DNA from: Treponema sp. | GTDB lineage: Bacteria; Spirochaetota; Spirochaetia; Treponematales; Breznakiellaceae | Direction: 5' to 3' | Assembly: GCA_009782955.1 (NCBI GenBank) | Contig: WRIB01000002.1 | Location: 1,441 to 65,440 of the forward strand | Length of the DNA: 64,000 nt | Shown here: positions 1 to 64,000 of the stretch, one piece after another | How positions within the stretch are numbered: position 1 is the stretch's first letter | Layout: every line of letters starts with the position of its first letter | The notes under the pieces: generated by a model | What the model saw: the letters and a program-made list of their open reading frames with translations, nothing else | Database searches by the model: none | What the model was told of the DNA's origin: nothing | Program-made: the position numbers and the translations under genes

Positions 1-345
1 TATGGTAACGCTGGTCAGTTTGTTATTTCGAAACGCACTGTTCCCAATGGAGGTAACACTGTCGGGGATGGTAACGCTAGTCAGGTTTTTCCCGGCGAAT
101 GATCCGCTCCATGTTTCAGTATTCCTATTATAAGTACTATCCCCAATATGGGTAACAGTCAATTGTTGTATTCGAGGCGGAATGTTCACGGTTTGGCTTG
201 TACCTGTGTATTCGGTAATAGTAACCGATGTACCGTCCCTATTCTGAGTTACTGTAAAATCGGTTTCAGGGGTGTACTGTTGGGTATACGCCGAAAATGT
301 CATCAAAAAAACGAAAGCAATGCCAATAATACATTTTCTGTTCAT
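1..345 (-). CDS. BspA-type leucine-rich-repeat (LRR) surface protein, N-terminal part; the gene runs off the left edge
   Basis: ATG is the reverse complement of cat at 343-345. The 148-345 segment is near-identical at nucleotide level to 1559-1756, the 5' end of the next LRR gene. The minus-strand translation of 1-140 reads ...FAGKNLTSVTIPDSVTSIGNSAFRNNKLTSVTI. Confidence 0.75.
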   Translation of the reverse strand, partial: MNRKCIIGIAFVFLMTFSAYTQQYTPETDFTVTQNRDGTSVTITEYTGTSQTVNIPPRIQQLTVTHIGDSTYNRNTETWSGSFAGKNLTSVTIPDSVTSIGNSAFRNNKLTSVTI

Positions 346-415
346 AAAATACTCCTTAATGTAAATTGTTCTATAAGAACGCCCTCTGCTTTAACCGCCA
401 TGGAAAGCGTGCCTT

Positions 416-1756
416 TTACCGTCTGCTCCACGTGTCGTTTCGGCAGATGTATGTCCCTGCCCTGCGTTCCTGTTCGGTATAGAAAACAATAAACCCATTA
501 AAAAATTTAGTATCATACGGATTAAAACTTCCAATTAAATCTACATTTACACCAATAGTAACAGTGGTTATTGGATTCTCACGAAACGCATTTTGCCCAA
601 TGTAAGTAACGCTGTTGGGAATGGTAATGCTGGTCAGTCGGTTATCGGAAAACGCACTGCGCCCGATGGAGGTAACGCTGTTGGGAATGGTAATGTTGGT
701 CAGCCGGTTGCCGGAAAACACCCCTTCCCCAATGGAGGTGACACCCTTACCAATGGTAACTTTCGTTAATTGGTTGCTTGCAAACGCACTGTCCCCAATT
801 GAGGTAACGCTGTTGGGAATGGTAATGCTGATCAATAGGTTGTTGTAAAATGCCATTTTTCCAATAGAGGTAACGCTGTTGGGAATGGTAATGCTGGTCA
901 GTCCGTTATTAAAAAACGCACTGTCTTCAATGGAGGTAACACTCTTACCAATGGTAACTTTGATTAATTGATTATTACTAAATGCCATTTGCCCAATAGA
1001 GGTAACACTGTTTGGAATGGTAATACTGCTCAGTTTGTTTTTGTAAAACGCAGCTTGCCCAATAGAGGTAACACTATTGCCAATGGTAGCTTTGGTTAAT
1101 TGGTTATCGGCAAACGCTTGGGCTCCAATGGAGGTAACACTCTTACCAATGGTAACAGTGGTCAATTGGTTGCCGGCAAACGCTTGGGCTCCAATGGAGG
1201 TAACACTATCAGGGATGATAATACTGGTTAATTTATTATTATTAAATGCCATTTGCCCAATAGAGATAACACTCTTACCAATGGTAACAGTGGTTAATTG
1301 GTTTCTGACAAACGCACTGTCCCCAATAGAAGTTACACTGTTACCAATGGTAACAGTGGTTAGTCGGTTGCCGGCAAACGTATTGTTCCCAATAGAGGTA
1401 ACACTGTTGGGTATGGTAATACTGGTCAGTTGGTTGTTGTAAAATGCCATTTGCCCAATAGAGGTAACACTGTTGGGGATAGTAACGCTGGTCAAGTTTT
1501 TCCCGGCGAATGATCCGATCCATGATCTAGTGCTGTTATCATAAGTAGCATCCCCAATATGGGTAACAGTCAATTGCTGTATTCGAGGCGGAATGTTCAC
1601 GGTTTGGCTTGTACCTGTGTATTCGGTAATAGTAACCGATGTACCATCACTATTCTGAATTACTGTAAGCTCACTTTCAGGGGTGTACTGTTGGGTATAC
1701 GCCGAAACGGCTGCCAAAATAACAAAAGCAATGCCAATAATACATTTTCTGTTCAC
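416..1756 (-). CDS. BspA-type LRR (LRR_5-like) secreted/surface protein, 446 aa
   Basis: GTG start. Signal-like N-terminus MNRKCIIGIAFVILAAVSA. About 14 tandem 23-aa units (LT.VTIPNSVTSIG..AF..N.L). The C-terminal motif GFIVFY...RRAGTY...W is shared with its neighbours. Confidence 0.85.
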   Translation of the reverse strand: MNRKCIIGIAFVILAAVSAYTQQYTPESELTVIQNSDGTSVTITEYTGTSQTVNIPPRIQQLTVTHIGDATYDNSTRSWIGSFAGKNLTSVTIPNSVTSIGQMAFYNNQLTSITIPNSVTSIGNNTFAGNRLTTVTIGNSVTSIGDSAFVRNQLTTVTIGKSVISIGQMAFNNNKLTSIIIPDSVTSIGAQAFAGNQLTTVTIGKSVTSIGAQAFADNQLTKATIGNSVTSIGQAAFYKNKLSSITIPNSVTSIGQMAFSNNQLIKVTIGKSVTSIEDSAFFNNGLTSITIPNSVTSIGKMAFYNNLLISITIPNSVTSIGDSAFASNQLTKVTIGKGVTSIGEGVFSGNRLTNITIPNSVTSIGRSAFSDNRLTSITIPNSVTYIGQNAFRENPITTVTIGVNVDLIGSFNPYDTKFFNGFIVFYTEQERRAGTYICRNDTWSRR

Positions 1757-1790
1757 AAAATGCTCCCTGGTTTTAAGTAATTGTTTACTG

Positions 1791-2987
1791 TTACCATTCC
1801 TCGTTCCATCCGCTTTTATGGTAGGCGTATGTCCCTGCCTTGCGTCCTTGTTTGGTGTAAAACACTATAAAACCATTAGGAAGCGGGGGAAACGGGGACC
1901 ATGGAGTACGATCATAAAAATCTATTGATTCAAATTGAACATTTGCCCCAATGGAAATACTGTTCAGTTGGTTTAATTGAAATGCACTTCTTCCAATCTT
2001 GGTAACGCTGTTTGGAATAGTAATGCTGGTTAACCGGTTACTGGCAAATGCCTCTGCCCCGATAGTTTCAACATTGGCGCCGATGGTAACGCTGGTCAGC
2101 CGGTTCTTATGAAATGCGCCGTCCGCAATAATTGTAACGCTATCAGGGATGGTAACGCTGGTTAGCCGGTTGTAGGCAAATGCCCCTCCCCCGATAGTTC
2201 TAACGTTGGCACCGATAGTAACACTGGTCAGCATGTTAGTATAAAACGCAGATCCATTAATTAGGGTAACGCTGTCAGGGATGGTAACGCTGGTTAACCG
2301 GTTATTGGCAAATGCCCCTATTCCGATAGTTCTAACGTTGGCGCCGATGGTAACGCTTTTCAGTTGGCTGTTGACAAACGCACCTTCCTCAATAGAGGTA
2401 ACGCTATCTGGAATGGTAACATTGGTTAGTCGGTTGTAGGCAAATACCCATACCCCAATAGAGGTAAGGCTGTCGGGGATGGTAACATTGGTTAGGCCGC
2501 TAAAATAAAACGCTTGAGTCCCAATAGATGTAACACTGTTGGGTATGGTAAGGCTGGTAATATTATTGGTCTGAAACGCATGAGCCCCGATAGAAGTAAC
2601 GCTATTGGGGAGAGTAAGGCTTTTCAGCCGGTTATGTTCAAATGCTTTTTCTCCGATCAGACTAACGTTGGCGCCGATGGTAACGCTGGTCAGCCGGTTA
2701 TAGGCAAATGCCTCTGCCCCAATGGCGATAACGCTGTCGGGGATAGTAACACTGGTAAGATATTTTTCCTTAAATGCCCTCTCTCCAATATGGGTAACGG
2801 GCAATTGGCGTATTTCAGGCGGAATTCTAACTGTCCCGATTATACCTGTATATCTGGTAATAATTACCCCTGTTCCGTCGTCAGTCCTGGTTACCTGGAA
2901 AGCGCTTTCAGGGGAGTACTGCTGGGTATACGCAAAAAAGACCGCTATTGTCAATAAGGTGATACCAAAAATAGTTTTTTTGTTCAT
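1791..2987 (-). CDS. BspA-type LRR secreted/surface protein, 398 aa
   Basis: Signal-like N-terminus MNKKTIFGITLLTIAVFFA. Repeated LTSVTIPDSVT.I...AF..NRL units. C-terminal NGFIVFYTKQGRKAGTY...W. Confidence 0.85.
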   Translation of the reverse strand: MNKKTIFGITLLTIAVFFAYTQQYSPESAFQVTRTDDGTGVIITRYTGIIGTVRIPPEIRQLPVTHIGERAFKEKYLTSVTIPDSVIAIGAEAFAYNRLTSVTIGANVSLIGEKAFEHNRLKSLTLPNSVTSIGAHAFQTNNITSLTIPNSVTSIGTQAFYFSGLTNVTIPDSLTSIGVWVFAYNRLTNVTIPDSVTSIEEGAFVNSQLKSVTIGANVRTIGIGAFANNRLTSVTIPDSVTLINGSAFYTNMLTSVTIGANVRTIGGGAFAYNRLTSVTIPDSVTIIADGAFHKNRLTSVTIGANVETIGAEAFASNRLTSITIPNSVTKIGRSAFQLNQLNSISIGANVQFESIDFYDRTPWSPFPPLPNGFIVFYTKQGRKAGTYAYHKSGWNEEW

Positions 2988-3071
2988 AAAACAATCTCCC
3001 TTTTCAAGTAATTGTATATTGTCATCAATAAATGATTATATCAGCCAATAGATTCAATTTCAAGATCGGAG

Positions 3072-3674
3072 TTATTCCGCCAGCATTTCGGTATAGTAGC
3101 GGCTTTCTATGTTTTCATTCCCGACACCTGCTTGTTCCAGTACTGCCAAAAGCCTGTCCCTGGCCAGGACTATGGTTGTGTCACTGGTATCATCAGCAAT
3201 AATTTCCAGTTCCAGAAACCACCCCAGGTTTTTTACTCTTCCCTGTTTTGCAGGGCTGTTTTTTTTAAAGCTTTTCTTTACCGAACCGCTTACCTCACAA
3301 AGCTCAATGGTAATTTCATTGTAATGCCAGGACCATCCCTGTTTATGCTTTACTGTTTGTTTTTCCAGACCCAGCAGTACAAGCAATTTTTCAAATTCCT
3401 TTCCGTTCGACACTTCCAGTTCATGTTCGTCGTTTACTTCAAGTTCACCCCGTTTTTGCTTGTTTTTCCAGGTAACCAGGGTTTTGGTACTTTTTTCTTT
3501 TGTCTCCTGCCTGACACGAGGGCCGGAAAAGTAATGCAGAACAGCGGGGGCAAACCAGTATGAGTCGTCTTTCGAAAAAGCTGTTCCTTCACCGGCAAGC
3601 ACATCGAGTGTTTTTTTACATGTGTTACTGTTGCCAACATGGGCCTTAAGTTCTATTTCGGCGGCTTTTGCCAT
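3072..3674 (-). CDS. CYTH-domain protein (CyaB/ThTPase-like triphosphate tunnel metalloenzyme)
   Basis: N-terminal EIELKA matches the ExExK CYTH signature. The size (200 aa) and the alternating acidic/basic beta-strand pattern (ELEV, FLELEI) fit the family. Confidence 0.7.
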   Translation of the reverse strand: MAKAAEIELKAHVGNSNTCKKTLDVLAGEGTAFSKDDSYWFAPAVLHYFSGPRVRQETKEKSTKTLVTWKNKQKRGELEVNDEHELEVSNGKEFEKLLVLLGLEKQTVKHKQGWSWHYNEITIELCEVSGSVKKSFKKNSPAKQGRVKNLGWFLELEIIADDTSDTTIVLARDRLLAVLEQAGVGNENIESRYYTEMLAE

Positions 3675-3857
3675 GTTTCCAGCATATCAAAAAATGGGGA
3701 GTATCGCCACGCACCCGCAATAACCGGGCTGAAGGCAGTAATCATCACATTGGTTACCATTTGTTAACATTTATTGTAGACGCTTCCTGGCAAACACGGT
3801 ATACTACCAACAGAGGTTTGTATAAGCCGCAAAAAATTAGACATAAGGAAAAAACCC

Positions 3858-5237
3858 ATGATAAACTTAAAAGCCGTTTGCTTTAATGCCTACATTAGAA
3901 GAAACTTTTCACTTTTAACGCTCATTTTAGCCCTAACCCTCTGTTTTACTGCCTGCGGCGGCTCCTCTGGCAAAACATACAGCTCCATCGAAACCGTCTC
4001 AAAATACCTTTCAAAAACAAAAAACGGCGCAAGTGCAGACAATCCCGCACCGCTTTCGGTAAAAATTGATTTACAGAATACGACCGCGGACGCAAGCGGA
4101 TGGAAGCAGTTGCTCAACGCGATTGATACTGCGGGCAAATATGTCATACTGGATATATCCGCCTGTACCATGCCCAATGCCGAATTTAACCCCGACCCCG
4201 AATTTTCCGCAGGTAAAAAATTTATCGTGTCCATGGTTTTGCCCAATATCGCAAGAAGTATAGCGTCAAGAATAGCGGGAAATTCCACTTTTCAACACTT
4301 TGTAAACTTGACTGACATTCCCACAGGCAAGAACCTTGCTGACATTGGGGATTACGCATTTTGTGAGTTGGGACTTACCAGCATTACCATCCCCGATAGT
4401 GTTACCGAGATTGGAGTCGGGGCATTTTCAGGTAATCAACTGACCAGCGTTACCATCGGCAGCGGCGTTACTTCCATTGGGGACGGTGCGTTTAACGGCA
4501 ACCAACTGACCACCGTTACCATTCCTGACAACGTTACTTCCATTGGGAACAATGCGTTTTCCAACAACCAATTGACCAGCGTTACCATCCCCGATAGTGT
4601 TACCGAGATTGGAGGCGGGACATTTTCAGGTAATCAACTGACCAGCATTACCATCCCAGACAGTGTTACTTCCATTGGGAACAGTGCGTTTTCCTCCAAC
4701 CAATTGACCGGTGTTACTATCCCCGACAGCGTTACCTTCATTGGAGGTGGTGCGTTTTACAACAACCCAATAAACCGCATTACCATTGGGTCAAATGTAA
4801 CGTTCGAGGATAGATATTATTCGTTTGTTGGTTATTTTGATAACGCATACAACAACGGCGGTAAACGTGCAGGCACCTACACACGGCCCAATACCAATAG
4901 CAGTACCTGGACAAGAGGGTCCGGTTCTTCCGGTGATACTGTTACCGAAACGTCAACGGGTTCAACGGATACTGGTTCTACTCTTTCTGCCTTTGTTGGA
5001 ACATGGAAAAGAGCCGAATTCGATAACATCTTAACCATTAACAGAAATTCCATAACTATTAGTTCCCGTACTCACACCTGGGAGCTTTTGGGTGTATCCG
5101 GAGATTCATATACGCTGAAGCGTCCCGGCGCCGAAGAGATGACCATTACCATAAGATCAACAAACGGCAGGATGGTTATTTCCGGCGATACCGGCGCCGG
5201 ACAGGAAAATTGGAACGGTACCTGGATTAAACAATGA
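3858..5237 (+). CDS. LRR lipoprotein with an extra C-terminal lipocalin-like module, 459 aa
   Basis: Lipobox LTLCFTAC-GG. Central LTSVTIPDSVT.IG..AF..NQL repeats. GKRAGTY...W motif followed by a roughly 95-aa tail beginning FVGTWKR. AAGGA Shine-Dalgarno (SD) sequence upstream. Confidence 0.85.
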   Translation: MINLKAVCFNAYIRRNFSLLTLILALTLCFTACGGSSGKTYSSIETVSKYLSKTKNGASADNPAPLSVKIDLQNTTADASGWKQLLNAIDTAGKYVILDISACTMPNAEFNPDPEFSAGKKFIVSMVLPNIARSIASRIAGNSTFQHFVNLTDIPTGKNLADIGDYAFCELGLTSITIPDSVTEIGVGAFSGNQLTSVTIGSGVTSIGDGAFNGNQLTTVTIPDNVTSIGNNAFSNNQLTSVTIPDSVTEIGGGTFSGNQLTSITIPDSVTSIGNSAFSSNQLTGVTIPDSVTFIGGGAFYNNPINRITIGSNVTFEDRYYSFVGYFDNAYNNGGKRAGTYTRPNTNSSTWTRGSGSSGDTVTETSTGSTDTGSTLSAFVGTWKRAEFDNILTINRNSITISSRTHTWELLGVSGDSYTLKRPGAEEMTITIRSTNGRMVISGDTGAGQENWNGTWIKQ

Positions 5238-5455
5238 GGCTCCCCGCGGCAAGCCGCGGGGTATCTGTAAGCGTTGCAATATTCGCCAGGGAGCCTCGAT
5301 CGATAGGAAGTTTATTATACCGTCTGGTTTAATACCATAAACGCTTATATTTTGATTCATTTCAGCCGCCGCAAGCAGCGGGGTATTAAACCAGACTTTC
5401 GAATAAGGCTCCCCGCTGCAAGGCAGCTGCTTTGCAGCATTGGAAAGCAGCTGCC
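5236..5455. repeat. Cluster of GC-rich hairpins, REP-like structured element (copy 1 of the family also seen at 42620-42740)
   Basis: Hairpin CCCCGCGG-caag-CCGCGGGG at 5242-5261. A perfect 14-bp inverted repeat TCTGGTTTAATACC (5323-5336) / GGTATTAAACCAGA (5382-5395). A perfect 12-bp stem GGCAGCTGCTTT (5422-5433) / AAAGCAGCTGCC (5444-5455). Confidence 0.7.
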
Positions 5456-5603
5456 TGGATACAATAATTTACCTAATACTCGCCAGCCATAAGAAGCATT
5501 ATCCCTATTAATTGATTATGGATTCAAGGCATTAAATTTTCATAATATCCTCGCAGGAATGGCAGCGTTCGCTCTGCTCATTGAAAGTGGCCAGGGAAAA
5601 GTC

Positions 5604-6197
5604 TCAGATAGCCGAAAACATCGCCTTGACGGCATAGAATATCATTAACGCGCCAATAACCAGCTTGATTCCCGTACCCACAATAAAAGCAAGCAGTGCA
5701 CCAAATGCAACCTTTAATGCCTTAATATAACCGGAACTAATCGTATCGGCGGGGTTGTTGGTATCATTGATTTCGCTGTTCCGGGTTTGAAAATGATAAT
5801 TTATTAACTCTCCGGCAAATGCTCCCAGGAACGGTCCGATTAATAGCCCTGTCGGAGCGAAAAAGATAATGCCTGTTATAAGTCCCAGAACTGAACCGAT
5901 TACAGCTGCACGGGAGCCGCCGAACCGTTTTGTCATTAAGGCCGGAAGAATGTAATCTATAATGGTTACGGCTATTATTATTGCCGCCCACAACAGCAAA
6001 AAAGCGGAACTAAAACCACCGTGTCCGCTCCATTGCAGCAACAGCAGTCCCGCAAAACCCAGGGGAGGTCCAGGTATTACCGGAACAATCGAACCCAAAA
6101 GTCCGGCCAATAGAAAGAGAAAAGCTAATATAACCAGTAGTGTACTCATAATAATTATTACAATAACTGAAATATTATATATCTTCAAAGCATGCAA
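5604..6197 (-). CDS. DUF456-family small membrane protein
   Basis: Multi-pass hydrophobic protein with LLGSIVPVIPGPPLGFAG, which I recall as typical of DUF456. The true start may be the internal Met at 6149 (MSTLLVILAF...). Confidence 0.6.
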   Translation of the reverse strand: MHALKIYNISVIVIIIMSTLLVILAFLFLLAGLLGSIVPVIPGPPLGFAGLLLLQWSGHGGFSSAFLLLWAAIIIAVTIIDYILPALMTKRFGGSRAAVIGSVLGLITGIIFFAPTGLLIGPFLGAFAGELINYHFQTRNSEINDTNNPADTISSGYIKALKVAFGALLAFIVGTGIKLVIGALMIFYAVKAMFSAI

Positions 6198-6225
6198 CGC
6201 TTACAGATATGTAACAGCTTGCCGT

Positions 6226-8730
6226 TTACTTCAACACTACTTCCGTTCTGCCAAAACCGCCAAGCTCCGGCCGGGAAAAATAAAAATCTGTTACAGCAGG
6301 ATCATTACGTAAATAGTCCTGGACTCCCTTTTGTAAAATGCCGTCTCCTTTGCCGTGAACAACGGAAAATTCCCGTAAACCGGCCAGTACTGCTACATCG
6401 ATCTGGCGGCGAAGGGTATCCAAGGCTTCTTCCAGCCTCATTCCCAGCAGATTTATTTCCAGCTTTGGCCCTGTCTCTGTTTGGGCAAGTTCTGTTGTCC
6501 ATCCTACTGTTTTGGGACTTGATTGATTTGTATTTTTGACAGGAAACAATTCGCTTTCAGAAAAACTCATCCGCACAGAACCGGTTTCTACAATCCAGGC
6601 GGCTGTTTTTTTATTATCACGCCGAATTACAGTGCCTTTTTGACGGGAATTGCCGGCAAGGACTTCCGTACCGGGAACAATAACTGCACCAGGCGGAGTG
6701 CGTACCAAACCGTCAGATTCAGTTTTTATTTCCGCAGCCATTTCCATAAGCGACAATTCTTCCGCCTCCAGGGCGGCGCCCATTGCTGCAGAACGGGTTT
6801 CCAGATCGCGGATAAAATCTTTAACCTTTACGGTTTTTTCCCGGGTAAGTTCACCTTCACGAATCTCTCTGACCAGATTTTCAAGACCCTTTCTGCTTTC
6901 CGAAAGAAAACGCCGGAATTCGGAAGCTCCTTCCTGTCTTAAAAAATGTTCTTTTTGACGAAGGGAAAGGGCTTTTAAATCGGCCTCGCGGCGATCTTCA
7001 CGAAGCCGCTTTTCTTCTTTTTTCGCCGAACGGGATGCATTGTCCAGCTCCCGGTGTTTTTCTTTAAGTCCGGCAATCAGGGCAGAAACATCAGAACGTT
7101 CATCATCAAGATAGCTGCGGGCCTTTTCTATCAACACAGGGGGAAAACCGTTTTGGGCGGCAATGTCCACCGCTCTGCTTTCGCCGGGAATGCCCATGAT
7201 AATACGGTAGGTTGGCGAAAGAGTACGGCGGTCAAATTCAACCGATGCGTTTTCCACCCCTTCACGGCTGTAGCCGTAATTCTTTAACATACCGTGATGA
7301 GTTGTCAGCACCACCGTACTTTTTGTTTCGATAAAGTGATCAAGAATAGACATGGCAATTGCACTGCCTTCTTCCGGATCGGTTCCAGCGCCAAGTTCAT
7401 CAAGCAGTACAAGGGATTGTTCTGTCGCCTCTTCGATAATTCCCGCTATATTGGTCATGTGGGCGGAAAAAGTTGAAAGCGATTGGCTTAAGGATTGTTC
7501 ATCGCCAATGTCAGCATAAACTGCATCAAAAATTGGAAGTACTGCATCCGCCGCAGGAAGCGCAAGGCCTGCCTGGTTCATTAATGCAAAAAGACCTATG
7601 GTTTTAAGTGTTACCGTCTTGCCCCCCGTATTGGGACCGGTGATAATCACCATCCGTGTATTACAATCAAGTTCCAGATCAATGGGAACAGCGCTTTTTC
7701 CCAACAGGGGATGATGCGCCTGTCTTAATGCAAGTACTGTGGATTTTTCATGTCCTGCCGGTTCTTCTGCAAAACAGCATCCGCGCCTCATTTCCAGAGA
7801 ATACCGTGCTCTGGCCCGAAGGCTTTCCAGGTTAATAATAATCCGGTGGAATTCTTCTATCTCAAAACGGTGTTCTGCAAGTGTGTTTGTCAGATCCCGA
7901 AGGAGCCGGCGTATTTCCGCTTCCAGGTTTGCCTTTTCGATAAGAATTTGATTGTTCTTTTCTACCGATTCTTCGGGCTCAACAAAAATTGTCTGGCCTG
8001 TGTCGGATACTTCATGGACTATTCCTTTAATACGGCCCTTGAAATTTGCCTTAACCGCAAGAACCAGCCTTCCGTCCCGTTGAGACGGAAGACCTGATTG
8101 CAGCATTCGCCGGGTATTTTCGTCCGAACCAAAGCGTGATGCAACTTGTTCAAGGTCTTTGCCAAGATCCTGAATACGGCGGCGTATCTTTTTGATTTCA
8201 GGCAGATCCCGCACCGATCCGTCTTTGTCGATAATACGGAAAATTGCCGCCGTTAATTGAGAACAATCCGGCGCTGATTCCGCAAGCTCCCTTAGTGCAA
8301 TTGTATTTTCGTTTTCCTGCTCTGTTCCATTAAGAATAAAACGCCGCAACTCTTCACCCCGTTCAAGAAAAAGTCCCATGGCCAGAGCTTCGTCGGCATC
8401 AAGTACACTGCCTTCTACCGCAAAGCGCGGTAGCAAAAAACCTGTTTCGGGAAATTCCTGCCTTTTTTCTCCGTCGTTGTTTTTAATTAACTCACAGAAC
8501 GACGAAACGAGTTTTTTTCGTATCCTTACCTTTGCCGGATCGAAAAGCGGAATTTCTTCGCAGATAATCCGGGCAGCTTCGGCGCTGAGGGCGCAGTTGG
8601 CAACAGCGTCTTTTATACGGTCAAATTCCAAAAGGCCAATCGTTTTTGTCATATGGGGTGATACATATTGCGATACACCATCCGGTATATTTTCCTGTCT
8701 GTCTTTAGATTGAGGCAAGTTCATCTCCAA
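6226..8730 (-). CDS. mutS2: Endonuclease MutS2 (MutS domain V ATPase plus C-terminal Smr domain)
   Basis: Walker A GPNTGGKTVTLKT. LLDELGAGTDPEEG. C-terminal Smr block INLLGMRLEEALDTL...VVHGKGDGIL. The alternative start at 8652 (MTKTIGLLEFDRIK) would remove the overlap with rsgA. Confidence 0.93.
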   Translation of the reverse strand: MEMNLPQSKDRQENIPDGVSQYVSPHMTKTIGLLEFDRIKDAVANCALSAEAARIICEEIPLFDPAKVRIRKKLVSSFCELIKNNDGEKRQEFPETGFLLPRFAVEGSVLDADEALAMGLFLERGEELRRFILNGTEQENENTIALRELAESAPDCSQLTAAIFRIIDKDGSVRDLPEIKKIRRRIQDLGKDLEQVASRFGSDENTRRMLQSGLPSQRDGRLVLAVKANFKGRIKGIVHEVSDTGQTIFVEPEESVEKNNQILIEKANLEAEIRRLLRDLTNTLAEHRFEIEEFHRIIINLESLRARARYSLEMRRGCCFAEEPAGHEKSTVLALRQAHHPLLGKSAVPIDLELDCNTRMVIITGPNTGGKTVTLKTIGLFALMNQAGLALPAADAVLPIFDAVYADIGDEQSLSQSLSTFSAHMTNIAGIIEEATEQSLVLLDELGAGTDPEEGSAIAMSILDHFIETKSTVVLTTHHGMLKNYGYSREGVENASVEFDRRTLSPTYRIIMGIPGESRAVDIAAQNGFPPVLIEKARSYLDDERSDVSALIAGLKEKHRELDNASRSAKKEEKRLREDRREADLKALSLRQKEHFLRQEGASEFRRFLSESRKGLENLVREIREGELTREKTVKVKDFIRDLETRSAAMGAALEAEELSLMEMAAEIKTESDGLVRTPPGAVIVPGTEVLAGNSRQKGTVIRRDNKKTAAWIVETGSVRMSFSESELFPVKNTNQSSPKTVGWTTELAQTETGPKLEINLLGMRLEEALDTLRRQIDVAVLAGLREFSVVHGKGDGILQKGVQDYLRNDPAVTDFYFSRPELGGFGRTEVVLK

Positions 8731-9649
8731 TACGTAAAAAGCTTTCGTAACGGTCTTTGTGAATTATTCCGTTTCCGGCTGCTTCGAGAATTTTACAGCC
8801 CGGTTCGCTGCGGTGAGAACAGGAAAGGCCAAATGCGCAGTGTCCGGAAAATTCTGCAAATTCCTTCATATAAAGACACAAATCTTCTGCCTTAACGCCA
8901 TCGGGAACCATACGTCTGATTCCCGGTGTGTCGATCAGAAAGGTTTTCTCTCCAGGCAACGGCAGTTTAATCATAACCGATATGGAAGTAGTATGGTTCC
9001 CGCGATTAAACTTTTCGTTGACTTTTCCGGTTTTCATGGAAAGCCCCGGAGAAAGAGAATTGACAAGGCTTGTCTTTCCGACCCCCGATTGGCCCATAAG
9101 GGCAGAAGTTTTTCCAGTCATTAGTAAGCGCAATTCATCCATACCAAGACCGGTTTTTACCGAAATATAAAGTACGTTATATCCAATACGCCGGTAATCA
9201 GAAAAACGTTCTTCTGTTTCATGGTCTCCGTCAAACAAATCCCATTTATTGCACAGTATTACCGGCGTAATACCGGAAGCTTCAGCCTGAACGAGCAACC
9301 GGTCAAGAAAGCGTGGCCGAAAAGGTGGTGAAGCAGGGCTTGTCATACAAAGCGCAAGGTCTATATTTGCGGCGAGTATCTGGGACTTTTGTCCTTTTTG
9401 ATTAAACCGGGTCAGCATGTTTCGCCGTTCTTCTGCTGATATTATAAGCCCTTTATCAGAGTGATGAGGATTTATTTCAACAGTAACCCTGTCTCCAGGA
9501 GCCAAAGGATTGTAATAATCATCCATACCCTTCAGGATTTTACCTTTGATCCGGCACTCCAGGGTTGTATCTTTTCCGGCAGGAACCACAGTAAAAATAT
9601 TCCGGGAACCCTGCAGTACAAGCGCATTAAAAACAACCTCGCCGTTCAT
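8705..9649 (-). CDS. rsgA: Ribosome small-subunit-dependent GTPase A
   Basis: Circularly permuted GTPase motifs NKWDL then GQSGVGKTSLVN. C-terminal zinc knuckle C.FGLSCSHRSEPGC. Confidence 0.92.
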   Translation of the reverse strand: MNGEVVFNALVLQGSRNIFTVVPAGKDTTLECRIKGKILKGMDDYYNPLAPGDRVTVEINPHHSDKGLIISAEERRNMLTRFNQKGQKSQILAANIDLALCMTSPASPPFRPRFLDRLLVQAEASGITPVILCNKWDLFDGDHETEERFSDYRRIGYNVLYISVKTGLGMDELRLLMTGKTSALMGQSGVGKTSLVNSLSPGLSMKTGKVNEKFNRGNHTTSISVMIKLPLPGEKTFLIDTPGIRRMVPDGVKAEDLCLYMKEFAEFSGHCAFGLSCSHRSEPGCKILEAAGNGIIHKDRYESFLRIGDELASI

Positions 9650-10479
9650 AATTCATCCAGCAAAGAAACGCTGCAGTCCAGTTGTTCTGCCATGTTCTGC
9701 CATACATCATTCGGCGATTGTGTTCCGGATAAAAGCAGCCGGTTTTGATGTGATGCATTGTTTTCTGTCCGAAGCACGCCGTTATTATCATCCAGCAGCG
9801 ATTCGATTCGTTTGGTAATTCCTTCTATCGAACCAAAAACTGTTAAAAAGGGAGCCGCTTCCTTTTTGAATTCTTCCAGGAGAAATAAAAAGTGAGTGCA
9901 GCCGAGTACCATTGTGTCCGCACCTGCAGCACGAAAACGATCGATGTATTCATTTACTATTTTGTTTTTTTCATTTTCATTGGCCAGAAAAAAACGTTGT
10001 TCCACGAATGTAACCAACTCGGGAGCTGCGATACCGATAATTTCACAGGCGCCGGTTTCGCAGCCGGCACCGGCATTGCTGGCAGCGGCAAGCTCGCGGA
10101 TATAAGGGTCTTCGATAGTACGCGCTGTTCCAAGGACTCCTACTATTCCGGTCTTACTGGCCAGTATTGCCGGTTTTATTGCAGGCACGGTTCCCACAAA
10201 AGGAAGATCCGGAAAGCATTGCCGGAGCTCTGCCAAAGCGGAAACAGAAGCGGTATTGCAGGCCAATACAGCAATTTTTGGATTTATGGTTTTTATTAGT
10301 TTTTCCATTATTGTTGTCAGAATAACGGTCAGTTCCGTCCGCTCTCGTGACCCGTAAGGAAAATTCCGGCGGTCGGCACAATAACATATTGTTTCTGCGG
10401 GATTACACCGGCGAAAATCCCGGCAATAGGGAATTCCGCCAATCCCCGAGTCCAGAAAAAGTATAGGTCTTTTATCCAT
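9646..10479 (-). CDS. murI: Glutamate racemase
   Basis: LDSGIGG, ACNTAS and GCTHF catalytic-cysteine blocks. 4-nt ATGA overlap with rsgA. Confidence 0.92.
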   Translation of the reverse strand: MDKRPILFLDSGIGGIPYCRDFRRCNPAETICYCADRRNFPYGSRERTELTVILTTIMEKLIKTINPKIAVLACNTASVSALAELRQCFPDLPFVGTVPAIKPAILASKTGIVGVLGTARTIEDPYIRELAAASNAGAGCETGACEIIGIAAPELVTFVEQRFFLANENEKNKIVNEYIDRFRAAGADTMVLGCTHFLFLLEEFKKEAAPFLTVFGSIEGITKRIESLLDDNNGVLRTENNASHQNRLLLSGTQSPNDVWQNMAEQLDCSVSLLDEL

Positions 10480-10487
10480 GTCGAATA

Positions 10488-10778
10488 TTATTTAAAAAGA
10501 TCATCAAATGCCGTTCGCGCAGTGGCGGCCTTGTCCTGTTCTTTAATCTGCCCCTGACCTTGTTTGCGGAATTTGGAATCAAGAGAAAACCAATCGCAGA
10601 AGTTACCCCGTTCTTTGTCGGCGGGCTTTTCGGCATTTGGTTCGGAACAATCACCGCGGGAACCCGACAGATAAAATTTGCAGTGGCGGCAGGAACGGAG
10701 ATCCTTACCACAATGGCAGCGCATACTCCGCCCTATGGGGTCGCTATCTGTTATAGGTTCTCCGCAATACCAGCACAT
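10488..10778 (-). CDS. Small cysteine-rich (zinc-ribbon-like) protein, function unknown
   Basis: 96 aa with CxxC ... CxC ... CxxC plus further Cys residues. It is the first gene of the murI-rsgA-mutS2 operon, 8 nt upstream of murI. Confidence 0.55.
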   Translation of the reverse strand: MCWYCGEPITDSDPIGRSMRCHCGKDLRSCRHCKFYLSGSRGDCSEPNAEKPADKERGNFCDWFSLDSKFRKQGQGQIKEQDKAATARTAFDDLFK

Positions 10779-10825
10779 TGTTATATGATAACGTACCGGA
10801 AAAAATTGTCAACATATCGCATATA

Positions 10826-10865
10826 TTAATTAATTGACGATATACCCCATTACATGGTATTCTTT
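10826..10865 (+). promoter_or_regulatory. Promoter-like 40-bp element, copy 1 (TTGACG-N18-TGgTATTCT)
   Basis: TTGACG at 10834-10839 and extended -10 TGGTATTCT ending at 10863. The same 40-mer recurs at 11636-11675 with 2 mismatches. Confidence 0.6.
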
Positions 10866-10894
10866 GTATTGCAGACAGGAGCAGGAAATAAAGT

Positions 10895-11380
10895 ATGAGA
10901 ATACCAACAATTTACCTTGAAACAACAATCTTTAATTTTCCTTTTACCGATGACGCCTCTCATTACCGGGCAGATACATTACGGCTGTTTAAAGAGATAA
11001 AGGCTGGGAAGTTTAAACCCTATACTTCCAAATACGTTACCAATGAACTGGAAAATACCAGAGATAAGGTAAAGCTGGAACAGATGAAAACCCTTATCAT
11101 TGATCACAGAATAACAGTTATTCCGGCAAGTGATGAGGCAGAACGGCTAGCAAGTGTATACATAAAAGAAGGCATTATACCGGAAAAATTCGAAGCGGAC
11201 GCTTTTCATATTGCAGCGGCGACAGTTGCCGGCCTTGATTTAATTGTCAGTTTGAATTTCCGACACATCGTAAAACACAAAACAATAATTCAGACAGAAA
11301 TAATCAACGCTCGTGAAGGATACAAGCGGGTGTTTATCCACAGCCCAATGGAGGTAACAGACAATGAAAAAGACTCTTGA
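10895..11380 (+). CDS. PIN-like domain protein (putative VapC-type toxin, possibly degenerate)
   Basis: IYLETTIFNFPFTDD and DAFHIAAA align with YLDNCVYNRPFDDQ and DALHVACA of the second PIN-like protein at 59540-59986. AGGAA SD sequence 7 nt upstream. Confidence 0.6.
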   Translation: MRIPTIYLETTIFNFPFTDDASHYRADTLRLFKEIKAGKFKPYTSKYVTNELENTRDKVKLEQMKTLIIDHRITVIPASDEAERLASVYIKEGIIPEKFEADAFHIAAATVAGLDLIVSLNFRHIVKHKTIIQTEIINAREGYKRVFIHSPMEVTDNEKDS

Positions 11381-11582
11381 CGATTACCTGAATGATCCTG
11401 ACCTTGTAAATGAGCCGTCTGCCCTTCGGGAAATTCATGCAATACGTCTTATGATCCATGACGAAATAAAAGATATGACAACGGCAGAACGCACTGCTTA
11501 TTTTAACAGAGGCTCTGATTGGTTTTTTGCCTCTAACAAGTCCCCCGCGGAAGTGATAGATCTTGGCGAAAACATTCGATGA
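11364..11582 (+). CDS. Small partner protein of the PIN-like gene (putative antitoxin), 72 aa
   Basis: Overlaps the PIN-like ORF end by 17 nt, consistent with translational coupling. No recognisable family. Confidence 0.45.
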   Translation: MKKTLDDYLNDPDLVNEPSALREIHAIRLMIHDEIKDMTTAERTAYFNRGSDWFFASNKSPAEVIDLGENIR

Positions 11583-11635
11583 TTATCTTAATGATCTCCG
11601 GATTAAAGATGATCCAATTGGTTCATCGTCTGTTG

Positions 11636-11675
11636 TTAATTAATTGACGATATACCCCATTAGGTGGTATTCTTC
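11636..11675 (+). promoter_or_regulatory. Promoter-like 40-bp element, copy 2
   Basis: TTAATTAATTGACGATATACCCCATTAGGTGGTATTCTTC. TTGACG at 11644-11649 and TATTCT at 11668-11673, followed by GGAG and the ATG at 11691. Confidence 0.6.
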
Positions 11676-11690
11676 TTCGAGGAGAATTAT

Positions 11691-12059
11691 ATGAAAAATG
11701 CAATCAAATGGTTTGGGATTATCGCCCTTGTTGCAGTAATCGGTATCGACTGTGGTAAAAAGGTGCAAGCCCAGACAGTCAGCAATCCGCTGGAAAATAC
11801 CACATGGAAAGCTGATATGGGTGGGGGTGAATCAATAACTATTTCTTTTGGGGCGACTGACTTTACCATGATGATAATTGCCAACACTAGAGGTAATACT
11901 GATGTTGAAACGCAAAATGGGATTTACACCGTATCCGGTGATAAAGTCACAATAACTGTTGATGGTGAATCAACGGGAGCTACTTTAAGGGGCAATGCTT
12001 TGGTACTTTCATATGATGACGATGATTCTTATAGTGTTATCTTAACGAAGGTACAATAA
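11691..12059 (+). CDS. Small secreted/lipoprotein-like protein (lipocalin-like GxW module)
   Basis: GGAG SD sequence 6 nt before ATG 11691. N-terminus MKNAIKWFGIIALVAVIGIDC shares FGIIALVAVIG with the protein at 57841. The track ORF begins earlier at GTG 11664. Confidence 0.65.
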   Translation: MKNAIKWFGIIALVAVIGIDCGKKVQAQTVSNPLENTTWKADMGGGESITISFGATDFTMMIIANTRGNTDVETQNGIYTVSGDKVTITVDGESTGATLRGNALVLSYDDDDSYSVILTKVQ

Positions 12060-12118
12060 GAATAGTACACACAAGATGTCGCCTTGACCAGCCGGAAAGA
12101 TTGGACTACCATTAAGTA

Positions 12119-12709
12119 ATGTTTACGCTTCGTCCCTGTGCCGCTGCCTGCGGAAGGGCGGCTATTTCCGGTTCACATCTTTGTGCCGTTCACGCAGCTT
12201 CGGCGGAAGAAGAAGCCAGCCGTATAGGCGCTTTTATTCTTGAACAGCAGGAAATTAAAGACCTGAATGCACCGGGGCTAAATTTTATCAGTACCGATTT
12301 TTCCAACAGGACATTTTACGGCTGTAACTTTATGGGTTCTGTCTTTTCCATGTGCCTTTTTACCGGTTCTGTAATGAGGATGTGTTTTTTTGACAGCGCA
12401 GCTTTTGAAGACTGCGATTTTTCCGGAGGGGATCTTCAATTCGTTTCTTTTGCGGGTTCTACTATTGTAAACTGTACCTTTGAAAACTCGGAACTGATAC
12501 ATCTGAATTACAGCGGTGCAACAATTGTTGAATCAACTTTTAACGATTCAAATTTGTATAATTCCCGCTTTATCAATGCCGACATTAAAGACAGTGATTT
12601 TATTGATTGTAATGTAAAAAAAGTATTTTTTATCAGAGCTCAGCAGGATTGTGTTTCCTTTAAATCATCAAATACCGCCGAGGCAGTATTTACCCAGGAA
12701 GAAATGTGA
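12119..12709 (+). CDS. Pentapeptide-repeat protein
   Basis: Long run of A(D/N)(L/F)xx-type pentapeptides (DFSNRTFYGCNFMGSVFSMCLFTGS...DFSGGDLQFVSFAGS...). Cys/His-containing N-terminus. Confidence 0.8.
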   Translation: MFTLRPCAAACGRAAISGSHLCAVHAASAEEEASRIGAFILEQQEIKDLNAPGLNFISTDFSNRTFYGCNFMGSVFSMCLFTGSVMRMCFFDSAAFEDCDFSGGDLQFVSFAGSTIVNCTFENSELIHLNYSGATIVESTFNDSNLYNSRFINADIKDSDFIDCNVKKVFFIRAQQDCVSFKSSNTAEAVFTQEEM

Positions 12710-12869
12710 TGACCTTCAGCCTACGGCTTGCGGCCATCGAGCGCATGCACACACCGCGTCTAGCGGTGAACGTGAATCCACTTCCTTGCGCTCGTGACCC
12801 GAAGGGTCACCTGGAAGCTATAATATATGGGAAGCTGCTGTCGCAGCAATTTTATGAGCCAGGGGGGGC

Positions 12870-13502
12870 GTGTGCATGAAAATATTCATGCAGTATTGCT
12901 CTTATGGCTTTAGCAACTGCTATGTCCTGGGTACCGACATAGAAGACGCAGATTCCCCCCGGGACGCAGTGCTTGTGGATCCTGGCAGTATGGAAATTCC
13001 TCTGCTTGATTTTATCGAAAGCAATGAATATCAACTAAGGGGAATACTTATTACCCACGATCACGTGAACCATGTTCATGGTCTGCGTACATTAAAGCGA
13101 ATCTATGACGAAAAAATATTTGCGGTTAACCCGGCAGTTCAGGGCCACAAAACCAGGGTCATACGGGATGGTGATACATTAAAGCTGGGTGCAATTACTG
13201 TTTCTGTAATAACCATTCCTGGTCATTCTTCTGATTCTGCGATATTCCGGATCAATAAAACCCTTTTTACCGGGGATACAATCACCGCAGGATTATTGGG
13301 AACTACAATTTCTTCATACGGAAAAACAAAACAAATGGATGAATTGCGGAGTAAGATTCTTTCCCTGCCGGGGAATTATGTTGTTCTTCCCGGGCATGGG
13401 CCGCCTTCTACACTTGACTCAGAACGTCAGTACAATGCGGGAATTCAGGTTTACGAAGAGAATAAAAACAAACGCCAGCGGTTTCAGGTAAAATTTAACT
13501 GA
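12870..13502 (+). CDS. MBL-fold metallo-hydrolase (glyoxalase II-like)
   Basis: THDHVNHVHG (variant of HxHxDH), PGHSSDS, FTGDT and LPGHGP blocks. The start is GTG 12870 or ATG 12876. Confidence 0.8.
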   Translation: MCMKIFMQYCSYGFSNCYVLGTDIEDADSPRDAVLVDPGSMEIPLLDFIESNEYQLRGILITHDHVNHVHGLRTLKRIYDEKIFAVNPAVQGHKTRVIRDGDTLKLGAITVSVITIPGHSSDSAIFRINKTLFTGDTITAGLLGTTISSYGKTKQMDELRSKILSLPGNYVVLPGHGPPSTLDSERQYNAGIQVYEENKNKRQRFQVKFN

Positions 13503-13514
13503 GCAAAAACCATT

Positions 13515-14294
13515 TTACAGTGCAATAATGTTCCGGCCCAAAAGCTGCGCTATGTTATATTTTCGTTCCATTGTAAGTTCTTCGCTTTCCCGCAGAAAAG
13601 TTTCCAGATAGGCGGGAAACGAATCGGGCAGTATTGGCAATTCCAGTACCTGTTTATAGTAGGCCCGGTGAGACGGTTCAAAATGATGATTAATACAGAA
13701 TATGGCAAGACAGGCATTTTTAATAAAAAGAGCAGAAGAAATTAAATAGTAGAATTCATCGTTATTAATCATCGCCGCCCCAAGATCGCTTAATGAATGT
13801 TCCATCTTGGATTGGACGGCATCCCGCATCAGCTTCCAGAATTCATCGTTTAACCCAAGGAGTTTTTCCTTGATTGTATCGATCCAGCCGGTTCTGGAAA
13901 AAAGAATTTCTCCGTGGGCAAGACGGTAATAACCATAAGTTCCGGAATCTTTTAAAAGCCAAAAATCATCCTGACGTGATTCAACTATAGCGGCCAGTTC
14001 TTCGATTTTTTTGGTGTTTTTAAATTCAAAGCGTACCGGCATGTCTCCCACAAGAAAACGATCCTTTGCACCGCCGCCTGAACTTTCAAAAACTGCCGCA
14101 TCCTGACCGTATAATTTTTTTCGCTCTTCCGGGCCGGGAATTTTTCCGCTGTAGTACACATCCAGAATTAATGCAAAATAAGGATCAAGCGTATCCGAAT
14201 CGGCTGCTTCGTTTAACGAAATACATTCAACTTCTGGCCATTCCGAAAGAAGGGAAACAAAGCGTTCGGTTAGTTGTTTTGTCTTATATTTCAT
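13515..14294 (-). CDS. Hypothetical protein (about 260 aa)
   Basis: Long ORF. I prefer Met38 (14294) because the upstream part of the track ORF would overlap the divergent gene, and TATACT lies 8 nt upstream of this ATG. No family recognised. Confidence 0.5.
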   Translation of the reverse strand: MKYKTKQLTERFVSLLSEWPEVECISLNEAADSDTLDPYFALILDVYYSGKIPGPEERKKLYGQDAAVFESSGGGAKDRFLVGDMPVRFEFKNTKKIEELAAIVESRQDDFWLLKDSGTYGYYRLAHGEILFSRTGWIDTIKEKLLGLNDEFWKLMRDAVQSKMEHSLSDLGAAMINNDEFYYLISSALFIKNACLAIFCINHHFEPSHRAYYKQVLELPILPDSFPAYLETFLRESEELTMERKYNIAQLLGRNIIAL

Positions 14295-14324
14295 AATGTT
14301 TAAGTATATCATTAACACAGAAAT

Positions 14325-14933
14325 ATGGAAACCGCTGAAAATTACAAAAGAAATAGTGTTGAAGATACAGTTTCTCCGCTGTTGTTTGTTGTCCTTGTTC
14401 CTCATCGTGACTGTCTTCCGGCTCTGGAAGCATACCGCCGTAATATGTTTGCTGCCGGCTTTGACGGTGCTTTTTCTTTTCCTGCAGCAGCTCCGCTGGC
14501 GCTTTTAAAACGCCCTCTTGATGCCATGGAGCTAAAGACTGCAGCTGTAGAACTTCGAAAAAATTTAGGAAATAAAAGGTTTAATACCGGATATTCCGAA
14601 TGCAGCGCCTGGAACACTACAATAAACGAATTACGGTTTTTCGGCTTAACGCTGGAGCTGCCTCAGCCAGCCTTTCCGCCTGATGCTATTGTAAAAGTCT
14701 GGGAAAAACCCATTCTTGCTCCGGCAATTATTGTTCCTGACGGCATCGCATCAACAATGCACAGTTCCTCTTTTAACAGCGGCCTTTCCTTTCGTGCTGC
14801 GGCACTGGCAAACCTTGCTCTCCAGCCGGTTGGTTCAGCAGAGGCTTCTTCTTTTGAAAAGGATTTTTCGTTTACATGGAAACTGGGTTCACTTTATTGG
14901 CTTCCCAGGTATAAGGGAAATTGCCTTGATTGA
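14325..14933 (+). CDS. Hypothetical protein (202 aa)
   Basis: ORF only; divergent from 13515-14294. No motif I can name with confidence. Confidence 0.45.
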   Translation: METAENYKRNSVEDTVSPLLFVVLVPHRDCLPALEAYRRNMFAAGFDGAFSFPAAAPLALLKRPLDAMELKTAAVELRKNLGNKRFNTGYSECSAWNTTINELRFFGLTLELPQPAFPPDAIVKVWEKPILAPAIIVPDGIASTMHSSSFNSGLSFRAAALANLALQPVGSAEASSFEKDFSFTWKLGSLYWLPRYKGNCLD

Positions 14934-15219
14934 ATGTTTTCGTATTGACGGTGACAGGTTGTTATTGAACATCAAAGCAGTTCCGGGTTCTTCCAGGACA
15001 GAATTTGCCGGTGTTAATAACAACAGGCTCCGCATACGTATTGCTGCTGCTGCCGAAGACGGCAAAGCCAACAGTGAACTCATTGATTTTTTGGCACGAT
15101 CTTCAGGTTGCGCAAAAAAAGAAATTATACTACAATTAGGAAAGAGATCCCGGCTTAAGACAATTTCGCTGCCGGTATCGGTCCGGCAAAAACTGGAAGA
15201 ATTGGCTATTAAAGGATAA
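14926..15219 (+). CDS. DUF167 (YggU-like) protein
   Basis: The C-terminal part of track ORF 14716-15219 reads LLLNIKAVPGSSRTEF......LRIRIAAAAEDGKANSELIDFLA, a YggU-like pattern. Probable TTG start at 14926 with AGGGA 7 nt upstream. The 5' part of the long ORF overlaps the previous gene. Confidence 0.6.
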   Translation: MIECFRIDGDRLLLNIKAVPGSSRTEFAGVNNNRLRIRIAAAAEDGKANSELIDFLARSSGCAKKEIILQLGKRSRLKTISLPVSVRQKLEELAIKG

Positions 15220-15221
15220 AC

Positions 15222-15974
15222 ATGGCGATTATTGCCGTTATCGGCGGCAGTGGATTGGATAATCCCGATATAATATCAAGCTCCCGGGATGTTACAGTTA
15301 CTACTTCTTTTGGAGCGCCTTCGTCGCCTCTTAAAAAAGGTATCATTGGCGGCGTTAATGTTATTCTGCTTGCCCGTCATGGCCGGGAACATACCATACC
15401 GCCCACCCAGGTGAATTACAGGGCGAATATCTCCGCTCTAAAAGCGGAAGGATGTACTCACATCCTTGCAACTACCGCTGTCGGTTCTCTCAGGGAAGAA
15501 ATCAAAAGGGGAGATTTAATAATCGTTGATCAATTTATTGATTTTACAAAGCAGCGTAAAATGACATTTCATGAATCTTTTGAAACCAATAAACCTGTCC
15601 ATTGCGCCATGGCTGATCCCTACGATCAGAACATAAGAAACCTGTTGATTGAAGAATGCCGCAGCAGGAAATATTCATTCCACCCAATGGGAACGGTTGT
15701 TACAATTGAAGGTCCCCGTTTTTCGAGCCGGGCCGAATCCCATATGTTCCGTTCATGGGGCGCTGATATTATCAATATGTCAATAGCTACTGAAACCGTT
15801 TTGGCAAACGAGGCGGGTATTCCTTATGCGGCAGTGGCAATGAGTACCGATTATGATTGCTGGCGGACTGATGAAGAACCTGTAAGCTGGGAAGCAATAG
15901 CGAAGGTCTTTGCGGAAAATGCAGAAAAAGTTACAACCCTTCTAACGGGGGTTATTCCAAAAATACACGATTAA
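15222..15974 (+). CDS. mtnP: S-methyl-5'-thioadenosine phosphorylase / purine nucleoside phosphorylase family
   Basis: IGGSG...ARHGREH..PP..VNYRANI.ALK..G......AVGSL pattern typical of MTAP. Confidence 0.85.
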   Translation: MAIIAVIGGSGLDNPDIISSSRDVTVTTSFGAPSSPLKKGIIGGVNVILLARHGREHTIPPTQVNYRANISALKAEGCTHILATTAVGSLREEIKRGDLIIVDQFIDFTKQRKMTFHESFETNKPVHCAMADPYDQNIRNLLIEECRSRKYSFHPMGTVVTIEGPRFSSRAESHMFRSWGADIINMSIATETVLANEAGIPYAAVAMSTDYDCWRTDEEPVSWEAIAKVFAENAEKVTTLLTGVIPKIHD

Positions 15975-15986
15975 AGGAGCAATGTT

Positions 15987-16499
15987 ATGAATAGTAAACC
16001 TGTAAAGATGTTGTTTGTGTTGATTTTCTTTTTAGTTGGCGGACTTTGTTTTGCCGCAGATCTGGTGGAAGGTTTTTGGATCAGTGTAGATGAAAAAACC
16101 GGCAAAGATACGGCAGGCTGGGAAATCTTTGTTCAGAACGGTAAGCTCTACGGAAAAATTCTTTCCGCTGTCGATGCGAAACCAGGTGACAAAGCAACTG
16201 CTTGTAAACCCTCTTATAAAGGACATCCTACACCCGGAAATGTATCGGAAATGCCCATTATCGGTACCATTTTTATTTTCGACCTTGTTCCGGACAGTAA
16301 AGGAAAATGGAAAGGCGGAAACATCATTAATCCGGAAGATGGAAAAATGTATGGATGTGAAATTACTTACCATGCCGCCGATGGAAAAAAATACACGGTA
16401 GATACCCTGGAAGTGCGGGGAACAGGTTTAGCCGGACTTCTAGGCCGCAGCCAATATTGGCGAAAAGCAACCAAGACGCAAGCTGAAAGCCTGAGGTAA
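15987..16499 (+). CDS. DUF2147-domain secreted protein
   Basis: Signal peptide, then GFWISVDEKTGK...GKLYGKI...G..I.NPEDGK.Y, as I recall for DUF2147. Confidence 0.65.
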   Translation: MNSKPVKMLFVLIFFLVGGLCFAADLVEGFWISVDEKTGKDTAGWEIFVQNGKLYGKILSAVDAKPGDKATACKPSYKGHPTPGNVSEMPIIGTIFIFDLVPDSKGKWKGGNIINPEDGKMYGCEITYHAADGKKYTVDTLEVRGTGLAGLLGRSQYWRKATKTQAESLR

Positions 16500-16500
16500 T

Positions 16501-17031
16501 TTACTTAAGCAGTTTTTGATACAGCGATAAATTTTCCCGATCAAAGCAGACAAATATGATTTGTTTGATACCCGGTGTTTCGGGCATTGTTTTATTAACC
16601 GCCGCAACCGCTGCGGCAGCAGCCTTGTCTTTTGGGTAACCGTAAATCCCCGTGCTGATGTTTGGAAAGGCAATGCTCTGTACTGTATTCTCTTCGGCAA
16701 GGAGAAGACTTTTCCGGTAACATGAAGCAAGCAATTCGCTTTCTCCCTGATCGCCGCCGTGCCAGACCGGCCCTACGGTATGAATCACATGCTTGGCAGA
16801 AAGCTTTCCAGCGCCGGTAATTACCGCATCACCTGTGGGGCAAGGACCGCCGGGAATGTCTTTTCTCTGCGCAGCGATTTTCCGGCATTCTTCCAGCAAA
16901 GAAGGCCCGGCGGCCCGGTGTATGGCGCCGTCTACTCCGCCGCCGCCCATCAGGCTTGAGTTTGCCGCATTAACAATTGCATCAACATTTTGTGTGGTAA
17001 TATCTCCCATAATTACTTGTAGCTGTGGCAT
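16501..17031 (-). CDS. Macro-domain protein (O-acetyl-ADP-ribose deacetylase / ADP-ribose binding, YmdB-like)
   Basis: [34 protein letters not shown] and ISTGIYGYP blocks. The start codon lies inside or at the 3' end of res (the second ATG, at 17010, is 2 nt past the res stop). Confidence 0.9.
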
Positions 17032-19619
17032 ATTTTCTCCTTAATCTGCTCCGCTGCATTTTTTCCATTTTTATTTTCAAGAGTAATGAGGAACAAACCC
17101 TTTCCTTTGGTGTGTTTTTCCCATAATTCACCAATTAAAGCTTTTTCTTTGGTATCATCGATGGTAGCCAGGTGAGCCCCTTTATACTCAATTATTAATA
17201 TTCGCTCATCCTTTAATTTTACGATAAAATCGGGGTAAAAGTTATCTGTTGATGTAGGTAAATGAAATGAAGCAGGATGCCGTGATACATTTCGTAACCA
17301 ATATGCCGTTTCGCTTTCACTGTCAATGGCTTTGGCGCAACTGCATTCTTCTCCGTTTTCGCCGCCATCAAACATAGGGATTTTATCATTACCTAAAAAA
17401 TGTTTTTTAAATTTATATTTACCCTGATATAATGGTACACCATCATACATGCCAGCATAAAAATTGAGAGGCGTTTCAAAATCTATAATCTTGCGGCCAT
17501 CCTTTTCAAATAATTCAAATGATGTTGTACGGGCTTTTTTTCGCCCTTCTGCTATTTTAACTGACAGTTTATTAAGCAATGCATATTTTGCGATCATTAG
17601 TTTTGTAACAGAGATTTTCCTTTTTTCCGTTAAATACCGGATAATGCTGCCCAGCCAGAATACCATGTGCGATTGGGGTATATCATTCTGTTTTAATGAG
17701 TTGTCCAGCCAGTGAACCAGATTTGCTTCTGTCCATACATCAACGTCTGTCATATAAGGAAGGAGCTGATCTTTTCCGGTTTCGCTGTAACGCAAACGGT
17801 TTCCGTCAATATCAATAAAAAAGCCTTTTCCTGGTGTTTCTTCAATATTGAACTCAATGGAAGATAGTTCACAGGATGCATAATCTTTTATATTCCAATC
17901 AAACTGTTCAAAAATGGTTTCAGTATCCGCAAAAAGGAATTCACCCTGCGCTTCAAACAAGAGGCGCGGAATCGAAAACTTCTCTCCTTTGGAAGCAGGG
18001 GATTGTTCTATTGGGGTTGATTTATAGTTCCTGAATTTCCAGATAAGATCTGCCGCTTCCCTTGAACTTATTTTTTGGCAGACTTTTTCTATATCCGATT
18101 CGGTGGTTTCCAGTGTAAAGAATAACGTATTATTTTTATCCAGTTCAATTGATGACGGCAATGCATTTTTATCTATATGTCCACTTAGTTTAAATTGATT
18201 GGGGGAGGTGCCCCAATTGGGGTTTAAGGTAAATTCCGCCGGGGGTTCCTGCTGAATGCTTGCCTGAGCCTCGTCATCGTCAAAGCCTTTATTAATGAGC
18301 TTTTCGGTAAGGGCCTTCGCAGCCTCGCCAAAATGGGGGGAAACAACATAGGCGTATGCTTTATTAAGCGAAGGCTCTTTCCGTTCTTTTGCATAGGGCA
18401 TCCGCATAACCCGGCCAAGCAGCTGTTCAACCGAGGTATCACTTTTAATATTGGCAAGGGAACACAGAACATAAGCAAAACTGCAATCCCACCCTTCTTT
18501 TAAGGCTTCTACGGTTATAATAAAGCGAGTAGGTTCATCGGGATTGAATAAGTCGATATCATCCAGTTGTTTTTGTTCGCCTGTGGCGATTTTTATCTGG
18601 TTTTCCGGAAGGTTTGCGGTTTCCAGAAGATAGTTTTTAAGAACATCAACAGTAACTTCTTTATCTTTACTTTGGGCCTGAAACAGGAGGATTGGACGGA
18701 TATACTCTCTTTCTTTCTGTGCGTCCTTTTCCAGGGCAGCACGGCGGGCGATTGCTTCATCAACAGCAAGTTCCCAACCGGAATGTTCCACAAGAGCAAT
18801 GGGAAGTTTTATCATTTCCTCTTCTTTAAGTTCCGCTGCCCTGACATTGTAAATCGTATTGTTATTGGGACGTGGTGTTGCGGTAAATTCCACGATAGTA
18901 GCAGGATTAATCCGTCGCTGGGTTTCCTGTGACAGATCGGTTACTACCTTATGAGCTTCATCAACTATCATTATCGGGCGGTGGTACAACAGCAGATTGG
19001 CGAAAGAATATTTAGGACGATCATAATCCGGGCTTGCTTCCATTACAGAAAAACATGCAGTGGGTATTTTGGCGAAATGGTCTTCGTAATTCTCGTTGTC
19101 TTTATAGACATTGTATTTACTTGTATCTTCTTTTACAAAAGATTGTATTGTAGAAACAATAATACATGCATTGGCGGAAATATCCATGGGGCGGATGTTG
19201 CATTTTTCATCCAGGTCAAAAATTCTTACTTTTCCGGCGAACTGATCATCAAGAACCTGACGGTACGGATGGCGCGGGTTTTTCAGGGCTTCGATGGTTT
19301 GCCTTCGTATGGTATCTGAGGGGACAAACCAGAGGGCAAGAGGATAGTCCTTGCCGCACCAGACTTGAGAAATTACCTTTATGGAATGTGCAGCAAGGAT
19401 GGTTTTTCCGCCTCCGGTTGGAATCTTAATGCAGACCCGCGGAGTATTTGGTATTGCGTCCCATGTGGTGTATCCGTTTCTTACATTAACAAGGCGGGAT
19501 GCTATCTCACTTTCTCCGGTTATCTTTTTGAACGCTTCGGTATGTCCCATGATACGGCAATATTCGAAAAATCTTTTCAGGGTGTCCAATGAATTTTGCT
19601 GATAGTTTTTAAGCTGCAT
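17013..19619 (-). CDS. res: Type III restriction enzyme Res subunit (SF2 helicase plus PD-(D/E)xK nuclease)
   Basis: Walker [13 protein letters not shown] box IVDEAHK, C-terminal FYPDF...IIEYKG nuclease motif. Lies 1 nt downstream of the mod stop. Confidence 0.88.
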
Positions 19620-19620
19620 A

Positions 19621-21180
19621 CTACCAGACCTTTATTTCGTAAGGAATTTGTTTAAATACAATACCGTTGGATTTAACGGCAGCATGAGGCAGGCGGGTTG
19701 CCTCGCCGTATATAATCAATTTGCTAAAAGACAGGTTCTGACCCTTCTTCTTTGATGCAGCTTCAATGCTGTTCATAATATGGTTTAGGGTAATATGGGT
19801 CAGGACATTGCCACCGCCGGGACTTTTGTCGCCCAAAATGCCGTTGTAAAGAAGCGCGTATGCGGTGCCGTTGTGAATGCCTAAAAACGCGGATTTCTTT
19901 TTTGGTTTTTTCATGGGGGTTTTTGTTTCGGTAAAGAAAATATGCGCGGCCAAATTTTCAAAAGATATATCGCTTTTTATCCGCTGGTCACTGTTAAAAA
20001 CTGCTTCGCCCAGTGTGAAAAAGCGGAAACCGCCGCCGCCTTTCCAGCTCACAGCTTCGGATATTCCGCCCTGCTCACCGTCTATTACTTTTTTTAGACG
20101 GACGGCGCAGTGGGTCTTTGCCTGTTCACCCATTTCCACGCCGATGTAACGCCTGCCCATTTTGTGTGCAACGGCGGCTGTTGTGCCGGAGCCAAGGAAG
20201 GAGTCAAGGACGAGATCGCAGGGGTTGGTGGCTATGTGGATTATGCGCTGGATTAATCGTTCCGGTTTTGGGGTGGAGAAAGTACTTGTATTGCCAAATA
20301 GTTTTATGATTTCGCGTTTAGCTTCTTGATTATGACCAACATCAGAGCTTGACCACCATGTATCACCTTTGCGTCCATCCATTACATCACAAAGAAATCT
20401 TTTTTTTCGAGGAAAAGCAGTTCCATCTTTACCAAACCATATTCTATTTTCTGCAATTAGTTCTTCCATATTCTTTTTTGAATATACCCAATGCTTACCT
20501 TTTGGAACATTAAATACCTTATTTGATATGGGAGAAACTACATCATAATATCCGTTAGTACGCTCTTCGCTTGCAACCAAATCACCTGATTGCCAAGCAC
20601 CGCGAGGATCATTATCAGGATTTTGATACCTGCTGTTCATTTTCTCTGTTCTTTGCAAAAGATTAAATTTTACCTGTTCTTTGTTTTTTGAATACAAAAG
20701 AATAAAATCATGGTTTTCAGATAGATATTTAGCATCATTTTTTATACTATGGATTTTCTGCCATAAAATTGTAGTAATAAAATTTGACCTTCCAAAGGTT
20801 TCATCGCATATCACTTTTGCGTAGGCTTGTTCATTATCATCAATTTGAAAAAATAAAACCCCATCTTCCCGTAAAAATTGTTTTAACAACTCCAGCCGGG
20901 GGTACATTATCGAAAGCCATAATGTATGTTCCATGTTGTCGTCATAATGTTCAAATGCCGAGCCGGTATTATACGGTGGGTCAATGTAAATGCATTTTAC
21001 CTGTCCGGCATAGAAAGGGAGTAAGGCTTTGAGGGCTTCAAGGTTGTCGCCCTGCACTATGAGATTGCCGCTGTCCGGATCGCCGTAACTGTATTTTTCA
21101 TCCTCTGCCAGGAGGCGGTATTCTGTTTTGGAAGCGGCTTTGAGATCAGATTTTTTTGTAAGCCAGGATAGAGTTGGCAA
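19621..21180 (-). CDS. mod: Type III R-M Mod subunit (beta-class N6-adenine/N4-cytosine DNA methyltransferase)
   Basis: Motif IV IYIDPPYNTG precedes motif I VLDSFLGSGTTAAVA (beta-class order). Sits immediately upstream of res. Confidence 0.88.
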   Translation of the reverse strand: MPTLSWLTKKSDLKAASKTEYRLLAEDEKYSYGDPDSGNLIVQGDNLEALKALLPFYAGQVKCIYIDPPYNTGSAFEHYDDNMEHTLWLSIMYPRLELLKQFLREDGVLFFQIDDNEQAYAKVICDETFGRSNFITTILWQKIHSIKNDAKYLSENHDFILLYSKNKEQVKFNLLQRTEKMNSRYQNPDNDPRGAWQSGDLVASEERTNGYYDVVSPISNKVFNVPKGKHWVYSKKNMEELIAENRIWFGKDGTAFPRKKRFLCDVMDGRKGDTWWSSSDVGHNQEAKREIIKLFGNTSTFSTPKPERLIQRIIHIATNPCDLVLDSFLGSGTTAAVAHKMGRRYIGVEMGEQAKTHCAVRLKKVIDGEQGGISEAVSWKGGGGFRFFTLGEAVFNSDQRIKSDISFENLAAHIFFTETKTPMKKPKKKSAFLGIHNGTAYALLYNGILGDKSPGGGNVLTHITLNHIMNSIEAASKKKGQNLSFSKLIIYGEATRLPHAAVKSNGIVFKQIPYEIKVW

Positions 21181-21283
21181 TTTATATATCCCTGAATTAG
21201 GAAATTATGATAATACCATATGTTTTAATATAATGTCTATATCATATTTTGCCAATTGATGATGACATCCTATTCTTAATATT

Positions 21284-21661
21284 ATGGAGAAACCACCGTA
21301 TTTACGTGAGATTCTTGCCCAAAATATCAAAAATGCCCGTATCTCATTGTGTATTACTCAGGAAAAGCTTGCGGAGTATGCTTCGATTTCTGTCCCATAT
21401 ATGCGGGATATTGAATACTGTAAATCCTGGGTGAGTGATGAAACCTTGGATAAGATCGCCAAGGCATTAAGTATGGAAGCTTACGAATTACTTATTCCTC
21501 AAAAACCGCATGAGGGAGGAAAATCCGATCAGAATAAAGCCGCTTTACGGAAAACAACAGAATTAATCATTGCAAAGAAAAAAGAATTAAGAAAAAAAGC
21601 GGGAGAAATGATGGATGAACTTATGCATGAAATTATACAGATACATGGCAAAGGTAAATGA
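21284..21661 (+). CDS. XRE-family HTH transcriptional regulator (possible R-M controller)
   Basis: HTH_3-like LREILAQNIKNARISLCITQEKLAEYASISVPYMRDIE. Divergent from mod, with a 103-bp shared intergenic region. Confidence 0.75.
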   Translation: MEKPPYLREILAQNIKNARISLCITQEKLAEYASISVPYMRDIEYCKSWVSDETLDKIAKALSMEAYELLIPQKPHEGGKSDQNKAALRKTTELIIAKKKELRKKAGEMMDELMHEIIQIHGKGK

Positions 21662-21701
21662 CGGGGGGATTCTTTTATCAGCGAGGTATAGAGGACAAAG
21701 C

Positions 21702-22772
21702 TTATTTCTTTTTTATGGCCATGACATAAGTCATTACATTATCACCATAAGGTGTTAATGTCCAATAAGCACCTGCGTCTTTGACACTGCGAGTTTTCTT
21801 GCTTTGAGTAATCAAACCAAGAGATCTCAATTGGATTTTAATTGTTTGAAAATCTGTATCAATTACTTTAAAACCGGATAATTCCTTTTTGGAGTAATTA
21901 TCTTCATTTTTTTCTTTTTTCTGAAAAAGAGAAACGTAATTTGTTTCATATATAAGTCTATTTATTTGTATTTTCATCGTGCCTTCGTTTGCTTCATTTA
22001 GCAAAACAGGAGAAATGTACGAAAAAATTTTATTCCAGCTCAACACAGCAACAGCATCAGACGATAATTTTGCATCAGCATAACTTTTATCATTAATGTC
22101 TTTCCAATATTTAATCTCATAACTATAATTTATTTCAAATAAATCATCACCATGTGCTAAATTCTCTGAACCTGCAGGAGCTTTATTTGATACAGATTCG
22201 ATTTGTCTTTCCAATTCACTTATACGATTTCGCTGTTTCAATATCTCCGAAGAAGAGTCCTCATCTGGGACTAAATCAGCGCGAACATAACCAATTGCAG
22301 GATGATTTTCTATGGCATAAAATAAACTAGAAACTGCTTTTAATTGTAATTCTTCGTGATTCTCCCAAAATTCTACTACTCGACCTTTTTTTGCTTTCTC
22401 TCGAAATGAATCCAGTTTTTTCCGCATTTCAGCATTTTCTTCTGATTTACCAAAAGGAATTGCATCTGGATTCTTATGTATTAAACAAATAATGTCTAAT
22501 CCTTTATCTTTCGCATAATCATATTCTTTTTCGGTATAACTTATTCCATCTGAAGAAGTCGAACCATATCTACCGCCAATAATTAATAAATAATAATCGC
22601 TTTCATCTATTCTCTTTTTAATAAATTCCAATTGTTCTTCATCTACTGCAGGAAATAATTCCATTCCAGCAGGAATACAATTTACCTTCATTAATACACG
22701 CATTACATGATCACGCTCTTCTTTTAGATCATCATATGTTGAACTTAAAAAAACCTGATAACGTTTTTTCAT
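21702..22772 (-). CDS. DUF4062 (TIR-like) N-terminal domain protein with coiled coil and unassigned C-terminal half, 356 aa
   Basis: YQVFLSSTYDDLKEER, IIGGRYGS and SYTEKEY blocks match my recollection of the DUF4062 signature. Residues about 170-200 look like coiled coil (ILKQRNRISELERQIESVS). The C-terminal 150 aa have no recognisable motif. AGAGGA SD sequence 6 nt upstream. Confidence 0.7.
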   Translation of the reverse strand: MKKRYQVFLSSTYDDLKEERDHVMRVLMKVNCIPAGMELFPAVDEEQLEFIKKRIDESDYYLLIIGGRYGSTSSDGISYTEKEYDYAKDKGLDIICLIHKNPDAIPFGKSEENAEMRKKLDSFREKAKKGRVVEFWENHEELQLKAVSSLFYAIENHPAIGYVRADLVPDEDSSSEILKQRNRISELERQIESVSNKAPAGSENLAHGDDLFEINYSYEIKYWKDINDKSYADAKLSSDAVAVLSWNKIFSYISPVLLNEANEGTMKIQINRLIYETNYVSLFQKKEKNEDNYSKKELSGFKVIDTDFQTIKIQLRSLGLITQSKKTRSVKDAGAYWTLTPYGDNVMTYVMAIKKK

Positions 22773-22865
22773 TATTTATCCTCTTTTTCTGGTTCTCAAA
22801 GTATTCCTTTAGTTTTTCAATTTTATCTAACAATAATATCTATTATTAGAGACAGATCATTATCA

Positions 22866-23189
22866 TTAAGCGGCATATATTATTTCCCGTGTTGACAGTA
22901 TTTTATTTTTCCTTATTGGATTTTTCAAAGATTCCTTTTCAACAACATCGACTTCCCTGTTTAGTGTCATGGAAAATTCTTTTTCCAATTCCATTATATC
23001 AAATAAATTTATTTTTGAATTTTGATCAAATGATACAAGAATATCCACATCGCTTTTTTGAGTGAAATCATCACGAATTGATGAGCCAAATACTGATAAT
23101 TCAATAATTTGATATTTTTTGCATACACTAACTATGTCATCAATCCTAAAAAAAATACCGTTTTTTCGTAATTTTTCCATTGCTTCCAT
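22866..23189 (-). CDS. Minimal nucleotidyltransferase (MntA-like, type VII TA antitoxin family)
   Basis: FGSSIRDDFTQKSDVDILVSF is the GSxxR...SDxDhhV Pol-beta-type NTase motif. 107 aa. AGAGGA SD sequence 5 nt upstream. No HEPN/DUF86 ORF adjacent. Confidence 0.8.
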   Translation of the reverse strand: MEAMEKLRKNGIFFRIDDIVSVCKKYQIIELSVFGSSIRDDFTQKSDVDILVSFDQNSKINLFDIMELEKEFSMTLNREVDVVEKESLKNPIRKNKILSTREIIYAA

Positions 23190-23220
23190 AAAAATCCTCT
23201 ATAAAAAGTATTGCCGTATA

Positions 23221-23237
23221 ATTGTGTTTTACACAAT
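23221..23237. promoter_or_regulatory. Perfect palindrome ATTGTGT-ttt-ACACAAT upstream of the MNT gene (candidate operator)
   Basis: 7-bp arms with a 3-nt spacer, lying 32 nt upstream of the MNT ATG and 14 nt downstream of the higA-immA stop. Confidence 0.45.
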
Positions 23238-23250
23238 ATCCCTGCACAAC

Positions 23251-24357
23251 CTACCCATTTACCCACTCATACCTCACCTTAAGCCCATTACCCCAGTTCC
23301 TGGGCATTTTTTTGTCATGTTGCAATCTGCCCACAACAATACCGGGTGCAATACCAATACTTACCGCGAATTTTTCTACCTGGGCCAATGTTGGGCTAAA
23401 AACAGATGCAAGAAAATTTTCCAGTTGTTCCGGCGGTACTAGAATATCACAGGCAAAAGCATTTGCTTCAATTTCATTTTTATTTTCCAGACCTTTTCCT
23501 TCAATATAAAGCTCCCTGTTAGGGTGCTTAATTATATGGCAAGCTTCGTGGAAAACAGTAAACCACAGTTGGTCATTACTTTTACCATATAAACTTAACT
23601 GCATGATGTATTTGTCATTAAGCTGGCGTGTTGCTCCATAAATACCAAGCCTGGGAAGCGCGGGGATAAAAACAATAGCTATTCCGGAAGCTGCGCAAAT
23701 TGATGTTAGTTTCGGAACAAACACCTTTGGATCTTCTACGGTAAGCTTGCGAATTTCCGAAAGGCTGTTTTGGAAATTCTTTTTATCAATCTGAGCGCAG
23801 CGTAGTTGATGCGCTTCAATCTCGCCTCTACGCAGCCATGCTGAAATTATTGCAGAATCTTTTTGAGAACTTTCTGTTTTGCGAAAAGCAGCCTGTAATT
23901 CGCGAACCCAAACTGTTTCCCATTGCTGCGGAGAAGCTACAGCAAAAAATCTCAGGAGTGCGTCAATTTGCTGAACCTTACCTTTACACTTTTCTATCCA
24001 GCCGAATTCTGTCATTTTGTTCACAGGGAAAAGATCGCGCCAATGCAGGAATTCTTCTAATCGTAATTTATCGGCAAGCCGCGTTTTATCTTCCTGATAC
24101 TGACGCTCAAGGTTACTCCAAAAATGTGCAGGGCGACCCAAAGTACGTTCAAATTTTAAAGCTGTTTCCGCTGTAATGGCGGATTTTGCTTTGACTATTT
24201 CGTTTATCGTCTTTTTTGACAACCCTGTCCGATCCGCAAGAGATGCCTGCGTAAGCCCTGCATTTTCAAGATAATCCTCCAAAACTTCGCCTGGAGTGAC
24301 CATATAATCGGGAACATATTCATTAACTGTCTGAATCTTATTCATGGGTATCCTCAA
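23251..24357 (-). CDS. HigA-type HTH antitoxin fused to an ImmA/IrrE (COG2856) zinc metallopeptidase domain
   Basis: N-terminus TPGEVLEDYLENAGLTQASLADRTGLSKKTINEIVKAKSAITAETALKFERTLGRPAHFWSNLERQY (HigA/VapI-like). HEACH (HExxH) at FHEACHIIKH. Overlaps higB by 20 nt. Confidence 0.8.
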   Translation of the reverse strand: MRIPMNKIQTVNEYVPDYMVTPGEVLEDYLENAGLTQASLADRTGLSKKTINEIVKAKSAITAETALKFERTLGRPAHFWSNLERQYQEDKTRLADKLRLEEFLHWRDLFPVNKMTEFGWIEKCKGKVQQIDALLRFFAVASPQQWETVWVRELQAAFRKTESSQKDSAIISAWLRRGEIEAHQLRCAQIDKKNFQNSLSEIRKLTVEDPKVFVPKLTSICAASGIAIVFIPALPRLGIYGATRQLNDKYIMQLSLYGKSNDQLWFTVFHEACHIIKHPNRELYIEGKGLENKNEIEANAFACDILVPPEQLENFLASVFSPTLAQVEKFAVSIGIAPGIVVGRLQHDKKMPRNWGNGLKVRYEWVNG

Positions 24358-24682
24358 TTCCTAAAATTGTAATAGCCGTTACCTGTTTCCAGTCAAGTCC
24401 GCCATCTAGCATTTGCGGAATCGGCTTGTGATTGGGAACAAAAATGAGCCGGTACGGATGATCCAAATCAACTGATATCTGCCCTTTACGTTCCCCTGTC
24501 AATTCATGGCACCGACCAGGGCCGGTTTTAGGAGGCCAAAAGTCATTCAGACATGAAGCCGCCATGAATTCGGTTAGCCTAATGCGAATTTTCTTGGCCC
24601 TAAGGCTTCCATGGACTTTCTCAAGCATTTTCCCTTCGTTAAACTCTTTTTTCAACTTCGTACTCTTAAAAGATATATCCAA
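24338..24682 (-). CDS. higB: HigB-like toxin (plasmid maintenance system killer, RelE/ParE superfamily)
   Basis: SFKSTKLKKEF...AKKIRIRL..., H.LTGERKGQISVDLD.PYRLIF pattern. TTG start with GAGG 5 nt upstream. Confidence 0.75.
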   Translation of the reverse strand: MDISFKSTKLKKEFNEGKMLEKVHGSLRAKKIRIRLTEFMAASCLNDFWPPKTGPGRCHELTGERKGQISVDLDHPYRLIFVPNHKPIPQMLDGGLDWKQVTAITILGIEDTHE

Positions 24683-24703
24683 ACCTGCCTCGTTGTCAAA
24701 TTA

Positions 24704-24724
24704 TATTAACCCAAAGGGTTAATA
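24704..24724. promoter_or_regulatory. Perfect palindrome TATTAACCC-aaa-GGGTTAATA (candidate HigA operator)
   Basis: 9-bp arms with a 3-nt spacer. On the minus strand it fills the spacer between a weak -35 (TTATTA) and a consensus TATAAT, about 20 nt upstream of higB. Confidence 0.6.
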
Positions 24725-24842
24725 ATAATCAAGTACTAATATCGACAAAGTTGATATAAAAATAAAGTCTTGGAATAGGCTTAGTTATATATTGCACTTC
24801 TTGTAAATTCCCAAAACCTGTAAAATCTTCTATACTACTCTC

Positions 24843-26063
24843 ATGTCAAAGATAACAATGAAAACACCCCTCGTCGAAATTGACGGGGACGAGATGACCC
24901 GCGTACTTTGGGAATTGGTAAAGGAAAAACTCCTCCTTCCCTTTATTGATCTAAAGACCGAATACTACGATTTGGGACTTTTAAACAGAGATGACACGGA
25001 CGATAAAGTCAGCGCCGAATCGGCACATGCCATATTGCGGCTGGGGGTTGGCGTTAAATGCGCAACCATTACCAGTAATTCCGCCCGTCAGGAAGAGTAC
25101 GGTCTAAAACATCTTCATCCCAGTCCAAATGCAACAATAAGGGCAATACTGGATGGTACGGTATTTCGTAAACCAATTACTGTTTCATGCATCAATCCCT
25201 CGGTAAGTACCTGGAAAGCGCCCATTGTTATTGGCCGTCATGCCTACGGTGATGTTTATAAAGCTGCCGAAATGGCAGTAGATGGTCCGGGCAAGGCAGA
25301 ACTTGTGTATACCGGGGAAAACGGAAAAGAACAGCGTATGACTGTAGCGGAATTTAAAGGCGCCGGAATTGTTCAGGGCATGCATAATTACGACAGTTCC
25401 ATCAGAAGTTTTGCCCGCGCCTGTTTTCTTTATGCCCTGGAAGAAAAACTCCCCATTTGGTTTGCCTCCAAGGATACCATATCCAAAATTTATGACGGCC
25501 GTTTTAAGGCGATTTTTGGGGAAGTGTACGAAACGGAGTTTAAAGAAAAATGCACCACAGCGGGAATAAGCTATTTTTATACCTTAATCGACGATGCCGT
25601 AGCCAGGGTGGTTAAGGGCGAAGGCGGTTTTCTCTGGGCCTGTAAAAACTACGACGGCGATGTAATGAGCGATATGATCGCCAGCGCCTCAGGAAGCCTG
25701 GCTATGATGACCAGTGTACTGGTTTCCCCTTCCGGGGTATTTGAATACGAAGCCGCCCATGGCACGGTTCAGCAGCACTACTACCGCTGGAAAAAAGGCG
25801 AGAAAACCAGCACTAACCCTGTTGCACTGATCTTTGCCTGGACCGGAGCGCTGGCAAAGCGGGCGGAACTGGATAATACGCCGGAACTGGCGGATTTTGC
25901 CAAAAAACTCGAAACCGCCGTGTTGCATACCATCGAAGAAGGGGAAATGACAAGCGACCTGGCAAAACTGGCAAATCCTGTGCCTGTAACAACGCTGAAC
26001 TCCTGGGAGTTTATTGAAGCTGTGAGACGTAGAATACAAGTATTGCAAGAAACCGGACTTTAG
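24843..26063 (+). CDS. icd: NADP-dependent isocitrate dehydrogenase (eukaryote-like about 400-aa type)
   Basis: N-terminus ...VEIDGDEMTRVLWELVKEKLLLPF closely parallels IDH1-type enzymes. 406 aa. Confidence 0.92.
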   Translation: MSKITMKTPLVEIDGDEMTRVLWELVKEKLLLPFIDLKTEYYDLGLLNRDDTDDKVSAESAHAILRLGVGVKCATITSNSARQEEYGLKHLHPSPNATIRAILDGTVFRKPITVSCINPSVSTWKAPIVIGRHAYGDVYKAAEMAVDGPGKAELVYTGENGKEQRMTVAEFKGAGIVQGMHNYDSSIRSFARACFLYALEEKLPIWFASKDTISKIYDGRFKAIFGEVYETEFKEKCTTAGISYFYTLIDDAVARVVKGEGGFLWACKNYDGDVMSDMIASASGSLAMMTSVLVSPSGVFEYEAAHGTVQQHYYRWKKGEKTSTNPVALIFAWTGALAKRAELDNTPELADFAKKLETAVLHTIEEGEMTSDLAKLANPVPVTTLNSWEFIEAVRRRIQVLQETGL

Positions 26064-26103
26064 TCTTATAATGAAAGAAATCCAATAAATCTCGAGGAAC
26101 AAA

Positions 26104-29100
26104 ATGGCAGATAAAAACATTGTTATGATCGACGGTAATACCGCTGCGGCTTATGTGGCTCATGCGTTAAGCGAAGTAATCGCAATTTATCCGATTACCC
26201 CTTCAAGCCCCATGGGGGAGGTTTCAGACGAATTTTCTGCCCATGGCAGAAAAAACCTTTGGGGAACCATTCCAGAAGTGGTGGAAATGCAGTCCGAGGC
26301 AGGAGCTGCCGGGGCCGTTCACGGCGCCCTAACCACCGGCGCCCTTTCTACAACCTTTACCGCTTCCCAGGGTCTGCTTCTTATGATTCCAAATATGTAT
26401 AAAATAGCCGGAGAGCTCACCTCTACGGTGTTTCATATTGCCGCACGGGCGCTGGCTACTTCCAGCCTTTCAATTTTCGGCGATCACCAGGATGTAATGG
26501 CATGCCGCCAAACCGGCTGGGCAATGATAGCTTCCAATAGCGTTCAGGAAGTAATGGACATGGCGGTAATTGCCCATGCTTCGACGCTTCGCTCCCGGGT
26601 TCCATTCCTCCATTTCTTTGATGGTTTCAGGACCAGTCACGAGCTTCAGAAAATCGAAGAAACATCATACGAAGTAATGAAGCAAATGATAGAAGACAAA
26701 TTGGTACAGGAACACAGGGCTCGCGGCCTGACCCCGGAAAATCCCAGTATTAGGGGTACAGCTCAAAATCCCGACACCTATTTCCAGGGCCGGGAAGGGG
26801 TTAACAAGTATTACGATGCTGTTTCTGCCATTGTTCAGGCGGAAATGGACAAATATGCAAAACTTACCGGACGGGCTTACCATATTTTTGATTATTTCGG
26901 CGCCAAGGATGCAGAAAAAGTGATCATCATTATGGGTTCTGGCGCGGATACCTGCGAAGAAACAGTGGAATACATGGTTGGCAAGGGAGAAAAAGTCGGC
27001 CTTCTTAAAGTACGGCTGTACCGGCCTTTTGATGCAATGGCATTTGTAAAAGCCCTGCCTTCCACAGTTAAATCCATTGCTGTTCTTGACAGAACCAAAG
27101 ATCCCGGAGCACTGGGTGAGCCTCTCTACGAAGATGTTCGTACGGCTATTGGCGAAACCATGGCTGCAGGCAAGGCTCCGTTCTCTGCCTATCCAATGGT
27201 GTTAGGCGGCCGTTACGGCCTGGGTTCCAAGGAATTTACCCCTGCTATGGTAAAATCCGTTTTTGATAACCTTTCCGGTAAAAAAATTGAACGCTTTATC
27301 GTAGGTGTTAAAGATGATATTCAGGGGAAGAGTCTTGAATGGGACGAGCACTTTGTTATTGACGAAGAAGGAATGAGCGAAGCAATGTTCTACGGTCTTG
27401 GATCGGATGGTACGGTTGGGGCCAACAAAAACTCCATTAAAATTATTGGAGATGCCAAACCGGAACTTAGTGCACAGGCTTATTTTTCCTATGACTCGAA
27501 GAAATCCGGCGGTTTTACCGTATCCCATCTGCGTTTCGGCAAAAATGTGATACGCCGTCCTTATCTGATTACCAAGGCGGATTTCCTTGCATGTCATAAA
27601 TTTTCCTATATGGAAATGTACGACATGCTGGCCAACATCAAGGACGGAGGCACCTTCCTCCTTAACAGTCCCTTTAAAGCAGCCGATGTCTGGAAGGAAC
27701 TTCCTGTTGAAGTGCAGAAACGGATTATCGACAAAAAAGTTAAATTCTACGTGATTGATGCTGCGGAGATTGCGCGGAATACCGGTATGGGTAACAGGAT
27801 CAATACCGTTATGCAGGCCGCTTATTTTAAAATTTCCGGCGTACTGCCCGAAGCCGAAGCAGTTAAGCACATGAAAGAACATATTGAATCATCCTACGGA
27901 AAGAAGGGCGCCGACATTGTAGAAAAGAACAATAAAACCGTGGATGCTTCTTTGAATGCTGTGGAAGAAGTAAAATACCCCGCTTCAACCGAAGGGAATA
28001 TCCGCATGAAAAAGCCCTTTGTTACTGCCAAGGATAACTGGATACGTGATGTGTTGGGCGGTATATCAGTTCAGGAAGGGGATAAGCTGACGGTAAGCCA
28101 AATTCCTGCAGACGGTACTTTCCCGACTGCCACAACACAATATGAAAAGCGTTCTGTTGCGGAACGGGTACCCATGTGGGATCCGGCAGTGTGTATACAG
28201 TGCGGACGCTGTGCTGCCGTTTGTTCTCATTCTTGCATCAGGATGAAGAACCTTTCCAACGACGAAGCCGCCAAAGCCCCCAAGGGTTTAAAGAGTACCG
28301 ACATTAAACCCAAGCCAGTAGACAATAAAAAAGTTACACTGGTTATTTCTGCCGAAGACTGTATGGACTGCGGGCTGTGTATTACCAACTGTCCAGTGTC
28401 AAAAGATGCCTCCAAACCCTGTGCCCTTTCCTGGAAATCTTATGCGGATGATCCGGTCTATCATGCAGAACAAGCCGAAGCCTGGGAATACTTCCTTAAG
28501 CTTCCCGAAACTCCGGCTTCGGAAATCAACCTGGGTACCGTTAAAGGTCTGGCTTTTAAACGGCCGCTCTTTGAATTCTCCGGAGCATGCGGCGGATGCG
28601 GTGAAACTCCTTATATTAAGCTGATGTCTCAGCTTTTTGGTGACCGGGCAATTATTGCCAACGCAACCGGCTGTTCTTCAATTTACGGCGGTAACCTTCC
28701 CACTACTCCGTATTGCCAAAATGCCGCTGGCCGCGGGCCGGTATGGTCCAACAGCCTCTTTGAAGATGCCGCTGAATTTGGCATGGGCTTCCGCCTTACC
28801 AGTGATAAATTGGCCGTTCATGCACGAGAAGTTGCCGAGCTGGTAAAAAAAGCCGGAATCGCTGCGGGTGTTATCGACAAGATTCTTGCAAATACCCAGG
28901 CTGACGATGCAGCTATTGATGAACAACGAAAAAACGTGGATGAGCTTAAGGCAGCTTTAAAAGGCAACAGCAATGCAGATGCACAAATGCTTCTTTCGCT
29001 GGCCGATCACTTTATTAAACGGTCGGTTTGGATATTCGGCGGTGACGGCTGGGGTTATGACATTGGGTACGGAGGCCTGGATCATGTTATTGCATCGGGC

Positions 29101-29667
29101 AGGAATATCAACATTCTTTGTATGGATACCGAAGTGTATTCCAATACCGGCGGTCAGATGAGTAAGGCCACTCCTGTTGGAGCCATTGCCAAGTTTGCTG
29201 CTGCAGGCAAGGAAATTACCAAGAAAGATCTGGGCGCCATGGGAATGAGTTATGGTTATGTCTATGTGGCAAAGATTTCCATGGGAGCGGATATCAACCA
29301 GACCATTAAGGCATTCCGTGAAGCGGAAAGTTACGACGGACCGTCGATGATAATTGCCTATAGTCATTGTATTAACCATGGCATTGACATGAGCAAGGGA
29401 CTTGATCAGGGCAAAGCAGTGGTCAGCTGCGGTCTCTGGCCAATGTTCAGGTATGATCCCAGGCTTAAAAACGAAGGAAAGAATCCATTCCAGCTGGATT
29501 CCAAAGAGCCCTCAACAAGCCTGGAAGATTTTATGTATAAAGAAGTTCGCTTTAAGAGCCTTAAAGCAACCAGCCCGGACAGGGCAGATGCACTTTTGGC
29601 AAAAGCGAAAATACAGGCAGAACGGGTATACAAGGAATATAAATACCTTGCCGATCGGCCATTTTAA
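26104..29667 (+). CDS. nifJ: Pyruvate:ferredoxin (flavodoxin) oxidoreductase
   Basis: 1187 aa single-chain PFOR. Two 4Fe-4S motifs CIQCGRCAAVC and CMDCGLCITNCP. TPP region GGDGWGYDIGYGGLDH. Confidence 0.95.
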   Translation: MADKNIVMIDGNTAAAYVAHALSEVIAIYPITPSSPMGEVSDEFSAHGRKNLWGTIPEVVEMQSEAGAAGAVHGALTTGALSTTFTASQGLLLMIPNMYKIAGELTSTVFHIAARALATSSLSIFGDHQDVMACRQTGWAMIASNSVQEVMDMAVIAHASTLRSRVPFLHFFDGFRTSHELQKIEETSYEVMKQMIEDKLVQEHRARGLTPENPSIRGTAQNPDTYFQGREGVNKYYDAVSAIVQAEMDKYAKLTGRAYHIFDYFGAKDAEKVIIIMGSGADTCEETVEYMVGKGEKVGLLKVRLYRPFDAMAFVKALPSTVKSIAVLDRTKDPGALGEPLYEDVRTAIGETMAAGKAPFSAYPMVLGGRYGLGSKEFTPAMVKSVFDNLSGKKIERFIVGVKDDIQGKSLEWDEHFVIDEEGMSEAMFYGLGSDGTVGANKNSIKIIGDAKPELSAQAYFSYDSKKSGGFTVSHLRFGKNVIRRPYLITKADFLACHKFSYMEMYDMLANIKDGGTFLLNSPFKAADVWKELPVEVQKRIIDKKVKFYVIDAAEIARNTGMGNRINTVMQAAYFKISGVLPEAEAVKHMKEHIESSYGKKGADIVEKNNKTVDASLNAVEEVKYPASTEGNIRMKKPFVTAKDNWIRDVLGGISVQEGDKLTVSQIPADGTFPTATTQYEKRSVAERVPMWDPAVCIQCGRCAAVCSHSCIRMKNLSNDEAAKAPKGLKSTDIKPKPVDNKKVTLVISAEDCMDCGLCITNCPVSKDASKPCALSWKSYADDPVYHAEQAEAWEYFLKLPETPASEINLGTVKGLAFKRPLFEFSGACGGCGETPYIKLMSQLFGDRAIIANATGCSSIYGGNLPTTPYCQNAAGRGPVWSNSLFEDAAEFGMGFRLTSDKLAVHAREVAELVKKAGIAAGVIDKILANTQADDAAIDEQRKNVDELKAALKGNSNADAQMLLSLADHFIKRSVWIFGGDGWGYDIGYGGLDHVIASGRNINILCMDTEVYSNTGGQMSKATPVGAIAKFAAAGKEITKKDLGAMGMSYGYVYVAKISMGADINQTIKAFREAESYDGPSMIIAYSHCINHGIDMSKGLDQGKAVVSCGLWPMFRYDPRLKNEGKNPFQLDSKEPSTSLEDFMYKEVRFKSLKATSPDRADALLAKAKIQAERVYKEYKYLADRPF

Positions 29668-29679
29668 AAATTACAATAT

Positions 29680-29711
29680 CGTCAGAAACCGGACTTCACC
29701 GGTTTCTGACG
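29680..29711 (+). terminator. Hairpin after PFOR (13-bp perfect stem)
   Basis: CGTCAGAAACCGG-acttca-CCGGTTTCTGACG, 13 nt after the stop codon. The T-tract is weak. Confidence 0.55.
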
Positions 29712-29790
29712 GTAAAATTGACAATTCTGAATGCCAATGTAAATATTACTGCATTGGGAATAATTCTATTGTAGAATTGCGGGGTACAAA

Positions 29791-30192
29791 ATGGGCAAGA
29801 AAAAACAAAAAGCTATACTGGCAATAGATGATAATGCGACTCAGCTTAAGATTTTTGAAAAATTCCTCAGTTCCAGTTATGAACTTGCCCTGGTTAAATC
29901 TGCGTACGAAGCAATGGGATTACTGCAAGCAAGGAATTTTGATCTTATTTTGTTGGATATTGAAATGCCCGATGTTTCGGGGTTTGAATTTCTCCATGAA
30001 ATAAGAAAAATCCCTCAATATATGTCAAAGCCGGTAATAATCGTTACAAGTCACTCGGAACCGGATATTTTAAGTCATGCTAAACATTCCAGCACTTCCG
30101 GTGTATTGACCAAACCGGTTAATTCAAAACAATTATTCAAGGCCATAGAATTGGCATTTTCCGGGCCGGCGGTGGATCCTTTCCATCTGTAA
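29791..30192 (+). CDS. Single-domain response regulator (CheY-like receiver)
   Basis: ILAIDDN...DLILLDIEMPDVSGFEFL...VIIVTSH...KP receiver motifs. Confidence 0.88.
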   Translation: MGKKKQKAILAIDDNATQLKIFEKFLSSSYELALVKSAYEAMGLLQARNFDLILLDIEMPDVSGFEFLHEIRKIPQYMSKPVIIVTSHSEPDILSHAKHSSTSGVLTKPVNSKQLFKAIELAFSGPAVDPFHL

Positions 30193-30210
30193 TTTTTTTT
30201 AAAATTCCCT

Positions 30211-30258
30211 GAGCTTGTTCCAAAACTCGGTTAGTTTCGGAACAAGCTCCCCTTTTTC
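30211..30258 (+). terminator. Rho-independent terminator; member of the GTTCCAAAA hairpin family
   Basis: GAGCTTGTTCC (30211-30221) pairs with GGAACAAGCTC (30239-30249), followed by CCCTTTTTCT. Confidence 0.7.
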
Positions 30259-30294
30259 TGGATTTTTTAAAATAAAGTAGTATATACTGTTTAT

Positions 30295-31569
30295 ATGTAT
30301 CTTACTCGATCTTCGGAAATAAGGCGTATTGGGTTTGTTTCCACTCGCTTTCAGGGAACCGACGGGGTTTCTCTGGAAACAGAAAAATGGCGGCAAGTTC
30401 TTGAAAACATGGGTTACGATTGTTTCTTTTTTTCAGGTCTTTCTGACTGGGATCCTGAAAAATCAATGGTCGTGGAGCAGGCTTTTTTTGGGCATCCGCT
30501 TATCCTGGATATTCAGGATCGTTGTTTTGGCGTTACTGTCCGGGGCGAAGGGTTGTCCGGGGAAATCCAGGCGATTCGGTTTCGATTAAAACGGGCACTT
30601 TACGACTTTACGGAAAAATTCGGCATAGATCTTTTAATTGCAGAAAATGCTCTTACCATTCCCATGAATATTCCTTTTGGCCTTGCCATTACCGAATTTA
30701 TCGCTGAAACAGGGATACCCGCTATAGCACATCACCATGACTTTGCATGGGAACGGCAGCGTTTTTCCGTTAACTGTGTTGCGGATTATCTTTCCGTGGC
30801 TTTCCCTCCGCGGCCGCATTCCATCAATCATGTTGTTATTAATTCCGAAGCCCGGCAGCAGCTTTCGTATCGCTGCGGTCTTTCTTCGATTATCATTCCC
30901 AATGTGTTCGATTTTGATACAGCTCCTCCTGTAATAGATGATTATGGGCGGTCTATGCGGGAAGAGTTGGGAATTGGGGACGATCTGCTCCTCCTCCAGC
31001 CGACACGAATGGTTGCACGCAAGGGTATAGAACATGCCATTGAATTAGCTTCCCGTCTTAAATCAAAAAAAGCTCACCTTCTGATAAGCCACCAGGAACG
31101 TGACGAAGGATCAGAGTATTACCAGAGAACCATGGATTATGCCGATCTGTTGGGCGTTGATTTGATTATACGGCCTGATCTTATTGGAGTGGCACGCGGC
31201 GAGACTCCCGATGGAAAAAAGAAATTTAGCCTTTGGGATTGTTACCTGAATGCAGACTTTGTTACCTATCCGTCTACCTATGAGGGGTTTGGCAATGCTT
31301 TTCTGGAAGCATTGTGGTTTAAGAAACCAATCCTGGTAAACAGGTATTCTATTTTTCAGCAGGATATTGAGCCTCTGGAATTTGATGTTGTAGTAATGGA
31401 TACGTACATTACTCCGGAAACAGTGAATACGGTTAATGCGATACTTGAAAATCCCGATGCAGCAGAAGTAATGACAGAAAGAAATTTTGAATTGGGAAAA
31501 AGGTTTTTTTCATTTACATTGTTGGAACAACGGCTTAAGCAGGTTTTAATGAATTTTGGTCAGCTTTAA
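30295..31569 (+). CDS. GT4-family (GT-B fold) glycosyltransferase
   Basis: 424 aa. The C-terminal PSTYEGFGNAFLEA block resembles the E-x7-E region of GT4 enzymes. Substrate not assignable. Confidence 0.7.
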   Translation: MYLTRSSEIRRIGFVSTRFQGTDGVSLETEKWRQVLENMGYDCFFFSGLSDWDPEKSMVVEQAFFGHPLILDIQDRCFGVTVRGEGLSGEIQAIRFRLKRALYDFTEKFGIDLLIAENALTIPMNIPFGLAITEFIAETGIPAIAHHHDFAWERQRFSVNCVADYLSVAFPPRPHSINHVVINSEARQQLSYRCGLSSIIIPNVFDFDTAPPVIDDYGRSMREELGIGDDLLLLQPTRMVARKGIEHAIELASRLKSKKAHLLISHQERDEGSEYYQRTMDYADLLGVDLIIRPDLIGVARGETPDGKKKFSLWDCYLNADFVTYPSTYEGFGNAFLEALWFKKPILVNRYSIFQQDIEPLEFDVVVMDTYITPETVNTVNAILENPDAAEVMTERNFELGKRFFSFTLLEQRLKQVLMNFGQL

Positions 31570-31581
31570 CAAGGAGTTTGT

Positions 31582-32757
31582 ATGATAAAATTTATTACGG
31601 CCCATTCCAGTGAAACAGATGATGTAGAAGCTGCAGTTTCGGAAATTCTTTCTCAATTGGATCCAGGCAGTTTATTAAAATTTTCAGCAGGGATAATGTA
31701 CTACCATGCTGATTATGCAAAAACAGGGATAACAAAGCGGATATGCGACAGTCTGCCTTTTCCAATAATCGGAAGTACCACTTCCAGTTCAGCTGTCCGA
31801 GGATCGGGTGAAGGTGCAATCCTGACCATTAACGTATTTACCAGCGACACCATAGCTTTTAACGCAGGGATATGCGATCCGGTTACCGATGAACCTTTTA
31901 TGCCAATGGAAAAACTCTACAATCAATTGCTGAATGAAAAGCCGCCAGCCATGGGTAAAAAGCCAGCCATGTTTTTTGTTATTGCGCCGGACTTTTATGA
32001 TATTACCGGCGACGACTACCTGGCTGCATTAACCGGATTAAGCGGCGGTGTTCCTGTTTTCGGCTCTGCTGCCTTTACCCATACATCGGAGTTCCGGGAT
32101 ATTAAAACATTTTTTAACGGAGCTGAATATGACTCTTCAATGGCAGTTCTTGCTTTTTGGGGAAACCTGGAGCCGAAGTTTTTTAGAACTGCCATTCCGG
32201 AAGCTCAGGTTATTAATCAAAGAGCGGTAATTACCGATTCGTACCGGAACAGAATAAGAAAGATTAATGGGATTCCTGTTTTGGAATACTTTGAATCGGT
32301 TGGTCTTGTAAAGAACGGGAGTTTGGAAGGAATTGATGCTTTTCCTTTAATTTTGCATGTACAAGACGGTTCCCGATTAATTCGTACCATTCATGGTCTG
32401 GAGAATGGCGAGATTTTATGTAGCGGTATGGTTCCTTCTCATCTTCCTGTAGAAATCTCTTCTTGTGACAGGGGTTTTATAACTGAATCTGCCCGAAAAA
32501 CAGTTGATGAATGCAAAAAATGGCTTGAATCGCAGAACAACACCGGTTCACATGCCGCTCTGGTTGTTTCATGTATTGCCCGGAGGTGGATTTTAGGAAC
32601 CGATGTTTTTGCAGAAATAAATAAAATAGATTCCGGTTTAAAGGAATTGCCGTACCATTTTGTTTATTCCCGGGGTGAATACTGTCCTGCTCATGTCCAG
32701 GACAACAGAACCGTTAATTATTTTTTTAACTTTACCATGGGTATATGTATTATCTAG
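31582..32757 (+). CDS. FIST-domain sensory protein
   Basis: 391 aa with no transmembrane segments. The layout and blocks (GSTTSS...; FYGEY-like SRGEYCP near the C-terminus) fit FIST_N/FIST_C as I recall them. AAGGAG SD sequence. Confidence 0.6.
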   Translation: MIKFITAHSSETDDVEAAVSEILSQLDPGSLLKFSAGIMYYHADYAKTGITKRICDSLPFPIIGSTTSSSAVRGSGEGAILTINVFTSDTIAFNAGICDPVTDEPFMPMEKLYNQLLNEKPPAMGKKPAMFFVIAPDFYDITGDDYLAALTGLSGGVPVFGSAAFTHTSEFRDIKTFFNGAEYDSSMAVLAFWGNLEPKFFRTAIPEAQVINQRAVITDSYRNRIRKINGIPVLEYFESVGLVKNGSLEGIDAFPLILHVQDGSRLIRTIHGLENGEILCSGMVPSHLPVEISSCDRGFITESARKTVDECKKWLESQNNTGSHAALVVSCIARRWILGTDVFAEINKIDSGLKELPYHFVYSRGEYCPAHVQDNRTVNYFFNFTMGICII

Positions 32758-32777
32758 CATATTTTCGGTGTAATTAA

Positions 32778-35189
32778 ATGAGTGAGAAAGATAATACTGC
32801 AGCATTGGAATTAAAAATCAAAAAACTTGAGCGGGAGCTCAAAAATCTGACCGATTCAATGAAACTTTCTGAAAGAGTGTCTCAGGCAAAACTTCGTTTT
32901 ATGTCGGTTTTACGGGAAGAAAAATCAAAACAGGAAAGATTTCTTCATATGCTTCTGGAAAACAATATTGATATTATGCTCCTTCTGGACAAAGATTTAC
33001 GTATTGCATATTGCACCAAGGCTTTCCTGGCCCTCTTTAATATTCCGCATTTTGACATGATAAAAGACAGGGATTTTATTGGCATGGCAGAACAATATCT
33101 TGGAGAAAAATATGCCTATAAATTCAAAAACTTTCTAATGGAACATAAAGATGATTCGGTACAAAATGAGATAGAATTTATTTACAAATTTCCGGAAAGC
33201 AGAAAAAAAAGAAGTTTTTATATTACCATGACTCCCATGTTTGAAGACAAAGAAATATGCGGTTATTTAATATTAAGCCATGAAACTTCAGAACTTGTTC
33301 ATGCCAAGGAACAGGCGGAAAAAGCCAATACAGCTAAAAGTGCCTTTCTTGCAACAATGAGCCATGAGATCCGTACTCCTATGAATGCTGTTATCGGAAT
33401 GAGCGAACTGGCTCTGCGGGAAACGGATAACCCGCTTGTTCAGGAATATCTTTCGGACATTAAACAAGCGGGGCAGAATCTTATTTCTTTGGTAAATGAT
33501 ATTCTAGATTTTTCCAGGATTGAATCCGGTAATCTTCAAATAGTGGAATTGTCCTATGAATTCTCTTCATTGGTAAATGATGTTTTCAGTATTATGAGAA
33601 TTCACCTGAATCACAGACCCATACAATTTCTGGCAGAAATTGATTCCCGCATACCACGCTTGCTTTTGGGCGATGCCGGCAGGGTGCGTCAAATTCTGTT
33701 TAATCTTTTAAATAATGCCGTTAAATATACCAGAAAAGGTTTTGTAAAAGTTTGTATTGAATGTAAAGAAGATGACAAAGGTCAACGTCTGATAATAGAG
33801 GTTAGTGACAGCGGTATTGGGATAAAAAAAGAAGATATCGGCAAGTTGTTTAGTACTTTTGTCCGGCTTGATGAAGATAAGAATACCGGAATTGAAGGGA
33901 CAGGACTTGGACTTTCAATTACACGCAGTCTTTGTAAGGCAATGGGCGGGGATATTAGCGTAAAAAGCGAATACAGGAAAGGTTCGGTATTCACTGCAGA
34001 GATAATTCAAAAAACTATAGATCCCAGGCCAATGACGGAACTTGAAAGATATAAAAACAGAAAAACACTTTTTTACTGTCAGGATCCTATGCTTACTTCT
34101 TCTTTTGGCTGGACCCTGGATAATTTGGGAATTCCCTTTTTAGCGGCTGAAAACAAGGCTGATCTGATACAAAGGCTGAATTCGGGTCTTTGGAACTATG
34201 TGTTTTTCCCCGTTGACTGTACTATATTGGTAAAAGATTGCATTGACAGGTCGAACCTTAAAACAATTCCGATTTTACTGGGATCTACCTTGCCCGGCGA
34301 TAACAAGTCCTGGGATGGCCTTGTCGTTTCATTTCCTTACTATACTGTTTCTGTAGCAAATGCTTTTGAAGGAAGGAAAGATGTAAACCGTTGGACCGGT
34401 AAGGCTAATTTTATATGCCCGGATTTTAAAGTACTTATTATAGATGATTTGGATATAAACCTTAAAATAGCTCTTGGATTGCTTTCTCCCTACAAGATGC
34501 AAATAACAACCTGTAAGAGCTCGGTTAAAGCACTTGAAATAATTAAAGAAAATGATTTTGACTTAATCTTCCTGGATCAGATGATGCCTGGAATGGACGG
34601 TGATGAGTTGGTCAAAGCCATACGATCATTAAAAGACCGGAAGTCCCAAAACATTTCGATTGCTGCCATGACTGCAAATACTGCTCCGGGAATACGGGAA
34701 GCATTTCTGGAAAAAGGCTATAATGATTATCTTTCAAAACCTCTGGAAATGTATCAGCTTAATGAGTTACTTGAACGCTGGGTTGGTAAAAACAAGCGTC
34801 ACGACATTGAATCGCAGGATTACGCCGTTCTAGGTATCAAAGATCTTGATGAAAACAAGGGAATGGCGAGTTGTTTTAATTCTCAGGAAACATACCGAAA
34901 ATTACTTTATCTGTACTGTAACGATTTGGATTATCGTCTGGATGTACTTCGTAATGCCATAAATGCAAAAGAAAAATTGACCAAAGAACGGAAATTAAAC
35001 CTTTTGTACAACCTGCATATTCTAAAGAGTTCATGCGAAGCCGTGGGCGCCACTTCCTTTGCAAAAATTGCCTCTGATCTGGAAGCAAACACCACTGTGA
35101 ACCAGAGAGATACAATGCATCTTTCCAGTTTTGTCGAAGAGCTTGGATCATTTAAGGAAACGATACTAAAAGCCCTCAAGACTGCATAA
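32778..35189 (+). CDS. Hybrid sensor histidine kinase (HisKA-HATPase-receiver-HPt)
   Basis: H-box [19 protein letters not shown] boxes [10 protein letters not shown] and GTGLGLSI. Receiver [15 protein letters not shown]-terminal HPt-like [13 protein letters not shown]. Confidence 0.9.
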
Positions 35190-35278
35190 TCCCGATTTAT
35201 CTCCTGCGGCCTCTGGTTATAAAATAATAATGGAATCCGGCATAACTTCGCGTAACTTTTGTCAAACCTGTCTGGTTT

Positions 35279-36154
35279 TTAGAGAGCTTTGGCTTCATTC
35301 CAGAATTGATCCATTAATTCCAGGTTTGCTGAAACCATGGGTTTTTCGTATTCCTTCATCTTTTTTTCTACATAACCAAAACGTTTAATGAATTTTGCAT
35401 TTGTCCTGTGAAGCGCCAGCGATGGCTCAATTTTCAGGAAACGGCAAAGATTAACCGCAGAAAAAAGGAGGTCGCCAAGTTCTTCTTCCAATGCAGAATT
35501 TCCGGTATTTACCGGTTCCGGTACTTTTTGTTCAGGTGTTGCCGATTGTGATACTGCCACTGTCACTGCCGCTACTGCTTCTGTTTCCGCCAATTCTTCC
35601 CGTAATTTGTCCATTACCCCTTTAATGTCAGGCCAGTCAAAACCTTGTTTGGCCGCCTTTTTCTGTAACTGAAATGCCCGATCCAGGGGCGGCAAAGCTC
35701 CGGAAACTTCGTCCAGAATTGAGTTTTTTGGCCGCCGGCCTTCCTGTTCTACTTTAATTCGAGCCCAATTATCCAGGACATTTTCGGAATTAAGAGAACC
35801 TTTTTCGTTTTCCTTCCGGAGCTCTCCGAATACATGAGGGTGCCGGCGGATCAATTTTTCGGAAACATCGTTTAAAACATCGGAAACGGTAAATGTACTT
35901 TCCTGCTGGTACATATAGGAAATCATTGTAACCAAAAGAAAGATGTCCCCCAGTTCCTCACGGATATGAACCGGATTTTCTTCGTCTATCGCTTCAATAC
36001 ATTCGTAGGTTTCTTCTATCAGGCTGCCTCTGAGAGTTTTTGGGCTTTGTTCCCTGTCCCAGGGACAACCGTCCTCACCCCGGAGTTTTTCTACAATGTC
36101 GTAAAGCCGTTTAAACGATTCTTCCGCAGGGGAGCCGCTTGAATTTTCGTACAT
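35279..36154 (-). CDS. mazG: Nucleoside triphosphate pyrophosphohydrolase MazG (tandem MazG domains)
   Basis: GCPWDREQSPKTLR..LIEETYE..EAI and ELGDIFL / ELGDLLF repeats. Confidence 0.9.
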   Translation of the reverse strand: MYENSSGSPAEESFKRLYDIVEKLRGEDGCPWDREQSPKTLRGSLIEETYECIEAIDEENPVHIREELGDIFLLVTMISYMYQQESTFTVSDVLNDVSEKLIRRHPHVFGELRKENEKGSLNSENVLDNWARIKVEQEGRRPKNSILDEVSGALPPLDRAFQLQKKAAKQGFDWPDIKGVMDKLREELAETEAVAAVTVAVSQSATPEQKVPEPVNTGNSALEEELGDLLFSAVNLCRFLKIEPSLALHRTNAKFIKRFGYVEKKMKEYEKPMVSANLELMDQFWNEAKAL

Positions 36155-36200
36155 ACTAACATTGTATTGTAATTTTATTGTATTATGCTAGAATAAAGCT

Positions 36201-36959
36201 ATGGATCAAAGCGATGCCGGCAAAAAGATATTCATACTTTATCCTCATAGTGTTATTAAGGAAGAACTCATGGATCTCCTTATTATGGCCGGGTTTGAAT
36301 CCTATACACTCCGTGATCACAAACGTGCTTTAAAGCTGCTGGAAAAATTTCCCGACTCAATTATATTTATAAACATAGATGACGGCATGGGCGAAAAGGA
36401 ATGGGAAGTATATATAAAGGGTATTATGGAAAACCCCAAAACCAAAGATTGCCGTGTTGGGATTCTTTCCTATAATACCGACAAAGCTCTTATGCAAAAA
36501 TATTTAATGGAAATAGCCGTACCTTGCGGATATATTCAACTTAAGCTTGGCGTCAGAGAAAGTACCAAGATTATGATTTATGCCCTGGAAGCCAACGAAG
36601 CCAGGGGGAAGCGTAAGTATATACGGGCTTTTTGTGCGGATGATATTAACGCTACAGTTAATGTAAAAGGTTCCGGCGGTATTTATTACGGCAAAATACT
36701 TGATATCAGCGCTGCCGGAATTGCCGCAAAATTCGATAAATTTGACGACCTGCCGCCAAATACAAAGATCAGGGAAATGCAACTTAAACTCCGCGGCGGG
36801 CTTATTCTGACCGACGCGGTTCTTATAGGCAGACGCAACGATAATGTGTGTATTTTTTTATTTGATGTTCCCAGGATGAGTCCGGATCATGCGCTTATTA
36901 TTCATCGTTTTATTAAATATACAATACAGCACTACATGGATAATCTTGTAATCCGATGA
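36201..36959 (+). CDS. PilZ-domain c-di-GMP receptor with an N-terminal receiver-like domain
   Basis: RKYIR (RxxxR) followed by DISAAGIA (D/NxSxxG). The N-terminal 120 aa look CheY-like. Confidence 0.75.
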   Translation: MDQSDAGKKIFILYPHSVIKEELMDLLIMAGFESYTLRDHKRALKLLEKFPDSIIFINIDDGMGEKEWEVYIKGIMENPKTKDCRVGILSYNTDKALMQKYLMEIAVPCGYIQLKLGVRESTKIMIYALEANEARGKRKYIRAFCADDINATVNVKGSGGIYYGKILDISAAGIAAKFDKFDDLPPNTKIREMQLKLRGGLILTDAVLIGRRNDNVCIFLFDVPRMSPDHALIIHRFIKYTIQHYMDNLVIR

Positions 36960-37582
36960 TTTCCCTGGCTGTTTTTCTGGGAAACCCCGGCGCCGAATAT
37001 CTCCGCAACCGTCATAATGCAGGCCGGCTTTTGGCGGAAAAACTTCCTTTTTATAACAATCTTGTCTGGAAAAAAAAATTCAAAGGCCTTTTTGCATCTT
37101 TAAATACGGAAGGAACCGGAAAGTATTTCCTTATTCCCGAAACCTACATGAACCTTTCCGGTGTTTCGGTTAAGGCCGCCGCTTCGTTCCATTCTATATC
37201 ACTCGCCGGCATTATTGCTGTCCATGACGAGCTGGAATTGCCTTTAGGATACTTTTCCTTGAAATTTGGCGGAGGGCTGGGCGGGCATAACGGACTTCGT
37301 TCAATGAAGGATACCCTGGGTACTGCTGATTTTTGGCGGCTTAGGGTTGGCATAGGCCGTCCGCCGGGACGCTTACCAGGAGAAGGCGGTCCTCCGGTAA
37401 AAGGCCTGCATGATGGCGGAGATGGTCGTATTGCACAATGGGTATTGTCGAATTTTAACGCGAGCGAAACAGAACTTGTTAATGCAGTTTTGGACGAAGG
37501 ATCGTCTCTCCTTGTTCGGGCTCTGTCGGAAGAACCGGAAACACTGCTTCCGGATTATAAAAAGAAAAGAGTAATACTGTAA
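36956..37582 (+). CDS. pth: Peptidyl-tRNA hydrolase
   Basis: LGNPGAEYLRNRHNAG and VHDELELPLG...GGLGGHNGLRS blocks. 4-nt overlap with the PilZ gene. Confidence 0.92.
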   Translation: MISLAVFLGNPGAEYLRNRHNAGRLLAEKLPFYNNLVWKKKFKGLFASLNTEGTGKYFLIPETYMNLSGVSVKAAASFHSISLAGIIAVHDELELPLGYFSLKFGGGLGGHNGLRSMKDTLGTADFWRLRVGIGRPPGRLPGEGGPPVKGLHDGGDGRIAQWVLSNFNASETELVNAVLDEGSSLLVRALSEEPETLLPDYKKKRVIL

Positions 37583-37612
37583 CAGAATCTTTCTTTTGGC
37601 TATACTTGGTGT

Positions 37613-39022
37613 ATGGCAGATAAGGCCAACGCCGCAAGCCGATTGGGAACTGAACCGGTTGGCAAGCTTTTACTGCAATTTTCTCTTCCCGCCATTACAG
37701 GAATGCTGGTAAATGCTCTGTACAATGTTGTTGATCGTATCTGGGTAGGCCGAGGAGTTAATGAACTAGCCCTGGGCGGGTTGTCTCTTGTTTTGCCCCT
37801 GATGACAATTACTATGGCTTTTTCCATGCTTTTTGGAATTGGATCGGCAAACCTGATTTCCATGCGTTTGGGACAACGGCGGAAAGAAGATGCAGAAAAC
37901 GCCCTAAACCATTGTTTTTTCCTTCTTGTTATTTCTGCATTGGTCATTATGACTGTGGAGTTGATTTTTCTTGATCAAATTATTGCCTATTTGGGATCCG
38001 AAGTGGGAAGCGGTACTTTGGAATATGCCCGGCGTTATTACAGAATAATTCTTTACGGTCAGGCTTTTTTTATGCTGGGATTCGGTTTTTCCCATTGTAC
38101 ACGCGCTCAGGGTTTTCCCCTGATTACCATGATTGGCATGATATTGGGCGCCGGAATGAATATGATCCTGGACCCGTTGTTTATCATCATCTTCGGCTGG
38201 GGAGTGGAAGGGGCTGCCTGGGCAACAATCATTTCTCAGTTTCTTTCTGCCGTATGGATACTTTATTTTGTTAACAGCAAAAAAGCTATAGTTCGATTAA
38301 ACCTTCGCGGCTTCCGCCCTTCATTTCGCATTGTGCTGGATATAATGAGTTTTGGCTGCTCGCAATTTCTTCTTCAATTTGCCATGTCTACGGTACAGTT
38401 TCTTGTAAATATGAGTCTTGGAAAGTACGGAGTGGCAACACTGGGCAAAGGAGGAGGAGACATAGCGCTTTCAGGACTTAACATAACCATGTCCATATCG
38501 ATGCTTTTTTTTATGCCTGTCTTTGGAATAAACCAGGGCGCTCAGCCAATTCTTGGCTTTAACTATGGCGCCAAGAAATTCGACCGTGTGCGAAAAACCT
38601 TCCTTCTTGCAATTACCGGCGCCACAAGTATATGTCTTTTGGGATTTTCTCTGGCTCAATTGTTTTCAGGTTTTCTTATTCGGCTCTTTACTCCCGACGG
38701 AAGCCCAACCCTTTTATCTTTTGCTCCGGTTGCTTTAAGAGTAATTATGATAGCAATGCCGTTAAATGGCTTTACAATTGTCGCAACCAATTTTTTTGTG
38801 GTTACCGGCAGGCCTAAAATATCAATTTTTCTTTCCATGCTTCGCCAGGTTTTTGCGCTTATTCCCTGTCTTCTGATTTTTGGAAGAATCTGGGGATTGT
38901 GGGGTGTGGTAGCAGCTCCGCCTGTGGCTGACACTTTTGCCTTTATCACAACAGGGCTTATGATCCTTTTTGAAATGCGAAAGCTCAAAGCAGATCATGC
39001 AATGGGAAGTGTCTGCCAATGA
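37613..39022 (+). CDS. MATE-family efflux transporter
   Basis: 469 aa, about 12 transmembrane segments. N-terminus PVGKLLLQFSLPAITGMLVNALYNVVDRIWVG is typical of MATE/NorM. Confidence 0.88.
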   Translation: MADKANAASRLGTEPVGKLLLQFSLPAITGMLVNALYNVVDRIWVGRGVNELALGGLSLVLPLMTITMAFSMLFGIGSANLISMRLGQRRKEDAENALNHCFFLLVISALVIMTVELIFLDQIIAYLGSEVGSGTLEYARRYYRIILYGQAFFMLGFGFSHCTRAQGFPLITMIGMILGAGMNMILDPLFIIIFGWGVEGAAWATIISQFLSAVWILYFVNSKKAIVRLNLRGFRPSFRIVLDIMSFGCSQFLLQFAMSTVQFLVNMSLGKYGVATLGKGGGDIALSGLNITMSISMLFFMPVFGINQGAQPILGFNYGAKKFDRVRKTFLLAITGATSICLLGFSLAQLFSGFLIRLFTPDGSPTLLSFAPVALRVIMIAMPLNGFTIVATNFFVVTGRPKISIFLSMLRQVFALIPCLLIFGRIWGLWGVVAAPPVADTFAFITTGLMILFEMRKLKADHAMGSVCQ

Positions 39023-40719
39023 AACGCTGCTGTTTCCTTCTTTTGTTTTTACTGTACTTTGTTTTTTTAAGCTTTGCCGTCGATAGATATGAAGAAGTAC
39101 CGGGTTCAGGTTTGTTCATTGAAAGCGTACCTTCCGGTGCAAAAGTTTTTATTGATGGTGCTGAAAGAGGGCTTACACCGTACAGCAATTCTTCTTTAAA
39201 CAGCGGTGAATACAATATTCGGATTAACAAGGAAGGATACAAAGATCGCCGTTTCAGGGTAGTAATTCGCAGGGGCAGCCGGGTTGAAATATCAGTTGAT
39301 CTTGAGGAAACAAAAGGACAGTTGATGCTGAAACTCAGTAAAGATCCGGAATCCCCGCCTTTTCTCGAGTTTAATCCCCGGGTTTTTATTGATGGTTCCC
39401 GAATCCCTTTTCCGGCATCCTCCACCGAGCGAACAGATACAAGTATTGAGAGCGAAAGTTTGCCCGATTCTCCTCCGGATTATGTAACAACTCCTCTTTA
39501 TGAACAAAATCTGAATCTGGCTGCTGGCTGGCATACGATTACTGTAGAAGCTTTTGGATGGGAAAAAATAAGTACAAGAATTCTTGTCGAAGAAGACAAC
39601 GTTCAAAAACTTGATCTTGTCGTTAAGCCTTCTGTTTTTGTTATGACAAATACGACATTGCGGAAAAAACGCTTTAACCCCCGGAATTCAGGTATACTGG
39701 GCAATGCAGAAATTAATTTTACGGTAAGCGCTCCCGGCACAGGTCTTTTGGAAGTATTCGATGATAACGGAACATTGATCTATTCCAGGGCATTAAGTCC
39801 TTTTATTGCCCGGCAGCAACAAGCTTTATGGAATGGCAGGGACACCGGCAGTGGAATTGTTAATGATGGACATTATATCCTGAGAATCAGTGCCTGGCAA
39901 GATAACGAAACGGAAAAGCAAAGCACAGAACTTTCCGTACAGGTTGACAGCTCTATAACAATACGGCCGCTTGGTATCGCTTCTTCGGTGGCAGGGCTTT
40001 TTCTGGTTCCGTCCCCTGAAGCGCTTCCTGCTTTATCATATCAGATTGATGGATCACTTATTGCCGGTAAGCCTCTGCAACAGGGGGCCTGGGAAAGTTT
40101 ACCTTTTGCGATTGGTTTCCGCTTTTCCTTTCTGGATAATCTGGAAACGACTATTGCCTTTAATGCAATACCGGTCTTTTCCGGTGATTACGATTTGGGA
40201 ATAGGCGGTTCTCTGAAATGGGTTTTATTTCGGCCGCTAAATACAAAAACAGGGAGCACAAGTTTTTTTGATTCTTTTGGTATGGCAGCAGAGTTATCGT
40301 ACGGATGGGCTACAACCGGTCCGTATACTGCCTTTGGAATGGGAACAGGGTTGGGCCTTCGGCTGCCCCTCATGTACAGAATTTTGCAGGGAACAGCCGA
40401 TAAAGGCATATATTCTTTTAATGTACTTTTAAGCCCTCTTGTTCTTTGGGCTTCTGAGAAAGGCCATCCTGATACTTCGATCCCCCGTCCGGGAATAGAA
40501 GGAGGGGTGCTTTTTAACTATGGAAGCATTACCTCAGGTTTTTCGCTTCGCTGGGACTATGATACAGATGCACAGCGTTCCGGTCCTTTGGTATCGGCTT
40601 TGGAATTTAAGTTTTCTCCATCCAGTTTTGTACTTTCACTGAATAGCGGTTTTTGGGTGTTGCCGGATGCAAAAGATGTTGGTGTTTTTTTTGGTGTCGG
40701 ACTGGGAATAATATATTGA
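39019..40719 (+). CDS. PEGA-domain envelope protein with a C-terminal beta-rich (possible outer-membrane) region
   Basis: Signal peptide. ESVPSGAKVFIDGAERGLTPY...GEYNIRINKEGY is a PEGA motif. An Ig-like middle region has a FlgD-Ig-like pattern (G.Y.LRISA). Confidence 0.65.
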   Translation: MKRCCFLLLFLLYFVFLSFAVDRYEEVPGSGLFIESVPSGAKVFIDGAERGLTPYSNSSLNSGEYNIRINKEGYKDRRFRVVIRRGSRVEISVDLEETKGQLMLKLSKDPESPPFLEFNPRVFIDGSRIPFPASSTERTDTSIESESLPDSPPDYVTTPLYEQNLNLAAGWHTITVEAFGWEKISTRILVEEDNVQKLDLVVKPSVFVMTNTTLRKKRFNPRNSGILGNAEINFTVSAPGTGLLEVFDDNGTLIYSRALSPFIARQQQALWNGRDTGSGIVNDGHYILRISAWQDNETEKQSTELSVQVDSSITIRPLGIASSVAGLFLVPSPEALPALSYQIDGSLIAGKPLQQGAWESLPFAIGFRFSFLDNLETTIAFNAIPVFSGDYDLGIGGSLKWVLFRPLNTKTGSTSFFDSFGMAAELSYGWATTGPYTAFGMGTGLGLRLPLMYRILQGTADKGIYSFNVLLSPLVLWASEKGHPDTSIPRPGIEGGVLFNYGSITSGFSLRWDYDTDAQRSGPLVSALEFKFSPSSFVLSLNSGFWVLPDAKDVGVFFGVGLGIIY

Positions 40720-40737
40720 ATCTGAAAATCATGTAAA

Positions 40738-41355
40738 ATGGCAAGAAAAATATTTTTATTATTGTTGATTTTCCGCATTGCATTTGTCTTTGCGTGTGAT
40801 TTACCGGGACATTTTGATTTTGAAGTCTCAAATGATGAGAAGAAAGTATTGTACTCAGGATGTTATGATGCAATTAATAAAGGACCGCATATAATAATAT
40901 ATATTCTTACAAAAGATCGTATAGAAAGTGATTCTGTAAAACGGCCGTCTGCAAGATTTACCCAAAATAGAGATGGCGGCGTACTGCAGGATCTTTTGAC
41001 AGAGAATGGCTATGATTTGCCTCATCATAACGATTATACCAATTCGGGATATGACAGAGGTCACATGGCGCCAAATGCAGATTTTAATGATACCCGCGAG
41101 AATGCTCTTGCCACCTTTTTTATTGCCAATATATGGCCGCAAACACCGGAAGTAAACAGGGTTACATGGCTGAAAACAGAAAATACAACCAGAGAATTGG
41201 CAATAGAATATTTTTTAATAAAGGTCGTAATTATTGTAGATGTATTCAGTGATAAAAAAGTTAACGATATTTCAGTTCCGCTGGTCTTTAAAAGAAGAGT
41301 GTATGATTTGCATACTGAAGAACTGATTTATGAAATTGATATATATCAGGAATAG
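40738..41355 (+). CDS. Secreted DNA/RNA non-specific endonuclease (NucA/EndoG family)
   Basis: Signal peptide. GYDRGHMAPNADF active-site (DRGH) block. 205 aa. Confidence 0.8.
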   Translation: MARKIFLLLLIFRIAFVFACDLPGHFDFEVSNDEKKVLYSGCYDAINKGPHIIIYILTKDRIESDSVKRPSARFTQNRDGGVLQDLLTENGYDLPHHNDYTNSGYDRGHMAPNADFNDTRENALATFFIANIWPQTPEVNRVTWLKTENTTRELAIEYFLIKVVIIVDVFSDKKVNDISVPLVFKRRVYDLHTEELIYEIDIYQE

Positions 41356-41366
41356 AACCGTTTATT

Positions 41367-42593
41367 CTACTGATTAAGCACTTCTTCCCGGTCTGCCAGA
41401 ACAACTTTTAACTTTACCGGTTTACCGTCGCGGATCACTTCAATATCAACCTGATCGCCCGGTTTGTTGTTTTCCAGCGATGAATAAAGGTCTGCCAATG
41501 TAGCTACCTTTATATCATTAACCATGACCAGTACATCACCGCCAAGGTATATGACACTGGAACCGTAACGTACCGGCTCGGAGCCCTGACGTATACCTGC
41601 TCTTTCGGCAAAACCGTTGCGCCTGATTCTCGAAATAAGTAATCCTTCGCTTACCGGAAGTTTTGCGTATTGAACAAGGGCCGGGAAAAGCTGTACCACG
41701 GTGGCGTCTATCCAGCCACGGCGGACTTTACCGCTTTCTATCAGTTCTGCCACAACCCGCTTGGCGGTATTCACCGGAACAGCAAAGCCTATACCTACCG
41801 AGCCGCCGGAAGGAGAATAAATCATAGTATTAATTCCAATCATACGGCCCTGGGAATCAAGCAAAGGACCGCCTGAATTTCCCGGATTTATGGAAGCATC
41901 GGTCTGAATCATGTTTCTGACTATGTTCTGCCGGGAAATCTGAATGGGGCGGCCCAGACCGGATACAATACCTACCGTCAGGGTTCGTTCCAGGGCAAAG
42001 GGATTACCGATTGCCAGTACTTTTTGACCTACCTTCAGGTTCGATGAATCACCGTATGGTATGGTTCTAAGATTGATTCCGGCTGGCGGAGTAAATTTAA
42101 TGACCGCAAGATCATTCTCCGGATCAGAGCCAATTACGGTTCCTTCGTATTGTGAACCGTCATAAAGATTGATAAATACCTTGTAAGCTTTTTCAATTAC
42201 ATGGTAATTGGTAAGAATATAACCCTGGGCATCAATAATCGATCCCGAACCGGAACTGCCGCGCTGGGGTACCGGTTCCAGGAACCAGTTTATTCCCACT
42301 ACTTCGGTGGTTATGTTTACTACAGCTTCGTTTAGTTGTTCATAAACGGTAATATTTTCCCGTTCATCCGGCGAATAGGGTTCCAGATCCGCAGCAGTAT
42401 ATGCAGAAGAACGGTTTATATAGCTTTGATTCGGCCCGGTATCTGAATAGCCGTTTTCATTCACATTAGTCAGGAAAGGCGGCAGAATTCTTCCGTTTTT
42501 TCCCAAAGAGAATATCCCCAGAGCCGACAGAATTGCCATAAGAACAGAAATAGAAACAGCCAAAATAAGCTGTCCGCGGCTGTAGAGTTTCAT
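41367..42593 (-). CDS. HtrA/DegS-like trypsin-family serine protease with a PDZ domain
   Basis: N-terminal transmembrane anchor. GSGSIID..GYILTNYHV, DLAVIK and NPGNSGGPL catalytic triad blocks. C-terminal PDZ-like region. Confidence 0.9.
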   Translation of the reverse strand: MKLYSRGQLILAVSISVLMAILSALGIFSLGKNGRILPPFLTNVNENGYSDTGPNQSYINRSSAYTAADLEPYSPDERENITVYEQLNEAVVNITTEVVGINWFLEPVPQRGSSGSGSIIDAQGYILTNYHVIEKAYKVFINLYDGSQYEGTVIGSDPENDLAVIKFTPPAGINLRTIPYGDSSNLKVGQKVLAIGNPFALERTLTVGIVSGLGRPIQISRQNIVRNMIQTDASINPGNSGGPLLDSQGRMIGINTMIYSPSGGSVGIGFAVPVNTAKRVVAELIESGKVRRGWIDATVVQLFPALVQYAKLPVSEGLLISRIRRNGFAERAGIRQGSEPVRYGSSVIYLGGDVLVMVNDIKVATLADLYSSLENNKPGDQVDIEVIRDGKPVKLKVVLADREEVLNQ

Positions 42594-42619
42594 TTCCGGC
42601 CTCCCCCTATTCGCAAGTT

Positions 42620-42740
42620 GGTTTAATACCCCGCCCTTCAGGGCGGTTTTAATTTAATCATAAACTCGGTTATATGGGTGTTAAACCAGCATACAATCCA
42701 TACCTATCAGAACCAACATACCCCGTCCTTCAGGGCGGGG
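42620..42740 (+). repeat. Structured GC-hairpin element, copy 2 (same architecture as 5242-5395 on the opposite strand)
   Basis: GGTTTAATACC (42620-42630) pairs with GGTGTTAAACC (42677-42687) and encloses hairpin CCGCCC-ttca-GGGCGG. A second hairpin CCCCGTCC-ttca-GGGCGGGG lies at 42721-42740, preceded by ATA. Confidence 0.65.
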
Positions 42741-42820
42741 TTGTTGATTACAGTATATTGGAATTCCATTAATTTTACCATAGGTTTTGACCATTTTATT
42801 TTACCGTGATACAATTAAGT

Positions 42821-43456
42821 ATGGATTTGGCCCTGGTTTTTTCCCAATTAATCCGCATTGACGGCCTTGATATATGGGAAGGTCTTACTCATGTTGGCTG
42901 TAATCAGGAAGTGTATGCCGAAGCATTACGGAATTTTTGCAGGGATTTGGAAAGTAAATGTGCCATCCTGAAAGAATTCCTTCAAAAAGAAAACTGGAAA
43001 GATTACTCAGCTGCAGCTCATGCGATTAAAGGCGGATTGGCAGGAATAGGTGCATGGGAACTATCACAGAAAACCAGAGAACTGGAAGATGCAGCGCGGG
43101 ATGAAGATTACGAATTTTGTATAAATAAATCGGATGAAGTACTGAAAAGATTGGAGCAATTTACCGGCGTACTAAAGTCCACCGCTCTTTTTACAGGTGA
43201 AACAACAGAAAAGGAACAGGTTTCAATTGATTATCTGGAGAAGAAGCTTGGTGAACTGTATTTCTTTTGTTCTTCCGGAAGCAGCGTCGAAGCAGACATG
43301 TTGGCCAGAGAATTAAGAACAAAAACCTGCGGCGGAGAAACCGGCAATATTGTCGATGCAATCTGTACTTATGTGGAAAACCTTGACTATCACCTGGTAA
43401 TACAGATACTTGCAAAGCAACCCTATATCAAAACCAAACAAACAGCCGGACAGTAG
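42821..43456 (+). CDS. Stand-alone HPt (histidine phosphotransfer) domain protein
   Basis: AAHAIKGGLAGIGA (HxxKG). The track ORF starts at GTG 42806; I prefer ATG 42821, which is 5 nt after TACAAT. Confidence 0.75.
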   Translation: MDLALVFSQLIRIDGLDIWEGLTHVGCNQEVYAEALRNFCRDLESKCAILKEFLQKENWKDYSAAAHAIKGGLAGIGAWELSQKTRELEDAARDEDYEFCINKSDEVLKRLEQFTGVLKSTALFTGETTEKEQVSIDYLEKKLGELYFFCSSGSSVEADMLARELRTKTCGGETGNIVDAICTYVENLDYHLVIQILAKQPYIKTKQTAGQ

Positions 43457-43500
43457 TTCCTCTTAACAACAGAAATTTTTTGTGGTATACTGAACATGAT

Positions 43501-44754
43501 ATGAATAAGACTTTTCACCTGTGTTTTTTGTCTGTGGCAATAATTGGAATTCTCTGCACATGCGCAAGTTTTGAAAAAAAACCGGTCTCCGATACTTATT
43601 ATGTCAGGGCAGATGGTAACGACCGTAATCATGGCCTTTCGGAAGATAAACCTTTTCGTTCGCTTTTTAAAGCTGTTGTTATGGCCAATACCGGTTCAAT
43701 TAAAATGATCACTGTTATCGGAAAACTTGATGTAACCAGTGAACAGTCTTCAAACAGAGAAAGAGTTTTTCTTATACAGGGAATGGGGAAAACCCCCATT
43801 CTGATTCAGGGAAAAGGTTCTGACACCAATCCTCCTGTACTTTCCGCAGAAGGAAGCGGTAGGCGTGTTATGTTAATAAAAGGAGATATTTCAATTCGTT
43901 TTGAGAACATCGAAATATCCGGGGGAGTTAGTTCTGACGAAGGAGGCGGGATTGGAATTGGACCGGGTTCTTCGGTAATACTTGGCAAGGGCGCGTTAAT
44001 TCGTAATAACCAGGCCGGTAGTCTCGGCGGAGGCATAATTATTGCCCCGGGCGGATCCCTTTATATAGATGGAGGAAAGATATTCGATAATCGTTCTGCA
44101 GTAATTGGAGGCGGTATTGCGGTACTGGGTGCAAATAGTGTACTGGTTATTAAGGATGGGGAAATAAGCAATAATCGAGCCCAGGGTGGCGGCGGTATAG
44201 CGGTTTTTCAGGAAAGCAGCTTTACATTTTCAGGCGGGGCTATTCTTGATAATATCGCTGATGTTGCGGGCGGTGGAATAATAATAAATCAGGCAGGCTC
44301 ATTTACTATGGAAGGGGGCGTAATACGGGGTAACCGGACTTCCGGTTCCGGGGGAGGTATTGCACTGCTGGAGCGTAGTACCTTTGTTCTGGAAGATGGT
44401 GAAATCCAGGGAAACCGTGCAGCGGAAAATGGAGGCGGTATTGCTACAGATAACACCGGAGCTATTACTGTCAAGGGCGGTTTTATTTCCGCAAACAGAG
44501 CGGCAGTCCGGGGCGGAGGAATCTTTACTGCCGGTCCTTTTGTAAAATCTGCGGGAAAAATCTACGGCAGTGATATGGCCGAAGATGCCGCAAATATTGC
44601 ACCCTCAGGGGCTGCAATATTTGTTTATCAGAACAATGGATCCTATAAAACCCGTGAAACCAGTGTCGGTGACGGCCTTATTCTGGATGCCGTTGCAGAT
44701 GATGGGTGGGTTATTGTAGAAAATGAAGATCAATTCGAAACTTCACTTTATTAA
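43501..44754 (+). CDS. Right-handed beta-helix lipoprotein with GGGI (Pmp-like) repeats
   Basis: Lipobox GILCTC-AS. About 10 repeats of ..N.A...GGGI... TTAACA-N17-TATACT promoter 9 nt upstream of ATG 43501. Confidence 0.7.
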   Translation: MNKTFHLCFLSVAIIGILCTCASFEKKPVSDTYYVRADGNDRNHGLSEDKPFRSLFKAVVMANTGSIKMITVIGKLDVTSEQSSNRERVFLIQGMGKTPILIQGKGSDTNPPVLSAEGSGRRVMLIKGDISIRFENIEISGGVSSDEGGGIGIGPGSSVILGKGALIRNNQAGSLGGGIIIAPGGSLYIDGGKIFDNRSAVIGGGIAVLGANSVLVIKDGEISNNRAQGGGGIAVFQESSFTFSGGAILDNIADVAGGGIIINQAGSFTMEGGVIRGNRTSGSGGGIALLERSTFVLEDGEIQGNRAAENGGGIATDNTGAITVKGGFISANRAAVRGGGIFTAGPFVKSAGKIYGSDMAEDAANIAPSGAAIFVYQNNGSYKTRETSVGDGLILDAVADDGWVIVENEDQFETSLY

Positions 44755-44767
44755 AACTTCTAATTGA

Positions 44768-46525
44768 TCATTTTTCTCCAAGCAGTGTCTTTATTTCCTG
44801 TATTTCGCGTATTAGTTCGGAACGTGGTTTTTTACGCAGTCGATCAGGAAGCATTTCTTTTGATGTACATTCTACAACCGCCACCAAATTTTGTAATTCT
44901 ATTTCATGAGGATAAGCTGCCGGGATAAAGTCCGACATAGCCTCTTCCATATCGTCTTTGCGAATATACACGCGGTCATTCATATTGGCCAGCATCTTGG
45001 CTCTGACAAGCAGAGCTTCAAGATCAGCTCCGGAATATTCATGTTTAAATTTTTTAAAGAGTTCCGAGATGGGAAAATCCCTGATATCCAGTTTGTTTTT
45101 TTCTACCAAGGTGTTATATAGATCTTCTCGTTCTTCATCACTTTCAGGATAAAAGAGAGCCAGGTGTTCCTCGGCACGACCCTGGCGTTTTAAGTCTATG
45201 GGAACCAGATCCGGCCGGCAGGTAATAAGAAACCAGATAATCCGGCCGCGGTATTCGGTGTTTCCCATAAAAGAGGCAATCTGGGCAAAAACCCTGTTGC
45301 TGGTGCCCGAATCACCTTCCTGATCACGATTTCCCAAAAAAGCATCAGCTTCATCTATCATTACCGCCACCGGCGCCATGGACTTTAGTATATTGAGTAT
45401 ACGTTCCAAATTTGATTCGGTATCTCCCTGCCACTTTGAACGGAAGTTGCGGAACTTAACCATGGGTATTCCGATTTCACCGGCAAAAGCGCTGACCATA
45501 AAACTCTTTCCTGTTCCAACAGGACCGGCTATTAGATATCCCATGGGAAGCGCATCCAGATGGTTTTTTTTAATCATCTTTGCGGCATATTTAAAACGCT
45601 TTTTTACAAAAGCATGGCCCGATACATTGGAAAGGTTATATTCGGTATCTATAAATTCCAGAAGCCCGGTTGCTTCGTTTTCGATAATTTCTTTTTTCTT
45701 ATGCCGCAGGTAATCCAGGGTAAGAACTTTTGCAGTTTCATGATTTTCCTGGATTAACCGGTTCAGGTTCATTAAGTTAAGACCATTGGTAATACCTGCA
45801 ACCTGATCAGTATTAATCCCTCGATCCAATATAAGTTTTCCTTCTTTTTCTTTTGAATTGAGAAAACTTTTCCGAACCTTTTCGTTGGGAAAAGGAACAC
45901 TGACCTTTACCGTTGCAGGAGAACCGACCAGGCGGGGAGAAATATCCGCAAGGTTTTCCGTTAAAAGGATAATGGAAATATCCCCCTGGGTAAAAAGAGG
46001 GTTTACCGCCCAGCGATTCAATGTTACAAGACAAAAGCGGTCTTCCTCGCTGTAACGGCCAAGGTCTCCGGGCGGAATAATGGTTTCGGCATAATCAATA
46101 ATAAATACCATTCGGAAACGTTCCCGCTTGTCTCTGGGTATACGGGCAAGAAAATATTTTTCCAGATAAAAAAAACTCTCTTCCGGTTTGATAGACATAA
46201 AATCGGAGTGGTCTTCCACATCGGGAAATAACCTGCTCATAATTTTCTGGTATTCAATGGCCATTTCTTCGGTTAAAAAAACAACTCCGCTGGAACGATC
46301 GTAAAAAACAATTATGTTTTGATTTCCAAAGATCTGTTCTGAAATGTAATTCTGAATACGCGTAAAGTTAAATTCTCCCACAATGCTTTGGTGAGGGAGG
46401 TAATCGCGGATGTTTCCGTGGAGTATGTACAGGTTAGCGGTATTGGATCCGTATTTGTTGGCAAATTCCCGTGTCCAGTCCGGAAGCCTGTCTATAAATT
46501 CCTTGTTCTCGTCGTAATAAGCCAT
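44768..46525 (-). CDS. AAA+ ATPase (classical AAA clade) with an about 300-aa unassigned N-terminal region
   Basis: Walker A GPVGTGKS, Walker B VMIDEAD, second region of homology TCRPDLVPIDLKRQGRAEE. Last gene of a five-gene operon. Confidence 0.85.
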   Translation of the reverse strand: MAYYDENKEFIDRLPDWTREFANKYGSNTANLYILHGNIRDYLPHQSIVGEFNFTRIQNYISEQIFGNQNIIVFYDRSSGVVFLTEEMAIEYQKIMSRLFPDVEDHSDFMSIKPEESFFYLEKYFLARIPRDKRERFRMVFIIDYAETIIPPGDLGRYSEEDRFCLVTLNRWAVNPLFTQGDISIILLTENLADISPRLVGSPATVKVSVPFPNEKVRKSFLNSKEKEGKLILDRGINTDQVAGITNGLNLMNLNRLIQENHETAKVLTLDYLRHKKKEIIENEATGLLEFIDTEYNLSNVSGHAFVKKRFKYAAKMIKKNHLDALPMGYLIAGPVGTGKSFMVSAFAGEIGIPMVKFRNFRSKWQGDTESNLERILNILKSMAPVAVMIDEADAFLGNRDQEGDSGTSNRVFAQIASFMGNTEYRGRIIWFLITCRPDLVPIDLKRQGRAEEHLALFYPESDEEREDLYNTLVEKNKLDIRDFPISELFKKFKHEYSGADLEALLVRAKMLANMNDRVYIRKDDMEEAMSDFIPAAYPHEIELQNLVAVVECTSKEMLPDRLRKKPRSELIREIQEIKTLLGEK

Positions 46526-46532
46526 GCCTTTT

Positions 46533-47582
46533 TTATTTTCTGCCCTGAGAAAGGTGTCCCTGTAATGCTTTCAGGTATTCATTGTTGATCCTGGTTTCTG
46601 CCGCTCTTACGGCTATGTTTTGCGCTTCGGAAAGACTGGCATGCCCCTCCCTGTCGTTAATGTTGTATGGAAAAAGAACAATCCCTGTAGTTGTATCAAT
46701 TAAATTGGCATCTACCACATAGCGTATAAACTTGTAAGGATTATTCGGAAAGTCTAATTCGTTTAAAGAAAGGGTTGCCAAAAGGACATAACGTCCGCCG
46801 CTTCCGCCGGTAAGGAACCCGGCTTTGGCAAGTGTTGAAGAAAATGCCCCTCTAATACGGTTCTGTATATCGTTTTCCACATTTACGGCAATTGGTATGC
46901 TTCGTGCAATTTGGGTTGCTTCCAAACGATAGTCATTTCCGGTTTTAAGATTTATTCCAGCCATGGAACCGGGACTTATTACATTGCGTACATTGGCAAA
47001 TACCAGATTTGCATCTGCAAGGTTTGCAGCCTGGTAATAAAATAAAAACCCTTCAAAACTTTGCCTGTCAGCTGCACTTATATTGGTAAGTTTATTTATT
47101 GTTTCCAGGTTCTGCTGGATTAAGTCTGCGTAGATCATATTGGTTTTTGCTTTATCCATAGCGGCGGCTGCATACCATTCACCGTCCGGACTTTTCCAAA
47201 CATCTCTTATTTCCGCACCAATCAGGGTATCCATAGAAACCGATGTCTTAACCGCCTGTTCCAAATCTGACTTTTCCGACCAAACAAAACTGCTGGCCTG
47301 TATAGCCTGAGTATAGGTATAATCGGTTCTTGTTTCGCTGGAAATTGATTGGCCAAAGATAGATGTCAGGTTGGTAAGCGCCGATTTTTCTGCAGCATCC
47401 CGCGAATTACCGTAACCCACTGCTGCCATGTAAACAGCCCTGTTGTATATTTTATACGGATCTGAAACCCAATCCGGTTCTGCCGTGTTTTTTACAGAAG
47501 GACCGCTGTTACACGAAAGACAGAAAATTACCGCAAAAAGCATAACAGTACAATTTACCGAAAATGTTTTTATTTTAAACAT
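46533..47582 (-). CDS. Lipoprotein with an LPP20-like N-terminal module
   Basis: Lipobox FCLSC-NS. YMAAVGYGNSRDAAEKSALTNLTSIFGQSISS resembles the LPP20/FlgP pattern. Confidence 0.55.
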   Translation of the reverse strand: MFKIKTFSVNCTVMLFAVIFCLSCNSGPSVKNTAEPDWVSDPYKIYNRAVYMAAVGYGNSRDAAEKSALTNLTSIFGQSISSETRTDYTYTQAIQASSFVWSEKSDLEQAVKTSVSMDTLIGAEIRDVWKSPDGEWYAAAAMDKAKTNMIYADLIQQNLETINKLTNISAADRQSFEGFLFYYQAANLADANLVFANVRNVISPGSMAGINLKTGNDYRLEATQIARSIPIAVNVENDIQNRIRGAFSSTLAKAGFLTGGSGGRYVLLATLSLNELDFPNNPYKFIRYVVDANLIDTTTGIVLFPYNINDREGHASLSEAQNIAVRAAETRINNEYLKALQGHLSQGRK

Positions 47583-48931
47583 ACAACCTCCTTAAGATTC
47601 AGGACATTTGCATAAACTATTATATCCTCATAGCGTTGTTCTGTAATTACTTTCTTCCCATGTCCGTAGAAGGTAACGGTAAAAGAGTATGTGCCGGGGT
47701 TAAGGTTAATTGCTCCCACATATGCCCTGGCAGGGAAATACCGGGCAATGCGCAGATCTGCCTTTTCCCCGGCTTCTGCCAAAATCTGACTTCCGATTCC
47801 AAGTAAAGCAAAAAGACCCTTGTTATCATCAGATTGTCTTGCTGCTTCGTTAAAAATCGTAGCAGCAAGACCTTTACCTACAGCACGCATTATTGATTTG
47901 GTGTAGATAACATTTTTCTTTTGTGTAAATGTTGCTGTTACCACTGCGTCTATATTTTCCAGTAATTCAAGGGGAAAAGATTCTCCGGAATCAAGCACTA
48001 CTTCTATTGATTCAACCCGGGATGGACGCGAGGTCATTACCGGCAATGCAATTTTAATCCAGGCAGTTCCCAGGAATATTCTTGTTACTTCTTCTTTTTT
48101 TACCGGGGACAACCCTGTAAAGCCGATAATATTAAGCCGTGCCATTCCGCGTGGTATATTAAGTTCATCCTGAATGGATGACGGTATGGGGTTTGTATAA
48201 ATTTGAGGAGCATCGGCCATGGCAATACGGAGCTGGTTTTGATCGATGCGTGCATCGTCCATCATCCCCAAACCGCGGTAAAAAAGCATTCCCATATACC
48301 GGGCCAGTGCAGAATTGTTGAACTTAACAGTGGCTTCCGGGTTTGCAGGAATTTCGGCATTGTTTTCCAGGGCATACTTCTGCATATTGGTCATCATTTG
48401 GCCGTACTTAACCGAAAGATTCCGGAGCTTGTTGTTCATACGGCGGATTTCAACCATAGCTCCTTCCATGTTGGCCCCGTGGTAATAGTTAAGAGCATTG
48501 AATAAATTAAGGTATATATCCTCGTAATCTTCTCCGTCATATTCTCTTGTTGTATCGTTCAGAATAAAAGTTCCTATTTCCTGGCTGACACTGACGGCAA
48601 AGTTTTCTTCTATGGCCCTTTCTCCCCGTTGCAGCAAAGAAGACGATTCCTTGTAATCTCCGCTGTAGTGAGTCAACATCCCCTTGTCCAGAAAGTACAA
48701 TACCTGATCTTTTCCCCGGTATAAGGTTTTGCTTTTCCCTTCCAGAGTTTCAACACTTCCGTGAAAATCTTCTTGTTCTACCAGTCTATCTATGGGAATA
48801 TATGGATCTGTGGAAGCACAGGAAGACAATAGGGAAAAGAGTAAAACAGAAAACGCCGCGTAAAATAGGTTTTTTTTCATTACTGCCATATTAAAAATGG
48901 CAGTAACTTTCAGCGGCGTTTTTAAAAGCAT
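47570..48931 (-). CDS. Large lipoprotein, function unknown (possibly COG3014-like)
   Basis: Lipobox LLSSC-AS. An alternative start is MKKNLF at 48880. Overlaps the next gene by 13 nt. Confidence 0.55.
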   Translation of the reverse strand: MLLKTPLKVTAIFNMAVMKKNLFYAAFSVLLFSLLSSCASTDPYIPIDRLVEQEDFHGSVETLEGKSKTLYRGKDQVLYFLDKGMLTHYSGDYKESSSLLQRGERAIEENFAVSVSQEIGTFILNDTTREYDGEDYEDIYLNLFNALNYYHGANMEGAMVEIRRMNNKLRNLSVKYGQMMTNMQKYALENNAEIPANPEATVKFNNSALARYMGMLFYRGLGMMDDARIDQNQLRIAMADAPQIYTNPIPSSIQDELNIPRGMARLNIIGFTGLSPVKKEEVTRIFLGTAWIKIALPVMTSRPSRVESIEVVLDSGESFPLELLENIDAVVTATFTQKKNVIYTKSIMRAVGKGLAATIFNEAARQSDDNKGLFALLGIGSQILAEAGEKADLRIARYFPARAYVGAINLNPGTYSFTVTFYGHGKKVITEQRYEDIIVYANVLNLKEVVCLK

Positions 48932-48942
48932 AAAGGATACCC

Positions 48943-49545
48943 TTAGGGTTTAACTGAAGGCCTTCTGATAACCTTTTTTATATCGTTGTATTCACCCATC
49001 CACAGCCGCCTGTTTGTGGCTATATCGGTAAGTTCCGCTGTAATAAAATAACTGCGTGTCGCTGTTTTGTCATAACTGTCTACAATGGTTTTTACCGAAC
49101 CGGTCATCATAAAATCGGCTCCTGTTTCGCGGCCAATCCTGGCCATTGTTGCGTCATCGGTATAGCCCTGCTGTTGATCCATGCGTTCGGCGCGGATATC
49201 GTCACGCAGATTCCCGGAGGCGACAAATTCAGCTTTACCGCTGGCAAGGATCGATGCCTCCAGACGCTGGGAGAGGATTGAAGTATCAATATGCTCATCG
49301 CTGCTATTTATGAATCTTCCAACGATGATAACCGGGAGCCTTCTTTCGGTTGTATAAAACGCAGACAAGCGCGGTGCGGCAAGGCAGTCCTTGATAAGGT
49401 TATCGCTTGCCTTACGCAGATCGGTATCGTTCCAGTAACCGCTTAAATCTATTTGTTTATCAGCATCAACACGTTGTACCGAATGACCGCATCCAAAGAG
49501 CAAAAAAACCATGGTTAGACACAGCATAAAAAATGCTTTTTTCAT
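48943..49545 (-). CDS. LpoB-like (COG3417) lipoprotein
   Basis: Lipobox LLFGC-GH. VQRVDADKQIDLSGYWNDTDLRKASDNLIKDCL and MMTGSV...YFITAELTDI match my recollection of LpoB/YcfM-family proteins. Confidence 0.6.
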   Translation of the reverse strand: MKKAFFMLCLTMVFLLFGCGHSVQRVDADKQIDLSGYWNDTDLRKASDNLIKDCLAAPRLSAFYTTERRLPVIIVGRFINSSDEHIDTSILSQRLEASILASGKAEFVASGNLRDDIRAERMDQQQGYTDDATMARIGRETGADFMMTGSVKTIVDSYDKTATRSYFITAELTDIATNRRLWMGEYNDIKKVIRRPSVKP

Positions 49546-49569
49546 AGATACTCCTTTCCTTAATTAAAA

Positions 49570-49605
49570 CTGTTCCAAAAGCGGGTAAGGCCGTCTTTGG
49601 AACAG
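49570..49605. repeat. Intercistronic hairpin of the GTTCCAAA family
   Basis: CTGTTCCAAA (49570-49579) pairs with TTTGGAACAG (49596-49605). Lies between the first two genes of the lipoprotein operon. Confidence 0.6.
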
Positions 49606-49617
49606 CTTATTTACCTT

Positions 49618-50211
49618 TTACCTGCCTGGTTCGTTCATTTGAGCTTCCAGAAGCTTAAAGGCTTCCTGCGCTTTAAAATCAGCAAAAGCAGCCGCTTGTG
49701 TACGCTGGAAGTCTCCAATGCTGACTTCAAAATCATTTTTTAAATTTGCTTTTGGATAGGAAAAAAGACCGTGGTAAATTCCATCCTGATCAATCCAGTA
49801 TTCTTCCAGATTAAAACCCACTATATTGGCTTTGGATTTGGTAATGGTAGTTTGCTGAAAATTGATCAAAGTCTGGGTATTACCGGGAACTCCTGATTCC
49901 TCAATATAGTTCTTCATGGTATCCATAACTACCGCTTCTTTCCACTGAGCCAGTTTGGACAATCCATCAGTCCGGGCTGTACTCTGTTGTGCAGCTTTGG
50001 TCATTCCCACACGGCCGTCTCCAATAACATAATGCAAATCGTTTGATACAGGGGGCCTATTCATCCAGCTTGGCCGGGGAACTCCTTCTGCTCCCATAAT
50101 CCTGGATCGCGGATCTTCTTCAGCAACAGGTTCTGGTTTTGACGTGCAACCTAAAAAGATAAAAGCCGTAAGGATTAAAAGGCCTAGAGTGATAATTGTC
50201 GATTTTTTCAT
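49618..50211 (-). CDS. LPP20-like lipoprotein
   Basis: Lipobox FLGC-TS. YVIGDGRVGMTKAAQQSTARTDGLSKLAQWKEAVV. GAGGAG SD sequence supports the MKKSTI start at 50211 (the track ORF starts at 50226). Confidence 0.6.
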   Translation of the reverse strand: MKKSTIITLGLLILTAFIFLGCTSKPEPVAEEDPRSRIMGAEGVPRPSWMNRPPVSNDLHYVIGDGRVGMTKAAQQSTARTDGLSKLAQWKEAVVMDTMKNYIEESGVPGNTQTLINFQQTTITKSKANIVGFNLEEYWIDQDGIYHGLFSYPKANLKNDFEVSIGDFQRTQAAAFADFKAQEAFKLLEAQMNEPGR

Positions 50212-50484
50212 TTCTGTTCTCCTCATTACATAGTTGAGCTTGTTCCAAAACCCGTTAATTTTGAAACAGCCCGGATTCTTTTCTACCGGTTACTCCGTCT
50301 GATCCTGTACATGGATGCAGACGAAAATACCCCTCCGGTTATTGTAATTAATCCGGAGGTTATTGTCAATGAATGACAATATGACAGATATTTACCCGAA
50401 TTAAAACCATTTTCTGATAAAGAAAGTTACATAAGGTCTGTACCATACTTCACAGCCTAAATGCCCCGGTATATACTGGTTTTT

Positions 50485-51873
50485 ATGAAGGTTTTGGTGA
50501 TTGGTGGAGGAGGCAGGGAACATGCTCTTGCCTGGAAGCTTGCCCAATCGGAAAAAATAGAAAAGATCTATGCCGCTCCGGGCAACGGGGGAACTGCCGG
50601 AATGAAAAATTGCGAAAATGTTGATTTATTTGGCAGAGATCCGATGGAAGAAGAAATCCAGGAAGCGTTAATACGATATGTAATTAAAGAAAATATCGAT
50701 CTGAGCATTGTAGGTCCTGAAGCGCCTCTTGCTGGAGGTATTGCCGATCGTTTCCGTGCAGCGGGACTTGCCGTTGTAGGACCCGGTACAGCGGCTTCCC
50801 GGTTGGAAGCAAGCAAGAGTTATGCAAAAGATTTTATGAATAAATATGGAGTCCGTACAGCCCGTTCCATTGTTTGTACCGATCCTGAAAATGCACTATC
50901 TGTACTGCGGGATCATTTTGGACAGCAAAAAGATACCGAAGAGCCTGTTCCATTGGTAATTAAGGCTGACGGTCTGGCGGCAGGCAAGGGAGTGGTAATC
51001 GCTGCGGATTTAAAAACTGCGGAAATGGCAGTTACTGCTTTTATGAAAGAAAATGCTTTAGGTACAGCCGGAAAAATTCTTGTTTTGGAAGAGTTTCTTC
51101 AAGGGCCGGAGGTTTCTGTTCTTGCGGCAGTAAGCATAAAAGACGGTAAAGGAATAATACTTCCCTTTGCTTCGGCGCGTGATCACAAACGCCGTTTTGA
51201 CGATGATCAGGGACCCAATACAGGGGGCATGGGAGCCATTGCTCCGGTTCCCGATTTTACCGTAGAAATGCAGGAAGATTTTAAAACGGCTATTCTTGAA
51301 CCTACCAGTACAGGTATATGTGAAGAAGGTTTTGATTACAGGGGATTTATCTTTTTTGGTCTTTTGATACAAAACGGTCAATGTTATTTATTGGAATACA
51401 ATGTACGGCTTGGCGATCCTGAAACACAGGCAGTGCTGCCGCTTTTGGACTCTGACTTCGCCGGGCTTTGTAAAGCAATTGATAACGGGACTCTGGAAGA
51501 CTTCCGCCTTTCCTGGAAAAACGGCGCTGTATGCGCTCCTGTAGCTGTCGCATCAGGGTATCCCGGTTCTTACCGCAAAGGTGATCCAATTGCCTTTAAT
51601 GAAGTATCATTTGCCAAATCCGGGGCTGTGCTTTTTGCAGCCGGAGCCATACGCAGCCCGGGAGGCTTTGCAGGTTCCGGATTACGTACTGCAGGCGGAC
51701 GTGTGCTTTCTGTGTCGGCGTATGGAGCGAATGGATACGATGCCCGTGAAAGGGCTTACAAAGCTCTAAAGGCAGTGTATTTTGAAGGCATGGATTATCG
51801 CAGGGATATAGGCGGTAAAGCGGAAAGTACTGCCGGTCCGTTTAACATTACAGAATCGCAAAGGTCACAATAA
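50485..51873 (+). CDS. purD: Phosphoribosylamine-glycine ligase
   Basis: MKVLVIGGGGREHALAWKL, ATP-grasp blocks, EYNVRLGDPETQ. ATG 50485 is preferred over the track start at 50461. Confidence 0.93.
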   Translation: MKVLVIGGGGREHALAWKLAQSEKIEKIYAAPGNGGTAGMKNCENVDLFGRDPMEEEIQEALIRYVIKENIDLSIVGPEAPLAGGIADRFRAAGLAVVGPGTAASRLEASKSYAKDFMNKYGVRTARSIVCTDPENALSVLRDHFGQQKDTEEPVPLVIKADGLAAGKGVVIAADLKTAEMAVTAFMKENALGTAGKILVLEEFLQGPEVSVLAAVSIKDGKGIILPFASARDHKRRFDDDQGPNTGGMGAIAPVPDFTVEMQEDFKTAILEPTSTGICEEGFDYRGFIFFGLLIQNGQCYLLEYNVRLGDPETQAVLPLLDSDFAGLCKAIDNGTLEDFRLSWKNGAVCAPVAVASGYPGSYRKGDPIAFNEVSFAKSGAVLFAAGAIRSPGGFAGSGLRTAGGRVLSVSAYGANGYDARERAYKALKAVYFEGMDYRRDIGGKAESTAGPFNITESQRSQ

Positions 51874-51877
51874 TATT

Positions 51878-53212
51878 ATGGAAAATGATCCGCTGCTTTG
51901 GCAGCTTCTTCTCCAACTTGTATTAATTGCTGTTAATGCAATTTTTTCCTGTGCAGAAATTGCCGTTATTTCATTCAGCACTGTTAAGCTGGATAAGCTC
52001 TCTGAAGAAGGAAACCGCAAAGCGCAGCAGCTTCTTGCATTAACCAATAGTCCCGCCAAATTCCTTGCCACGGTCCAGGTGGGAATGACTCTGGCCGGTT
52101 TTCTGGCAAGCGCTTTTGCAGCCGAAAACTTTTCCGGCAGGCTTACCGCCGCCATGATTAATGCGGGGATAACGATTCACGCTGATCTTGTAAGAACAAT
52201 TTCACTTGTGCTAATTACCATAGTTCTTTCGTTTTTTACCCTGGTATTGGGCGAGTTGGTTCCCAGGCGTATCGCTCTTCACAAGGCGGAACAGATTGCT
52301 TTGGCTCTCTCTTCATTCATTGTTGTTATTTCAAAAATCTTTGCCCCGATTGTGTGGCTTTTAACAAAATTTACCAATGGTATACTTCGTATTTTCAGGA
52401 TAGATCCGGAACAGGACAAGAAAGCTGTTACCGAAGAAGAGATACGCCTTCTTGTCGATGCGGGGAGCGAGCGCGGATCCATTGCAGCCAGTGAACAGGA
52501 AATTATCCATAATGTGTTTGAATTCAACGACAAGACAATAGAAACAATAATGACTCACCGCAAAGATACAGCGCTTCTGTGGCTTGAAGACGATGATGAA
52601 GCCTGGGAAAAAATAATCCTGGAAACAAGGCACAGTTATTATCCGGTTTGCGGAGATGGCGTTGACGATATTCGGGGAGTTATAAGCGCAAAGGATTATC
52701 TGGCGCTTAAAGACCGTAACCGTGAACTGGTCATGGAAAAGGCTCTGCGTACGGCATGGTTTGTGCTCAGCAGTGTGGGAACCCATGTACTTTTCAGACA
52801 GATGAAAACACGCCGCAGCCATTTTGCTCTGGCTCTGGATGAATACGGCAGTTTTGACGGAATAATTACCATGTACGATCTGCTGGAAACATTGGTAGGG
52901 GATCTTGGTGATGAAGACGAAGAGGTAAAACTCCCGCCAATCGAAGAGATGGGACCGGAACTATGGCGTATCAGCGGCATGGCAAGCCTTTCCATGGCAG
53001 AAAAAGAAACGGGTATTTCCTTTGACGAAGATATTGTTAAAAACTGCGATACATTCGGCGGTTTTGTTTTTACCCTCCTTGGCCGTCTTCCCGACGAGGG
53101 CGAACAATGTGAACTGGTGTATCCTGACGAAGGGGAGAGAAGACTCCACATTACCGTTACTGAAGTTAAGGAACATCAGTTAAAATCGGCCATGGTTCGG
53201 CTGTTGCATTAG
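51878..53212 (+). CDS. CNNM (DUF21)-CBS-CorC_HlyC family hemolysin-like membrane protein
   Basis: N-terminal 4-TM DUF21 (AEIAVIS, LGELVPRRIA), a CBS pair and a CorC C-terminal domain. Confidence 0.88.
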   Translation: MENDPLLWQLLLQLVLIAVNAIFSCAEIAVISFSTVKLDKLSEEGNRKAQQLLALTNSPAKFLATVQVGMTLAGFLASAFAAENFSGRLTAAMINAGITIHADLVRTISLVLITIVLSFFTLVLGELVPRRIALHKAEQIALALSSFIVVISKIFAPIVWLLTKFTNGILRIFRIDPEQDKKAVTEEEIRLLVDAGSERGSIAASEQEIIHNVFEFNDKTIETIMTHRKDTALLWLEDDDEAWEKIILETRHSYYPVCGDGVDDIRGVISAKDYLALKDRNRELVMEKALRTAWFVLSSVGTHVLFRQMKTRRSHFALALDEYGSFDGIITMYDLLETLVGDLGDEDEEVKLPPIEEMGPELWRISGMASLSMAEKETGISFDEDIVKNCDTFGGFVFTLLGRLPDEGEQCELVYPDEGERRLHITVTEVKEHQLKSAMVRLLH

Positions 53213-53244
53213 AAGTTTGCCGGGTTCCTTTTAGAGCTGCTGTG

Positions 53245-53712
53245 TTATGAATTTTCCGTAATGATTGTAATACTAATTCCCTGGTTTTGAGTTTTTTCCG
53301 GTTTGGGGGGAATAGTTACTTTTAATATTCCGTTTTTATATACAGCCTGTACTTTTTCGTGGACGTACTTATCCATCGGTACATAGTATTTTTGGTTTTC
53401 AATATCTTTAAGTTTTAACCGCCGTTTAAGATAATGAACATTTGCCGGATTGCCGCTTTCTGCATCTTCCATGCGGGCGGAAAAGATCATATAATCCCCG
53501 GAAAAAGACAGACTTATGTTCTTTTCATCAAAACCAGCCAGGGCAAATTCAAAGTTCAGGATTTTATCTTCGGTAAGGAAAATATTCATGGGCGGGTAGG
53601 AAAAACCAGGATAACAGTCGGTAATTTCAAATTCATTGTAGAATTGGTTTGCAGCATTAAAGAGTTCGTCAAAAACAGTTCCCAAATCTAAAAAAGGATG
53701 AGTTGTTTTCAT
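53245..53712 (-). CDS. Hsp20/alpha-crystallin small heat-shock protein
   Basis: 155 aa. ALAGFDEKNISLSF.GD.... and the C-terminal NGILKVTIP motif. Confidence 0.85.
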   Translation of the reverse strand: MKTTHPFLDLGTVFDELFNAANQFYNEFEITDCYPGFSYPPMNIFLTEDKILNFEFALAGFDEKNISLSFSGDYMIFSARMEDAESGNPANVHYLKRRLKLKDIENQKYYVPMDKYVHEKVQAVYKNGILKVTIPPKPEKTQNQGISITIITENS

Positions 53713-53771
53713 AATACATATAATATAACGTATTTTGGTAAAAAATCAAATTATTCGGAATGTCCCGGGCG

Positions 53772-54614
53772 TTACCCCATTTCCTGAGCCTTCTTCCAGG
53801 CGGCCTCCACGGCGGAAATTACCGTACCCCGGAAAGCGTTTCGTTCCAAAGCAGCTATACCCTGAATCGTTGTACCGCCGGGAGATGTAACCATGTCTTT
53901 TAGTTCCCCGGGATGTTTTCCTGTTTGCAGTACCATAGCAGCAGAGCCCAATACTGTCTGTGCGGCATAAAAAAGCGCTTTATCCCTTGGCAGCCCTGCC
54001 AACACTCCGCCATCTGCCATGGCTTCTATAAATTCATACACAAAAGCGGGACCAGATCCGGAAACACCGGTTACCGCATCCATATATTTTTCATCAACAC
54101 GGTCGATTTTTCCCGCCCCTCCCAAAATTTTTTTTAAATCAACAAGTTTGCCTGAAGGGAATTTTGGCGTAGTACAATAAACGATCATCCCCTGTGAAAT
54201 AAGGGCAGGTGTATTGGGCATAATTCTTGCCATTAACACCGAAGCATGCGGTACCATACCTGCAGGAATATCCATCCCCGAACCGCTCAGTATCGCCTGT
54301 ATTTTACTTATGGACCAGCCCGCCGCCATGGATACGATTACTGCCGGGTTACCGGAAGCAATCCGTTCACGGATTACCGGGGCAATTTCCGATAACACTG
54401 AAGGAAGTACCTGGGGTTTAACTGCCAAAAAAACAAAATCCCCCTTTGAGGCAGCTTCCGTATTGGTGGCAAAGACCAAAGCTCCCACTTTATTGGCAGT
54501 TTCTTTTGCTTTTGTCTTGTCTGCATCTGCAAAACCGATCTGTAATTTACCCGGAACACCCTTCATTAGAGCTGTCCCCATATTGCCGGCGCCTATACAT
54601 GCAATTATTTTCAT
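53772..54614 (-). CDS. proC: Pyrroline-5-carboxylate reductase
   Basis: IGAGNMG Rossmann motif, VKPQ, MPNTPA, and the C-terminal SPGGTTI.G...LE block. Confidence 0.92.
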   Translation of the reverse strand: MKIIACIGAGNMGTALMKGVPGKLQIGFADADKTKAKETANKVGALVFATNTEAASKGDFVFLAVKPQVLPSVLSEIAPVIRERIASGNPAVIVSMAAGWSISKIQAILSGSGMDIPAGMVPHASVLMARIMPNTPALISQGMIVYCTTPKFPSGKLVDLKKILGGAGKIDRVDEKYMDAVTGVSGSGPAFVYEFIEAMADGGVLAGLPRDKALFYAAQTVLGSAAMVLQTGKHPGELKDMVTSPGGTTIQGIAALERNAFRGTVISAVEAAWKKAQEMG

Positions 54615-54772
54615 AACAAGGAGAAGTATAAAATGAAGCGATAAGAGCGTCTACACGGAATATTCCTATTACCAGCCGATCTGTTTTGGCGGTGAATTCC
54701 AGTTTTAATGTAGATAATGTGAATGCAAGATGCTCAGCGGTAAATTGGGGTCTTCATCCGTAAAGCAAAACC

Positions 54773-54799
54773 TTAACTTGATAAACCGTATACCGATAA
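54773..54799 (+). promoter_or_regulatory. Sigma28 (FliA)-type promoter candidate
   Basis: TTAACTTG-N11-ACCGATAA versus the enterobacterial consensus TAAAGTTT-N11-GCCGATAA (5/8 and 7/8 matches). Followed by a GAGGA SD sequence and ATG 54818. Confidence 0.55.
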
Positions 54800-54817
54800 T
54801 AAAATGAGGATAATGTG

Positions 54818-55198
54818 ATGAGAATATCGGGTGTTACAGCGTTTCCAAACTTTGGGTATGCCTTTTCAAGCTCCAGTTCGGGCAGGATGTCCCTTCCTGT
54901 TAATCCGGGCAGCTATATTTACTCACAATTTAAGCATGTCGGCGGCGTTCCTGCTCCGGAAGGAACCAGGGGAGTAGCTGTTACCAAGCTAAAAATCCTC
55001 GATGTACTGATTGAACAGCTGCACCAGATAAAAAAACAGCCCGAACTCAATTCAAAAGACCTTTCCAATGAGCAAATTGATGCGCTGATCAGCAAATATG
55101 AAGGACAAATCAAGGCTGCCACGGCTGCCAACAATGTTATGCCCTATACTCCCGCTCCCCATGTTCCTGCAGGTATACTTTTCGACATTTCTGCATAA
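54818..55198 (+). CDS. Small hypothetical protein (127 aa) downstream of the sigma28-like promoter
   Basis: GAGGA 7 nt upstream of the ATG. The N-terminal part is low-complexity and the C-terminal part helical (QIDALISKYEGQIKAA). No family recognised. Confidence 0.55.
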   Translation: MRISGVTAFPNFGYAFSSSSSGRMSLPVNPGSYIYSQFKHVGGVPAPEGTRGVAVTKLKILDVLIEQLHQIKKQPELNSKDLSNEQIDALISKYEGQIKAATAANNVMPYTPAPHVPAGILFDISA

Positions 55199-55232
55199 AT
55201 CAAGTTGTGCAACTCCTGACTAAATCACACTT

Positions 55233-56555
55233 TTACCCCATTTCCGCCGCTGTTTCGTAAATCGTCCTGTAAACAAAGGTAATTTCTTCTTCTTCGATGG
55301 CGGCAAAGGTAACCCGAAGGTATTCGTCTCCCAGGGCTATGGTTCCAATTCCCTTTTTTAACAGGTTTTGACGGAGTTTTTCCGCTCCGCCCGGTTTGCC
55401 GCTTTCTTTACAACGGAAACTCATAAAATAGCCTGAATTAAACGGGAGTGGTTCCAAACTGGGCGGCGCAGTGTTTTCCGCAACAAACTGTTTGACTGTT
55501 TTGTAACGGCTGAAAAGCAAGTCGAAGAAAACTTTTTTTTCTGCCTCAGTTGCCGGGTTTTCCCAGGTTTTTAATGCAAGGTTTTGCGCCGGTGTATTGG
55601 TGCAGGAAACGGAAGAACGAATAATTCCCATACACTTTTTTTCCAGTGCGGCGTAAGCGTTTTCGTTAAGTCCCCTGGAACCAAAGCTGATAAATGCAGT
55701 CCGCAAACCCCAGACATAGTCCTCTTTGGTGGGGCCGTCTATTTTAACTGCAAGCACCTTTTCGTGGAGCTTTGCAAAACGGCCAAAGAGTGATTCCTTG
55801 ATAATATTTTCTTCGTAAAAGAGGCCAAAATATGCATCATCACAAATTACCAGTACCGATGCGCCGCTTTCCGCACATTCCTTAATCATGGCAACAAGGG
55901 CGTCCGCTTCGGTTTTAAGAGGAGTATAACCTGAAGGATTTTGCGGAAAGTTCAGGATTATACGTACTATACCGGCAGCCGTGCCAGTTTTACTGGCATT
56001 CGCTTCGGCTTTAAGAGCTTTTTCAAATGCCACTAAGTTGAGTCCGCCGGTATCACTGAAAAGAGAAATACCTTTAAGCTCCGCTCCCCGGCGTTCCGAA
56101 AAAATCAGGTTGTAATTGTCCCAGGACGGATCGGCGGCAAGCATCACCTGGCCTTCGTCCAGAAAAAGGTCGGCTATATAGGAAATTCCCGCTGTAATTC
56201 CCGGTACAACCACAGGCAAAGAAAAATCTTCATCCTTTAGGGAAGGGTTCTTCTTTATTAACGAAGCTTTCCAGGCTTTGCGGAATGATTCAATTCCGGC
56301 GGTGGGGGCATAAACTACCAATTCTTCGGGGGTCAGGCCCGGTAATTGGCTGAGCAGGGGAGATAGCGCAAGAGGTTTTCCTCCCTTAAATGCCATGCCC
56401 AGTGTGGCGTTTATTTTGGCAATTTTTTTTGCTTCTGCAGACTGTGCGATAATTCCGCGGGGGAAGAACAGGCGCCGCCCCAAGGATGACAAAAATGGAC
56501 CTACGATACCGGCGTCCAGTACTTCGTTTAGTTCGGTTGCAAGTGGATTAATCAT
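55233..56555 (-). CDS. Class I/II PLP-dependent aminotransferase
   Basis: 440 aa. NFPQNPSGYT and ICDDAYFGL blocks typical of fold-type I aminotransferases. Confidence 0.8.
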   Translation of the reverse strand: MINPLATELNEVLDAGIVGPFLSSLGRRLFFPRGIIAQSAEAKKIAKINATLGMAFKGGKPLALSPLLSQLPGLTPEELVVYAPTAGIESFRKAWKASLIKKNPSLKDEDFSLPVVVPGITAGISYIADLFLDEGQVMLAADPSWDNYNLIFSERRGAELKGISLFSDTGGLNLVAFEKALKAEANASKTGTAAGIVRIILNFPQNPSGYTPLKTEADALVAMIKECAESGASVLVICDDAYFGLFYEENIIKESLFGRFAKLHEKVLAVKIDGPTKEDYVWGLRTAFISFGSRGLNENAYAALEKKCMGIIRSSVSCTNTPAQNLALKTWENPATEAEKKVFFDLLFSRYKTVKQFVAENTAPPSLEPLPFNSGYFMSFRCKESGKPGGAEKLRQNLLKKGIGTIALGDEYLRVTFAAIEEEEITFVYRTIYETAAEMG

Positions 56556-56592
56556 ACTGTAACCATACCCGTTCTTTGTTTGTTATAACAAG

Positions 56593-57057
56593 ATGGATTT
56601 TGGAAAAATTTTAGATCAATGGGATAAACAAGCTGGTCCTGTTTATGATAAAGATGCAAAAGCAGAGGATTCTGCTTATTCTCCCCTTTTAACCGTTGGT
56701 CTTTCAGGTAAACATATATCTGCTGCCAGGCGCAAAAGACTGCTGAGAAAAAGCCCCGAAGCAACAATTGACCTTCACGGCCTTACCCAGGACGAAGCCT
56801 GGGATGCTCTTACTGTTTTTTTTAATGATGCCAAAAACAAAGGTCTGGAAAAAGTACTGGTTATTCATGGCAAGGGTAACCATTCCGCCGAAACCAAAAT
56901 CTCCGAAAGATCGGAGGATACGGGAATACTAAAAAAAACAGTCAGGAATTTTATAGAACGCTGCCCTTTTGCCGGCGAAAGCGGCTACAGCGATGGCCGT
57001 TTGGGCGGAGAGGGATCAAGCTGGGTATTACTAAAAGAAAGCCGGCCTAATGTTTAG
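56593..57057 (+). CDS. Smr-domain protein
   Basis: IDLHGLTQDEAWDALTVFF......G...VLVIHGKG is the Smr signature. Confidence 0.82.
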   Translation: MDFGKILDQWDKQAGPVYDKDAKAEDSAYSPLLTVGLSGKHISAARRKRLLRKSPEATIDLHGLTQDEAWDALTVFFNDAKNKGLEKVLVIHGKGNHSAETKISERSEDTGILKKTVRNFIERCPFAGESGYSDGRLGGEGSSWVLLKESRPNV

Positions 57058-57068
57058 TAAACAGAACA

Positions 57069-57293
57069 TTACCGTTCCCGGTAAATAATACGGCCCCGAT
57101 TCAGGTCGTAGGGAGAAAGGGCGATACGGACCCGGTCGCCGGGGACAATGCGGATATAATGCTTTCGCATTTTGCCTGAAAGATGAGCCAGGATCAAATG
57201 TCCGTTCTGGTTATCCAGTTCAATCCTGAACATGGTATTCGGAAGCGCTTCCCTAACCACTCCTTCTACTTCTATTGCTTCTTCTTTGGCCAC
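57069..57293 (-). CDS. infA: Translation initiation factor IF-1
   Basis: [47 protein letters not shown]...LSPYDL..GRI.YR. GTG start at 57293 with GGAGG 4 nt upstream; the track ORF extends spuriously to 57350. Confidence 0.93.
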
Positions 57294-57374
57294 AAAACCT
57301 CCGCTTGTATTCTTATATATCAATATCCTGAAGATATAGAAAACTGTCAATACACCATATTTAATAAGAAGAAT

Positions 57375-57680
57375 TCAATTATGTAAAATGGTATCCAATT
57401 CTTTTTCAATAAGCAATAAAATTGATTTCTTTTTGTTCTGTATCTTTAATTCCTGTTCCAAAGGGAATTCATTTTTATCTTTAAAAAGCTCCAAAGGATC
57501 GACATTAAGAGCATTGGCTATTTTTTCAATTGTTGATAGTTTCGGAACATTTTTGTAAATTTCCATTAGCCCAATATAGCTGGTAGCAGTATTACAGGCT
57601 TCAGCCAGTTTTTCTTGTGAGATACCTTTTTCTTTCCGTATCCGCTTAATGTTATTGATAACGAGCCGTTCCAGGTACAT
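57375..57680 (-). CDS. XRE-family HTH transcriptional regulator
   Basis: IKRIRKEKGISQEKLAEACNTATSYIGLMEIYKNVPKLSTIEKIANALNV is an HTH_3 pattern. Confidence 0.8.
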   Translation of the reverse strand: MYLERLVINNIKRIRKEKGISQEKLAEACNTATSYIGLMEIYKNVPKLSTIEKIANALNVDPLELFKDKNEFPLEQELKIQNKKKSILLLIEKELDTILHN

Positions 57681-57693
57681 TACTATATTATTA

Positions 57694-57787
57694 TTGATAT
57701 AAATCCCAAGTATTTATTGACAAATCTGATATATTAATTATATTATATTTGATATAATTCTGGTTTTTTTGCTTGAATTTATATCAA
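57694..57787. promoter_or_regulatory. Repeated TTGATATAA(A/T) boxes in the divergent XRE/lipoprotein intergenic region
   Basis: TTGATATAAA at 57694-57703, TTGATATAAT at 57749-57758, and the inverted copy TTTATATCAA at 57778-57787. A TTGACA -35 lies at 57717-57722. Confidence 0.5.
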
Positions 57788-57840
57788 TTTTAAAACTTTT
57801 TTTATGCAGTGTATAAAAAAAGATACTAAGGAGTATTTGT

Positions 57841-58221
57841 ATGAGAACCACAAACAAAATGTTCGGGATTATTGCCTTGGTTGCAGTAATCGGGCTTTCT
57901 CTTGTTTCCTGCGCTTCTTTGGGATCAGGATCAGACTCTTTTATAGGTTCCTGGACTACTTATAATGAAGCTCTTTCCATGGGTATTACATATATTATAA
58001 AAGGGGACCGTACTTATTCAGTAACAGCCACCAGCCAAGGAAATACCCGTAACAATGTAGAGACTGGCACATGGGCAAGAGACTCAGGATCGCTAATCAG
58101 TATTGATAATAACACTACTGTGACATTTACTAAGTCGGATGGAGGAAAATATATCGGAAGACTTGAATCCAACAAGATGATTATAGGAGGTGATACTTAT
58201 ATCAAACAGGAAACAGAGTGA
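57841..58221 (+). CDS. Small lipoprotein (lipocalin-like GxW module)
   Basis: Lipobox SLVSC-AS. FGIIALVAVIG is shared with the protein at 11691. GSWTT...Y.V....G pattern. AAGGAG SD sequence. Confidence 0.7.
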   Translation: MRTTNKMFGIIALVAVIGLSLVSCASLGSGSDSFIGSWTTYNEALSMGITYIIKGDRTYSVTATSQGNTRNNVETGTWARDSGSLISIDNNTTVTFTKSDGGKYIGRLESNKMIIGGDTYIKQETE

Positions 58222-58314
58222 TGTGGCAGTCTTTAACAAACCAAATTGTATAGGTTGTTAATATATGACGATGGGTATTAAACGCGAATTTTTTGTTTCT
58301 TTAGGAGGACAAAA

Positions 58315-58701
58315 ATGAACAAAAAATGGTTACCACATGGAGTTACAGTATTGTCCTTTGTAGTGTTAATTATGGTGGGAGTTCTGTGTCTTTTCGCCGG
58401 ATGTGTAACATACAAATGGGAGGAAACAGATACTTCAAGGGCAATCCATGAGGCAGCTTCTGATTTGGTACGTTCACGAGGGGGCAGGATTAGCGTAAAT
58501 GCACTTATATCTGGTTTGGACGGAAATTTTCCTGGTATTAAATTACAACCTTTGAATGGAATCTCAAGAATTCAAATTAATGCTAACTATGGTGGTACAG
58601 CTACATGGCCAACAACTTACAGGATTAAATGTACTTGGGAGGAAGGAAACATTGTGACGGGTATCATTTCTGTTACGGAGAATAGAGCAGCTGAAAAATA
58701 G
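58315..58701 (+). CDS. Small lipoprotein, paralog A
   Basis: AGGAGG SD sequence. MNKKWLPHGVTVLSFVVLIMVGVLCLFAGC lipobox. The 5' UTR and signal peptide are homologous to the next gene. Confidence 0.65.
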   Translation: MNKKWLPHGVTVLSFVVLIMVGVLCLFAGCVTYKWEETDTSRAIHEAASDLVRSRGGRISVNALISGLDGNFPGIKLQPLNGISRIQINANYGGTATWPTTYRIKCTWEEGNIVTGIISVTENRAAEK

Positions 58702-58787
58702 TGGAACTTTTTAAAGCGATCTGTGCGGGTTGCTAATTAATGCTGGCGTGTACTAAACGCGAATTTTTATTTTTTAGGAGGGCGAAA

Positions 58788-59201
58788 ATGAAGAAAAAAT
58801 GGATGGCTCATGGAATTGCGGTTTTGTCTTTTGTTGTTTTAATGGTATTGGGAGCTTGTACTATTGTCCCAGATACACGAACAAAAGAAGAAAGAGAAGA
58901 AGAATATCGACAAGAATTAATCCGAAAAGGAAGTGCACTAGTAACAATAAAAAATACTGGTAACGATCATTATTGGGTAGTTCGATCATGGCTAGAAAGA
59001 TACTCAGACGTCACGGCTTATAATTACGGCCCTGGCAGGTCGATATCTGCTGGTTGTTCTGGTGAATACGAAGTTCGTTATACAATAAACCGAACAGGAC
59101 AGACTCTTTCTCGAAAAGTAACAGAAGCAGAAACAAGAAACTGGATGAAAAAAACTGGTCGTGTTGTTCCTGGTGAAAAGGTTACTGTTAATATTCCATA
59201 A
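58788..59201 (+). CDS. Small lipoprotein, paralog B
   Basis: AGGAGG SD sequence before ATG 58788. MKKKWMAHGIAVLSFVVLMVLGAC lipobox. The track ORF starts earlier, at 58740. Confidence 0.65.
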   Translation: MKKKWMAHGIAVLSFVVLMVLGACTIVPDTRTKEEREEEYRQELIRKGSALVTIKNTGNDHYWVVRSWLERYSDVTAYNYGPGRSISAGCSGEYEVRYTINRTGQTLSRKVTEAETRNWMKKTGRVVPGEKVTVNIP

Positions 59202-59248
59202 GGGAACACAACGATATTATAACATCAAAATCAGATTATACGGAGGTA

Positions 59249-59350
59249 CGGAGTCACACTACGTTCTCCGCGCCTCTGTGTGAGGAATTATAAGAGTTAG
59301 TTTTTGAGAAGATAAAAAGGCTCCTACTCTCTGGACAGTCTTTTTAATCA
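59249..59350. repeat. About 100-bp direct repeat, copy A (left flank of the PIN cassette)
   Basis: GGAGTCACAC...TCTCCGCGCCTCTGTGTGAGGAATTATAAGAGTTAGTTTTTGAGAAGATAAAAAGGCT...TTTTTAATCA. Mostly identical to 60025-60133. Confidence 0.8.
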
Positions 59351-59547
59351 ACGTTATTATTGTGCAGCTTCATTGCCTCTTTACTAATGTCTTCGACGGA
59401 CATACCGGAAAAAAGATGGTCTTTGCGCCACTTTGTATAATCAAAAGACTCACGCAACATTAAAGAAATAAATTTCTCAGCATTAACATTGCCGAGACTG
59501 GTAATTAATGCCTGCATACCCTCATTCATTAACAGTGTGTCATTCAT
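59344..59547 (-). CDS. Small partner protein of the PIN gene (putative antitoxin), about 67 aa
   Basis: The MNDTLLMNEG... start at 59547 overlaps the PIN stop by 8 nt. The track ORF starts at 59589, inside the PIN gene. Confidence 0.5.
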   Translation of the reverse strand: MNDTLLMNEGMQALITSLGNVNAEKFISLMLRESFDYTKWRKDHLFSGMSVEDISKEAMKLHNNNVD

Positions 59548-59986
59548 TTTCTTTTTCCTCCCATATCTTGATAAACTGTATCGGGTCAATTATTTTTAGC
59601 TTATTTGTTTTATATTTTAGCATTTCATCGTCAGTCGTTATCAAAAAATCTACCGCCGCTTCCATAGCGCAAGCAACGTGCAATGCATCAGTTGGACGCA
59701 AATTGCTTGTGAATTGCCTTGCGTTCTTTATTACTGTATCACTTTCAACAACGACTTGCTTGGAATACTTAGAAAAATCTGCAATAGATAATCGCCGGGT
59801 TTCATAAGGATTATTCATATTTTCCAGAGCTGATATATAAGACCATGCAAAATCAATTTTGTTATTTATAATCAACTCTTGGATAAACAGTTTTGCCTGT
59901 GTTTCCAAAATAATTCGCAAATGTGTCTGATCGTCAAAAGGGCGATTGTAGACGCAGTTATCCAGATAAACCTTTATCTTTGGCAT
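59540..59986 (-). CDS. PIN-domain protein (VapC-like putative toxin)
   Basis: VYLDNCVYNRPFDDQ, DALHVACAMEA and FLITTDDEM supply the expected acidic PIN residues. 148 aa. Confidence 0.7.
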   Translation of the reverse strand: MPKIKVYLDNCVYNRPFDDQTHLRIILETQAKLFIQELIINNKIDFAWSYISALENMNNPYETRRLSIADFSKYSKQVVVESDTVIKNARQFTSNLRPTDALHVACAMEAAVDFLITTDDEMLKYKTNKLKIIDPIQFIKIWEEKENE

Positions 59987-60024
59987 AATGACAGTTTAAT
60001 TTTTTTCATCACTCTGTGGCAAGT

Positions 60025-60133
60025 GGAGTCACATCTGCGTCTTCTCCGCGCCTCCGTGTGAGGAATTTTAAAAGTTAGTTTTTGAAAAGAAAAAAGGCTG
60101 TCCTCTAAGGACAGCCCTTTTTTTAATCAGCGT
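60025..60133. repeat. About 100-bp direct repeat, copy B (right flank of the PIN cassette)
   Basis: GGAGTCACAT...TCTCCGCGCCTCCGTGTGAGGAATTTTAAAAGTTAGTTTTTGAAAAGAAAAAAGGCTGTCC...TTTTTTTAATCA. Confidence 0.8.
60091..60124 (-). terminator. Bidirectional Rho-independent terminator downstream of the ABC transporter operon
   Basis: GGCTGTCC-tctaa-GGACAGCC (60096-60116), flanked by an A-run upstream and a T-run downstream. Confidence 0.75.
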
Positions 60134-60148
60134 TTAAAATTACAGTTC

Positions 60149-61096
60149 TTACAGACTGGCGATGTTCTTCCTGGTTCCGAAAGTACAACCGGAATCTTCA
60201 TCTTTATTCTTAAGAGCTTTGCCGTTAAGCAGGTCTACACCAGCCTGGATTCCCTTACTGCCCATGGCGGCGGGGTTCTGAACCATAACGCCCAGAATGG
60301 TACCGTCCATAATAAGAGGAACGCACCGGGCGCTTTTGTCCCAGCCTACAACGATAATTTTGCCGGATTGGTTGGCTTGTTTTACTGCCTGGCCTACACC
60401 TACGGTAGAACCTTCGTTACAGGCATAGATACCTTTCAGATCGGGATGTGCCCGCATAAAGTCCTGGGTAATGTTCATGGCTTTTGCTACGTCGCCGTCT
60501 GAATACTGGGTTCCGACAATCTGAATGTTGGGATATTGAGCCTGCATCCGGGCTTTAAATTCATTTTCCCGGATCATGGTGGTGCCGGCGCCGGCCTGGG
60601 CATTAACAATAGCTACTTTGCCCCTTCCGCCAATAGCCTTGGCAAGTTCGTCTGCAGCCTGACGGGCGGCAGCGGCGTTGTCAGTGCGAATAAAGGCATC
60701 ATATTGTCCGGCTGCACCAATGGGGGAGTCTACCAGAATTACTTTAATACCGGCAGCTTTTGCCTTGTTTACTACGGGGACAAGGGCTTCGGCATTCAAT
60801 GCTGCCAGAAGGATGATATCATACCTGGCGGTAATGGCATCTTCCACAATGGCAATCTGCTGAGCAGCGTCAACCTTACCGGCGGGAGCACTGTTGTTAA
60901 AGTCTATTTTAAGCTTTGCAGCCTGCTGTGAAGCGCCCCTGGTAAGCTTTAACCAATGTTCATCCATGGAGTCCATTGCAATAAATATTGCCTTTGCAGG
61001 GGTGTTTCCAAAGGTACTCTTCTGGGCAAACACCGGCATTGCCATGATCATCACAAAGATCAGACATAATGATGCAAATGCGATTCTTTTCTTCAT
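60149..61096 (-). CDS. Sugar ABC transporter periplasmic binding protein (ribose/RbsB-like, PBP type 1)
   Basis: Signal peptide. Alternating beta-alpha pattern with ILLAALNAEALVPVV..AKAAGIKVILVD and IVVGWD, typical of the RbsB family. Confidence 0.82.
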   Translation of the reverse strand: MKKRIAFASLCLIFVMIMAMPVFAQKSTFGNTPAKAIFIAMDSMDEHWLKLTRGASQQAAKLKIDFNNSAPAGKVDAAQQIAIVEDAITARYDIILLAALNAEALVPVVNKAKAAGIKVILVDSPIGAAGQYDAFIRTDNAAAARQAADELAKAIGGRGKVAIVNAQAGAGTTMIRENEFKARMQAQYPNIQIVGTQYSDGDVAKAMNITQDFMRAHPDLKGIYACNEGSTVGVGQAVKQANQSGKIIVVGWDKSARCVPLIMDGTILGVMVQNPAAMGSKGIQAGVDLLNGKALKNKDEDSGCTFGTRKNIASL

Positions 61097-61168
61097 CTTT
61101 TACTCCTAAAAAATATTTTTTAAGGCGCCTCAACGAGCGCCAAAAATGCCTCTATTATTAAGTATAAG

Positions 61169-62218
61169 CTAAACTTTTTCCCGGTTTCGTATTCGATCCA
61201 GGAATACAGAGCCTACAATTACCAGACCTATTACAATTTTCTGTATAAAAGGGTTTACACCCATAAGGTTAAGCCCATTTCGCAGAATACCTATAATAAA
61301 CGCTCCGATAAATGTGCCGATGCCTGTACCTTCGCCGCCCATGGTACTGGTACCGCCGATAACCGACGATGCAACAGCATCCAGTTCGTACCCGTCCCCC
61401 GCAGCAGGGCCGGCGGAATAAACACGCGCTGCCAAAAGACATCCTGCAAGAGCGGCCAGAAACCCGGAAAACATATACACCATCATAATTGTTTTTTTGG
61501 TATTTACACCGGAAAGGCGGGCTGCTTCAAAATTACTGCCGACAGCATAAACATGCCTTCCCCATTTTGTCTTCTGTAAAATAAAACCAAAAATAAAAAC
61601 CGTAATCAGCATTATTACAACGATGTTGGGAATTTTGGGTACTCCCGGAGGAACATAGTACCCGCCCATTTCTATATCGTAAATATTTCCGATGCCGAAA
61701 TTATACCCTGTTCCCATAGCGGTAAAAGAGTTGGGCAATCCGCTGATCGGATACCCCTGGGTCATCGTTAACGCCAGCCCGCGGGCTATGGTCATGGTAC
61801 CCAAGGTAGCGATAAAAGGAGGCAGCTTTCCAAAGGCAATCATTGCACCGTTTGCTGCCCCCGACAAAACACCGGTTAACAGACCCAACAAGAGGGCAAT
61901 AAACATGGGCAGATCCGGATGAATCCCAATAAACTCATCGTGAACCATCATCATCGCTGCCACCATTGCGCACAGGGCGATATTGGAGCCGATGGAAAGA
62001 TCGATACCGCCCGTAATAAGGACATAGGTTTGTCCCATTGCGATAATGGCAATTACCGTGGTCTGTTGAGCTACAGTAATAAGATTATCAATATTAAAAA
62101 AATATTTGGTAAAAATTGAAAAAAACAGGCCTAAAAGCACCAGTCCCATAAAAGTAGAAAGGATCTGCTGCTGAGCCCTGGAAAGATTCATTTTGGACAG
62201 ACTAAAACCGGCCATCAA
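61169..62218 (-). CDS. Sugar ABC transporter permease (RbsC/AraH family)
   Basis: 349 aa, about 9-10 transmembrane segments. ITGGIDLSIGS and the GG.ST.GG.G...G..IGA blocks are typical of this family. Confidence 0.85.
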   Translation of the reverse strand: MMAGFSLSKMNLSRAQQQILSTFMGLVLLGLFFSIFTKYFFNIDNLITVAQQTTVIAIIAMGQTYVLITGGIDLSIGSNIALCAMVAAMMMVHDEFIGIHPDLPMFIALLLGLLTGVLSGAANGAMIAFGKLPPFIATLGTMTIARGLALTMTQGYPISGLPNSFTAMGTGYNFGIGNIYDIEMGGYYVPPGVPKIPNIVVIMLITVFIFGFILQKTKWGRHVYAVGSNFEAARLSGVNTKKTIMMVYMFSGFLAALAGCLLAARVYSAGPAAGDGYELDAVASSVIGGTSTMGGEGTGIGTFIGAFIIGILRNGLNLMGVNPFIQKIVIGLVIVGSVFLDRIRNREKV

Positions 62219-62230
62219 TAACCCCCATTA

Positions 62231-63766
62231 CTAGTATTGTGTCGCATAATGCATTATTTCTTCCTGATTGGTTTCTTTTGTAATCAGCTCTTTTGTGATT
62301 TTTCCGTTACACATAACAATAATCCGATCCGACATACCCAGCACTTCCGGCAATTCGGAAGAAACAAACATAACGCCGATACCGTTCCTTTTAAGGTCGT
62401 TAATGATGTTATAAATTTCGATCTTGGATGCTACGTCTATACCCCGTGTCGGTTCGTCGAAGATAACCACCTTGGCATTCCGCAAAAGCCACTTGCCAAC
62501 CACTACCTTTTGCTGGTTGCCGCCGGAAAGTTTCCGCACATACTGGGCAACACTGGGCGTTTTTATCCGCAGGCTTGTTACCATGTTTTGGGATTTTTCT
62601 GTTTCCAGTTGATTTATAATAACACCGTATTTGGAAATAATATCCAGACTGGGAAGGGTGATGTTTTCCGCCAGGGTCATTCTGACACACAGGCCATCCC
62701 GTTTGCGATCCTCAGGAGCGCAGAAAAGCCCCTTGGCAATAGCGTCTTTTGGATGTTTGATTTTAACCGGTTTTCCGTCCAGAAGTACTTCACCGGCGCT
62801 CATTCTGTCTGCACCGGAAATAGCCCGCACAGTTTCAGTCCGGCCTGCTCCCATAAGCCCGGCAAAGGCCAGAATTTCTCCCTTGTACAGTTCAAATGAT
62901 ACGTCTTTAACCCCTACACCGTGTTTGGAAGTAAGGTTTTTTACTTCGAGCACTTTTTCTCCGCGGGGAACTTCTATGCGGGGGAATTTTTCGGTTAAGT
63001 TACGGCCTACCATTAGAGCGATAATTTCCTGCAGATTGGTTTCTGCAAAATTCAGCGTTTTTACATATTTCCCGTCCCGGAGAATGGTAACCCGGTCTAC
63101 AATGCGGGAAAGTTCTTCCAGCCGGTGGGAAATATAAACAATGCCCTTGCCCTTCTCTTTTAGCAGGGCGATTACGGAAAACAGGTCTTCTATTTCTTTT
63201 TCCGTTAAGGCGGAGGTAGGCTCGTCCATTATTACGATATTGGCGTTCATCGACAGGGTTTTGCAGATTTCCACCATTTGCTGCTTGGAAACAGGCAGCT
63301 TATTGGTAGGCGTGGCCGGATCGATGTCCAGATTCAACTGATTTAAGTATTGCCGTGCTGCTTCGTTTTGCTTCTTTTTATTGAGTATTCCGGCAGCATT
63401 GGTAAATTCCCGGTTCAGAAATATATTTTCTGCAACCGTTAAATGGGGGCACAGATTCAATTCCTGGTGAATAATACCAATACCCTTATCCTCGGCTGAC
63501 AGAGGGGTAAGATCGTGGATGATTTTCTTGCCCTGAATGTAAAGATCCCCCGAATCTCTGGTATACACCCCGGAAATGATCTTCATTAATGTGGATTTTC
63601 CTGCCCCGTTTTCCCCCAGAAGAGCATGAACCTCTCCGGCTTTTAAATCAAACTGAACATCCAGCAGGGCAGGAACCCCGGAAAAAGCCTTGTTTATATG
63701 CTCAGTTCGCAGTAATTCATTATTCATTAATGTATTAATTCTAACACCCTTTTTGTCGCCTGACAA
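62231..63766 (-). CDS. Sugar ABC transporter ATP-binding protein (duplicated ATPase, RbsA-like)
   Basis: Walker A GENGAGKST, signature LSGGNQQKV, Walker B VIFDEPTRGID, two nucleotide-binding domains. The start may be the internal Met at 63727. Confidence 0.9.
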   Translation of the reverse strand: MSGDKKGVRINTLMNNELLRTEHINKAFSGVPALLDVQFDLKAGEVHALLGENGAGKSTLMKIISGVYTRDSGDLYIQGKKIIHDLTPLSAEDKGIGIIHQELNLCPHLTVAENIFLNREFTNAAGILNKKKQNEAARQYLNQLNLDIDPATPTNKLPVSKQQMVEICKTLSMNANIVIMDEPTSALTEKEIEDLFSVIALLKEKGKGIVYISHRLEELSRIVDRVTILRDGKYVKTLNFAETNLQEIIALMVGRNLTEKFPRIEVPRGEKVLEVKNLTSKHGVGVKDVSFELYKGEILAFAGLMGAGRTETVRAISGADRMSAGEVLLDGKPVKIKHPKDAIAKGLFCAPEDRKRDGLCVRMTLAENITLPSLDIISKYGVIINQLETEKSQNMVTSLRIKTPSVAQYVRKLSGGNQQKVVVGKWLLRNAKVVIFDEPTRGIDVASKIEIYNIINDLKRNGIGVMFVSSELPEVLGMSDRIIVMCNGKITKELITKETNQEEIMHYATQY

Positions 63767-63857
63767 GGGAATTATGTACCCATATCCTGTGACAGGACTA
63801 TTTTACAAAAATTGTATAAACTAATAGCAGTACTTACTTTTATACGAGGATTGCCTT

Positions 63858-64000
63858 ATTACACAGAAATTAATACTTGTGGATATTGACGGTACACTGA
63901 CAGATGTAGATGGTTCTGTTCCGCCTTCAGCATTAACCGCCTGCCGGGAAGCCCGCAGGAAGGGCCATATTTTGTTTATCTGTTCGGGCCGTACCCGCGC
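63858..64000 (+). CDS. HAD-superfamily (Cof-like, IIB) hydrolase, N-terminal fragment; runs off the right edge
   Basis: Translation reads ...LILVDIDGTLTDVDGSVPPSALTACREARRKGHILFICSGRTR (DxDGT motif I, SGR motif II). The start codon is uncertain: there is no in-frame ATG. Candidates are ATT 63858, 7 nt after GAGGA, or GTG 63879. Confidence 0.6.
   Translation, partial: MTQKLILVDIDGTLTDVDGSVPPSALTACREARRKGHILFICSGRTR

Follow-up and report, generated by a model that had tools for sequence, protein, structure and literature searches.

The window analysed here comprises 64,000 nucleotides of a Treponema sp. contig. At the locus of interest, two intact genes lie on the same strand and are separated by 93 nt, as the initial annotation had reported: one codes for a protein of 356 residues, which we call Swz, and the other for a small nucleotidyltransferase (MNT) of 107 residues (Table 1). 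A GAGGA-type Shine-Dalgarno sequence precedes the start codons of both genes. The GC content is 0.29-0.32 across positions 21600-23400 and 0.43-0.49 in the flanks, and the pair is bordered by a type III Mod-Res restriction-modification (R-M) pair on one side and by a HigB-like/HigA-like pair on the other. The strong ribosome-binding sites, the A+T-rich setting and the nature of the neighbouring genes had all been correctly recognized before. The HigB/HigA-like region also matched the PADLOC model PD-Lambda-2_B (E 1.1e-28). Neither a tRNA nor an obvious integration site was detected in the vicinity of the island.

Table 1. Features of the Treponema locus, in window coordinates
Feature	Position	Strand	Basis
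swz gene, Swarozyc family, 356 aa (by homology: NADase domain of the TIR-like DUF4062 type, then a helical stalk and an AUX domain with a winged helix)	21702-22772	-	Pfam, PDB profile, phmmer, BLASTP
Predicted TIR-like (DUF4062) catalytic domain, residues ~1-160	22293-22772	-	AF2 model, Foldseek, alignment
Codon TTG for Leu48, Trp in relatives (DUF4062 'Q/W/E' motif)	22629-22631	-	Alignment; one nucleotide from TGG
Predicted helical stalk, residues 171-196	22185-22262	-	AF2 helix 171-196; aligns with the KpSwz stalk region
Predicted AUX domain, residues 197-356: long beta-hairpin (211-245), then helical/winged-helix core	21705-22184	-	Profile, AF2
hepT (HEPN toxin) remnant	22784-22876	-	5' part 22831-22876 (~46 nt), 3' part 22784-22824 (~41 nt) directly after
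mntA-type minimal nucleotidyltransferase, 107 aa, intact; probable orphan antitoxin	22866-23189	-	Pfam NTP_transf_2 and Polbeta; context of relatives
HTH (C-protein-like) regulator bordering the variable cargo slot on the right (context only)	21284-21661	+	Pfam HTH_3; PADLOC Control_protein, E 2.1e-9
Type III R-M pair: Mod 19621-21180, Res 17013-19619 (context only)	17013-21180	-	Pfam N6_N4_Mtase, E 9e-51; ResIII, E 1.6e-16
HigB-like toxin (24338-24682) and HigA-like HTH plus M78 peptidase protein (23251-24357), left flank	23251-24682	-	Pfam, NCBIfam

The DUF4062 domain (PF13271) predicted by the initial annotation was detected by Pfam at residues 6-87 of the 356-residue protein (E 9.6e-30; score 103 bits, cutoff 24.7). 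A profile of its family retrieved PDB chain 10wc_A, that of KpSwz, with an E-value of 3.7e-102 and an alignment running from profile positions 2 to 352 and chain residues 3 to 325. KpSwz was also found with the single sequence (phmmer, E 1.4e-69), and BLASTP gave 53% identity between the two proteins over 205 aa (residues 3-206). KpSwz (Klebsiella pneumoniae WP_202404386; PDB 10wc, 11cq and 11cv) is a Swarozyc defence protein, described in a preprint as a single-gene NADase that is activated by a phage portal, with abortive infection as the result (Osinski et al., bioRxiv, May 2026, 10.64898/2026.05.01.722283). The NCBIfam search of the 356-residue protein returned no match, and PADLOC 2023 holds no model that matches it; the latter is explained by the date of the database, which predates the description of the family in 2026, and should not be read as a sign of novelty. 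The swz open reading frame is full length, devoid of frameshifts or stops. Judging by these alignments, the protein is a full-length KpSwz/Swarozyc homologue and a spirochaete member of an already-described family, so that the initial proposal of an undescribed system has to be abandoned.

The AlphaFold2 (AF2) model of the predicted catalytic domain shows five beta strands (residues 5-11, 32-35, 60-65, 93-99 and 132-136) that alternate with helices. Foldseek matched the model of the whole protein with TIR domains and DNPH1, albeit with low whole-chain TM scores; the best matches were SPARTA TIR-APAZ, plant TIRs, TIR-STING and DNPH1, and RPP1 was among the TIR hits. This supports the TIR-like fold assumed initially. 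The Foldseek PDB library used ends on 8 April 2026 and does not contain KpSwz, whereas the PDB sequence set does. The initial annotation had pointed to Glu81 and Glu83 as characteristic residues. Glu83 (codon 22524-22526) is conserved in 120/120 relatives and pairs with the Ala of the deposited KpSwz E97A chain; it is thus the predicted catalytic-position Glu, equivalent to KpSwz E97. Position 81, in contrast, is occupied by Glu, Gln or Arg among the same relatives. The numbering offset of 13 used for KpSwz was confirmed at two positions (W163 = W176 and W225 = W238).

The predicted catalytic domain is followed by a putative helical stalk, an element that the preprint also describes for Swarozyc (10.64898/2026.05.01.722283). 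The C-terminal region, to which no name had been given at first, is homologous, at profile level, to the KpSwz winged-helix AUX domain. This relationship required a profile to be detected: an AUX-only profile of 26 relatives matched the KpSwz AUX domain with an E-value of 2.6e-10 over 137 of its 158 positions (Z=177,635), whereas the AUX sequence by itself, used as a single query, gave no significant match to that of KpSwz (E 0.47). In the AF2 model, the hairpin strands (211-226 and 229-245) are followed by helices 246-257 and 263-284, strand 295-303, helix 305-317, strands 321-323 and 336-339, and helix 341-355. Residues Y222-W223 lie near the tip of the hairpin, and with the offset of 13, the hairpin residue W238 of KpSwz corresponds to W223. 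The stretches 221-240 and 261-280 are the least conserved among the 120 relatives aligned. The trigger of KpSwz is the portal dodecamer of the phage, as stated in the preprint (10.64898/2026.05.01.722283). As the Treponema AUX domain has diverged far from that of KpSwz, the portal may not be the trigger here.

The second gene codes for a protein with the minimal nucleotidyltransferase motif FGSSIRDD...SDVDILV noted initially, and both NTP_transf_2 and Polbeta scored above threshold (Pfam, E about 1e-13). The NCBIfam MntA model gives it 45.5 bits, for a model cutoff of 60, and its relatives occur in the gene context typical of MntA. In type VII toxin-antitoxin (TA) systems, MntA AMPylates the Tyr of the RX4HXY motif of HepT; it binds DNA or AMPylates proteins. 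The initial annotation had considered the HEPN toxin to be absent downstream of the nucleotidyltransferase gene. There is indeed no intact hepT, but the 93-nt spacer is not empty. It consists of nucleotides 1-46 of a hepT gene, whose ATG overlaps the mntA stop codon, joined to nucleotides 325-365, the latter matching window positions 22824-22784 with 83% identity (blastn). An internal deletion of ~278 nt that includes the RX4H motif has left a stub of 17 codons followed by a 3' fragment, which encode no toxin. The stub reads MPLNDNDLSLIIDIIVR*, compared with MPLNDNDLSLLIDIVDCI...GLRNKLAHDYGEI...ELEKIEELK for the intact HepT of locus L085 and 17 other loci. In these 18 related loci the HepT start overlaps the MNT stop, and the HepT reading frame of 117-128 aa is full or nearly so, one running off its contig. 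Where HepT is intact in close MNT relatives, which reach 98% identity, it measures 118-128 aa, and it carries the motif RNKLAHDY. L085 is particularly informative: its homology extends to window position 22831, its MNT is 98% identical to the 107-residue protein, and the HepT downstream is intact and matches the Pfam HepT-like family (E 1.2e-22). Going by this comparison, the 107-residue protein is most likely the antitoxin that survives from a type VII MntA-HepT module now degraded. Since the spacer is the remnant of a deleted hepT, the MNT had a cognate partner other than Swz.

Might the orphan antitoxin have been retained because it is useful, as an anti-addiction or cross-neutralizing protein against HepT paralogues encoded elsewhere in the genome or by invading elements? 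This reading concerns the MNT alone and is compatible with a Swarozyc identity of its neighbour. The MNT-HepT family is abundant in the same communities, with 424 close homologues, and many loci of the same metagenomes harbour an intact mntA beside an independently deleted or truncated hepT, including L083, L096, L098, L099 and L129. Against it, the 64-kb window contains no second HepT or MNT, and the 98% identity to a copy that is still paired suggests that mntA may simply not have had the time to decay since the deletion. We regard a retained function as conceivable, yet rather improbable.

A separate question is whether swz is active. Position 48 is Trp in 118/119 relatives of the alignment and at the equivalent position of KpSwz and of a Staphylococcus Eva01-like protein, whereas the Treponema protein has Leu. 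This is a point substitution that bears on activity rather than on homology; it could weaken or abolish activity, or it could be a consensus error of the metagenome-assembled genome (MAG). Position 162, equivalent to KpSwz W176, is Tyr in the Treponema protein, and Phe or Tyr throughout the Treponema clade. According to the preprint on Evangelion, the W162F substitution at the equivalent position of Eva01 nearly abolishes activity, and the conservation of the Q/W/E motif is emphasized (10.64898/2026.06.25.731849). The gene might therefore be attenuated or dead, with the W48L substitution inactivating the NADase or its regulation in a decaying island, of which the deleted hepT next to it would be another sign. 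This proposal too is about activity and not identity, and it is compatible with the Swarozyc assignment. We nevertheless consider it unlikely, as the open reading frame is complete and the other conserved residues checked (F8, E38, Y69, T80, E83, W136, W246 and W337) are all kept; in addition to the possible consensus error, no mutagenesis of the Q/W/E Trp was found in the accessible passages of the Swarozyc and Evangelion preprints.

The initial annotation went further and proposed a dedicated two-gene defence or TA system made up of the MNT and the DUF4062 protein, the former keeping the NADase effector in check or modifying it. The two genes do share a strand at a distance of 93 nt, each has its own Shine-Dalgarno sequence, and mntA has remained intact despite the loss of its toxin. 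Their co-transcription is possible, since they are co-directional and no terminator is predicted between them; the promoter and terminator scan is undiscriminating on this point, as shuffled sequence yielded just as many sites. The intactness of mntA requires no new function, given that a 98% identical MNT is still found with an intact HepT.

We determined whether the linkage is conserved in both directions. Among the loci of 80 diverse Swz homologues, an MNT was present near Swz in one, on the opposite strand, with an MNT model that is narrow, being built from close relatives only; the immediate neighbours were additionally scanned with Pfam. They are heterogeneous, the most frequent family among those listed, ResIII, matching only three neighbours. 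For each flank 25 families are listed (of 61 upstream and 92 downstream), and no nucleotidyltransferase figures among them, a selection in which a conserved nucleotidyltransferase would appear and a single one might not. The four closest Swz relatives, also from Treponema, have no MNT beside them; the products of their upstream genes are an M78 protein, a protein of unknown type, a DUF5131 protein and RelB-PIN. Conversely, Swz is absent from all of the 59 MNT loci. The conserved association on which the initial proposal depended is thus lacking. Protection by one gene alone is reported for KpSwz and four further homologues in the preprint (10.64898/2026.05.01.722283). Swz most likely acts as a single gene, without a conserved partner, as far as homology can tell.

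The sister loci were compared with the window as well. Locus L084 aligns with window positions 24734-22838 at 81% DNA identity, the left flank being common to both, and the homology with L081 resumes at window position 21662. Both sister loci have the same two flanks as the window and have kept the MNT, but other cargo takes the place of Swz. The cargo comprises a gene for 311 aa in L081 and genes for 249, 119 and 183 aa in L084; its proteins have no Pfam or PADLOC match. The type III R-M pair is also found after the closest Swz relative (locus L147). With a spacer that is a hepT remnant, a linkage that is not conserved and an MNT that stays when Swz is replaced, we give very little credence to the two-gene system. 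What stands of the initial idea is a predicted DUF4062/TIR-like, NAD-targeting defence effector in an island; the MNT is not its partner. Just as improbable is a derived version in which the loss of most of hepT placed mntA and swz under common transcription and MntA was recruited in this lineage as a regulator or modifier of the Swarozyc NADase, in which case W48L might reflect an adaptation to the new control.

Altogether, the locus very probably consists of two unrelated elements that adjoin each other in a Treponema defence island, a Swarozyc NADase gene and the remnant of an MntA-HepT module represented by its antitoxin. What the comparisons show directly is the homology and architecture of Swz, its conserved catalytic-position Glu, a hepT remnant, a lack of conserved linkage and the replacement of the cassette in sister loci. 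A recent deletion would have removed the middle of the HepT RNase gene, leaving an orphan antitoxin, and brought mntA to a distance of 93 nt from the start of swz. The operon-like appearance arises because this deletion made the two genes neighbours. By homology to KpSwz, Swz would most likely be the sole actor. It would form autoinhibited oligomers via its TIR-like heads and helical stalks, and its variable hairpin and winged-helix AUX domain would bind an assembled phage structure, as the portal dodecamer in the case of KpSwz. The infected cell would then die or arrest before phage release. The NADase chemistry, the nature of the trigger and the abortive infection are inferred for the Treponema protein from the KpSwz preprint.

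The Swarozyc/DUF4062 NADase family is thereby extended to a termite-gut-type Treponema, with a much diverged putative sensor domain, an extension of limited importance in itself. This divergence could help to map the variation of AUX domains against phage portals or other triggers. The slot flanked by the mntA/hepT stub on one side and the type III R-M genes on the other is variable, and the unannotated genes that occupy it in the sister loci may be candidate defence genes. The locus is also a warning for the discovery of defence systems, as the decay of a TA module beside a swappable defence cassette mimicked a new two-gene operon.

Among known systems, type VII MntA-HepT modules resemble the locus in a minimal MNT-type nucleotidyltransferase with a GS...DxD motif, which in close relatives is followed by an overlapping HepT with RNKLAHDY; they differ from it in that the hepT of the window has lost its middle part and the RX4H motif, which makes the module a remnant. 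Thoeris ThsB/ThsA, SPARTA TIR-APAZ, TIR-STING and human TEP1 have a TIR/NDT-like fold like that of Swz, and their output is NAD+ depletion, which by analogy may also apply to the Treponema protein. In contrast with the canonical TIR effectors, DUF4062 is a separate sequence family. Moreover, the dimer interface of KpSwz is of the AB type, and a phage protein activates KpSwz directly, without a signalling nucleotide, an Argonaute or a STING partner, as described in the preprint (10.64898/2026.05.01.722283).

Evangelion Eva01, found on pMW2-type plasmids of Staphylococcus aureus, is closer. It has a DUF4062 core with F11, E87-Y88 and the Q/W/E motifs, and is a single-gene system tied to NAD+ depletion, according to its preprint (10.64898/2026.06.25.731849). 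The DUF4062 cores of Eva01-type Staphylococcus plasmid homologues are 41-47% identical to that of the Treponema protein over residues 2-133. We rejected membership of the Eva01 lineage, as the match is limited to these residues and nothing aligns beyond the core; unlike that of the Treponema protein, the Eva01 AUX region is short and unrelated. The same source treats Swarozyc as a separate lineage (10.64898/2026.06.25.731849).

KpSwz is the nearest counterpart. The Treponema protein differs from it by its origin in a spirochaete MAG, by ~30 additional aa in the AUX domain, where the hairpin and the wing are extended and a further loop is present, and by its Leu at the Q-W-E Trp and Tyr at KpSwz W176. 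In spite of these differences, the two proteins resemble each other along their whole length, from the DUF4062 domain with its predicted catalytic Glu (E83 = E97) through the stalk to the hairpin and winged-helix AUX domain, and both are encoded by single genes in defence islands adjoining R-M systems.

Two ORFs lie 93 nt apart on the same strand, as the initial annotation had placed them (see table), in an A+T-rich segment (GC 0.29-0.32 over 21600-23400 vs 0.43-0.49 in the flanks) adjoined by type III Mod/Res genes and a HigBA-like module. The nucleotidyltransferase and DUF4062 assignments also held. The 107-aa MNT (minimal nucleotidyltransferase) matched Pfam NTP_transf_2 and Polbeta (E ~1e-13) and resembles the NCBIfam MntA model, at 45.5 bits, below the cutoff of 60. 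Residues 6-87 of the 356-aa protein matched Pfam DUF4062 (E 9.6e-30), and a database record identical to this protein exists, from a Treponema sp. MAG.

Features of the window and of the compared loci carrying relatives of either gene; the hepT losses are in termite-gut-type Treponema metagenomes
Locus	Feature	Position	Strand	Remarks
Window	Swz ORF, 356 aa	21702-22772	-	ORF reading; Pfam DUF4062
Window	MNT ORF, 107 aa	22866-23189	-	ORF reading; Pfam NTP_transf_2, Polbeta
Window	Type III R-M pair (Mod, Res)			Neighbour of swz/mntA
Window	C-protein-like HTH			Neighbour of swz/mntA
Window	HigB-like/HigA-like (HTH + M78) pair	23251-24682	-	Neighbour of swz/mntA
Window	Macro-domain protein, 176 aa	16501-17031	-	Pfam Macro, E 3.3e-48
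Window	Cargo slot	21662-22838		Holds Swz
L081	Cargo	2444-3636		ORFs of 49 and 311 aa; unrelated to Swz
L082	Cargo	657-1777		ORFs of 54 and 249 aa; unrelated to Swz
L084	Cargo	4314-6333		ORFs of 54, 249, 119 and 183 aa; unrelated to Swz
L147	RelB-PIN pair, Swz, Mod/Res pair	629-6451		Swz between the two pairs
Window	hepT loss	22784-22876
L083	hepT loss	3238-3300
L096	hepT loss	2676-2760
L098, L099, L129	hepT loss			Downstream of MNT
L137	HigA-like 3'-end fragment	263-394		Downstream of MNT
Window	Counterpart of the L137 fragment	23245-23378		Upstream of MNT

The HigA-like protein, of 368 aa, combines an HTH with an M78 peptidase and matched PADLOC PD-Lambda-2_B over nearly its full length (E 1.1e-28); the 114-aa HigB-like protein had no PADLOC match and did not reach the cutoff of Pfam HigB. 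Together they may form a defence module resembling PD-lambda-2 or RmrA instead of a plain HigBA toxin-antitoxin. The Macro-domain gene begins inside the 3' end of the Res gene. This puts a fold that binds or hydrolyses ADP-ribose into one island with a predicted ADP-ribose-producing NADase, a proximity that could be coincidental housekeeping.

The family of the 356-aa protein is very large and conserved from end to end (6645 matches at E <=1e-3 among 8000 candidates scored); full-length relatives of 38-62% identity are spread over many bacterial phyla and also occur in Methanothrix. We compared it with KpSwz, the Klebsiella pneumoniae protein of the single-gene anti-phage family Swarozyc (sequences from PDB 10wc, 11cq and 11cv). 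A profile built from the window protein plus 25 relatives matched the KpSwz chain with an E-value of 3.7e-102 (profile positions 2-352, chain residues 3-325), and the window protein as a lone query with 1.4e-69; BLASTP gave 53% identity over the 205 N-terminal residues. The C-terminal region, which the initial annotation had left without a nameable motif, was not significant against the KpSwz auxiliary domain (AUX) as a single-sequence query (E 0.47), but a profile of residues 197-356 matched AUX with an E-value of 2.6e-10 at a PDB-sized search space. Matches to Staphylococcus plasmid homologues of the Evangelion Eva01 lineage are confined to residues 2-133, and the Evangelion preprint places Swarozyc apart from the Eva lineages (10.64898/2026.06.25.731849); together, these place the window protein, by sequence, in the Swarozyc lineage. 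The system is hence not undescribed as first proposed, since 2026 preprints already describe the family and its chemistry, as well as its action as a single gene.

The proposed partnership with the MNT was not borne out either. Treponema/Spirochaetia-type metagenomes are rich in close homologues of the 107-aa protein (64-98% identity), and in 18 of the fetched loci a full or near-full ORF of 117-128 aa was seen to follow the MNT gene (one runs off the contig end). The ATG of this ORF overlaps the MNT stop codon (ATGCCGCTTAATGA), and its product reads MPLNENDLSFLIDIVDCI...GLRNKLAHDYGEILAERIW...ELEKIEEIKEYI. With its RX4HXY motif and, in locus L085, a Pfam HepT-like match (E 1.2e-22), it is the HEPN-family RNase that serves as the toxin in type VII MntA-HepT modules. 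In the window, the equivalent ATG starts a 17-codon stub, MPLNDNDLSLIIDIIVR*. Nucleotides 1 to ~46 of hepT are homologous to window positions 22876-22831, and nucleotides 325-365 match 22824-22784 (83% identity); the 'spacer' is therefore hepT with an internal deletion of ~278 nt, which took out the catalytic motif. An intact toxin gene is missing, as had been noted, but its remnant lies in the 93-nt spacer. The MNT of L085 is 98% identical to that of the window in protein and 95% in DNA and still has an intact HepT, which indicates that the deletion is recent and that the intact window mntA needs no new function as explanation.

Other hepT deletions or truncations, differing in extent and breakpoints, lie beside intact mntA genes in five further loci (L083, L096, L098, L099 and L129). 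They suggest frequent toxin loss or a recombination-prone hepT 5' end. The opposite placement of HigA-like sequence in L137 and the window indicates further rearrangement around the MNT gene.

Conserved linkage between the two genes was likewise lacking. An MNT-family model detected a single MNT-like ORF, downstream and on the opposite strand, across 80 diverse genome loci with full-length Swz homologues, and no Swz homologue was found in 59 MNT loci. The immediate neighbours (74 upstream and 76 downstream ORFs) are heterogeneous in Pfam content: among the matches listed (25 families per flank), the commonest families, ResIII, HSDR_N, Methylase_S and DUF4145, match at most three members each, and no NTase family occurs. 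The position before swz is occupied differently in each of the four closest relatives examined (60-62% identity, Treponema/Spirochaetia): by an M78 peptidase gene, an unknown gene, a DUF5131 gene or a RelB-PIN pair. Lack of conserved linkage is an outcome that the initial annotation had itself named as refuting its two-gene model. The hepT remnant also speaks against an MNT-Swz partnership, whose appearance is very probably an artefact of toxin-gene decay. No terminator-like site lies between mntA and swz, and read-through transcription is therefore possible.

Comparison with sister loci points to cassette exchange. The window shares with L081 an mntA flank reaching 22838, and with L084 a longer flank of the HigBA-like module and mntA (24734-22838); all three also have the right flank in common, from window 21662 (HTH and Mod) or 21188 (Mod) onwards. 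The cargo enclosed by the two flanks in L081 and L084 is unrelated to that of the window. In L147, which encodes the closest Swz relative (62% amino acid and 72% DNA identity), homology to the window sets in 10 nt before the Swz ATG, immediately beside the hepT 3' fragment, and extends into the Mod/Res pair (75-78% identical). The slot bounded by the mntA/hepT stub and the type III R-M system therefore takes exchangeable cargo, of which Swz is one example; in the window/L147 clade Swz travels with that system, and the upstream toxin-antitoxin module differs. The cargo ORFs of L081, L082 and L084 gave no Pfam or PADLOC match and may be candidate uncharacterised defence genes.

In the AlphaFold2 model of Swz (mean pLDDT 82.5), an alpha/beta domain with five strands is followed by a stalk helix (171-196), a long beta-hairpin (211-245) and a core resembling a winged helix. 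Foldseek, run on a PDB copy predating KpSwz, retrieved TIR domains (SPARTA, RPP1, TIR-STING) and DNPH1. Of the two glutamates first proposed as functional, E83 is invariant (120/120 relatives) and aligns with the mutant Ala of the deposited KpSwz chain, an E97A variant, whereas E81 varies. Chain W163 and W225 correspond to W176 and W238 of the preprint, which confirms a numbering offset of 13. Trp48 of the conserved Q-W-E motif, kept in 118 of 119 relatives, KpSwz and an Eva01-like protein, is Leu in the window (TTG vs TGG, 22629-22631, minus strand), which may attenuate the protein or reflect a consensus error in the MAG. Position 162 is Tyr, where KpSwz has W176 and Eva01 W162; the Evangelion preprint describes Eva01 W162F as nearly inactive (10.64898/2026.06.25.731849), but Phe or Tyr occurs there throughout the Treponema clade.

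According to Osinski et al. (10.64898/2026.05.01.722283), who named Swarozyc, DUF4062 is a TIR-like NADase, and five single-gene homologues with similar C-terminal AUX domains shield E. coli from BASEL phages. KpSwz depends on Glu97 and AUX, and its TIR-like heads and helical stalks assemble it into autoinhibited dimers and oligomers. The phage portal is bound by the winged-helix AUX, which uses a hairpin anchor (W238/Y239) and an alpha-loop-beta module. By analogy, the window Swz is most likely a self-sufficient NADase that uses E83 and is triggered by phage, with MntA as a putative leftover antitoxin. The trigger of Swz would be an assembled phage structure sensed by the diverged AUX domain, the portal being the KpSwz precedent only. 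The least conserved stretches of the window protein, 221-240 (in the hairpin) and 261-280, are the kinds of element that touch the portal in KpSwz. Swz is, on sequence grounds, a diverged Swarozyc member of predicted activity in a new host group.
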